Shown here: piece by piece, positions 1 through 39,643 of the stretch
How the letters are laid out: each line of letters starts with the position of its first letter
Position numbering within the stretch: position 1 is the stretch's first letter
Assembly: GCA_023133225.1 (NCBI GenBank)
Contig: JAGLWV010000274.1
Coordinates: 1 to 39,643, forward strand
DNA: 39,643 nt
Source: Candidatus Aminicenantes bacterium
Lineage (GTDB): Bacteria > Acidobacteriota > Aminicenantia > Aminicenantales > Aminicenantaceae
Direction: 5' to 3'
Translations under genes and position numbers: made by a program
Notes under the pieces: model-generated
Told to the model about the DNA's origin: nothing
The model's input: only the letters and a program-made list of their open reading frames with translations
The model's database searches: none

Positions 1-10
1 AATGGACTGC

Positions 11-1474
11 TTATCTTTTTTGGGTCTTAACCTGTTGTTTTTTTATTTCGCTCTCGAAGGGTCCTACCTTGTACTCACTAATAATGTAATATTTCGTGTT
101 TTTTTCGCGGCCAGACCACGTGGCCGCACAGCTGAATCCTCAGCCGTACTCGAAGGAGCCCCTGGCAACCACTTCACCGCCGGCTTTGGTGATCTTGTAG
201 GTCGGCTCTTTGGGGCGATGACCTAAGTCCTTCTTCTCTGATAATGGAATACGGGTTTGCGTGCCGGAGATATGGCTCAAATCGGTCAGATATTCCTTTC
301 CCTGGCCTTCGACATTAAAGTATAAAAGAACTCTCGAAGACCTTCCTCCAAGTTCCATTACCTCAATAGCTGGCAAATAGGGCTCGCCAAATTTGAGAAC
401 TGATTTTCCTCTTCCGCCCACAGTAATAAGCGGGCTTTCGGTTGTAGCCCCGGCACTTAAGCACCACATATCACCCTGTTCATCTTTCCGCAAGACTGTA
501 TATTTGAGTAAATGGTATTTTCCTTTGGGGATCTTGATCTCCTTGTCCGGCCGGTACATATTCAGACAATGCTTTCCGTCCTCTGTGAAGAGAAATATCC
601 GGTCCACCTTCATAGGCAGGTTCAAGGCGATCAAATTTTCAGTAACGGGTGTCAATGTCAATTTGCCTTCAGTAGTACTGATTTTGACTTCGAACAGTCT
701 ATCATTCACCAGCAGCAGGTCACTGCAGAACTGCTCATCGAAAGAATCGATCTTCTTGCCGCTGGTTATAAAGATATTATCGCCAGTGGCAAAGATTCGC
801 CGGCGCCTGGTAATCTGATCATCCCTCCGGAAAGTAACCCTGTCATTAAAACGGCCGCTGCAATTTCTGTCGCCAAGAACTATACGATAGCTCTGACCAT
901 TAACTTTAAACTCACCTGAGTAAGAACAATTGACTCTGAGGTAGAATCTCACGTACCGGTCGATATTCTGCTCAATGTTTCTTTTTTTACTGAGTTGATT
1001 CAACCTGGACGTATAGACATCCGGACGGAAACTGTAGGGCAGCGACTTGCCGTCAACTTCGATCGTGCTGTCTACGGAAGGAAAATCCACCCTGCAATAT
1101 TGATTCCTGTCAGTAGGCTGAAAGGTTCCATCAATGACAGGATCATCTGTTAGATCACGGTTGCCGTTGGCATCAAAATAGAGCCGGTTGTAAAAGATAT
1201 CGTTTTTTTTCTGGCGGTCCAGGACACAAAGCCTCTTCTTATCACCGATCTTAACAAATGCGTAAACTGGATACTCACTGATCAGCCTGAGCGTTTTCCA
1301 TTGGCCTGACGGAGGCTTTGTCGTTTTATCCAACCCTATAGAGCCATAAGGGTGAAAGGATTTTGATCCATCTGGATACTTAGCGTATTTCAAAGGAACT
1401 TGCACCGCAAATGCAGATACCGTAAAACAAAGTAATAAAAAAGGGACTATTGTTTTAGCGGTAAATTTACTCAT
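11..1474 (-). CDS. Exported protein of unknown function, probable selenoprotein (444 aa if TGA 140-142 is a stop; 487 aa with Sec readthrough to TAA 11-13)
   Basis: Signal peptide MSKFTAKTIVPFLLLCFTVSAFA and two D-x-N-x-[NS]-G/R Ca-binding-like motifs (FDANGNRDLTDD, GDRNCSGRFND). After ...GSFEYG-TGA the frame stays open for 42 codons (GFSCAATWSGREK...KTQKR), and a SECIS-like hairpin starts 12 nt after the TGA. Confidence 0.75.
107..142 (-). promoter_or_regulatory. UGA codon plus bacterial SECIS-like hairpin
   Basis: Minus strand reads TGA-GGATTCAGCTGT-GCGGCCA-CGTGGTC-TGGCCGC: a 7-bp GC-rich stem 12 nt after the UGA, with GGUCU at the apex as in the E. coli fdhF SECIS. Confidence 0.7.
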
Positions 1475-1556
1475 TTTTCACTCTCCCTTTCTTTCGCCTC
1501 TATTAAAAATATTGGCACATAGCTTTATTAAAAACAAGGGAAATATGTTGTGATAT

Positions 1557-1653
1557 AAAGGGGGTCAAATCTTTAATCTTGGCAAGATAAGCGAATCATC
1601 AGGTAGAGTTAAACATTAAACGGTTTATCAAGGTTAAAGATTTGACCCCCTTT
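1557..1653. repeat. REPIN/MITE-like inverted repeat, family A copy 1
   Basis: 25-bp arms AAAGGGGGTCAAATCTTTAATCTTG / CAAGGTTAAAGATTTGACCCCCTTT (1 mismatch) around a 47-bp spacer. Second copy at 34152-34244. Confidence 0.85.
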
Positions 1654-2440
1654 TTCTTTTTAATTTCTGAACTCTTTTTACTATTTTCTTCTTTATCTTT
1701 TCATAAGAGGGAGGAGGTCCTGTTCGGACCTGCTTTCCATTTATAAACAGAGCATCTGAAATTCCCCATTCTAAAAAAGTCTCTCTGTCGAACGTATCCA
1801 TTTCCTGGAAAACTACTGTATCTCCAATTTCAGAGGCAGCCCTTTTTGCTCTCTCGAATACCAAATTCATAGCCGGACACCATCCATTCAGAAAGGCTGT
1901 TGCAGTGACTTTACCCGGTATTGTTTCTGGTTTTTTCTTCTCTTTGATCCATCCTGGCGGTACCGCGTTTTCATCAAATTGCTTCCACAGGAGAACTTGC
2001 ATCCCCTGTTTATCGACTTTTTTATATCCTCTCTTCCTAAACCATGATGCTTTCATCCAGAAAGGTAAAGCCACTCCCCATGCCACCATACCTTTTGCAC
2101 CTTTTGTTTTTGCATCTTCTTCGGCAGCCTTAAGCAAAGCTTTCCCCATTCCTTTCTTCTGAAAATTTCCTCTCCCTTTTTTATGACCGTGAACCCATAT
2201 ACAGTTAATGAAATAAAGATCTTTTCCTTCCGCAGGAGAAAATTCGATAGGAATATATTGTATCATTCCCCCAATCTGACCACTGTCGTCCAGGGCAAAT
2301 TTGACTCCTAAACCTTTATCTTTCATTTTATCGAACCACAACTCTTTGTGGTTCCCTGCTTCCTTAATCTCCTCTGACCAATCCTCAAGGCACACAAAAT
2401 ACAGATTTTTGTTTTCATCCGTTAAATCGATGATTTGCAT
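1634..2440 (-). CDS. GNAT-family N-acetyltransferase (YoaP-like) with C-terminal thioredoxin-like segment
   Basis: Acetyl-CoA motif QKKGMGKALL, INCIWV strand, C-terminal GWCP...ALFING...GPPP. RBS AAGGAGG upstream. Confidence 0.85.
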   Translation of the reverse strand: MQIIDLTDENKNLYFVCLEDWSEEIKEAGNHKELWFDKMKDKGLGVKFALDDSGQIGGMIQYIPIEFSPAEGKDLYFINCIWVHGHKKGRGNFQKKGMGKALLKAAEEDAKTKGAKGMVAWGVALPFWMKASWFRKRGYKKVDKQGMQVLLWKQFDENAVPPGWIKEKKKPETIPGKVTATAFLNGWCPAMNLVFERAKRAASEIGDTVVFQEMDTFDRETFLEWGISDALFINGKQVRTGPPPSYEKIKKKIVKRVQKLKRKRGSNL

Positions 2441-2441
2441 A

Positions 2442-2546
2442 TTAAACCTCCTTAAAAATAACAGGTCTTGAAGCCATGAACACAGTATCCAGGTCCATCT
2501 TCGTAAGAATTTTGTTTGGGATTTTATCCAATGTAAGCCTTTCCAT
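2442..2546 (-). pseudogene. 34-aa ORF with its own RBS; possible N-terminal remnant of an O-methyltransferase
   Basis: GAGAGGAAAATTCAA-ATG, reading MERLTLDKIPNKILTKMDLDTVFMASRPVIFKEV*. The FMASR segment resembles the start of an O-methyltransferase dimerisation helix. Confidence 0.3.
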
Positions 2547-2777
2547 TTGAATTTTCCTCTCTATCTCGGGCCCAGGTTTCTATATGTTTTACCTCAAACC
2601 ATTAACATTTCTTAAAAAAATCCGAATCTTTTCATAATTTTATAGGTAAAAAAGGTGACAGGCAACTTATTTCATCCTTAAAACGGAAATTTGAAAGAAT
2701 TGTCGATGTATGATAATCATATTTAAGGAAATCTAGGTAAATAATGTAAATTAAGAACAAAGAGAAAGGATCAAGAT

Positions 2778-4265
2778 ATGAAAGATTCATTCAGACGACG
2801 GGATTTTCTCAAGACACTTGGGGTGGGCGCTGCGGCGTTTTCATTCTCATCATTCAGCCAGTTCTGTAAAACTCCATCCGCACGGAAAGGGCTGCCGAAC
2901 ATCGTGGTCATTTTCACCGACGACCAGGGTTATGCCGATGTTGGCTGTTATGGAGCAAGGGGATTTGAAACGCCGAATATCGACCGGATGGCAGCAGAGG
3001 GGATTCGCTTCACCAGTTTCTATGTTTCCCAGGCGGTATGCAGCGCATCGAGGGTGTCGCTTTTGACAGGATGTTATCCAAACCGTGTCAGTATATTAGG
3101 TGCGCTTGGTCCTCATGCAAAAGTTGGACTGAGCCCGGAGGAAGAAACCATCGCTGATGTCCTCAAGAAAAAGGGATACGCATGCGGTATCTTTGGGAAA
3201 TGGCATCTGGGCCACCACAGGGAATTCCTGCCCCTCCAGCATGGTTTCGACGAATACCTGGGTCTTCCCTACTCAAACGACATGTGGCCCATAGGCTATG
3301 ACGGCACGCCTGCGCCGGAAGACCACAATAAAGCCAGACATCCGTTTTTGCCCCTCATTGACGGGAATGATACGGTTGCCGTGCTGCGCACGATGAAGGA
3401 GCAGGACACTCTGACCACGCGCTATACCAGGCGTGCTGTTCAGTTTATAGAGAGGAACAAAGACAGGCCATTTTTCCTTTATGTTCCTCATACTATGGTC
3501 CATGTTCCGCTGGGAGTCTCCGATAAATTCCGCGGCAAGAGCGAGCAGGGCATGTACGGGGATGTGATGATGGAAATTGACTGGTCTGTGGGGGAAATAC
3601 TCAAGACTCTGAAAAAGAACGGCCTTGAAAACAACACACTCATTGTATATACGAGCGACAACGGCCCCTGGCTGAACTTCGGCAATCATGCAGGCTCTGC
3701 ATTGCCCTTTCGCGAGGGAAAAGGGACCTCCTGGGAGGGAGGTGTGCGTGTACCCTGTATCATGCGCTGGCCAGGGCATATTCCCGAAGGCTCGGTCTGT
3801 GACAGAATGGCTGCAACCCTGGATTTGCTGCCGACCTTTGCCGCTATTTCCGGAGCACCATTACCCAAGCATAAGATCGACGGAGTTAACATTCTGAGTC
3901 TATTAGAAGGAGATCCAGAGGCCAACCCGCGCGACCATCTGTTTTACTACTACGGTAAGCAACTTCAGTGCGTCAGGCAGGGAAAATGGAAACTTCACTT
4001 TCCTCACGGCTACCGCTCTTATCATGGCGTAGAGCCAGGAATGGATGGCCTTAACGGCCCTTATGCAAGAGGGAAAACCGGCCTGGAACTCTACGACCTG
4101 GAAAACGACATCGGTGAAAAAATTAACGTCGCCGATAAATTCCCGGAAGTTGTCAAAAAGCTTCAGGCCTTAGGAGAAAAAGCTCGCGAAGAATTGGGCG
4201 ATAGAAAACGAAAAGGAAAAGGCGTCCGTCCTTGCGGGCGTGTAAACGAACAAGCTAAACAATAA
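2778..4265 (+). CDS. Tat-exported Cys-type sulfatase (arylsulfatase A-like)
   Basis: RRRDFLK twin-arginine signal, [22 protein letters not shown] signature, [23 protein letters not shown]. Confidence 0.93.
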
Positions 4266-4286
4266 TTTCAAAGGAAAGGAGATCTT

Positions 4287-4838
4287 ATGAGGATCACAAT
4301 TCTAAACGGAAATCCGAATGCGGAAAACACCAGATTTGACAATTACCTGAAAAGCCTCTCTGATTTGCTGGAGTCAAGCAATCATACAGTGACCACCCTC
4401 AAATTAAGAGAGATGGACATAAAGTACTGTATAGGTTGTTTCAATTGCTGGGTTAAAACGCCCGGGGAATGCAGGGTGGCGGATGACTCGCGTGATGTAT
4501 GCCGTGAGTACATAAACTCCGATTTAGTGCTGTTTGTCTCACCTATCATCATGGGATTTACAAGTACATTACTCAAAAAAGCACATGAAAAACTTCTCCC
4601 TTTGCTTCTCCCCTATGTGGAGCTCGTTCAAAATGAAAGTCACCATGTTTCAAGGTATGAGAAATACCCCCGGATCGGACTTCTGCTAGAAAAGGAAAAG
4701 GATACAGATGATGAAGATCTTAAGATTATCACTGATATTTATAAACGGGATGCCATCAATTTCAAGACTTCATTTTGTTTCACAAAACTCATAACCGATT
4801 CCGCTGAGGAGGTTACAAATGAAATTAATAGTATTTAA
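4287..4838 (+). CDS. Flavodoxin family / iron-sulfur flavoprotein (NADPH-dependent FMN reductase fold)
   Basis: MRITILNGNP start, CIGCFNCW...GEC cysteine cluster, LVLFVSPI. Confidence 0.85.
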   Translation: MRITILNGNPNAENTRFDNYLKSLSDLLESSNHTVTTLKLREMDIKYCIGCFNCWVKTPGECRVADDSRDVCREYINSDLVLFVSPIIMGFTSTLLKKAHEKLLPLLLPYVELVQNESHHVSRYEKYPRIGLLLEKEKDTDDEDLKIITDIYKRDAINFKTSFCFTKLITDSAEEVTNEINSI

Positions 4839-5496
4839 TGGTTCTCCGCGAGGGAAAGAGAGCACTACGACAATTCTTCTGAAACACTTTTCAGATGGCT
4901 TCATGGCAACTGAAGAAAATACTCATGAATTAGCGTATTTGAATCATGTAAAGGATAGTGAAAAGTTCATAAAGCTCTTCCGGGAGGCAGAACAGGTTTT
5001 ATTAGCCTTTCCCCTTTATGACGATGTTATGCCGGCAATAGTGAAAACATTCATCGAGTCCCTTGAGCCGTTTTGCGGCCGGGCTGATAATCCCAGCATC
5101 GGATTCCTGGTTCAGTCTGGCTTTGCAGAAGCAAATCATTCCCGGTACGTGGAACGGTATCTGGAAAAACTCGCCCGGCGTCTCAGTTGTCAATACCTGG
5201 GGACAGTCATTAAGGGCAATGCTAATCGTATAGAGGAACAACCTGGCTGGATGACAAAAAAAATCTTCAAATCCTTCCACGAACTCGGCAGGACCTTTGG
5301 AAAAACCGGAGAATTCGATAAGCAGATCTTGCTCAAGCTGGCCAAACCTGAAAAACTCTCTGCATTTCAGTTGTGGATCTTTCGATTGATACTCAAGACA
5401 CCGCTTGCCAATCTAAACTGGAATAAATTGCTTAAGGAAAACAAAACGTTTGAAAAAAGATTCAACAAACCGTATGTGGATGAGATCATATCTTAA
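4819..5496 (+). CDS. Flavodoxin-fold NAD(P)H-dependent oxidoreductase
   Basis: MKLIVFNGSPRGKES FMN-binding loop, LAFPLYDD, QSGFAE. Overlaps the upstream gene and has a GAGGAGG RBS. Confidence 0.82.
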   Translation: MKLIVFNGSPRGKESTTTILLKHFSDGFMATEENTHELAYLNHVKDSEKFIKLFREAEQVLLAFPLYDDVMPAIVKTFIESLEPFCGRADNPSIGFLVQSGFAEANHSRYVERYLEKLARRLSCQYLGTVIKGNANRIEEQPGWMTKKIFKSFHELGRTFGKTGEFDKQILLKLAKPEKLSAFQLWIFRLILKTPLANLNWNKLLKENKTFEKRFNKPYVDEIIS

Positions 5497-5564
5497 CCTG
5501 AATTATTCATAAAATATGCCGACCCCTCGCATGTGTAGCAACCTCGACTCGTGAATAATCCAGG
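5497..5564. repeat. MITE-like palindromic mini-element, family B copy 1
   Basis: Ends CCTGAATTATTCAT / GTGAATAATCCAGG. The reverse complement matches 38103-38159. Confidence 0.75.
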
Positions 5565-5660
5565 CAAAATATATTTTTTTGCTCCGGACAATTTTGACCC
5601 TAGACTCATCACGTTTTTGAGTACCTGGTCGCATGATAGGTGATAGGTACTCTTTTTACA

Positions 5661-5891
5661 ATTCCTGCGAAGCATGTGCCTGCGCAGGCGGGTGAAAGGA
5701 TCCAATCCTCTCTCTCCGCCATTCCCGCGGAAGCGGGAATCCAGAGATATCTAAATGTGATTTCATATGTATCTATCTATACTGGATTCCCGCTTTCGCG
5801 GGAATGACATTTTTCTTATTTCTGGATTCCCGCCTACGCAGGAACAAGCCTAGATTCCCGCGAAGCCTGTGCCCGCGCAGGCGGGAATGAC
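5661..5891. repeat. Cluster of ATTCCC-N8-GGGAAT REP-like palindromes
   Basis: Perfect units at 5721-5740 and 5786-5805 in inverted arrangement, a degenerate unit near 5826, and a 32-bp direct repeat (5661-5692 vs 5854-5885, 3 mismatches). Confidence 0.85.
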
Positions 5892-5949
5892 AAATCGCTC
5901 CTATGATGAAGGAAATTACATTAGATTGAAAAAATTAATAGAAATTGCT

Positions 5950-6003
5950 AGCTCTGTTGTCAGCATAAAACTGTACGCGGCCAAGCCATAGGAAGCCATC
6001 GAG
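5950..6003. repeat. Dispersed ~55-bp repeat, family C copy 1 (possible IS-end remnant)
   Basis: AGCTCTGTTGTCAGCATA...CAAGCCATAGGAAG aligns with 32255-32310 (about 44 of 56 columns identical by hand). Confidence 0.65.
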
Positions 6004-6032
6004 CGATTTTGCTCTCTTGCTCCCGATCCTGC

Positions 6033-6503
6033 TCAATGTTTTCCGCCCTCCACCATCTTTTTGGCATGCGCCAGAATAGGAAGCATCAGATTTGTGCATA
6101 GGGTAACCGCTTTGACCGATCCGGGTAAATTGATGATCATGGTTTTCGCTTTCATGCCGCTGAAACCGCTAGATAAAACCGCAAAAGGAGTTTCCTTAAA
6201 GGATTCTCGGCGCAGGAATTCATCGATCCCGGGGAGAGATTTCTCGCAGATTTCCTGTGTGACTTCGGGTGTTATGTCTCTTGATGATATCCCGGTCCCT
6301 CCGGTCGTAAAGATAAAATCTTTGTCCAGATTATCCACGATCGCAGTATGAATGGCCTCCCGCTCGTCAGGAACCACCGTCAAGGTAACCTTGGCCGACA
6401 GATCACTCGCCAGGATGAGCTCTCTGATCTTCGGTCCGGACAAATCTTCGTATTCACCCCGGAAGGCCCTATCGGATACAGTGATCACCACTATTTCCAG
6501 CAT
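6033..6503 (-). CDS. mog: Molybdopterin adenylyltransferase MogA/MoaB family
   Basis: ITVSDRAFRGEYEDLSG, TTGGTGISSRDITPE, NLPGS. Start moved to ATG 6503, behind a GAGGAGG RBS. Confidence 0.9.
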   Translation of the reverse strand: MLEIVVITVSDRAFRGEYEDLSGPKIRELILASDLSAKVTLTVVPDEREAIHTAIVDNLDKDFIFTTGGTGISSRDITPEVTQEICEKSLPGIDEFLRRESFKETPFAVLSSGFSGMKAKTMIINLPGSVKAVTLCTNLMLPILAHAKKMVEGGKH

Positions 6504-6906
6504 GGATGACTCCTCCTCTTTTGACTCTGGCAAAAATGCCGAATTCCGGCATGATACAGTGTCCGGCTTGGTAAAAAATAGCACAGCGGGTATGACATTC
6601 TTTGCCTTTTTGTGTGATGACCAATTCGGCATCTCCGATGCGGATGTGGTCACCGATCCTGACGCTGGTCCCTTCGAGCCCACGTGTAACAATGTTTTCT
6701 CCGAAAGCTCCGTGCTCAAGATCCAACCCGGCTTCCCTCATAGTATCGATGGCCTCTCCGGCCAGAAGTGAAACCTGACGAAGGCCTTTGCCGGCATGGG
6801 CATCGTGCTCGATACCCAGATCTTCAAGCAAACGGACTGTTTTGACTGCGTGTTTTTGTATACCCTTTTTGGGGGATATACAGACAGCCTCAAGGGTGAA
6901 CGTCAT
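6469..6906 (-). CDS. MOSC domain protein
   Basis: AVCISPKKG, DAHAG, RQVSLLA, GAFGENI, GKECHTRCAI...CIMP..GIFARV. Confidence 0.92.
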   Translation of the reverse strand: MTFTLEAVCISPKKGIQKHAVKTVRLLEDLGIEHDAHAGKGLRQVSLLAGEAIDTMREAGLDLEHGAFGENIVTRGLEGTSVRIGDHIRIGDAELVITQKGKECHTRCAIFYQAGHCIMPEFGIFARVKRGGVIHAGNSGDHCIR

Positions 6907-7345
6907 GTTTGATCTTCTCCGTCAATGAAATCTCTCCAATCTGCATCGTCTTATCCACGGCTTTACACATGTCATAGATAGTAAGGGCTGCGATTGCTAC
7001 GGCCGTGAGAGCTTCCATTTCCACGCCAGTCCTTCCCTGACAGACCACACGGCTGCTGATCTCGATCCCGTCGGATCGAACCGACATCTGAACATCGACA
7101 TAGTCGATCCCAAGAGTATGACACAGAGGGATGAGCTCGGTTGTCTTTTTGGCCCCCTGGATTCCTGCTACGCGTGCAACAGCTAAAACATCTCCTTTCT
7201 GGAGTTGATTTTTTTTGACCAGATCGATGGTCGCGGACTGAAGAAATACCTTACCTGCCGCTACAGCTTCCCTACGGACAATGCTTTTGCTGCTGACATC
7301 CACCATTCGGGCGTCCCCTGTTGAGGTGACATGTGTGAGTTTCAT
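6890..7345 (-). CDS. moaC: Cyclic pyranopterin monophosphate synthase MoaC
   Basis: LTH...ARMVDVSSK, KGDVL, LIPLCH, TGVEMEAL, TIYDMCKAVD. Confidence 0.97.
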   Translation of the reverse strand: MKLTHVTSTGDARMVDVSSKSIVRREAVAAGKVFLQSATIDLVKKNQLQKGDVLAVARVAGIQGAKKTTELIPLCHTLGIDYVDVQMSVRSDGIEISSRVVCQGRTGVEMEALTAVAIAALTIYDMCKAVDKTMQIGEISLTEKIKHDVHP

Positions 7346-7346
7346 A

Positions 7347-8153
7347 TTACCCTCCGATCTCCCAGTTTCCCCTGACAGTACATCTCATCCCGTGTTCAGG
7401 TTTATTGATAATGGCTTCTTGCAGGCTGGACGTGATATCCTTCAGGTCGACGGGATATTCCCGATCCGAAAAAAGGCACGGCTTCAGTTTTCCATCTGCA
7501 GTCAGCCGAATGCGGTTGCACTGTTCGCAGGGAAGAGGCCTTTCCGCTTCATAGTTCTGCTGTGTAGTAAGAAGTTCATTCAGAAAATAATGATTGATCC
7601 TCTGGAACAGGAGCCCTTTTTCCCGGCAGAATTCTTCCATTTTCTCTACACATCCCAGGTTGATATCAGGGATAAGCACCATATTCAGTTTAGTGTTTTT
7701 AAAGCCTGCTTTCAAGGTCGCTTCGATTCCTTCCAGAACCTTGTCCAAATCACTGCTTCCGGTCAAGGTGCGGTACTTTTCGGGATCCAGAGTATCCAGG
7801 GAGATGTTTATCCTATCCAGTCCCGCCTGCCTGAGGTCCACGGCCATTTTCGAAAGAAGAACGCCGTTAGTAGTAAGTGCGACTTCCTTTACACCCTTAA
7901 TATTTTTGAGATAGAGTATCAAATGGTCGATATTTTTCCGCACCAATGGTTCACCGCCGGTCAGGCGGATCTTTGATATCCCTAACCTCGCAGCTTCCTC
8001 CACAATCCGGACGATCTCTTCATAGGAAAGAATCCCATCGCGGGGATGCAGAGGTACTCCCCTGGGTGGCATACAATATATACACCTCAGATTGCAGCGG
8101 TCTGTAACCGAAATCCGAAGATAGGAGATACGTCTATTGTATCGATCGAACAT
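7347..8153 (-). CDS. moaA: GTP 3',8-cyclase MoaA (radical SAM), compact 268-aa form
   Basis: YLRISVTDRCNLRCIYC, RLTGGEP, CEQCNRIRLTADGKLKPCL, C-terminal IGG. Confidence 0.93.
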   Translation of the reverse strand: MFDRYNRRISYLRISVTDRCNLRCIYCMPPRGVPLHPRDGILSYEEIVRIVEEAARLGISKIRLTGGEPLVRKNIDHLILYLKNIKGVKEVALTTNGVLLSKMAVDLRQAGLDRINISLDTLDPEKYRTLTGSSDLDKVLEGIEATLKAGFKNTKLNMVLIPDINLGCVEKMEEFCREKGLLFQRINHYFLNELLTTQQNYEAERPLPCEQCNRIRLTADGKLKPCLFSDREYPVDLKDITSSLQEAIINKPEHGMRCTVRGNWEIGG

Positions 8154-9306
8154 CGACTAAACTTCCTTTCGCGATTTTATTTTCCCCCTCCGGCACACAG
8201 AGCAATCCATTGGCTCTGGTCAAGGCATGAAAATGTGCTGAACCGTGATAGGGCAGGATCTCGACAAGTGCTTTTTGGTGCCGGACCGGTATATAAGCGG
8301 AACGGGAAGACTGTTTTCTTCGGAAATCTGTCGCCATTTTCCCCTGGATGATCTCGGGATAATAATCATGTCCCATCATCCTGTATAGAAATGGTTTTAC
8401 AAACACCTCAAAGATGACAAAAGTGGAGACAGGATTACCGGGAACACCAAACACTACGGCATCTCCTCTGGTAGCGAACACCGTGGGCTTTCCCGGTTTT
8501 ATGGCGAGTTTCTCAAAATGAAGTTTGAAACCAATTTTTTTCAAAATACCAGGGACATAATCGAAATCTCCTGCAGAAACCCCACCCGAAAGAATCACCA
8601 GATCACAGGATGCCAACAGGCCATCTAAGGCGGACCGGATTCCGTCCTGGCTGTCTAAAACGATGCCTGCAGATTCAGCGATGCCCCCCATAGATTCGAC
8701 CTGGCTCCTCAGTGAATAGGAATTGCTGTCATAGATCCGCCCTGGTTCGAGGGGTTTCCCCGGAGCAACCAGCTCTGAACCTGTGACCAGAATGCCGACG
8801 ATAGGCCTTTTGTATACCAAAACACGCGATAAACCCATGGATGCGACCACCCCGATCTCAGAAGGACCTATCCAAGTGCCTTTTCTCAAGAGCACATCAC
8901 CTGTCCGCACGTCTTCGCCTCGAAAACAGATATTCATAGTGGGGTCTTCTCCCACGATTCGCATGTAACCCTCTTCCTCGATCGTCACTTCGCGTTTGAC
9001 GACCCGGTTTGCCCCCTCAGGCACCACTCCCCCGGTCATGATCTTTGCACACTGGCCTGCACCTATTTTTTGTAAAGGGATGACTCCTGCGGGAATGACT
9101 TCCAGGATGCGAAAGCGATCGCTCTTATCGTCGGCATTTAGTGCATATCCATCCATGGCGGATTTGTTAAAAGGGGGCATATCGATTTCAGAACGTATGT
9201 CCTGGCCGAGAATTCGGTTCAGGGTCCCATGGATGGATTCAGCCTCAAGAGCCGGTCTCACCGGAATAGAAGCTAATATCTTCTCTGCTTTTTTAATCGA
9301 GATCAT
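8134..9306 (-). CDS. moeA: Molybdopterin molybdo/tungstotransferase MoeA
   Basis: PPFNKSAMDGYA, IMTG, TGSEL, SGGVSAGDFD, KPGKP, PGNPVS. Confidence 0.96.
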   Translation of the reverse strand: MISIKKAEKILASIPVRPALEAESIHGTLNRILGQDIRSEIDMPPFNKSAMDGYALNADDKSDRFRILEVIPAGVIPLQKIGAGQCAKIMTGGVVPEGANRVVKREVTIEEEGYMRIVGEDPTMNICFRGEDVRTGDVLLRKGTWIGPSEIGVVASMGLSRVLVYKRPIVGILVTGSELVAPGKPLEPGRIYDSNSYSLRSQVESMGGIAESAGIVLDSQDGIRSALDGLLASCDLVILSGGVSAGDFDYVPGILKKIGFKLHFEKLAIKPGKPTVFATRGDAVVFGVPGNPVSTFVIFEVFVKPFLYRMMGHDYYPEIIQGKMATDFRRKQSSRSAYIPVRHQKALVEILPYHGSAHFHALTRANGLLCVPEGENKIAKGSLVDVRSIQ

Positions 9307-9317
9307 TTTTCCTCACC

Positions 9318-10328
9318 TTAATGTTCAAAGACTTTAAGCGCTGCGGTCTTAAACGTAGCCCAAAGACGCCGTCCGGGTTTAACAGCCAGTTCCTGACGGG
9401 ATTGAGAAGTGATATCTACATGGAGAAGTATACCGATATCAAACACCACTTCGATGTGGTTCTCCCGCTGGATCACCCTGAGGACCTCTCCCGGGAAAGA
9501 ATTGCGGGCGGATGACAGGATCTTTTCTTTCGATAGGATAATGCCATTTGCACGGATGGCGATATACGCCAGATCAGACCGCGGCACCATAGTCATGATT
9601 TCAACCCCATGAATGTTCATGCGGTAATCCTTGATCTTCCCGGATAATACATTTTTATAGCCTAAGAAATCGGCAGCGGTCTTTGTGACCGGATTGTTGA
9701 AGACTTTCTCGGGAGTATCGATCTGGACCATCTTTCCGTCAAAAAGAAGGGCGACCCTGTCACCCAGAACCAAAGCCTCCTCAAAATCATGGGTGACATG
9801 AATGACCGTGGGCCGAAGTTCCTTGTGCAGACGCATAAACAGCCTCTGTATCTTGATTCTTGTGCTGAGGTCCAAGGCGGCCGTCGGTTCGTCAAAAAGG
9901 TAGATCTCCGGTTCCAAGACCATGGTCCGGGCAATGGCGACCCTCTGTCTTTCCCCCCCAGAGAGACGATCGATCCTACGGTGAAGCAGGTGCGATATAT
10001 CCAACTCCTGGGCAGTGGAACGGACAATATTATTTATCTCATCTTTTCCGGTTTTTATTATACGCAACCCGTAGCCGATATTCCGGAATACGTTCATGTG
10101 GGGAAAGAGCATATAATCCTGGTAAATCAGGCCGATACGCGAATGATAGACACCACGGATCGACCCGGAATCAGGCTTGATCAATCCGGCAATCATTTCC
10201 AGAAGAAGAGTCTTGCCAGAGCCGCTCGGTCCCAGCACGACAAAATACTCGCCTTTATCGACTTCCAGGTTGATATGATCGATCTTAAAATCCTGGTATT
10301 CTTTACAGAGGTTTTCTATTTTGATCAT
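9318..10328 (-). CDS. wtpC: Tungstate/molybdate ABC transporter ATPase with TOBE domain
   Basis: GPSGSGKT, LSGGERQR, FDEP, C-terminal SSARN TOBE motif. Adjacent to wtpAB. Confidence 0.85.
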   Translation of the reverse strand: MIKIENLCKEYQDFKIDHINLEVDKGEYFVVLGPSGSGKTLLLEMIAGLIKPDSGSIRGVYHSRIGLIYQDYMLFPHMNVFRNIGYGLRIIKTGKDEINNIVRSTAQELDISHLLHRRIDRLSGGERQRVAIARTMVLEPEIYLFDEPTAALDLSTRIKIQRLFMRLHKELRPTVIHVTHDFEEALVLGDRVALLFDGKMVQIDTPEKVFNNPVTKTAADFLGYKNVLSGKIKDYRMNIHGVEIMTMVPRSDLAYIAIRANGIILSKEKILSSARNSFPGEVLRVIQRENHIEVVFDIGILLHVDITSQSRQELAVKPGRRLWATFKTAALKVFEH

Positions 10329-11077
10329 AGCCTGTCCTCCCGAAAACGAAGGACAATGAATATCACCAGGCTGATGATGATCAACAGGACGGTGACAGGG
10401 ACGGCATGCTTGAGCCCATAATTCTGAAAACGCTCAAAGATCAATACAGGGGCGGTCATGGGGTGATAAGCCAATATGACCACAGCTCCGAACTCCGAGA
10501 TACCCCGCGCCCACATCATGATCCCACCTGAAATGATGGCCTTCCTTGCCATAGGTAAGCTTACTGTCGTAAAGGCTTTCCACGTTGTCGCTCCGAGTGT
10601 GATGGCGGTTTTTTCATAACGAACGTCTATGAGCTTAAAAGCTTCCTTGGCGCTGTTGATGAGAAATGGCACCGAGACAAAAAACATCCCCAATGAAACA
10701 GATGCCTCGGTCCCTATGATGGACAGACCGGTCCATCTGGTGAAAAGCGACTCCCGGCCCCAGACCATAAGCAGGGCAATGCCGGCAGCTGTGTGTGGAA
10801 TGATGACCGGGATGTCGATCAGACCTTCGACAATCTTTTTTCCGAAGAAACGGGAACGTGCCAGCACAAAAGCCAGGGGAACACCCAGACCGAAGGCTAC
10901 GATCGTCGCCCAGAGCGAAGCCCTTAGAGTCAGGATGATGGATCCAATCACCTCTGGTTCAACTGCCGCCCGTACCAGCTCCCCGGGAGTAGTGGCGATA
11001 ATCATCCTGAACAAAGGCACAACGATAGACAGAACCAGAAGTGTTCCCAAAAAGGAAAAGATGAGTTTAACTTTCAC
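10325..11077 (-). CDS. wtpB: Tungstate/molybdate ABC transporter permease
   Basis: DIPVIIPHTAAGIALL, WARGISEFGAVVILAYHP. Start placed at GTG 11077, overlapping the wtpA stop. Confidence 0.88.
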   Translation of the reverse strand: MKVKLIFSFLGTLLVLSIVVPLFRMIIATTPGELVRAAVEPEVIGSIILTLRASLWATIVAFGLGVPLAFVLARSRFFGKKIVEGLIDIPVIIPHTAAGIALLMVWGRESLFTRWTGLSIIGTEASVSLGMFFVSVPFLINSAKEAFKLIDVRYEKTAITLGATTWKAFTTVSLPMARKAIISGGIMMWARGISEFGAVVILAYHPMTAPVLIFERFQNYGLKHAVPVTVLLIIISLVIFIVLRFREDRL

Positions 11078-12026
11078 TCTTCGTATCCCGTACAAACGGC
11101 CGCACGATAAGCGGCAGCGCCTCAAAATTATCCACACGGGCGGGCACAATCTCAGGCTGACCGCTTGTCTCCATGATCCGACGCCCTTCCGGCCCGAGCA
11201 CAAAAACGACGAACCGGGCCGCCCATTCCGGCGACGCTGCTGATTTCGGGATGGTGATACCGTACACTATAGGAGCTCCTTTTCGGATGATCCTTTCTTC
11301 AGGATGGGCTCCGCTTAACTCCACACCGACCTGGCTGTAATATTCAGACAGTTCAACAGATCTTAAATTCATTTCATCGGGGAGGATCAGGAAAGGTCCG
11401 CCATGTTGTTCCGCCACGCTGCGGTATATAAAGATGTAGTCCAGCTCTCCCGCCTCCAGAAGGGCCAGCAGATCGACTTCTTTGGGTCGTATGTTTTTCA
11501 GAGGTCGTGAAACGATCAAGGTCTTATAAAGCCCGGGGATGCTGTAATATTTTTCCGCGAGCTGCCAGCAGAGCAGAGTCCGGTAACCGCAGGGATCGGC
11601 ACTGGGATTGGAATGACCGTATTCCACTTGAGGATCAAGAAGAATATCGGGTCAGTTTTGGACTGAGATCGTATCGGCATACCGGCTTTTTGGAGTGTAC
11701 ATGATGACCATCTCGTTAGTGGCGAAATCGATACAAAAATCAGCATACCGGGGCATGAGCAGATGTCGTATCACTGCCGAATCCGCCGAGGCAAAAACAT
11801 CCGCAGGAGAATTCAACTCGGTGATTTTTCTGGCACAGGTCCGGCTTCCGGCGGATTCGAGACGGACAGAGACTTCCGGATATTTTTCCATAAAAGCGCC
11901 CGCCATGTGTTTGAATGGGACCGAGAGCGAACCGGCATGCAGTATGAGCAGCTCTTCCTTCCCGGACCTGCAGCTACAATTAAAAATAAGAAGTGCCAGC
12001 AGAAGCATTAACAGAAATCTGTTCAT
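11067..12026 (-). pseudogene. wtpA: Tungstate/molybdate-binding lipoprotein WtpA interrupted by an in-frame TGA at 11652-11654
   Basis: HAGSL, SAGSRTCARKI, ADVFASAD, NPSADPCGYR, GELDYIFIYRSVA, YGITIP. The track ORFs 11652..12035 and 11067..11627 are in one frame, separated only by that TGA. Confidence 0.85.
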
Positions 12027-12083
12027 ATACGTCACCTGCTCTCGAATGGAAAGGGGAATCTTGGACAGAATGTCCGCAGTGTC

Positions 12084-12178
12084 TTCTCCTTTCCAAACAC
12101 GGGAGGCAAAACCGTTTTCAGTCTTACCCTATCGGCTTAAAGACATAGACACAGCCTTAGTCCTTTAAGCTCGGAGAA
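12084..12178 (-). ncRNA. Moco RNA motif riboswitch, P3-less (tungsten-cofactor-associated) variant
   Basis: TTCTCC-GA-GCTTAAAG..CTAAG..CTATG..CTTTAAGC-CGAT-AGGGT-AAGACTGAAAACGGTTTT-GCCT-CCCGTGTTTGGAAA-GGAGAA, directly upstream of the wtpA/moa operon. Confidence 0.92.
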
Positions 12179-12421
12179 ATTAAAATCTTATCCTAAAAGA
12201 CAGGTCAGGTCAACTCTATCCCTAAAGGAAAGCCTGAAACCAAGCAAGTTTTCCTCGCTTGTGAAAACGCAAGAGAACTTCAAGACCTAGAGCAAAATTT
12301 ATATTCATTTGTGATACCAGAGTTGTATAAGAATGACAGATGAGTTGTCCTTTTTTGGATACATCTGTGCATAGCCGATGACAGATAATTGAGTGAGATG
12401 AATTGCTTTATCTGAAATGAT

Positions 12422-12438
12422 TTGGTATATAAATTGCA
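12422..12438 (+). promoter_or_regulatory. Candidate sigma54 (-24/-12) promoter
   Basis: TTGGTATATAAATTGCA with GG-N10-GC spacing, about 135 bp upstream of the 12574 gene. Confidence 0.5.
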
Positions 12439-12573
12439 TATAAGAAAGAATGGAGGAATACAAATAAAAGGGGAAAGTGCCAATTTTTTCTTGCTTGAAT
12501 ACGTCTATTCTCAGGCAGAAGAAAAAAAGCAAAAACACATTGTGGTCAGGGATTCATAGAGTGGGGTAAAACC

Positions 12574-13485
12574 ATGGAGAGGGGAAATAAAAAAACTATA
12601 TCATCCTTACCGATGTTTTTTCCTTTGTCATGTCTCATAATATTTTTGGCATTTGCCTTGATTTTCTTCTCTCCGTCGATTTTTGCTCAGAATGTGTCAG
12701 TGCAAACTGACCAGGCAAAGATGGCACAAATTTTGAAACAATCAAAAGAATATTGCCGGAGATTAGCCCATGCAGCCCTGGATTTTGTATGTATGGAGGA
12801 AGTTTCAGAGAAAAAGATTAACATCATTCAGGTTCTCGAAATGATCAGGTTTGGGATGGGAAGCCGGGTCGTGGAAAAGGAGTTTGTACGTAAACATAAA
12901 TATCTCTATGATTATCAGTTTATCCATAAAGACGATCGGAAAATCGAAAAAAGAATACTGCTGGAAGAGGATGGCATAAAGAAAAGAGAAGAAGTCACAC
13001 GGCTGAAGACCACAATGTTTCAATATAAAAATGTTATATTCGGCCCGATCAATCTTCTCGATGAAGACAGACAGCCGTTCTATAATTATAAAATGATTGG
13101 AGACGAGCTCATTGATGGAAAAAAAACTCTAGTCATTGAAGCTACTCCCATTCCAACATTTCGCGAGCAGATCCTTTGGGGAAAAATCTGGGTATGCGAA
13201 AGTGACTTCAGTATCCTTAAGATCGAATGGAATCAGGACAGAATGGCACATTCTGCGATCATCAAAGACATGGCCAGAAGATACAAGGCGGAACCCCGGA
13301 TCACACACTTAACAGAATTTGGCTTTGAGAAGAATGGGATAAGATTTCCCAGCCGTTATTTTATTGAGGAAGTCTATATCAAAAAAAAAGGGAAAAAAAT
13401 CGTTCATTCAGAAACACAAGTTATCTACAAAGATTATAAATTTTTTACCGTTGAAACTGATGTTAAATTTAAATTGAAAAAATGA
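12574..13485 (+). CDS. Exported hypothetical protein (beta-rich, distantly LolA/MucB-like by pattern)
   Basis: 303-aa ORF with a hydrophobic N-terminal signal/TM segment; DFVCMEEV, GKIWV...ILKIEW, RFPS, YKDYKFF. Confidence 0.75.
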   Translation: MERGNKKTISSLPMFFPLSCLIIFLAFALIFFSPSIFAQNVSVQTDQAKMAQILKQSKEYCRRLAHAALDFVCMEEVSEKKINIIQVLEMIRFGMGSRVVEKEFVRKHKYLYDYQFIHKDDRKIEKRILLEEDGIKKREEVTRLKTTMFQYKNVIFGPINLLDEDRQPFYNYKMIGDELIDGKKTLVIEATPIPTFREQILWGKIWVCESDFSILKIEWNQDRMAHSAIIKDMARRYKAEPRITHLTEFGFEKNGIRFPSRYFIEEVYIKKKGKKIVHSETQVIYKDYKFFTVETDVKFKLKK

Positions 13486-13571
13486 ATAAGCAGATAAAAC
13501 ATTCGATAATTTTAGAGACGGCCTGGAACAAACAAACCGAAAATATAACACTAAAGGAAGAGGAATAGTCT

Positions 13572-15653
13572 ATGCGTAAATATGCCGCTTTACTATGCTG
13601 TATGTTTTTTGGGGGAATGTTCCTGATAGCCCAGGAACTCAAGCATGAGGTCGCGGTCGTACTGAAGCTTATCCAGGTCTATGTTACCGATAGCGCCGGA
13701 AACCCGATCACAGACCTCAAACCGGATGAATTTATAGTCTATGACAATAGAAAGCTCCAGAATATAACGGAGTTCGAAAGACATCTTCTTTTTCCTCCTG
13801 AAGCTGAAGCCGTGTCTCCCCCCGAAAAAAAAGACCTTGCACGGGCAGGTGCACCGGATGATGTTATGAACCGGAAGTTCTTCCTCTTCTTCGATCTTGT
13901 CAATAATAACGCGAAAGGCTTTCAAAAAGCCCAGGAAGCGGCCCTGCACTTTCTCGATAACCAGGTGCAGCCTTCGGACGAAGTCGGTGTTCTTTCCTAC
14001 TCGGTTTTAAAGCAACTGACACTCCATGAATATTTAACGAAAGACCGCCGGGCGGTTCGCAGCGTCGTGAGACAGATTGGGGGAACGGGAAGAATTGGCC
14101 GGGCAGAAAATTTTGAAGCACTGCTTTACCAAGAGATGACGGGTGAGCAACCTTGGGATGCCAGCCAGCAGGGCCAATCCGTGAAGGATGGAGCCCCCGC
14201 TCGCTTGAGAAATTTGGGATTACTGCCGGATTCACTTTTGGCGGAGGGCGCTATGTCCGGCGCCCGTTTCAACAGAGAGCAGTATAAAAATCTAATCCAC
14301 AATATGTTTGAAAGACTGACCGGCCTTTCCAAGGCACTCCGCTACATTTCTGGGAACAAGCATATCATTTTATTTTCCTCCGGCGTTCCTTACTCGATGA
14401 TTCACGGGTTGGAAACGGGCAGTCCGACCACATTCACAAGTCTGGGAATGGATGCTATTCTAAGAAGTAAATACCAGGAAATGATCAAGGAGCTGAGCAA
14501 TTCGAACACGACCGTGTTTAGTCTGAACACCGAAAGTTTGGCCACAAACATGAATCTCCCCTCCCATCAGAAGGGAGAGGCCACACTCAGGAGTATTTCC
14601 AAATATACGGGAGGCAAATTCGTCGGTAACGTGCAAAATTATGATCAAGTCCTGGACACAATTCAAACATTTACAGGTTCCTATTATGTTCTCGGCTTCC
14701 AAATAGATGAATCCTGGGACGGCAGGTACCACTCTATAGAGGTCAAGGTCACACGCCCCAACTGTAAAGTTTTCGCCCAGAAAGGATATTTTAATCCCAA
14801 GCCATTCTCCAAGTACTCTGCGATGGAAAAGGAACTCCACCTTATTGACCTTGCGCTTTCGGATAGGTCTCTTCTCCAGAATCCGGTCGATATCCCGATG
14901 ACTGTCCTTCCCTGTTCTGTTGGAAATGAACAAGGCATCTGTTTGCTGGCACAGATCAATATGGGAAAGATAAAAGAATCCATCGGGGAAAAGGCGGAGA
15001 TCTACTTTATAGTGTTCGATGAAAAAGAGGACATTAAAGAAATGAAGCGGAAGGCGGTGAAGCTATCAGCCTTAAAGGGAAAGGAAGCCTATTATTATTC
15101 CATTATGCGCCTCTCTCCCGGGTCATACAAGTGCCGCATTGTCATGCGGGATATGGATAAAGGGAGCGGTGCGGTCGGGCGTTATTCGGTGGAAATTCCG
15201 GAGATCCCTGAGAAAGGCCTTATGCTTTTCCCCCCTCTTCTGCTGGCCCCTGGAAAGGCAGGCCTCTTTGTAAGAGGGTATGTCCCGGAGACAATGAGCA
15301 CTGATTTTCCTTTGCTGGATTGTTTCCCCTTTGACCCGGCCAAGTATTCTCCTATCCTGGGAGCAATTCCTGGAGATATGCCCAGCATCCTGGCCGTGCT
15401 CCATTGTTCCGTTAGAAACCTCACAAATCCGCGTGTGCGGTTTACAGCCCACATGGTTGAAAAATCCTCAGGAGAGTCGATCCCCCTGACGGTGTCTATT
15501 CTCTCCGGTAAAAAAGAAGGCGAAATGGGGACGATCCTTGCCAAATTGAAATTGCCGGACATTAAACCTGGTGAGTACGTCCTCGTAATATCTGCAAATG
15601 ACACCTCGAGTCAGGCCCGTTCTCAAACGTTTACCCCCTGCAAAATCCGCTGA
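13572..15653 (+). CDS. Exported VWA-domain protein (Acidobacterial VWFA-related type)
   Basis: Signal peptide, VTDSAGNPITDLKPDEFIVYD, KHIILFSSG, TGG, YYVLGF, DGRYHSIEVKV...AQKGY, followed by beta-sandwich domains. Confidence 0.88.
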   Translation: MRKYAALLCCMFFGGMFLIAQELKHEVAVVLKLIQVYVTDSAGNPITDLKPDEFIVYDNRKLQNITEFERHLLFPPEAEAVSPPEKKDLARAGAPDDVMNRKFFLFFDLVNNNAKGFQKAQEAALHFLDNQVQPSDEVGVLSYSVLKQLTLHEYLTKDRRAVRSVVRQIGGTGRIGRAENFEALLYQEMTGEQPWDASQQGQSVKDGAPARLRNLGLLPDSLLAEGAMSGARFNREQYKNLIHNMFERLTGLSKALRYISGNKHIILFSSGVPYSMIHGLETGSPTTFTSLGMDAILRSKYQEMIKELSNSNTTVFSLNTESLATNMNLPSHQKGEATLRSISKYTGGKFVGNVQNYDQVLDTIQTFTGSYYVLGFQIDESWDGRYHSIEVKVTRPNCKVFAQKGYFNPKPFSKYSAMEKELHLIDLALSDRSLLQNPVDIPMTVLPCSVGNEQGICLLAQINMGKIKESIGEKAEIYFIVFDEKEDIKEMKRKAVKLSALKGKEAYYYSIMRLSPGSYKCRIVMRDMDKGSGAVGRYSVEIPEIPEKGLMLFPPLLLAPGKAGLFVRGYVPETMSTDFPLLDCFPFDPAKYSPILGAIPGDMPSILAVLHCSVRNLTNPRVRFTAHMVEKSSGESIPLTVSILSGKKEGEMGTILAKLKLPDIKPGEYVLVISANDTSSQARSQTFTPCKIR

Positions 15654-15742
15654 ATCAACCGGAAAGAGTATGAAGGGTATTGTAAATAAAATATATTATC
15701 AATAAAATCTTAGGGGCAATGTCTGAATTGGGAGAAAAGAAA

Positions 15743-16564
15743 ATGAAGCTAAAAATATTTATTTGTATACTTTACTTTCTTATAATCGCTCAATGTTATG
15801 CGGCTATCGGCCAATTCACTCCTGCTGAAATTGCACAAAGGGAAGAGCTGGAGGAATTCCTCAAAACTGCAGAAATCATACAATCTGAAGATATTGGAGA
15901 GGGAGTGACAAAGCCAATTAAGCTCACATTAAAGAAGGGAGATGTGGAAAAATATGGAGTGTGGAAAAATCCCAGGGGTATAACGAACGGCCAGCTCGAG
16001 GGCTGGCAGTATGAAATTGCTGCTTATGAGATGGATAAGCTTTTGGGATTAAACATGGTCCCACCCACAGTCGAGAGAAAGCTCCACGGATTGAGAGGGT
16101 CCCTTCAGCTCTGGGTCGTGTCTCAATTCAGTGATCTTGATATAAGAGAAAAAGGAATGAGTATTCCTGAATCTGAGCTCTTACAGTGGTCAAAAATGAA
16201 ATATTTAGGAAGAGCATTTGACTGTTTAATTGCCAACGACGACCGAACCCAGCAGAATGTACGCTACACTAAGGATTGGCGTACGATTCTCATCGACCAT
16301 TCCCGCTCTTTCCGCTCCTCCAGGAAATTCACGAAGAGGCTCGTTTTTGGAAAAAAAGGTATTAAGGGCGTCATGCTTATCAGATACCTGCCCAGGGCTT
16401 TTGTAGAAAAGGTTAAGGGCTTGAACATTGATAATTTAGAGAACGTTCTGAAGCCGTATTTGAAGAACAAAGAAATCGAAGCTATTCTTAAACGGAAAGA
16501 GCTCCTCCTCCATGAAATCGAGGAAATGATAAAAGAAAAAGGCGAAAAAAAGGTTTTGTATTGA
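15743..16564 (+). CDS. Exported atypical kinase-fold protein (PI3/4-kinase/HipA-like motifs)
   Basis: Signal peptide from ATG 15743; GEGVT, GVWK, EIAAYEMDKLLGLNMVPPTVER, GSLQLW, NDDRTQQN, LIDHSRSF. Confidence 0.7.
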   Translation: MKLKIFICILYFLIIAQCYAAIGQFTPAEIAQREELEEFLKTAEIIQSEDIGEGVTKPIKLTLKKGDVEKYGVWKNPRGITNGQLEGWQYEIAAYEMDKLLGLNMVPPTVERKLHGLRGSLQLWVVSQFSDLDIREKGMSIPESELLQWSKMKYLGRAFDCLIANDDRTQQNVRYTKDWRTILIDHSRSFRSSRKFTKRLVFGKKGIKGVMLIRYLPRAFVEKVKGLNIDNLENVLKPYLKNKEIEAILKRKELLLHEIEEMIKEKGEKKVLY

Positions 16565-16595
16565 AACTTTTTCCTATCAAAATATTCTCCAATCA

Positions 16596-18740
16596 TTATC
16601 TCTTTTCTTTTAGGCTTTCAATTTTTTTCTTGATCTTTTCTTGATTTGGGTTTATCTCAAGCGATTTCTTCCAGGCCTCCAAAGCCCGCTTCTTATCCCC
16701 AAGCTCATAAAAGCACTCTCCAAGGGGATTCAGGATGTCTACAACACTGCCCTTATGTGAAAGAGCTTTCTGATAATAAGCGATCGCCTCTTCAAGCTCA
16801 CCCACTTCATGAGTTGTTTTTCCGAGATAGTGGTAGAGCGTAAAATTCTCTTTTTTTGCCTTCTCGAAAGGAATGAGGAGTTCTCTCACCCTCCGGAAGT
16901 TTTTTGAAATCAAGAGAACTCTCGCGTAGCTTAAGGCATAATCCAATGAATCCGGCTTTCTCTTATAGGCTTTTGCCAATGCATCGTGAGCTTTTTGTAT
17001 GTCTCCTTTGTTCAGAAACTGATTCCCCAGGACATAAAAATAGTATGGATGATCAGCAGGTGGATTGGTCTGAGCGACTATCCAGGATCCGGGAAGCGGT
17101 TGTGTTGTGACAGAGAAGGCCTCTCTTTCAAAAAGATGCTTTCGTCCCTTTTGATCGAGAAGGGTAACCTCCACTGTGTATATTCCAGGTGAAAATTTTT
17201 CCAGGGGAATCTCTTCGAGAAAATCGCGGCCGTTTTTATATTCATTGATATTCCTGCGTATCGTTTGAAACGCCCGCTCACCTGAATAAAACGCATATTC
17301 CAGCAGTCCCTCTTCTTTCAATTCCTGGGTTAAACCATAGATCTGAAAGAACAGGAACAAAGTGTCTTTTTTTAGGAATCTGTTGTTGATGGATGGATAG
17401 ATCTGAAGATTCCCAACCTGAAAGGCTCTGTTTGATTGACTGTACGGTGAATCACTGTTCACTTTCCTGGCTAAAATGACCGGGCTCATCTGCAGAGATT
17501 CACCCCCGGGTACAGAAATATTTCTTTCGAAAGAGGTGAATTCCTTGGTGACCATGTTTTCCATCAAGAGGTTGAAGATGTAATTCCCTGAAATCATGGG
17601 GAAGGAATCATAGAGAAAAAAAGAGTTCTTCTCTAAAATTTTTAATTCATCCTTTTTCAGCTCAAGCGGAACATCTCTTCTCGCTTGAAAGATGGTTTTC
17701 CCTTTAACATCTGTCAACCGGATGGACATTTTTAGATCAGTAAAGTATTTATCCAGGTAGAGATCGACAGAGAGGGTTTCCGGCACAATGATGTAATTCA
17801 CGAAGAAAAGGCCGGATGGGTCCTGGATAATGCTCACCTTCGACTGGTTCGCCATGTAATAAACGGAATAACTGACATCAACGACCGCCTTATGCTCTAA
17901 AAACTCATAGGCGTAATCATCATTAACTTTTTTATGAGGATAGGATTCCACTTCGCCTATTAACATCGAGGATGAAAGTATTTGTTCCGGGCCGCTTCTT
18001 CCTGGAAAGTTAGAAAATATGGCTTCTGCCAATTCGATCCCAATATTGTGTTTTATGATCATATAAGCGTCCATATCTCTTCTCTCCAAACCTAAAGCCT
18101 TCATTCTCTTTAATTCTTCTTCTCGCGATGGGTCTTCTAATTCTTTTGGCAAGGGATCCTTCATTGTGCTTGTTGAAAAGGCATCCACCCTCTGAGTGAA
18201 AGGGACCAGACTTTTTGGCCCATCTGAGACCGGATTATAAAGCTCAAACTCTCCGGCTCCGTATCTCTGGAAGAACAGGAGTCGAAAGTTAGGTGCCTGC
18301 CCAAGTTTCGGATTGCCTTGATAATACCAGATCTCTATGGGATATGTGTCTGCTGACATGTATCTCTCTACTGTGACAGGCCTGCCCAGCATGATATAAA
18401 ATCTTCCTCTATCCGTTCTCCAACCCTTTGTAGGTGCCCATCTTCCGAATTTCTTATTCGCGTATTCAATTCTTCTGAAGTGTTCATCTTTGAATTCATT
18501 CCGGGGTGTAGCCGGAGTCGGATCTCTCTGTCGCCAGAATTCTTCAATAAAAAGATCCCTTTCCCTGTCATTTTCCAGCTTGTAAAAAACGTCCTTTTCC
18601 TTAGGAGTGATGATATAGAGGATGTCTTCTTTTATCCATTTCCTGTATTTTCTGGGTAACTCGGGACTTTGCTTTGAATAGAGTGTAAAAGAAAAGATAA
18701 AAGAAATGAATACTATCGTGCTGCAAAGTTTTCCTTTCAT
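16596..18740 (-). CDS. GWxTD domain protein with C-terminal TPRs
   Basis: YRKW..YIITPKE..FIEEFWRQRDPTP..GWRTDRGRFYIMLGRP; TPR repeats at the C terminus; signal peptide. Confidence 0.92.
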   Translation of the reverse strand: MKGKLCSTIVFISFIFSFTLYSKQSPELPRKYRKWIKEDILYIITPKEKDVFYKLENDRERDLFIEEFWRQRDPTPATPRNEFKDEHFRRIEYANKKFGRWAPTKGWRTDRGRFYIMLGRPVTVERYMSADTYPIEIWYYQGNPKLGQAPNFRLLFFQRYGAGEFELYNPVSDGPKSLVPFTQRVDAFSTSTMKDPLPKELEDPSREEELKRMKALGLERRDMDAYMIIKHNIGIELAEAIFSNFPGRSGPEQILSSSMLIGEVESYPHKKVNDDYAYEFLEHKAVVDVSYSVYYMANQSKVSIIQDPSGLFFVNYIIVPETLSVDLYLDKYFTDLKMSIRLTDVKGKTIFQARRDVPLELKKDELKILEKNSFFLYDSFPMISGNYIFNLLMENMVTKEFTSFERNISVPGGESLQMSPVILARKVNSDSPYSQSNRAFQVGNLQIYPSINNRFLKKDTLFLFFQIYGLTQELKEEGLLEYAFYSGERAFQTIRRNINEYKNGRDFLEEIPLEKFSPGIYTVEVTLLDQKGRKHLFEREAFSVTTQPLPGSWIVAQTNPPADHPYYFYVLGNQFLNKGDIQKAHDALAKAYKRKPDSLDYALSYARVLLISKNFRRVRELLIPFEKAKKENFTLYHYLGKTTHEVGELEEAIAYYQKALSHKGSVVDILNPLGECFYELGDKKRALEAWKKSLEINPNQEKIKKKIESLKEKR

Positions 18741-18785
18741 TTTTCAAACTCCCTCATTCCTGAAAAAAGAAGAAAAAAGGCATTT

Positions 18786-19913
18786 TCAGAATTTAAATCT
18801 AATTCCGGCTCGAAGGCTAATACCGCTGAAATCAAAAACGGCCTTTCTTACCACCTTATAACCGGATGGTTCTTCCTCAAGTACGGCCAGGTAAGGATAT
18901 TTTTCATCTTCCAGGTAATAAAGCGTTCCTTTTGCTTTTATGGAATCAACAAAATCATATACAACCCACTCTCTTTCTACGGCCGTCCCTTTGAGGTTGG
19001 AAATCCTGGCATATCTCCCCCGGCCTTCGATAAAAAAGACAGCTCTTGGAGTTAAATTGATTTCAAACCCGATCCCCCCGTGAAATCCGAGACTCTTGGC
19101 ACGTGCAGTGTGATAAAGACTCTTCATATCCATCCAGTTCGAAGCCAAAGAATAGGAATACTTTGTTTGATAGAGTGCGGCTCCACAGTTAAAAGAGACA
19201 GCAAATAACTGATGAATGGGAAGAGTGAAAAACAATCCCAGTCTGATAGGAACAGCGTTTATCACAGGTGAACTATTCACCTGCGGCAATCCATCTAAGT
19301 CCTCTCTGGAAATAGTGAGAACACTTGTTTCAACTCCACGAATATAACCTGCTCCCAGTCCAATTCCTATGTGAGGGGTGAGGTTAAAAATGATATCTCC
19401 TGCGATATCAACTGCTCTATGGAAAGATCTTGTTCTGATATCCAGGGTGTATCCTTCAGAGGAGAGAAAATCTGCAGTGGAATCATACAAGCCTCTGGTC
19501 CCTTTATCTATGTCCCCACCAAAAAAAATGTTCAGGCCTCCACTCAGCCTCACGCTCAATCCTATTCCCCGGAAAAACTCAGGTTCTTCCTCCCAAAAAT
19601 CCGGTTCTTTAATCGTTTTTTCCCTTATTATGTCTACAGCGTTTGAATGAATGTAGCCTATAACCACAAATCCTTCCTTGTCAGGCCCTATGATCACCCG
19701 GAACCATTCTCCTTCCTTTTCATACGATTTTAAAATCGTTCCTTTTAAGGCGGCAGCTACAGCCGGACTTCTTTTATCGGGCTCCAGCCGAATATCTGCC
19801 TTTTCAACCTTGATTTTTAGCTCCCATTCAGAGGATTTCGAATTTAATGCAGAAATATTGAGAGGTAAAAGACAGAGGACGAATAGAATGAGAAAACGGT
19901 TTATTCTGCCTAT
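18786..19913 (-). CDS. Outer-membrane beta-barrel protein with N-terminal SH3-like domain; likely ATA start
   Basis: ADIRLEP..GEWFRV..GYIH (bacterial SH3), amphipathic strands, C-terminal RAGIRFKF. A GAGGAG RBS sits 7 nt before ATA 19913, which opens a signal peptide. The ORF track extends to 20051. Confidence 0.75.
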   Translation of the reverse strand: MGRINRFLILFVLCLLPLNISALNSKSSEWELKIKVEKADIRLEPDKRSPAVAAALKGTILKSYEKEGEWFRVIIGPDKEGFVVIGYIHSNAVDIIREKTIKEPDFWEEEPEFFRGIGLSVRLSGGLNIFFGGDIDKGTRGLYDSTADFLSSEGYTLDIRTRSFHRAVDIAGDIIFNLTPHIGIGLGAGYIRGVETSVLTISREDLDGLPQVNSSPVINAVPIRLGLFFTLPIHQLFAVSFNCGAALYQTKYSYSLASNWMDMKSLYHTARAKSLGFHGGIGFEINLTPRAVFFIEGRGRYARISNLKGTAVEREWVVYDFVDSIKAKGTLYYLEDEKYPYLAVLEEEPSGYKVVRKAVFDFSGISLRAGIRFKF

Positions 19914-20116
19914 TTCAGGACTCCTCTCTACTCTACTATCTCTACAATATTTATACCATATCCATACCAAATAATAACAGATTAAGGCATTCCTTTTCAA
20001 TGTTATCACTATCCACGATGCGACGATGCGTGAGGGAGTCATCAAACACACAAAAAAAATTCCAAAATGAAATAAGTATATGATATAATATTAAGTACAA
20101 ACAGGAGGAGACACAG

Positions 20117-20956
20117 ATGAAAAAAACAACATCGACAAAAATCATCCTATCATTTTTAATGATAGTGATACTCTCCCTTACAGGTTTTTCCAAAACAAAA
20201 ACAGTCACCAGCAGCTGGCTGAGTTCTCCATTAAACATCGATGGGCTCTCTGGTGACTGGGGAGATGCTGCCCTGAGCTTCGAGAAAAAGGTATCCGTCG
20301 ATTACGCCTTCAAGAATGATGCGGAAAATCTCTTCGTGCTTTTTATTTTCAAAGATCCTAAATATTTAAGCTCGATCAATGAGACGGGTATGACACTATG
20401 GTTCAACACCGAAGGAAAAAAGAAAAAGAATTACGGCATAACATTTCTTAAAAAGAAGATCTCGGCTGATGACTACATTTCTTATTTAGAACAGCAGAGA
20501 GGACCAATTCCCGAGGAAGAGAAGAAGAAAATATCAGCAAATCGCAGTTATTCTCTTCACAGCACTCATGTCATAAACAAAAAGAGTAAATCTTCCTCTC
20601 AACCCTCTGAGAGTGGAGAGATAAAACCCGCTCTATTCAGGTCGAAGAACCAGAACAAAATGACGGTGTATGAGCTTGTCATTCCTTTAAAAAGGCTCGC
20701 AGAAAATGCTCCTGGAATCGGAACTGAGCCGGGAAAAATCCTAAAGGTCGGTTTTGAATGGGGAGGAATGACAGAAGAGATGAAAAAGAGAATGCTTCAA
20801 AGGCAAGTCGCCTCGGGAAGAAGAACCTCAGGAGCTGCTGACTCCTGGAGTGGTGATTTGAGTCAAGGTAAAGGGGGGAGTTCAGTTCCGAAAACAAGTC
20901 GAAATCCTAAAAAACGTTCTTTCTGGGTGGATATCCACTTAGCTCAAAATAAGTGA
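20117..20956 (+). CDS. Exported hypothetical protein (CBM9/DOMON-like IDG..DW motif), paralog of 32378-33241
   Basis: AGGAGG RBS, signal peptide, IDGLSGDW, NDAENL, TLWF, YELVIPL. Confidence 0.75.
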   Translation: MKKTTSTKIILSFLMIVILSLTGFSKTKTVTSSWLSSPLNIDGLSGDWGDAALSFEKKVSVDYAFKNDAENLFVLFIFKDPKYLSSINETGMTLWFNTEGKKKKNYGITFLKKKISADDYISYLEQQRGPIPEEEKKKISANRSYSLHSTHVINKKSKSSSQPSESGEIKPALFRSKNQNKMTVYELVIPLKRLAENAPGIGTEPGKILKVGFEWGGMTEEMKKRMLQRQVASGRRTSGAADSWSGDLSQGKGGSSVPKTSRNPKKRSFWVDIHLAQNK

Positions 20957-20976
20957 GCAAGTCCTCGACAGAATGG

Positions 20977-21666
20977 CTATTTGATCTCTTTTAGATTTTC
21001 GAGTTCTTTGGTGTATTGATCGATATCTGTGATGCCGTATGTCCGTTCTCTGCTCTGCTGTTCAAACTCGCCCAGAAACCTGTTTCCTGCAAAGTCCCCC
21101 TGCGACAATTTCCATTTATTGGGTTTGGAAAACGAGAATGCATAATAAATCATCTGCTTCTCATATTGATAGGTCCAGACTTCTGCTGTTCTTGCCTGAA
21201 TATCTTCTTTATCTCTTTCCGCTGCAATTCCGGTGACTCCTCCTCCACCTTCCCGGACCTTCATTGCCCAGTTATCCGTTTGCCTGTAATCGACCGCTGC
21301 CGGACTTCCGTTCAATAGATAGATTCTTGCCCGGTCAGTGTTCCAGGGCTGGCGGAAATTTTCTCTTTTGAAGGCATTTGCCGCAAAAGCAATTCTTTTC
21401 AGGAATTCCCTTTTGGATTCCGGCCTCCTGAATTTCCAGAAAAGAATTTGAAATTCTTCCCTTCCTTCAACGGTGAGCTCCTTATAAGCTGCCCGTTCAA
21501 AATCCTGCATGATGATGTAATGCTGCATATACCATGTGTCTTTGGACGGGAGCAAATTCATGCCGCAAGCTCCCAAAGCCAGGAAGGAAAGGACCAGAAT
21601 TCCCATCTTCAGGAAGTTGAATTTTCCCCCAAACCGGGACCGATTCCTTAGTGTAAATTTTTTCAT
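20977..21666 (-). CDS. GWxTD domain lipoprotein (PWNTD variant)
   Basis: Lipobox LGAC; FWKFR..EFLKRIAFA..PWNTDRARIYLLNGSP..EVWTY. Confidence 0.82.
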   Translation of the reverse strand: MKKFTLRNRSRFGGKFNFLKMGILVLSFLALGACGMNLLPSKDTWYMQHYIIMQDFERAAYKELTVEGREEFQILFWKFRRPESKREFLKRIAFAANAFKRENFRQPWNTDRARIYLLNGSPAAVDYRQTDNWAMKVREGGGGVTGIAAERDKEDIQARTAEVWTYQYEKQMIYYAFSFSKPNKWKLSQGDFAGNRFLGEFEQQSRERTYGITDIDQYTKELENLKEIK

Positions 21667-21729
21667 AATATTATATTACTAACACAGGGGAAAAAGGTTG
21701 TCAAAATCGATCCCGTAAAAAAGGGAGGC

Positions 21730-21758
21730 TTGATAATTGCCACTGCGTGCAGTATATT
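21730..21758 (+). promoter_or_regulatory. Sigma70-type promoter; probable leaderless start at GTG 21765
   Basis: TTGATA-N17-TATATT, then 6 nt, then GTG; no SD in between. Confidence 0.5.
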
Positions 21759-21764
21759 ATTATT

Positions 21765-23828
21765 GTGAAAATAAAATTCATCTTTCCCTTACTTCTTTCT
21801 CTAAGCTTGATCTCAACTCTCCCCCTCTTCAGCCAGGTTAAAAAATCGCTAAAGGACCTGGGTGAAACATATAGAAAATGGCTGGAAGAGGAAGTTGTAT
21901 ACATCATTACTCCTAATGAAAAAGAGGTTTTTCTTCAGCTTGAAACGGATAGAGAAAGAGAAATATTCCTCAACGCCTTCTGGAAACAAAGAGACCCCAC
22001 ACCCGGCACTCCTGCAAATGAATATAAGCAAGAACATTACAGCCGGATCAAGTATGCCAACACCTGGTTTGGGAAAGAGTCACCCGGGCCGGGTTGGCGA
22101 TCAGATATGGGGAGAATTTACATCATGCTGGGACTACCACAAGCAATCCAGAAACACGAAAACCTTCCCGAGGTTTTCCCTCTCATTATCTGGTTTTATG
22201 GCGGCATGATCGAATACGGGCTTCCCAATGCCTTTAATGTCGTATTTTTTAAAAAATATGGAATGGGCGATTATGAGCTCTATTCTCCTGTTAAATATGG
22301 ACCCCAACATCTCCTGATCCATTATAAGGGAGACGCAACCAGTTACATAGATGCTTACTCCGAACTTTTTAATGTCGATCCCACCATAGCCGAAGTATCT
22401 ATGACTTTGATACCAGGTGATTCACAGTCTCTTTCCCCTTCTCTTGCTTCAGAGATCCTTATTTGGCAAAAAGTCCCTTCTGCTCCCTATAAAAAGGTTG
22501 AAGATTCCTACGCAAAAAAACTTCTCATGTATAAAGATATTGTTGAGGTTGACTACACGGCCAACTACATAGAAAACGATTCTCTGGTCAAAGTGATTCA
22601 AGATAAATCGGGGATTTTTTTCGTGCATTATCTCATTGAGCCGAGAAGGCTGACCTTTGAACAGTATCTGGATAGATTCCTTTCTAACTTAGAGATCATC
22701 GGTAAAATTTCTGACCTAAACGGAAGGACAATCTACCAATTCGAAAGAACCGTTCCTATCGAATTCAATGAAGGACAAATAACCAATATTAAAAATAAAT
22801 TATTTAGCTTTCAAGGTATGTTTCCTTTGGTTACAGGACAATACAGATTCAATCTGTTATTGAAAAATTCCATCTCGAAAGAATTTACCTCGGTTGAATC
22901 GGAGATTACGATCCCGGAGGCTTCTTCTCTCCGGATAAGCTCTCTCATCCTGGCAAATAAACTCGACATCAATTCAAAGCATAAAGGGAAAAACAAGCCT
23001 TTTCTGATCGAAGGTTCTCAGCTCGTTCCCTCCCCTCGAAATGATTTCTCCCCGCAAGAGACATTGTATCTTTTCCTCCAGATTCAGGGCTTGACCGAAG
23101 ACCTGAGAGAGAATGCTTTCCTCGAGTATTCCATTATAAGGGATGACAAAAAAATTCATTCTTTGGTTAAAGGCATAAAAGAGTACCCGAAACAAACAAA
23201 CTTTTTTGAAGAATTTCCCCTGGCCAATCTGCCTGCCGCTTACTATAAAATAAAAGCCTCTCTTCTCAACAAAAATCAGGAGGAAATCCTCTCCGAACAA
23301 AGCCGGTTTTATGTAACAGCGGTGATAAATCTGCCCCGGCCCTGGGTTCTTTCTCTACCCATACCGCCTATAGAAGATCCTGCCACTGCACACATCCTGG
23401 GAAATCAATTTTTAAACAAAAAAGATCTTCAAAAGGCAAAATCTCTTCTGGAAGAGGCTTATAATAAAAATCCAAATTCCCAGAATTACGCTTTAAGTCT
23501 GAGTCGAGTCCTTTTTATCGCTAAAGAGTACCAAAGGATAAAACAGATAGCTCTTCCTTTTCTTAAAGACCAAAGAAAATATGCATTTTTGCAAATAGTG
23601 GGACAATCCTGCCAGGCTCTGGGAGAGCTTAACGAGGCCATTTCTCACTATAAGGATTATCTTTCTCATTTCGGCACAAATATCATCATTCTCAACTCCA
23701 TAGGAAAATGTTACTATCAATTGGGCAACACAAAAGAAGCTCTCATCGCATGGGAGAAGTCCTTAGAGCTCAATCCCGGTCAGGAAGAGCTGAAAACATT
23801 AGTAAAATCCCTAAAAGAGAAGAAATGA
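21765..23828 (+). CDS. GWxTD domain protein with C-terminal TPRs (GWRSD variant)
   Basis: YRKWLEEEVVYIITPNE..FWKQRDPTP..GWRSDMGRIYIMLGLP; TPRs; full-length paralog of 16596-18740. Confidence 0.92.
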   Translation: MKIKFIFPLLLSLSLISTLPLFSQVKKSLKDLGETYRKWLEEEVVYIITPNEKEVFLQLETDREREIFLNAFWKQRDPTPGTPANEYKQEHYSRIKYANTWFGKESPGPGWRSDMGRIYIMLGLPQAIQKHENLPEVFPLIIWFYGGMIEYGLPNAFNVVFFKKYGMGDYELYSPVKYGPQHLLIHYKGDATSYIDAYSELFNVDPTIAEVSMTLIPGDSQSLSPSLASEILIWQKVPSAPYKKVEDSYAKKLLMYKDIVEVDYTANYIENDSLVKVIQDKSGIFFVHYLIEPRRLTFEQYLDRFLSNLEIIGKISDLNGRTIYQFERTVPIEFNEGQITNIKNKLFSFQGMFPLVTGQYRFNLLLKNSISKEFTSVESEITIPEASSLRISSLILANKLDINSKHKGKNKPFLIEGSQLVPSPRNDFSPQETLYLFLQIQGLTEDLRENAFLEYSIIRDDKKIHSLVKGIKEYPKQTNFFEEFPLANLPAAYYKIKASLLNKNQEEILSEQSRFYVTAVINLPRPWVLSLPIPPIEDPATAHILGNQFLNKKDLQKAKSLLEEAYNKNPNSQNYALSLSRVLFIAKEYQRIKQIALPFLKDQRKYAFLQIVGQSCQALGELNEAISHYKDYLSHFGTNIIILNSIGKCYYQLGNTKEALIAWEKSLELNPGQEELKTLVKSLKEKK

Positions 23829-24724
23829 AAAAAACGTTTTTTATCCTTTTTCCTGTCTGTTTCTTCCTCCTTGTTTCTTGTGCTTCTTACAGGCTGGAAA
23901 AAAAACTATCCCCTGTAAATAAGGAATTCCTTTCCAAAGTGAGATACATCATCACCAGACAAGAGCGAAAAATCTTCCTCAATCTCCTTCCTTCAGACAG
24001 GAAGAGTTTCATTGAAGAATTCTGGGAAAAAAGAGACCCTGATCCTGATACAGAAATAAATGAGTTTAGGGAAGAATATTTCGAGCTTATTGAAGAAGCC
24101 AATCTTCTCTTTAAAGAGGGAAGCACTCCGGGTTGGCTCCAGGAGAGAGGAAGGGTGTACATCACCCTTGGCCCCCCTGACAACAGAGAAACGTATCCAA
24201 GAGGCATGTCTTTGTATGGAAAACCCATGGAGATATGGTATTACGGTTTTTTCCCGGTAGTCTTTATTGATGACAACTGGACCGGCAGCTATAAACTGGA
24301 GCCTCTCAGTGCCCAGCACATTAGTGCGATCAATAAAACCCAGGTCGATTCAAGACCGGAAGTCTCCAAGCAAAAAGTTGTCTTTGACTTCCATCTTAAT
24401 ATAAAAAAAGTGAAAGAAGGTGAAGCTCTTTTTCAAGTTGAAATTCCTTATAAAAATATCTGGTTTGCAGTAAAAGAGAATCTATTACAAACAATTTTAG
24501 AAGTCTCCGTGGAAGTATTGGATCAGGCTGAAAAAAAAGTATGGCAGCACCAGGAAAATTATGTAATCTCATTAACCGAAAAAAATCTCGAAGAACTCAT
24601 CGGCAAGAATTATTTGATCGAGGTTTCGGCAAATATCAATCCTGGAAATTACATTCTTGCCGTAGAGATCGGAAACAATACGGGTGGAGAGCGGGTGAGG
24701 AAAAGAGCCAAATTCACCGTCTGA
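23825..24724 (+). CDS. GWxTD domain lipoprotein (GWLQE variant)
   Basis: ATGA overlap with the upstream gene; lipobox LVSC; YIITRQE..FIEEFWEKRDPDP..GWLQERGRVYITLGPP..EIWYY. Confidence 0.9.
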   Translation: MKKTFFILFPVCFFLLVSCASYRLEKKLSPVNKEFLSKVRYIITRQERKIFLNLLPSDRKSFIEEFWEKRDPDPDTEINEFREEYFELIEEANLLFKEGSTPGWLQERGRVYITLGPPDNRETYPRGMSLYGKPMEIWYYGFFPVVFIDDNWTGSYKLEPLSAQHISAINKTQVDSRPEVSKQKVVFDFHLNIKKVKEGEALFQVEIPYKNIWFAVKENLLQTILEVSVEVLDQAEKKVWQHQENYVISLTEKNLEELIGKNYLIEVSANINPGNYILAVEIGNNTGGERVRKRAKFTV

Positions 24725-24779
24725 TCACTCAGGTAAAGTGAAAACGAGAAAAAAAAGAGGGAAGAAGAGGGAGGGAAGA

Positions 24780-25754
24780 ATGAAGGCCAAAGCATTTTTA
24801 AAGTTATCTCTATGCCTTTTGTTTTCTTTTTTGCTCGTCATGAGCGCCGCTGGACAAGCGGCAAGAGGAAAAGGAAGAGCCCATGGAGCCGTCATCGATG
24901 ACAAAGGAAATCCTATCATACCGGCAAAGGTTATCATTGAATTTTTAGGAGGCGAAGTTGCCAAATTTGAGACCACTTCCAAAAAAAGGGGATGGAGTTT
25001 TTTGGGGCTTGGCACAGGGAGGTGGAAAGTGACTGCCTCTGCAGATGGATATATTCCTTATTCAGCAGAAATTTTTGTCCGGCAGCTCGGGATGAATCCG
25101 AAATTAACTTTGACTTTACAGAAGATTCAATCGACTGATTCATTTTTAATCGAAGATGAATCAACTTTCGAACTCTTAGACAAAGGCAATAGGCTCTTCA
25201 CCGAGAAAAAATACGACGCGGCTCTTTTGGCTTACAAGGAATTTCTCGACAAAAATCCCGGTGCCTATCAGGTCCGCCTCAATATTGCCGACTGCTACCG
25301 AGAAAAGGGAGAATATGAACAAGCCCTTGAAGAATATAAAATAATCCTGGAAAAAATCTCCTCAGACGAACCCAAAGGCAAAGAAATCGCTGCCAAGGCT
25401 ATGGCCGGAATAGGCGATTGTTATCTGAAAAAACAGGATTTTGAAAATGCACAGAATTATTTCAAGCAATCTATTGAAACATATCCGGAAGATGAGCTCA
25501 TCGCTTACAATGTCGGAGAAATATACTTTTCCAATCAAAAACTCGATGAAGCCATCCAGTATTTCACCCTGGCAAGCAAGATCAAGCCGGACTGGAGTGA
25601 TCCTTATTACAAATTGGGGCTTGTTTACTTGAATAAAGCTGATTTCGAGAAAGCCATAGAAACGCTCGAGAAATTTTTGACGCTCGAGCCGAACACAGAA
25701 AGATCAGCAAATGTCAAAAATATTCTTACTCAGATAAAAAAAATAAAAAAGTAA
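24780..25754 (+). CDS. Exported TPR protein with N-terminal carboxypeptidase-regulatory-like domain
   Basis: Signal peptide; GAVIDDKGNPI..GLGTGRWKVTASADGY; about 5 TPR repeats. Confidence 0.88.
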   Translation: MKAKAFLKLSLCLLFSFLLVMSAAGQAARGKGRAHGAVIDDKGNPIIPAKVIIEFLGGEVAKFETTSKKRGWSFLGLGTGRWKVTASADGYIPYSAEIFVRQLGMNPKLTLTLQKIQSTDSFLIEDESTFELLDKGNRLFTEKKYDAALLAYKEFLDKNPGAYQVRLNIADCYREKGEYEQALEEYKIILEKISSDEPKGKEIAAKAMAGIGDCYLKKQDFENAQNYFKQSIETYPEDELIAYNVGEIYFSNQKLDEAIQYFTLASKIKPDWSDPYYKLGLVYLNKADFEKAIETLEKFLTLEPNTERSANVKNILTQIKKIKK

Positions 25755-25773
25755 ATTCATCTCAAATATCCAT

Positions 25774-28023
25774 ATGGCGAAAAAAAAACGCTCTCGCCGC
25801 AGGAAGAAAAAACGGCATAAGATCACACCTCCGCCAGAATCGGCTGCCGTCAGCACAGCTCACAGCATAAAAACCAAAACAGCCGAGACGTCTATCAAAC
25901 TCCATCCCAGGAAATCCTGGATTATCGGTGTGGTACTGATAGTCATTATTTGTACTGCCGCGCTGATCCTATTTATCTCTCCCGCCAAAATCTCAATCCA
26001 GAGAGACAGCGGGCTGAATGTCCTGCTCATCACACTGGATACCACGCGGGCCGATCGGCTCGGCTGCTACGGCTACCCAAGAGCAAAAACTCCCAATCTG
26101 GATTCCCTGGCACAAAAGGGTGTCCGGTTTGCCAATGTCTACTGCCAGGTCCCGCTGACCTTACCCTCCCACTGTTCCATCATGGCCGGAACGTACCCGG
26201 TTTCTCATAATGTTCACAACAACGGCACCTACTATCTTACTTCCGACCAACTGACACTGGCCGAAGTGTTAAAAGCAAGAGGTTTTAAAACAGCGGCATT
26301 TGTGGCTTCTTTTACCGTCGACTCCCGTTTTGGCCTGGACCAGGGCTTCGATGTCTACGACGACAGTTTTCAGCAAGGCTCACCGTTCAAAGCTCTGAAT
26401 GCCGAAAGGATTGCAGACCAGGTGTTTGCCCCCTTCTCCGCCTGGCTGGACAACCACCATGCGGACCAGTTCTTTTGCTGGGTTCATTTCTTCGATCCTC
26501 ACCTGCCCTACGCCCCTCCCCCCCCCTACCGAGAGGATTTCTCCGACAGCCTCTACGATGGTGAGATCTCCTATATGGATTCCTACGTCGGAGAGGTTGT
26601 TGAAAAATTAAAGGAAAAGAACATTCTTGGCCAGACCCTGATCATCCTGGCCGGTGACCATGGCGAGGGCTTAGGTGACAAGGTCGAGATCGGCCACGGC
26701 CTTTTCCTGTATGACATGGTCATGAAGGTGCCGCTCATCTTTTATGCTGAAAATAACCTTCCCGGAGGAAAAGTCATCCCTTCGCGTGTCCGGTTGATCG
26801 ACATCATGCCTTCCGTTTTAGATATGCTCGACCTGGAAGAAGCAGACCAAAATCAGGGCATAAGCTTGATTCCTTATATCGAGGGAAGAAAAAAAGACGA
26901 TCTCGATTCCTATATGGAAACCTTTTATCCAAGGGAAAACTACGGCTGGTCCGAACTGACTGGCCTGGTTGCAGGCAACTGGAAATACATCCGGGCACCC
27001 AAGGCAGAATTGTACAATTTGAAGTCCGATCCGAACGAGGATAAAAATGTTCTTCAATCCAACACTAAAATCGTGTCGAAAATGAAGAACAGTCTGGAGA
27101 TGCTGATCAAGAACAGCGCCATAGCTCCAGGGGCAGGAAGCCGGGCCCTGACTTCAGAAGAGCGGGAAAGATTAGGCTCACTGGGATATATTAGTTATTC
27201 AGATAACAGGGACAAGGGAGAGTATCCTGACCCAAAGGATAAGATCGATGAGCTGCGGATGATTCAGCAAGCTGAAATGTTTGAATCTCAGGGAGATTAT
27301 CAGGCAGCGGCAGCGCTTCATGAAAAAATGCTCTCGTTGCGGCCCTCATCACCATCGAGTTACGTCAATCTGGCCCTGGCCCAGGCCAGATTGAAAAAAT
27401 TTGATGAGGCTATTCAGACTTTGAAACATGGAATAGACAAAATCCCCGATTCCGAGATCCTTCTGGCCAGGCTCGGACACACCTATTTCGTCACGGGACA
27501 ACTGAATGAAGCCTTTGTGGCTATGCAGCAGGTGCTCGCGATCAATCCCAGATATATTGATGCTCTGACGCTTTCCGCCGTGATCATGGATACCCTGGGA
27601 AAAAAAGAAACGGCACGGGACCACTATGAAAAGGCTCTTTCCATTGAACCCGAAAATAAATTTTTACGGATGAGTTACGCTCTTAACCTGGCCACAGGGG
27701 GAAAAACCTCCGAGGCTATAGATGTATACACCCCTCTCACTCAAGAATATCCCGGGGAATACAGCCTGTATCAGTACCTTGGGATTGCTTACGGCGTTGC
27801 CGGAGACTATGCCAAATCCATCGAAAATCTTAAGCAGGCAATAGGCCTCCATCCCACGCTTATCGCCTATTTCAACCTGGCTGTAGCCTTAAAAGAAACA
27901 GGAGAGATCGCCGAGGCCATCCATTACCTCGAATTATACCTGGAAGATCCGAAAGGAGAGGATGAAAGCAAGGTAAAAAGTGCCCGGATGGAGCTTCTCA
28001 ATCTGAAAAAAGTTTTAAAATGA
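25774..28023 (+). CDS. Membrane-anchored sulfatase-like hydrolase/transferase (alkaline phosphatase superfamily) with TPRs
   Basis: NVLLITLDTTRAD, PLTLPSH, HFFDPH, YDGEI, GDHGE, ELYNL, LGSLGY, then TPRs; one TM helix after a basic N-terminus. Confidence 0.9.
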   Translation: MAKKKRSRRRKKKRHKITPPPESAAVSTAHSIKTKTAETSIKLHPRKSWIIGVVLIVIICTAALILFISPAKISIQRDSGLNVLLITLDTTRADRLGCYGYPRAKTPNLDSLAQKGVRFANVYCQVPLTLPSHCSIMAGTYPVSHNVHNNGTYYLTSDQLTLAEVLKARGFKTAAFVASFTVDSRFGLDQGFDVYDDSFQQGSPFKALNAERIADQVFAPFSAWLDNHHADQFFCWVHFFDPHLPYAPPPPYREDFSDSLYDGEISYMDSYVGEVVEKLKEKNILGQTLIILAGDHGEGLGDKVEIGHGLFLYDMVMKVPLIFYAENNLPGGKVIPSRVRLIDIMPSVLDMLDLEEADQNQGISLIPYIEGRKKDDLDSYMETFYPRENYGWSELTGLVAGNWKYIRAPKAELYNLKSDPNEDKNVLQSNTKIVSKMKNSLEMLIKNSAIAPGAGSRALTSEERERLGSLGYISYSDNRDKGEYPDPKDKIDELRMIQQAEMFESQGDYQAAAALHEKMLSLRPSSPSSYVNLALAQARLKKFDEAIQTLKHGIDKIPDSEILLARLGHTYFVTGQLNEAFVAMQQVLAINPRYIDALTLSAVIMDTLGKKETARDHYEKALSIEPENKFLRMSYALNLATGGKTSEAIDVYTPLTQEYPGEYSLYQYLGIAYGVAGDYAKSIENLKQAIGLHPTLIAYFNLAVALKETGEIAEAIHYLELYLEDPKGEDESKVKSARMELLNLKKVLK

Positions 28024-28556
28024 AAAAATATATTTTGGCTGGATTATTGGCTCTCGCACTCATCCGGCCTTTCAGCCTGGAATCAAAACAGCTTTTCGTC
28101 CGAATGAGTTTCGCTTTGATGCATGAAGGTCATGTGGAGGACTCGTGGCATAAAACCGCAGATTATTACAATTTTAGTTCAGTCAAAGGGAAAAGAACGA
28201 GCCCGGGAATTGAGTCGGGCCGTTGGCTGTATCTTACCGGACTATTCAAGAGCAATGCCCATTCACTGGGCTATCATGCGGGCGCATGTGTCGATTTCGA
28301 CCTCTCGCTGAATCTTTTTTTATCGGTGGAGGCACTCTACAGGGTGGTCAATTTCAGGGAATTTAAAGCCCGTGTGGTTTTGCCTGCAGGGTTTGCCTCG
28401 TTTGCCAAAGAAATGGAAAATTTGGCTGTAGATTCAACATTTCTTTATGAACGACAGATTCTAGGAGAAGAGAACGTGGGAGACATTGATTATAGGATTT
28501 CCAATTTTAGCTACTCTGGTTTCTCGTTCCGGGCTGGACTCAAATTTAAATTTTAG
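28020..28556 (+). CDS. Short outer-membrane beta-barrel-like protein, possibly internally deleted
   Basis: Signal peptide; SLGYHAG..LSVEALYR..FSFRAGLKFKF parallels the C-terminal half of 18786-19913. Confidence 0.65.
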   Translation: MKKYILAGLLALALIRPFSLESKQLFVRMSFALMHEGHVEDSWHKTADYYNFSSVKGKRTSPGIESGRWLYLTGLFKSNAHSLGYHAGACVDFDLSLNLFLSVEALYRVVNFREFKARVVLPAGFASFAKEMENLAVDSTFLYERQILGEENVGDIDYRISNFSYSGFSFRAGLKFKF

Positions 28557-28575
28557 CCCTTGTCTCAGATTACAT

Positions 28576-28612
28576 AAAAAAACCCGCCCCCCGGTAAGGG
28601 GGCGGGTCTTTT
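28576..28612. terminator. Bidirectional intrinsic terminator
   Basis: A-tract, ACCCGCCCCC-cggtaa-GGGGGCGGGT, CTTTT, between convergent genes. Confidence 0.9.
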
Positions 28613-28655
28613 ATCTGCTCGTTGTGTACTCTCTTATTCTGCTTCAGCAATCACA

Positions 28656-31600
28656 TCAGAAGGAGAATCTTACGCCGAGGCGGGCTGACCATCTTCCCAA
28701 TTTCGAGGTGAACTGGCCAAATCTGGGATCGTCGTCGTAAGTACCTGTGGCTAGTGCTGCCTTCCAGTCGTAAGTCGTGGACATAATTTGTTCATCGGTC
28801 AATGATAAGGCGATTCTGTTCTGGGATGTATCCTGGGCTTGCCACGTCGATGTGTTGGTGACGTTGTAGATGTTGAGGTTGACCTGCATTTGGTATTTCC
28901 CGGCAATTCTCAGGTTGTATTCCATATAGAGGTCGGACCAGAAGGTAAAGGGCAAGCGTCCGATGTCGGCACGGTTATTGGGGTACACATAGACGTTGTT
29001 CATGTAAAGGCGGGTAGTCAACGGCAGGCCGCTGCGGCCGTAGCCCACGACACCCACAGTCAATCCGAACGGGAAGGCGTAGGAGCCGTAAAGCTTAAAA
29101 TAGTGGGTTCTATCGTGCTGTAAACATCCGTCGAGCGGGTCTCCATTCCAGGCATATGGCATGAACCAGAGGTCATAGTTACGTTCCACGTTAGGAGAGT
29201 TACGTCCCCCTTCATCGGAACTGGACAGGCCGGAGTAGTTGCCTGCCGCCCGGCTCCAGGTGTAGTTGATGCCGCCCTGCCAGTTGTTGCTGAACCGTTT
29301 GTCGAGCGCAATGTTAACACCCCAGTATTCTCTCTTCGCTTTGGGAGTGGGCCAGACATCGTCGGAAAACTTTCCGCCCTCAGAAATGGGCAGAGACCAG
29401 CCGTAACCCGGATTGTCGTTGTAATACTTTTCACCTTGTGGTGTCAGAACGCCTATGTCTTCGATGGTGCGGATGAGATGCTTTTGGACAACGCGGACAG
29501 AGAGAGAGAGTTCTTCCAGAAGTTTCTTCTCGAATCCAAAAGTGATTTCCCGCTGAGCCACCGGCTTCATGTCGGGATTTGTGGTGTCAAAGGAGGGAAT
29601 ACGCCAGTTCATTGTGCCAACGTATGTGTTTGCGCCGTTGCCCGACTGGCTCGCTTGATCATCGATTTCACCGCTGGCTGCGATCTTTGTCCAGTCCAGA
29701 TCGTTTAGTTCATAGTAGTCGCTGAGCCATTTGAAGCCGCCGTAGGCACCTTCTGCCATGTAGAGCTTCATGACATCGTAGTAGATGGCGAAGTTGCCGA
29801 AAACTTTCAGGCTGGAATCACCAAAAACATCATAAATAGCGCCGAGACGCGGAGCGAGTTTTTCCCCGAAGCCGAATTGGATAGGCTGCACAGCAGCCAG
29901 TTCAGGAGATGTCACAGGATCGGCAAAGGAGGGGATGTACTCACTTTCGGTCCTGATGCCGGCTTGTATGGTCAGCTTATCTCCGATCGTCCAGCTGTCT
30001 TGAAGGTATATGGCCCAGTTGTCGCTGTGGATGTCCCAGAACCAGCCGTAGGGAGAGGAAAAGCTGCCGCGGACCTGATACCATCCGTATGTGCCTTGGA
30101 CCACCTCGCCACTGGCCAGTCCGGTGTACCTCTGGTCATCGCCCCAGTAAATATAAAGCCTGGGATGAGGAAGGGTATAGTCCTCATTTTCATGGAGCCT
30201 GATGTACTGAACACCCATCTTAAAGGCGTGCTCGCCCGCAAAGTAGGCGTAGTACGTAAGGTCTAAGTTGGCAACGATGCGTTCTTCAATACTTTTTCCG
30301 ACTTCATAGTCGCTGCCCGGCCAATTTCTCCAGCCTCTGTAATGGATCAAGTCGGAGGACAAGCCTTGTGCGGCATACTCTGCAGTGTAAACCTCGTTGG
30401 AGCGCTGGAATCGATAAAAGGTTTCCGGCCCCACGATCTGCTGGTTGGTGGTATTTCTGCGGAAATAGCCGCCGCGGAGGCTGACCAGCATGCTGTTGCC
30501 CACAGTGTAGTCCATGGTAATGTTACCGCTCAGTTTGGGATAATCGAATCCATATTTGCCCCATTCGTAGTCATAGGTGCTCGTTCCATTTATGGAAGGA
30601 ATAGAGCCCCGGTATTTGTAGAAGCTGTTGACTACGCTGGCCGTGACCCGCAATCCCGCGAAGGGCTGAGCCGTCAGCTTGATCTGACCGTTCCAGTTCC
30701 ACCTTTTGTAATAGAAATCTTCGATAGCATCGGGATCGGCCGCATCCAGGAAGAATCTCGGGGCCTTCTGTTGTCGGTAGATAGGATTGAATGAACCAAA
30801 GAACCAGAGCCTGTCTTTAAGGATGTAGCCGCCAAGCTGGAAGATGCCTTCCAGGCGGTAAGTGGGATCCCGGTCCTTACCGCCTCCCCAGTACAGGTCA
30901 TCATCGTTGACTAATTCTGCCCTGTTGTCGTCGAAGGGATCGATGCGCAGATAGTCCCGGGATTTCCCGTACATCAATGTGCTGTGGTCGTCGTAAAAAC
31001 CGAGGAGATCGCCGTGGAATGCGTTTCCGCCAGAACGGGTGATGACGTTGATAACACCGCCCATCGAGCCGCCGTACTCAGCCGGATAACCGGACGACTT
31101 GACCTGGACTTCATCAATCAGCTCAAACACGACGTTCTGGTCTTGCGTCCCGATGTGCATGTCGGTGGTATCGGTGCCGTCTACGTACCACATATTTTCA
31201 GTTCCGGTAGCGCCGTCAACCGAAAGTCCGCCGGTGTTGCTTTCGTAATGGGTGCCGGGAATGATGCTGATCAGGCCGGTAAAGTCTCTGCCTCTGGGCA
31301 GACTCATGAAGAGCTCTCTGGTAATGGTTTTACCCTTGACAGTGCTTTTGACGTCGATAATAGGGCTCTCTCCAATAACAGTAATCGACTCTTCTAATGT
31401 GCTTGGCCTCAGGGCGATATTAAGGGTTATCGTTTGCTCAATCTGAAGGTAAACATCTTTCCTGATAAGAGTATCAAATCCTGGAAGTGAATAAGTAATA
31501 GTGTATGTTCCAGAGGGCAGCGCAAACAAGCGGTATGTTCCTGTTTCGTCGGTTATAGCTGTCGTTGTACCTAGCAGCTTAGGGCTGGTCGCTTCGACTG

Positions 31601-31736
31601 TTGTGCCTGGAAGAGGCTCACCATCTTCATCTGTTACTCTTCCCATGACTTTTCCAGTTGGTGCTTGAGCTATGGCTAATGCGCAAATCAGAATCAGGGC
31701 AAGTGGGATAGAAATAAAAACTCTAAATTTACTCAT
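28656..31736 (-). CDS. TonB-dependent receptor, Oar-like, with N-terminal carboxypeptidase-regulatory-like domain
   Basis: Signal peptide from ATG 31736; GRVTDEDGEPLPG, LPRGRDF, AEYGGSMGGVINVITRSGGN plug motif, YLQDSW, PRLG, C-terminal RLGVRFSF. Confidence 0.95.
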   Translation of the reverse strand: MSKFRVFISIPLALILICALAIAQAPTGKVMGRVTDEDGEPLPGTTVEATSPKLLGTTTAITDETGTYRLFALPSGTYTITYSLPGFDTLIRKDVYLQIEQTITLNIALRPSTLEESITVIGESPIIDVKSTVKGKTITRELFMSLPRGRDFTGLISIIPGTHYESNTGGLSVDGATGTENMWYVDGTDTTDMHIGTQDQNVVFELIDEVQVKSSGYPAEYGGSMGGVINVITRSGGNAFHGDLLGFYDDHSTLMYGKSRDYLRIDPFDDNRAELVNDDDLYWGGGKDRDPTYRLEGIFQLGGYILKDRLWFFGSFNPIYRQQKAPRFFLDAADPDAIEDFYYKRWNWNGQIKLTAQPFAGLRVTASVVNSFYKYRGSIPSINGTSTYDYEWGKYGFDYPKLSGNITMDYTVGNSMLVSLRGGYFRRNTTNQQIVGPETFYRFQRSNEVYTAEYAAQGLSSDLIHYRGWRNWPGSDYEVGKSIEERIVANLDLTYYAYFAGEHAFKMGVQYIRLHENEDYTLPHPRLYIYWGDDQRYTGLASGEVVQGTYGWYQVRGSFSSPYGWFWDIHSDNWAIYLQDSWTIGDKLTIQAGIRTESEYIPSFADPVTSPELAAVQPIQFGFGEKLAPRLGAIYDVFGDSSLKVFGNFAIYYDVMKLYMAEGAYGGFKWLSDYYELNDLDWTKIAASGEIDDQASQSGNGANTYVGTMNWRIPSFDTTNPDMKPVAQREITFGFEKKLLEELSLSVRVVQKHLIRTIEDIGVLTPQGEKYYNDNPGYGWSLPISEGGKFSDDVWPTPKAKREYWGVNIALDKRFSNNWQGGINYTWSRAAGNYSGLSSSDEGGRNSPNVERNYDLWFMPYAWNGDPLDGCLQHDRTHYFKLYGSYAFPFGLTVGVVGYGRSGLPLTTRLYMNNVYVYPNNRADIGRLPFTFWSDLYMEYNLRIAGKYQMQVNLNIYNVTNTSTWQAQDTSQNRIALSLTDEQIMSTTYDWKAALATGTYDDDPRFGQFTSKLGRWSARLGVRFSF

Positions 31737-31814
31737 TTTTTTCTTTTTCTCCTTTTTCCCTTGTATTCTACTTAAAGGGCTTAATGAGTTTGGAAATTTT
31801 TCTTGCACAACTCT

Positions 31815-31916
31815 TCATTTGTTATTTTTGCTTGAGAGCTGAGCAAGATGAAAGCCATCCTTCTGAAGTGGAAAATATATATTTCCACTCCAACCATAAC
31901 CTATAAAATTTACCAC
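31815..31916 (-). other. Possible 33-aa upstream ORF in the receptor leader
   Basis: GTG...TGA (MVNFIGYGWSGNIYFPLQKDGFHLAQLSSKNNK), downstream of a perfect AAAGGAGGTGAT at 31926-31937; the spacing is longer than optimal. Confidence 0.25.
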
Positions 31917-32081
31917 CTCGTGATTATCACCTCCTTTTTGAAAGTTTTGTGTCTGTTGAAGATCGGTTAACATGTTCGAAAAGCCTGTTTTCTCAAAATA
32001 TTCTGCATAAAATCATTATGTTTTGACATTTGTTCGATGCAGAAGGAATTAAAAAAAATTATTACCTCCCCATTATTAATC

Positions 32082-32098
32082 AGCAATATTTGTGCCAA
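32082..32098 (-). promoter_or_regulatory. Sigma54 (-24/-12) promoter for the TonB-dependent receptor
   Basis: TTGGCACAAATATTGCT matches TGGCAC-N5-TTGCW. Confidence 0.75.
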
Positions 32099-32178
32099 TT
32101 TCCAAAGCGATGACGTAAAATTAATCTCTTTATTATCAACATGATAGAAAGAGTCCAATTTCCAACAAAAAAGACAAA

Positions 32179-32213
32179 ATCCAATAAGTTGGATTCTATA
32201 CAAAATTTTGGAT
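32179..32213. promoter_or_regulatory. Tandem palindromes; candidate enhancer (UAS) for a sigma54 activator
   Basis: ATCCAA-TAAG-TTGGAT (32179-32194) and ATACAA-AATT-TTGGAT (32198-32213), 80-115 bp upstream of the -24 element. Confidence 0.55.
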
Positions 32214-32254
32214 TCAATCCCTATTCCTTTATGATTATAAATTTATATATTATA

Positions 32255-32310
32255 AGCTCGGTTGTCAACATATAAAAGTACACACGGTCAAGCCATAGGA
32301 AGATATCTAG
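32255..32310. repeat. Dispersed ~55-bp repeat, family C copy 2
   Basis: AGCTCGGTTGTCAACATA...CAAGCCATAGGAAG aligns with 5950-6003. Confidence 0.65.
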
Positions 32311-32377
32311 TAAGTATTTTAGACCTTTCCAGATAAGCCCTAGCCTGATTTCCTATATTTGACTTTGGCTCGGCAGC

Positions 32378-33241
32378 TCATTTCCTGTTTTCATCATAAA
32401 CAAACTGCTCTGGATTATATTTGTTGTTCGAAGCCAGCTGGACAACTGCCTGGACTTTCAAGGGTTTTGGCATTTGAGGTCTCATGCCACCACCGCGCAT
32501 TCCACCTCTGCCGCCGCTCATGCCGCCTCTGCCTCCCGTTCCGCCTGTGCCTCCTATTCCACTTCTGCCGCTCATCCTTTGCCTGGACATTTTAGGGGTT
32601 TCCAACCGCACACCGATCAAACTTCCTGCCTTTGCACCTATAGCGTAAGGATGTTCTTCGCTGTGAGTCAGAGGGACTTTAAGCTCATAGACGAGCATTC
32701 CGCTCAAACCCTTTACATCAATGTCAATCCCCTTTGCATCTTCTTTGGGCATCCTTATGCTCTCATCTTTCCCAGGGACAAAAATCTCCAATTCAGTCAT
32801 CGATCTTCTTTGGGCCTGCCGAAATCTCTCCGGATCCTGCTCGTCCCCTCTCCTCCCCATCGGAACGTCACCAGCCTGCATCCCTATTGGAAATTTAATC
32901 CCGAATGTTTCCTTCTTGCCTCCACTCGGGTCAAACCAGAGCATAACACCCTGCCTCATCACCTGATTCCGTACAAACTGGTCCTCAGCAATCATGCAGA
33001 TGTAGAGAAAATTCTCATCATTGAAGAGACCGACAGAAATGTTTTTGTCTTCCATGTACATCATAGCGCCCAGCCAGTCATTACTTTGCCCATCAACTGT
33101 GATCTCGCGGTCCAGCCAATTGCTGTTCAGCTCGAATGTGCCGCACCCGGCCAAGAAGAAGGCAAAAAAGAATAGGATGGATGCCAGAATAATCCTTTTG
33201 TAGCAAAAAATTCCTTTGTATTTTTTAGACAGTGCACTCAT
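32378..33241 (-). CDS. Hypothetical lipoprotein with Gly/Met/Arg-rich segment, paralog of 20117-20956
   Basis: GGAGG RBS before ATG 33241 (track start 33253); lipobox LAGC; VDGQSNDW, NDENFLY, MLWFD, YELKVPL. Confidence 0.8.
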   Translation of the reverse strand: MSALSKKYKGIFCYKRIILASILFFFAFFLAGCGTFELNSNWLDREITVDGQSNDWLGAMMYMEDKNISVGLFNDENFLYICMIAEDQFVRNQVMRQGVMLWFDPSGGKKETFGIKFPIGMQAGDVPMGRRGDEQDPERFRQAQRRSMTELEIFVPGKDESIRMPKEDAKGIDIDVKGLSGMLVYELKVPLTHSEEHPYAIGAKAGSLIGVRLETPKMSRQRMSGRSGIGGTGGTGGRGGMSGGRGGMRGGGMRPQMPKPLKVQAVVQLASNNKYNPEQFVYDENRK

Positions 33242-33264
33242 GCTTTCCTCCATATTATAAATAT

Positions 33265-33293
33265 CCTTAATTATTCATAAAAACTGCCGCTAC
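33265..33293. repeat. Half copy of family B mini-element
   Basis: CCTTAATTATTCATAAAAACTGCCGCTAC matches the reverse complement of 38131-38159 at 27/29. Confidence 0.7.
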
Positions 33294-33604
33294 AATTATT
33301 TACTTTCAACTTTATTATTACAATTCTCACATAAGTTAGACAATATCATTCTGAAAGTATTTGATTTTTATTTCTTGATATCTCAAACATTATACCTTCA
33401 CCTAGTTAGACAAGGTCATTCCTTGATTTATTCCAGGAATATATAATCAAGAAAACTATTAATTGAGATGAAAAGTTGCAAAAAAGGGGACGTTCCTATG
33501 AGATGTCCTTTGCAAATCAATCGTCTGAATTAATGCATTTAATTCCGAATGATCCAAAATCATTTAGAACTTGCATTACACTACAATATAATTATAAAAT
33601 AATC

Positions 33605-33904
33605 ATGAAAGACGTACGATTTGAATGGGACAGAAAAAAGGAGCTGGCTAATTTTCGTAATCACGGTGTTGAATTTGAAGAGGCCAAAACTGTTTTTTAC
33701 GATGAACGTGCCATTGAATTTTATGATGAAGATCATTCTTCGAAGGAAGTCCGCTTTTTAATGATAGGATTGAGCTTAAAATTTAGGATCCTGCTAGTGA
33801 GTTACACATTTAGAGAAATAAGTGATGAAGATTTAATCAGAATAATATCTTCCAGAAAGGCAACAAAAAACGAACAAAAAGTCTATTTTGAGAGATCAAT
33901 ATGA
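33605..33904 (+). CDS. brnT: BrnT family toxin
   Basis: FEWDRKKELANFRNHGVEFEEAKTVFYD..HS..E.RF..IG..IRIISSRKATKNE; start moved to ATG 33605. Confidence 0.93.
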   Translation: MKDVRFEWDRKKELANFRNHGVEFEEAKTVFYDERAIEFYDEDHSSKEVRFLMIGLSLKFRILLVSYTFREISDEDLIRIISSRKATKNEQKVYFERSI

Positions 33905-34128
33905 AAAAAGAATACGATCTTAACAAAATGAAAGGAAGAAATAATCCCTATGCAAATCGCCTGAAAAAACAGATAACGATTCGTTTGGATAGCACGACAA
34001 TAGAATATTTCAAAAATCTTGCCAATGAAACGGGATTCTCATACCAGACGCTTATTAATTTCTATCTAAAGGACTGTGCTGATAATCATAAGAAACTAAA
34101 AATCCAGTGGATCAAGCCACATTCATGA
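33901..34128 (+). CDS. brnA: BrnA family antitoxin
   Basis: MKKEYD..NPY..KKQITIRLD..IEYFK..YQTLINFYL; ATGA overlap with the toxin. Confidence 0.92.
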   Translation: MKKEYDLNKMKGRNNPYANRLKKQITIRLDSTTIEYFKNLANETGFSYQTLINFYLKDCADNHKKLKIQWIKPHS

Positions 34129-34151
34129 ACATTTAACCGTCACGATAAAAG

Positions 34152-34244
34152 AGGGGTCAAATCTTTAATCTTGAGAAAATTATCAAAGAAAAAGGATCAA
34201 ACTAAAGATTTTATAATTTACTCAAGATTAAAGATTTGACCCCT
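34152..34244. repeat. REPIN/MITE-like inverted repeat, family A copy 2
   Basis: Perfect 24-bp arms AGGGGTCAAATCTTTAATCTTGAG / CTCAAGATTAAAGATTTGACCCCT with a 45-bp spacer. Confidence 0.88.
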
Positions 34245-34311
34245 TTTTTGCTCAAGAAAAATAGGACCGTCCCCTTTTTTGTCACGAATTATAAATTTTC
34301 CGATTTTTCCC

Positions 34312-34357
34312 TTGATAAATGCGACACTGTGTCGTATTTTTACGACAGCATGTCGTA
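34312..34357 (+). promoter_or_regulatory. Sigma70-type promoter overlapped by two BlaI/MecI/CopY-type operators
   Basis: TTGATA-N17-TATTTT; palindromes TGCGAC-ACTGT-GTCGTA (34320-34336) and TACGAC-AGCAT-GTCGTA (34341-34357), 21 bp apart. Confidence 0.7.
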
Positions 34358-34431
34358 TTCGAGTTTCGACCTTGAGGACACCGAGCAAGAAGAAGACCAA
34401 TGGTCAGACTTTAGCTTAGAAGAGAAAGATC

Positions 34432-37400
34432 ATGATTAATTTTTACTTTATCGGACGAATCGCTTTTTATGAAGCCAGGCTGCTTTTGCGGTCATGGGGA
34501 TTTCGCATTTTTTCCGGACTCGTTTTGATCATCCTGGCCCTTGTCAATATTGCCATCGTTTTGCGGAGCGTATCGACTCCCTACTACATCAGTTCTCTAT
34601 CAGGTTCCCTGCCCTTAAACAGCCTTAAACTCTTTAATATCTTCCAGGGAATCATCGTCGCTTTGATGGCAACTGAATTTTTCAAACGTGACAGAAAACA
34701 CGATTCCGTTCAAGTTGTCCTTGCAAGCTCCTTTTCAAACGTGGAATATTTTCTGGGAAAAGCCCTGGGCATATTTTCTGTATTTTTGCTGTTGAATATG
34801 CTCGTGCTGTCCATTACTTTTGTCATCCACTTCTTTTTCTCAAGCACCATTTTTGCCCTGCAGCCGTATCTGCTGTACACATTGTTGATCAGTCTGCCTA
34901 CATTAATTTTTATGATCGGGCTGTCATTCTTTCTGTCCTCGCTGCTGCGAAGTCAGGCTGTGGTCTTCTTCATCCTTCTTGCCTATTCTTTTCTGGTTAT
35001 AGTTTTTATAGGGGCACCGTTTATTGGTCTTTTTGATTCCTATGCATTCTATCTGCCTCTTATGTGGTCGGATTTTATCGGCCTCGGCAACATCCATTCA
35101 ATTCTATTGATCCGCTTGTTCTATGTCCTTCTGGGCTTGAGTTTCTTTTTTGTTTCGCCTCTGCTGTTTAAAAGGTTGAGACAATCGGCGCTCTCGAACA
35201 CGGTGACAGGATCGCTCTCTATGGTCTGTTTGGTGCTGGTCGTAATCCTGGGATTTAGTTACACAAACGGCAAATATGCCGATAGAAAATACCGTCATCA
35301 ACTCAAAGAATCAAGTCAGGGATTTCGAGAAACACAATCAACAACCATTCTCAGTTATGATATTCAACTCGAACACACAGGCAAAAAAATCAGCGCTACA
35401 GCTCAACTGGATATGGTCAATGAATCTCCCACTGCCCTCGATACAATTCTGATGACACTCAATCCTGGATTAAAGGTTGAATCTGTCACCCAAGGCAGCA
35501 GACCTCTCAATTTTCGACAGGACAACCATCTTCTTCATGTGACTCCAACAGAGCCGATCCAATCAGAGGATTCAATCGGTTTAACTATTTCTTATTCCGG
35601 AAAAATCGATGAACGCTACTGTTTTCTGGATATCGAAAAGGAGCGCTACGAAAGCCGGTACAGGCTTTGGATTTATGATATTCCCAAACATTATGCTTTT
35701 GTCACATCCGATTTTGTCCATCTCACGCCGGAATGCGGGTGGTACCCGATCTCCGGCCTTCCCCCGGGTGCAGCCTACCCGGCTATGGCCACCCCCAGTT
35801 ATTCCAAATACACTCTCACAGTCACAACTCCCAAGAGTTTGACCGCCATCTCTCAGGGAAAACCTGAGACACGGACCCAAGGCGACACAATTCAACACAC
35901 ATTCAAGCCAGAAGTCCTTCTGCCGAAAATATCTCTGACGATCGGCTCCTACCAGGTTCACGAAATTACGATCGACAATCTCACCTACTCTCTCTATGTG
36001 CGGCCGGGCCACGATTATTTCACTCCTCTCATGGATCACATCCAAGATAATGATATACTCACGGAACAACTCATCAGGCCGAGTCTAGACCAGCTCGAAG
36101 TGTTTCTGGGTGTGTACTACCCCTACAAACGCCTCTCTCTTGTTGAAGTCCCCATAAACATCATAAGCTACCATCGTCTCTGGACTGTAGCGCATGAAAC
36201 GGTCCAGCCTCAGCTCACATTTATCCCGGAAATGGCCACGATTAACACTTATGGTCAACTGCGTTTTCCTCTGGATCAAGAAAGGGCGTTGCGGAGCAGG
36301 CAGGTGCCTGTCGCCTTGAGTGGGATTCAGAGGGGCGCTTTATGGCGCTTTATCAACTGGAATTTGATGGGCAATACAGATTATATCGATCCAGCTACAG
36401 TCAAGACAATCGACAGGATGAGACGAAACAAAATTGGATTCAACTTCAAGGCCGATATCGAAACGCAATTCGATCTTTTACCCAATTTTGTCTCATTCAA
36501 CTCACAGGTCGTTTCCACCAGATGGCCCGTCCTCAATTTTGCGCTGGAATCCTATATGCGCAAGCGTGTGGCGGCTCCCCTGGTGATGTACAGACAAACA
36601 GAGAGCGGTCTTTCCCCTGAAGAAGAGTCCAACTTGGATTTGAAGGACCGCTCGCTGGCCGCGATGATCACGGATCCGGATCTCGAAACTGCCGTCGTTC
36701 ACGGCGCTCTCCAAGCCAAAGCACAAACACTCCTGGCTTTGATCGAAGCCAAATACGGAGAAGAAAATTTTAATGGAAAAATCACAAGTTTCCTTACCCG
36801 TCAGAAACACAGCATCATCACTGAACAAGATCTGACGGATTTCCTATTCAGCTTGGGGGACATCTCCCTCCGTGAGATCGTCGATGAGTGGTACACCGGC
36901 TCCCAGATTCCCGGCTATATTATGGGAGATGTCGAGAGCTATGATGTGATCGAAGGGGAAAGAAAACGGACTCAGGTTAAATTCCTCATCGCCAATCCCA
37001 CGTCTGTGGATGGCATCACAAAAATCAAGCTGCGGGACCGGCCACAGCGGGGGGGACCGCCACCGGATATTTATTCTCGAGCGCTTCTCATCCCGGCAAA
37101 AACCACTATACAGGTAGGCTTTGTCACTGATCAACCGCCCGCCTCAATGACAGTAGAGACCTTTGTCTCCCAAAACATCCCCGTATCCATCGATATGCCT
37201 TTTTATGAACGGCGGGTCTTGAGAGAAGAGAATCCTTTTAGGGGAGAAATATCAAAGCCCTATGAGCGATCGGATCTGTTTCCCGAGGATGAGATCATCG
37301 TCGATAATAGTGACCCGGGATTTGAGATCCCTGGCATGGCTAAACAGCACTGGCTCAGCCGCATCCTGCAAAATCTGTTCAATGTCAAAGAAGACTCGAC

Positions 37401-37911
37401 AGTTTTTACCGGGATGAATCTTCTTGATCCTCCCGCGTTCTGGACGCAGTCGACAAACCAGGATTTTTACGGAGAGTTTGTCCGTTCAGCCTATCTGAAA
37501 AAATCCGGGGAGGGAAAGGACAGAGTTGTATGGAATGTGGAAATCAAAGAAACAGGAGATTACGACATCTCTTTTTACCACAGCATCTCCCGGAGAATGC
37601 GGCAGGGGGTAAGGGCACGACAACAGCAAGCTGCGGACCGATCTGGAGGATCCTCATCACAACGCCGGGGAAAAAAGTTTTTTTCGGTCTCCGTTCGGAA
37701 TGGGACAGAAGAGGTCGAGATCGATCTCTCGGAAACCGGACAAGGATGGAACCTCATCGGATCTTTTCAGCTGGATGCTGGACCAAACAAAATTGAACTC
37801 AGCGATAAAAACGACGACGGCTATGTGCTGGCGGATGCCGTAAAATGGGTGAAAAGAGATGCCGGAAAGAGGCGCGTGGCCGCCCGTAAGCACATCTTCG
37901 AAGACAAGTAA
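34432..37911 (+). CDS. ABC-2-type permease fused to an M1-aminopeptidase-like domain and a C-terminal golvesin/xanthan-lyase-type carbohydrate-binding module
   Basis: About 7 TM helices (IAFYEARLLLRSW, YFLGKALG), LNPGLKV, YSGKIDE, LTPECGWYP, YPYKRLSLVEVP, IIVDNSDPGF, LADAVKW; no HEXXH found. Confidence 0.82.
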   Translation: MINFYFIGRIAFYEARLLLRSWGFRIFSGLVLIILALVNIAIVLRSVSTPYYISSLSGSLPLNSLKLFNIFQGIIVALMATEFFKRDRKHDSVQVVLASSFSNVEYFLGKALGIFSVFLLLNMLVLSITFVIHFFFSSTIFALQPYLLYTLLISLPTLIFMIGLSFFLSSLLRSQAVVFFILLAYSFLVIVFIGAPFIGLFDSYAFYLPLMWSDFIGLGNIHSILLIRLFYVLLGLSFFFVSPLLFKRLRQSALSNTVTGSLSMVCLVLVVILGFSYTNGKYADRKYRHQLKESSQGFRETQSTTILSYDIQLEHTGKKISATAQLDMVNESPTALDTILMTLNPGLKVESVTQGSRPLNFRQDNHLLHVTPTEPIQSEDSIGLTISYSGKIDERYCFLDIEKERYESRYRLWIYDIPKHYAFVTSDFVHLTPECGWYPISGLPPGAAYPAMATPSYSKYTLTVTTPKSLTAISQGKPETRTQGDTIQHTFKPEVLLPKISLTIGSYQVHEITIDNLTYSLYVRPGHDYFTPLMDHIQDNDILTEQLIRPSLDQLEVFLGVYYPYKRLSLVEVPINIISYHRLWTVAHETVQPQLTFIPEMATINTYGQLRFPLDQERALRSRQVPVALSGIQRGALWRFINWNLMGNTDYIDPATVKTIDRMRRNKIGFNFKADIETQFDLLPNFVSFNSQVVSTRWPVLNFALESYMRKRVAAPLVMYRQTESGLSPEEESNLDLKDRSLAAMITDPDLETAVVHGALQAKAQTLLALIEAKYGEENFNGKITSFLTRQKHSIITEQDLTDFLFSLGDISLREIVDEWYTGSQIPGYIMGDVESYDVIEGERKRTQVKFLIANPTSVDGITKIKLRDRPQRGGPPPDIYSRALLIPAKTTIQVGFVTDQPPASMTVETFVSQNIPVSIDMPFYERRVLREENPFRGEISKPYERSDLFPEDEIIVDNSDPGFEIPGMAKQHWLSRILQNLFNVKEDSTVFTGMNLLDPPAFWTQSTNQDFYGEFVRSAYLKKSGEGKDRVVWNVEIKETGDYDISFYHSISRRMRQGVRARQQQAADRSGGSSSQRRGKKFFSVSVRNGTEEVEIDLSETGQGWNLIGSFQLDAGPNKIELSDKNDDGYVLADAVKWVKRDAGKRRVAARKHIFEDK

Positions 37912-38102
37912 TCCAAAGATTTTTCCATGGCGAAAATTCTTGAAAGATTTTTGGGAGGGAAAGATTATCAATTGGAATTACTCGCTATTAAATAAATTGG
38001 AAGAAAATCGGACTATATCTTGTCTAATATAATAGGACATTGTTTATTTATTTCTAATGAAGTGTACATTATAATGAAGCAGGAATTTTTCGACTCTATT
38101 AG

Positions 38103-38159
38103 CCTGGATTATTCACGAGTCGAGATTGCAGTAGCGGCAGTTTTTATGAATAACTCAGG
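38103..38159. repeat. MITE-like palindromic mini-element, family B copy 2
   Basis: CCTGGATTATTCACGAGTCGAG...TTTTATGAATAACTCAGG. Confidence 0.75.
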
Positions 38160-38177
38160 CTAGAAGGAAGGACTAAA

Positions 38178-39086
38178 ATGCAAATATCTATCCGAAAGCT
38201 GTCGAAACGCTACTCCGGTGGTAAATACGCCCTCAGAGAGGTGGATCTGGAAATTGGCAGCGGTATGTTTGGCCTTCTCGGTCCCAACGGTGCCGGAAAA
38301 ACGACCTTGATGCGTATACTTGTAACCATGCTTGAGCCAAGTTCAGGCGAAGTCCTGGTAGATGGGCATGCGCTTCATAAGTACCGCAAACAGGTCCGTC
38401 AAATGACAGGTTATCTGCCGCAAGATTTTAGTATCTTTTCGAAGCTGAAAGTCTGGGAGTTCCTGGATTATGTCGCTTCTTTAAACGGTGTTCGTGCAAA
38501 ACGTGCCAGACTGGCTAAAATTGACCAGCTACTTGAAGATGTCGGACTTTTTGATGTGCGTGATCGCCGCTCAAGTAAACTCTCCGGAGGCATGAAACGC
38601 AGACTGGGAATTGCTCAAACTTTGATCGGCGATCCAAGAATAATGATCGTTGACGAGCCCACCACCGGTCTTGACCCTGAGGAGCGTGTGCGCTTCCGTA
38701 ACTTGCTGGCAGATCTTTCCGTTAAGGATATGATCATTCTTCTCTCTACACATATCGTGGGCGATATTTCCTCCACATGTGCCAATGTTGCCCTGCTAAA
38801 CGCGGGCAAAATAGTCTTCGATGGCTCGCCAGATGAATTGATCAGTGCAGCCAAAGGGAAGGTCTGGAAGGTATCGGCTGGTGTTGAAGAATCAGACCGG
38901 TTAAAGGAGAAGTACCCGGTGATCTCAACCGTGCCCTCGGATAATGGATATGAATTACGCCTGGTGGCGGATGATATTTCTGTAAAGGGCGCGGTCCCTG
39001 TCGACCCCAACCTGGAAGACGCTTATATATTCTTCATGAAATCCCTCGGCTATGACGAACCTAAGGGAAACAACAGTGACTTATAA
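38178..39086 (+). CDS. ABC transporter ATP-binding protein
   Basis: GPNGAGKTT, LSGGMKRR, VDEPTTGLDP, LSTH, PNLEDAY. Confidence 0.96.
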   Translation: MQISIRKLSKRYSGGKYALREVDLEIGSGMFGLLGPNGAGKTTLMRILVTMLEPSSGEVLVDGHALHKYRKQVRQMTGYLPQDFSIFSKLKVWEFLDYVASLNGVRAKRARLAKIDQLLEDVGLFDVRDRRSSKLSGGMKRRLGIAQTLIGDPRIMIVDEPTTGLDPEERVRFRNLLADLSVKDMIILLSTHIVGDISSTCANVALLNAGKIVFDGSPDELISAAKGKVWKVSAGVEESDRLKEKYPVISTVPSDNGYELRLVADDISVKGAVPVDPNLEDAYIFFMKSLGYDEPKGNNSDL

Positions 39087-39107
39087 TATAAATAAAGGAT
39101 TGGAACC

Positions 39108-39643
39108 ATGATAAATTTTTACTCTATTTGGAGAATCGCTCTCTATGAAGCCAAGCTGCTGCTTCGCTCATGGGGATTTCGCATTTTCTCAGCAATAGGA
39201 CTGGTTATTCTGACTCTTCTCACTATCGCGATAGGAACAACTGCTATCTATGCCCCCTATTTCTTTCACTCTCTCTCCAGTTCTTTACCTCTAAACAGTA
39301 TTAAGCTGTTTAATGTCTATCAGGGATTAATTGCCGCTTTCCTGGCAACCGAGTTTTTCAAGCGCGACAAAAAGCACAACAGTAACCAGGTTGTACTCGC
39401 AAGCTCATTTTCTAATATGGAATATTTCCTGGGAAAAGTCGTCGGCATCCTGTCCGTATTTGCCCTGCTGAACGCGGCCGTATTACTCATAACCTTTGTT
39501 ATTCACTTCTTCTTTTCCAGTACGATATTTGCCTGGCAGCCATATATACTTTACACGTTGCTTATCAGCCTGCCGATGCTGATCTTTATGATCGGGCTCT
39601 CTTTCCTGCTGTCCGCTCTGCTGCGCAGCCAGGCAGTGGCATT
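39108..39643 (+). CDS. Partial ABC permease fusion, paralog of 34432-37911 (runs off the window; absent from the ORF track)
   Basis: ATG 39108 reads MINFYSIWRIALYEAKLLLRSWGFRIFS..., colinear with MINFYFIGRIAFYEARLLLRSWGFRIFS. Confidence 0.9.
   Translation, partial: MINFYSIWRIALYEAKLLLRSWGFRIFSAIGLVILTLLTIAIGTTAIYAPYFFHSLSSSLPLNSIKLFNVYQGLIAAFLATEFFKRDKKHNSNQVVLASSFSNMEYFLGKVVGILSVFALLNAAVLLITFVIHFFFSSTIFAWQPYILYTLLISLPMLIFMIGLSFLLSALLRSQAVA

What the first reader, a model, noticed from the sequence alone, without database searches (positions are those of the whole stretch)
11..1474. Hidden exported selenoprotein with a U-x-x-x-C motif and SECIS-like hairpin
Seen: the 444-aa ORF ends ...GSFEYG at TGA (140-142), but the frame continues G-F-S-C-A-A-T-W-S-G-R... 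for 42 codons to TAA (11-13). A 7-bp stem GCGGCCA/TGGCCGC with GGUCU at the apex begins 12 nt after the UGA. Known: bacterial SECIS elements lie just 3' of the UGA (upper stem about 11 nt away in E. coli fdhF), and Sec is often paired with a nearby Cys. Inferred: a 487-aa secreted selenoprotein with GUGFSC near the C terminus. It matches no selenoprotein family I recognise, has UxxxC rather than UxxC spacing, and shows no obvious thioredoxin fold. Standard gene callers would truncate it.
Basis: partly seen in the sequence, partly recalled or inferred. Interest (0 to 1): 0.85.

Follow-up and report, generated by a model that had tools for sequence, protein, structure and literature searches.

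The report
Uncatalogued exported selenoprotein family, UGA-recoded
The gene at the start of this window almost certainly reads its internal TGA as selenocysteine and belongs to a large, widespread family of secreted bacterial proteins that gene callers always cut short, though the selenocysteine machinery was not found in this incomplete genome.

Summary

- **In-frame TGA and tail.** In 80 related loci from genome collections, 94 of 96 matches to the C-terminal domain have TGA at the same column. The other 2 are gaps; there is no TAA, TAG or Cys codon. The in-frame tail is conserved (G-U-G-[F/G]-x-C-x-x-W ... GP).
- **Hairpin.** A hairpin 14-15 nt after the UGA is kept by compensatory base changes.
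- **Fold.** The tail supplies three strands of a confidently modelled Ig-like domain.
- **Sec machinery in carriers.** SelA is present in 49 of 52 other carrier genomes. selB or selA lies beside the gene in 5 loci.
- **Cys forms.** Distant homologs carry Cys at the Sec column, and three of them are fused to Redoxin domains.
- **Novelty.** Pfam and NCBIfam give no family, and a 2026 catalogue of 119 selenoprotein families shows no obvious match.

The main caveat is local. This 80%-complete MAG shows no selA, selB, selD or tRNA-Sec. The gene is absent from a same-genus genome at the syntenic site and from 300 other genomes of the phylum. Sec decoding in this particular organism is therefore likely (about 65-70%) but unproven. 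The function is inferred: extracytoplasmic selenol/thiol redox chemistry.

The parts
11..1474 (-). Full read-through coding sequence: 444 codons, UGA (Sec445), 42 codons, TAA stop at 11-13; 487 residues
   Evidence: Homologous read-through frames in 54 loci. AlphaFold model pLDDT 93.1 over all 487 residues.
140..142 (-). In-frame UGA read as selenocysteine (U445)
   Evidence: TGA at this column in 94 of 96 domain matches in loci L022-L101, the other 2 being gaps. TGA also in the close relatives L112, L113 and L114.
128..130 (-). Codon of Cys449, the partner in the U-x-x-x-C motif
   Evidence: Nearly invariant column (90% or more) in alignments A3 and A4. Only L037 lacks it among the rows read.
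107..127 (-). SECIS-like hairpin: 7-bp stem (nt 16-22/30-36 from the U of UGA) and loop CGUGGUC holding the UGG codon of the near-invariant Trp453
   Evidence: Covariation over 55 sequences: 79.4% of cells paired against 59.4% in shuffles (0 of 500 reach it); pairs 19-33, 20-32 and 22-30 each occur in 3-4 standard pair types.
14..139 (-). 42-codon tail after the UGA; forms three beta-strands (449-453, 461-467, 479-483) of the C-terminal Ig-like domain
   Evidence: Tail nucleotide identity to L112 and L113 is 124/129 and 122/129, against 543/600 and 537/600 for the 200 codons upstream.
1406..1474 (-). Probable Sec-type signal peptide (residues 1-23: Lys-rich start, hydrophobic core, A-F-A before V24)
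   Evidence: Read from the sequence. The model gives helix 6-21 at low pLDDT 58-68. Homologs show the same N-terminal pattern. No signal-peptide predictor was run.
1475..1549 (-). About 75-nt upstream leader/promoter that travels with the gene
   Evidence: One mismatch to L112 over this stretch, while everything further upstream is unrelated.

Best explanation
Window 11-1474 (-) encodes a 487-residue exported protein whose codon 445 (UGA) is read as selenocysteine. The recoding would be directed by a bacterial SECIS-type hairpin that starts 12 nt after the UGA and carries the GG of the conserved Trp codon in its loop.

The protein belongs to a large family found in record titles naming Aminicenantes, Hydrogenedentes, Sumerlaeota/BRC1, Nitrospir-, Planctomycetota, Verrucomicrobiota, Kiritimatiellia, Omnitrophota and Armatimonadota. 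Databases hold the family only as 'hypothetical proteins' cut at the UGA.

What is shown:
- the conserved UGA;
- the conserved tail;
- the covarying hairpin;
- co-occurrence with, and in some loci adjacency to, Sec machinery;
- Cys forms at the same column.

What is inferred: Sec445 and Cys449 sit in a loop of the C-terminal Ig-like beta-sandwich and act as a selenol/thiol (selenenylsulfide) redox pair outside the cytoplasm. In many carriers the pair would be fed by a NapH/NosR-like membrane polyferredoxin (Pfam Fer4_5) encoded directly upstream. In Cys forms the partner would be a fused Redoxin domain. The substrate is unknown.

In this MAG the Sec machinery probably lies in the unassembled fifth of the genome.
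For: 1. TGA position. TGA follows the (Y/F)G in 54 of 55 loci whose match reaches residue 444. The exception, L027, was a misplaced end. A six-frame profile search gives TGA at the column in 94 of 96 domain matches, the other 2 being gaps.
2. Tail conservation. The tail is conserved down to 20-25% identity. G and U are invariant; G, C, W and P are nearly invariant.
3. TGA still stops translation. It ends 20 of 54 of these same genes about 40 or more codons later. It also ends 417 of 1333 frames of 300 or more codons open between stops in this genome. There is no global reassignment.
4. Hairpin. The covariation score is 0.481 against 0.128 in shuffles (0 of 500 reach it) and against 0.04-0.14 when the partners are slid by 1-3 columns.
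5. bSECIS model. By my reading the window's hairpin meets the published consensus: 7-bp stem, 7-nt loop with G second, 19-nt spacing, -13.9 kcal/mol. The script split that loop at a 1-bp C-G closure and scored the stem/loop rule as failed.
6. Fold. Residues 366-487 form a single Ig/FN3-like sandwich spanning the UGA.
7. Sec machinery in other carriers. SelA is over its cut-off in 4 of 4 and 45 of 48 carrier genomes, against 12 of 31 in the window's own order sample. selD and tRNA-Sec are found in 4 of 4.
8. Physical linkage. SelB lies beside the gene in L022, L035, L042, L065 and L072. SelA is also adjacent in L065 and L072.
9. Cys forms. Cys sits at the Sec column in P0127, P0137, P0144, P0154, P0156, P0161, P0187 and P0224. 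P0127, P0156 and P0187 carry Redoxin/AhpC-TSA domains.
10. Redox neighbour. A Fer4_5 gene lies upstream on the same strand in 14 of 80 loci.
11. Recent selection. Relatives at 81-83% identity keep the TGA, the tail and the stop. Contigs from two other studies keep the tail with 2 changes in 129 nt.
Against: - No Sec machinery in this genome. SelA gives no match. The best selD match is 68 bits against a cut-off of 125.
- No real SelB. There are only EF-Tu-like hits and a 390-aa SelB-wing paralog, and that paralog occurs in 31 of 31 relatives whether or not they have SelA.
- No tRNA-Sec. The best match is 40.5 bits against 47. ARAGORN finds none among only 25 tRNAs.
- No other selenoprotein here. 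FdhA gives nothing over its cut-off, and a crude genome-wide scan found no other convincing candidate.
- The gene is an accessory gene. It is absent at the syntenic site of a same-genus genome with 92-96% identical flanks, from 30 order relatives and from 300 phylum genomes.
- Imperfect fit to the bSECIS model. Only 18 of 55 hairpins meet all four published constraints under an automatic MFE reading, and 27 more fail the 'G in the first two loop positions' rule.
- Coding constraint. The stem lies in coding sequence, so part of the covariation could reflect protein constraint.
- Cys forms were seen as proteins only; their codons were not checked.
- No experimental evidence of Se incorporation exists. 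The redox role, the partners and export are inferred.
Confidence: 0.82

Rival explanations
1. The family is a selenoprotein family, but this organism cannot decode the UGA. On this view the gene is a recently acquired or orphaned accessory gene that yields only a truncated 444-residue product, or nothing useful.
For: - No selA, selB, selD or tRNA-Sec was found in the MAG.
- The same-genus genome G005 also lacks selA and selD.
- Only 4 of 18 genomes of the same family have SelA.
- The gene is missing from the syntenic site in G005 and from 300 other phylum genomes.
- Synteny breaks at a dispersed repeat and about 75 nt upstream of the start codon when compared with L112.
Against: - The MAG is 79.65% complete in 406 contigs.
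- In same-family genomes selB, selD and selA lie on one contig within about 10 kb. In G001-G004 selD, selA and tRNA-Sec are also clustered. One missing contig would therefore hide them all.
- The tail, stop and hairpin are intact and more conserved than the upstream coding sequence relative to relatives at 81-83% identity.
- 49 of 52 other carriers have SelA.
- Truncation would remove three strands of the last domain.
Confidence: 0.25
2. The UGA is read through by a mechanism that does not use selenocysteine, for example near-cognate Trp, Cys or Arg tRNA stimulated by the downstream hairpin. This would give a full-length protein without selenium.
For: - The tail is clearly translated, judging from its conservation and its place in the fold.
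- Some distant full-length homologs have W, G, R or S at the column. All four are one base change from TGA.
Against: - The gene co-occurs with SelA in 49 of 52 carriers and lies beside selB or selA in 5 loci.
- The hairpin has the position and GG-bearing loop of bacterial SECIS elements.
- Cys is the commonest residue in homologs that run past the column: 8 of 33.
- The column is flanked by invariant Gly and followed by a conserved Cys.
Confidence: 0.04
3. The TGA is a true stop. On this view the downstream conservation reflects a terminator or regulatory hairpin, or a separate small gene.
For: - Every gene caller ends the protein here.
- A GC-rich hairpin followed by an A-rich run lies just downstream.
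Against: - The frame is kept open without indels for 39 or more codons in 54 loci across many phyla.
- Conservation there is at the amino-acid level.
- No start codon intervenes.
- The run after the hairpin is A-rich, not U-rich, on the mRNA strand.
- The tail completes a beta-sandwich at pLDDT mostly 83-97.
- No homolog uses TAA or TAG at the column.
Confidence: 0.02

Closest known systems
Exported thioredoxin-fold selenoproteins (thiol:disulfide interchange protein, DsbA/DsbG-like, UGC-containing TlpA-family; Table 1 of PMC13188914)
   Same: They are extracytoplasmic, carry a Sec paired with a nearby Cys, and have a presumed thiol/selenol redox role. Cys forms of the present family are fused to Redoxin/AhpC-TSA domains.
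   Different: The present protein has no thioredoxin fold. The Sec sits in a loop of an Ig/FN3-like beta-sandwich. The spacing is UxxxC, not UxxC. Pfam and NCBIfam give no match.
LULAXC-motif selenoprotein TsoA (NF045695) and UGSC-containing protein (NF041046), as listed in the review table
   Same: TsoA has the same U-x-x-x-C spacing. UGSC proteins share the U-G start of the motif.
   Different: hmmscan against NCBIfam release 20.0 gave 0 families at E up to 1. I saw nothing of these families beyond the table rows. Their original paper (PMC12013261) is not held.
DUF1573 domain selenoprotein (PF07610, UGC motif; review table)
   Same: It is another selenoprotein family from the review's table that is not described as thioredoxin-like, with a U-G start to its motif.
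   Different: There is no Pfam match at E up to 1. The motif differs (UGC against UG[F/G]xC) and the protein is much larger and multidomain. That DUF1573 is Ig-like is my recollection, not tested here.
E. coli fdhF-type bacterial SECIS / consensus bSECIS model (PMC13188914, section 5)
   Same: A stem-loop in coding sequence just 3' of the UGA, with a small apical loop holding G-G or G-U. The UGA-to-loop spacing here is mostly 18-21 nt (16 nt in three alternative folds), inside the 16-37 nt range. Free energy is -7.5 kcal/mol or lower in 48 of 55.
   Different: In 27 of 55 members the GG lies at loop positions 3-4 (loop AUGGN) rather than in the first two. The loop GG is fixed by the Trp codon.

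Membership tests
Bacterial selenoprotein gene (Sec-UGA with bSECIS) | In-frame UGA conserved at the same column in homologs | tested here: met
   94 of 96 domain matches in L022-L101 have TGA, the other 2 being gaps. L112-L114 also have TGA.
Bacterial selenoprotein gene (Sec-UGA with bSECIS) | Protein-level conservation continues downstream of the UGA | tested here: met
   In the 55-row alignment A4, G and U are invariant, and G87, C90, W94 and P113 are 90% or more conserved. The tail forms three strands of the last domain.
Bacterial selenoprotein gene (Sec-UGA with bSECIS) | Stem-loop fitting the consensus bSECIS model (loop 3-9 nt, stem 4-16 bp, G in the first two loop positions, 16-37 nt spacing, -7.5 kcal/mol or lower) | tested here: met
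   Window, by my reading: 7-bp stem, loop CGUGGUC, spacing 19 nt, -13.9 kcal/mol. The script counted a 1-bp inner closure and scored the stem/loop rule as failed. Family: 18 of 55 meet all four rules, 27 of 55 fail only the G-position rule, and 10 of 55 fail on energy or stem parsing. Covariation supports the helix.
Bacterial selenoprotein gene (Sec-UGA with bSECIS) | Cys-containing homologs aligned with the Sec | tested here: met
   Cys sits at the column in 8 of 33 domain matches among the 30 listed proteins that neither end at the column nor end in WG there. They were seen as proteins only; the codons were not checked.
Bacterial selenoprotein gene (Sec-UGA with bSECIS) | selA, selB, selC and selD present in the same genome | tested here: inconclusive
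   Own MAG (79.65% complete): none over its cut-off. Other carriers: SelA in 49 of 52; selD and tRNA-Sec in 4 of 4.
Bacterial selenoprotein gene (Sec-UGA with bSECIS) | Selenium shown in the protein (75Se labelling or mass spectrometry) | not testable with these tools
Thioredoxin-fold redox selenoproteins | Thioredoxin-like fold around a UxxC or CxxU motif | tested here: not met
   The model is all-beta. Residues 366-487 align only to Ig/FN3-like domains (Z 6.4-7.7). The motif is UxxxC.
Any selenoprotein family with an NCBIfam or Pfam model (UGSC NF041046, TsoA NF045695, DUF1573 PF07610, hypothetical protein DG NF049953 and others) | Match to the family's profile HMM | tested here: not met
   0 families at E up to 1 in Pfam-A and in NCBIfam release 20.0.

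The most novel reading that the evidence does not exclude
This is a previously uncatalogued, phylum-spanning family of exported selenoproteins that lack a thioredoxin fold. A G-U-G-x-x-C loop on an Ig-like domain would be the catalytic end of a new extracytoplasmic electron-transfer or reductase system. That system would be fed by a NapH/NosR-like membrane polyferredoxin and expanded into tandem arrays of up to five copies per locus in PVC-group and candidate-phylum bacteria of anoxic sediments.
Probability: 0.3. Interest if true: 0.75.

Novelty: new member of a known kind. Interest (0 to 1): 0.62.

Why it matters
- **Misannotation.** Every database copy I saw of this family is annotated as a truncated hypothetical protein. 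Of the 150 best rows of a profile search that found 1082 representative proteins at E up to 1e-3, 120 end at the Sec column. Selenoproteomes of Planctomycetota, Verrucomicrobiota, Aminicenantes and several candidate phyla are therefore undercounted.
- **An unusual scaffold.** The family places Sec on an Ig-like scaffold outside the cell, without a thioredoxin fold. Its neighbours (a NapH-like polyferredoxin, selB/selA) and its Redoxin fusions give testable leads to a new periplasmic redox activity.
- **A clean benchmark.** The UGG-loop SECIS with clear covariation is a useful test case for selenoprotein finders. Under an automatic reading it fails one rule of the consensus model in about half of the members.

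Tried and rejected
**Searches that gave nothing useful**
- Rfam on window 1-1800 at E up to 1 gave only sub-threshold chance hairpin matches.
- Whole-model Foldseek against the PDB gave weak multi-Ig rows only, with TM 0.09-0.17.
- The N-terminal 336 residues, folded alone (pLDDT 91.3), had no Foldseek match at E up to 0.001. The best VIA Z was 5.6. No fold is assigned, and this does not show that the fold is new.
- FdhA (TIGR01553) in the own genome gave only weak hits at contig ends.
- My own crude scan for other TGA-interrupted genes used coding potential plus a hairpin. It yielded 31 candidates, and none of the 18 I read showed a redox motif. The window's own gene fell just below my arbitrary threshold, so the scan is insensitive.
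- The C-terminal extension in L071 matched DUF1559 only weakly (E 0.001, 19.6 bits against a cut-off of 23.3). L078 matched nothing.
- No RNA holder was listed for the stretch.

**Ideas rejected**
- Mis-binning: the contig's GC and tetranucleotide profile are typical of the bin, rank 36 of 131.
- Chimeric assembly at the repeat: rejected. A 4232-nt contig from another sample covers window 1291-3000 without a difference. Contigs from two further studies bridge 1523-1699.
- The 390-aa SelB-wing ORF on C213 as a sign of Sec use: rejected. It occurs in 31 of 31 relatives regardless of SelA.

**Not attempted**
- Complex prediction was not run. The Fer4_5 partner is not in this window, and binding is not claimed as shown.

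**Literature**
- I read Table 1 and section 5 of PMC13188914.
- I read passages of PMC12013277, PMC4807772 and PMC13326102.
- I ran three search listings. None mentions a family of this description.
- This is not proof that the family is unpublished. PMC12013261 (Haft and Tolstoy 2025) is not held and supplementary tables are closed. S9 Table of PMC4807772, Table S2 of PMC12013277 and Table S2 of PMC13326102 could list it.
Full report
**1. The observation**

The ORF at 140..1474 on the minus strand is 444 aa and ends ...GSFEYG before TGA at 140-142. Read with TGA=U, the same frame continues G-F-S-C-A-A-T-W-S-G-R... for 42 codons to TAA at 11-13, which gives 487 residues.

A 7-bp stem GCGGCCA/UGGCCGC with loop CGUGGUC starts 12 nt after the UGA (window 107-127). 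It folds at -13.9 kcal/mol on its own. The 91-nt context folds better than all but 2 of 200 shuffles.

**2. Homologs are all cut at the same place**

A protein search found 172 relatives at E up to 0.001. Of the 120 listed, 119 end at the [Y/F][G/A/S] that precedes the UGA, and 117 of them end exactly in YG. The one exception is a fragment. Identity goes down to 37%. Conservation that rises toward a universal 'C-terminus' is the signature of a miscalled selenoprotein.

**3. The DNA settles it**

A scan of species-representative genomes returned 80 loci.
- In 54 of the 55 loci whose match reaches residue 444, the next codon is TGA, and the frame stays open for 39 or more codons with a conserved peptide. 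The 55th, L027, was a misplaced match end.
- A six-frame profile search over all 80 loci found 96 matches to the C-terminal domain. Of these, 94 have TGA at the column and 2 have a gap. None has TAA, TAG or a Cys codon.
- Many loci hold tandem paralogs: four in L026 and five in L040, for example.
- In the 55-row alignment of the last domain, G-U is invariant. The following G, the Cys four residues on, the Trp and a Pro are 90% or more conserved.
- Twenty of the 54 genes end their tails with TGA. In the window's genome, TGA closes 417 of 1333 frames of 300 or more codons open between stops. It also ends Pfam-supported genes nearby. UGA is therefore not reassigned.

**4. The hairpin**

The 45 nt from the UGA align without gaps in 55 sequences. 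A helix pairing columns 18-23 with 29-34 (extended to 16-36 in some) is supported by covariation:
- 79.4% of cells are paired against 59.4% in shuffles (0 of 500 reach it);
- the covariation score is 0.481 against 0.128 in shuffles, and against 0.04-0.14 when the partners are slid by 1-3 columns;
- pair 19-33 occurs as GC 19, UA 19, CG 12;
- pair 20-32 occurs as AU 26, CG 18, UA 4;
- pair 22-30 occurs as UA 28, AU 20.

The amino acids switch together (A-T-W-x-G against Y-S-W-R-V) so that base pairing is kept. The loop always holds the UGG of the conserved Trp.

I compared the hairpins with the consensus bSECIS model as given in the 2026 review (PMC13188914, section 5). By my reading the window's element meets all four rules, although the script split its loop at a 1-bp closure and scored the stem/loop rule as failed. 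Under an automatic MFE reading, 18 of 55 meet all four, 27 miss only 'G in the first two loop positions' (loop AUGGN), and 10 fail on energy or stem parsing.

One caveat applies. The helix lies in coding sequence, so protein constraint may contribute. The register test argues against that being the whole story.

**5. Structure**

With a 44-row alignment, AlphaFold2 gives mean pLDDT 93.1 and pTM 0.89 for all 487 residues. The protein is all-beta after an N-terminal helix (residues 6-21).

Residues 366-487 align as one unit to single Ig/FN3-like domains, with Z 6.4-7.7, which is generic. Strands 449-453, 461-467 and 479-483 lie after the Sec. A product stopped at 444 would therefore lack three strands of its last domain. 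U445 and C449 sit in the loop between two strands.

The N-terminal 336 residues fold confidently (pLDDT 91.3) but have no clear structural relative. They carry a nearly invariant D-x-N-x-N-G-D-L-T-D-D-P stretch. That it looks like a calcium-binding loop is my reading, not a test.

**6. Link to the Sec trait**

- SelA is over its cut-off in 4 of 4 and 45 of 48 other genomes that carry a TGA form. That is 49 of 52, against 12 of 31 in the window's own order sample.
- The four nearest carriers, including a complete chromosome, also have selD and tRNA-Sec next to selA.
- In five loci the gene sits beside Sec machinery. The order is SelB, then Fer4_5, then the gene in L022 and L035. SelB lies nearby in L042. 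SelB and SelA lie next to the gene on the opposite strand in L065 and L072.

**7. Cys forms and functional hints**

A profile of the last domain found 1082 representative proteins at E up to 1e-3.
- Of the 150 listed, 118 end at the [Y/F][G/A/S] before the Sec column and 2 more end in WG at the same place.
- The other 30 gave 33 domain matches. The column holds C in 8, G in 6, R in 5, S in 4, and other residues in the rest.
- P0161 (483 aa) and P0224 (468 aa) are full-length Cys forms.
- P0127, P0156 and P0187 join the domain to a Redoxin/AhpC-TSA domain.
- W, G, R and S are each one base from TGA. They may be rescue mutations, or translations under another code; I could not check the DNA.

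Clustering of neighbours over the 80 loci showed:
- a Fer4_5 (PF12801) protein directly upstream in 14 loci;
- a BcrAD/BadFG-type ATPase in 8 loci;
- an HGD-D protein in 6 loci;
- an unknown 260-aa protein in 9 loci.

From this I infer an extracytoplasmic selenol/thiol redox role with a membrane electron donor. The substrate is unknown. A metal- or metalloid-binding Sec/Cys site is an alternative I cannot exclude.

**8. The local problem**

The window's genome is a MAG of 406 contigs, 79.65% complete.
- It shows no SelA and no selD (best 68 bits against a cut-off of 125).
- It shows no real SelB and no tRNA-Sec (only 25 tRNAs were found).
- It shows no Sec-type FdhA.
- The 390-aa SelB-wing ORF on C213 is a paralog present in 31 of 31 relatives, so it says nothing about Sec use.

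In same-family genomes that have the trait, selB, selD and selA share one contig within about 10 kb. A single missing contig would therefore explain the blank.

The gene is nevertheless an accessory gene here.
- It is the only copy in 31 order genomes and in 301 phylum genomes.
- A same-genus genome, G005, matches the neighbouring GNAT and sulfatase genes at 95-96% identity (92% further along). Beyond the GNAT gene it has a different gene in place of this one.
- The break lies at a roughly 100-nt palindromic dispersed repeat.

The junction is real and not an assembly artefact. A contig from another sample covers window 1291-3000 without a difference. Contigs from two other studies bridge 1523-1699, and one variant lacks the repeat.

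The runs that hold the stretch are labelled cold-seep and marine-sediment metagenomes. Contig composition is typical of the bin.

Relatives at 81-83% identity keep the TGA, the tail and the stop. The tail is 95-96% identical at the DNA level, against about 90% for the upstream coding sequence. Selection for read-through has therefore acted until recently.

Weighing a prior of 49 of 52 against a chance of roughly 0.1-0.25 of missing a clustered sel locus, I put Sec decoding in this organism at about 65-70%.

**9. Comparison with what is known**

Pfam-A and NCBIfam release 20.0 give no family at E up to 1. The 2026 review lists 119 prokaryotic selenoprotein families and subfamilies. I found no obvious match: no multidomain all-beta exported protein with a G-U-G-x-x-C motif.
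- TsoA (LULAxC) shares the spacing, and UGSC proteins share the U-G, but their models do not match.
- The 'hypothetical proteins DG, DW and DF' of deep-Sep come from Desulfobacterota.
- BSepDB compiles known families only.
- I could not see supplements or PMC12013261, so prior description cannot be excluded.

The mechanism of recoding is the ordinary bacterial one. What is new is the family and its fold context.

**10. Verdict**

This is a real, widespread and apparently uncatalogued selenoprotein family. Decoding in this particular MAG is probable but unproven. I score interest at 0.62 and classify it as a new member of a known kind.

Noticed in passing
window 1554-1655 and 34147-34249: A palindromic repeat of about 100 nt with 17-bp GGGGGTCAAATCTTTAA arms. 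Diverged copies lie on at least 20 other contigs of the genome and in the same-genus genome G005. Some populations lack the copy next to the selenoprotein gene, so it behaves like a MITE/REP-type mobile element.
   Followed up: partly
window 5490-5890: An intergenic stretch between the second FMN-reductase-like gene and the MoCF gene. It consists of short elements that match dozens of places on many contigs of G005 at 88-100% identity. This looks like another dispersed short-repeat family.
   Followed up: no
G000:C213:5360-6529 (locus L009 1483-2655, minus strand): A 390-aa ORF next to RNase R that matches only SelB positions 311-575, with no GTPase domain. It is conserved in 31 of 31 genomes of the order whether or not they have SelA. 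It is a free-standing paralog of the SelB C-terminal part, of unknown role.
   Followed up: partly
window 1475-1549: The roughly 75 nt upstream of the start codon differ by one base from metagenome contig L112, although the coding sequence is only about 90% identical and everything further upstream is unrelated. This may be a promoter or a regulatory leader. Rfam found nothing there.
   Followed up: partly
window 16596-18740, 21747-23828, 23708-24724: Three paralogous GWxTD-domain proteins (TIGR04514), two of them with TPR repeats, lying near a sulfatase-TPR fusion at 25774-28023.
   Followed up: no
window 4287-12274 compared with G005:C180: The same-genus genome matches window 2670-4265 and then 12274-14186 on one contig about 1.4 kb apart, with only short repeat-like matches in between. 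It therefore appears to lack the block of FMN-reductase-like genes, Moco biosynthesis genes and molybdate transporter genes.
   Followed up: no
loci L071 4237-4614 and L078 about 4255-4629: In two carriers (the record title of L078 names Armatimonadota), the selenoprotein tail runs on into an extra domain of about 140 residues. In L071 it matches DUF1559 weakly (19.6 bits, below the cut-off); L078 matches nothing.
   Followed up: partly
loci L028 and L034: Two members (record titles name Sumerlaeota/BRC1) carry an insert of about 27 residues right after the conserved Trp, that is, just 3' of the hairpin. The rest of the tail is conserved after it.
   Followed up: no
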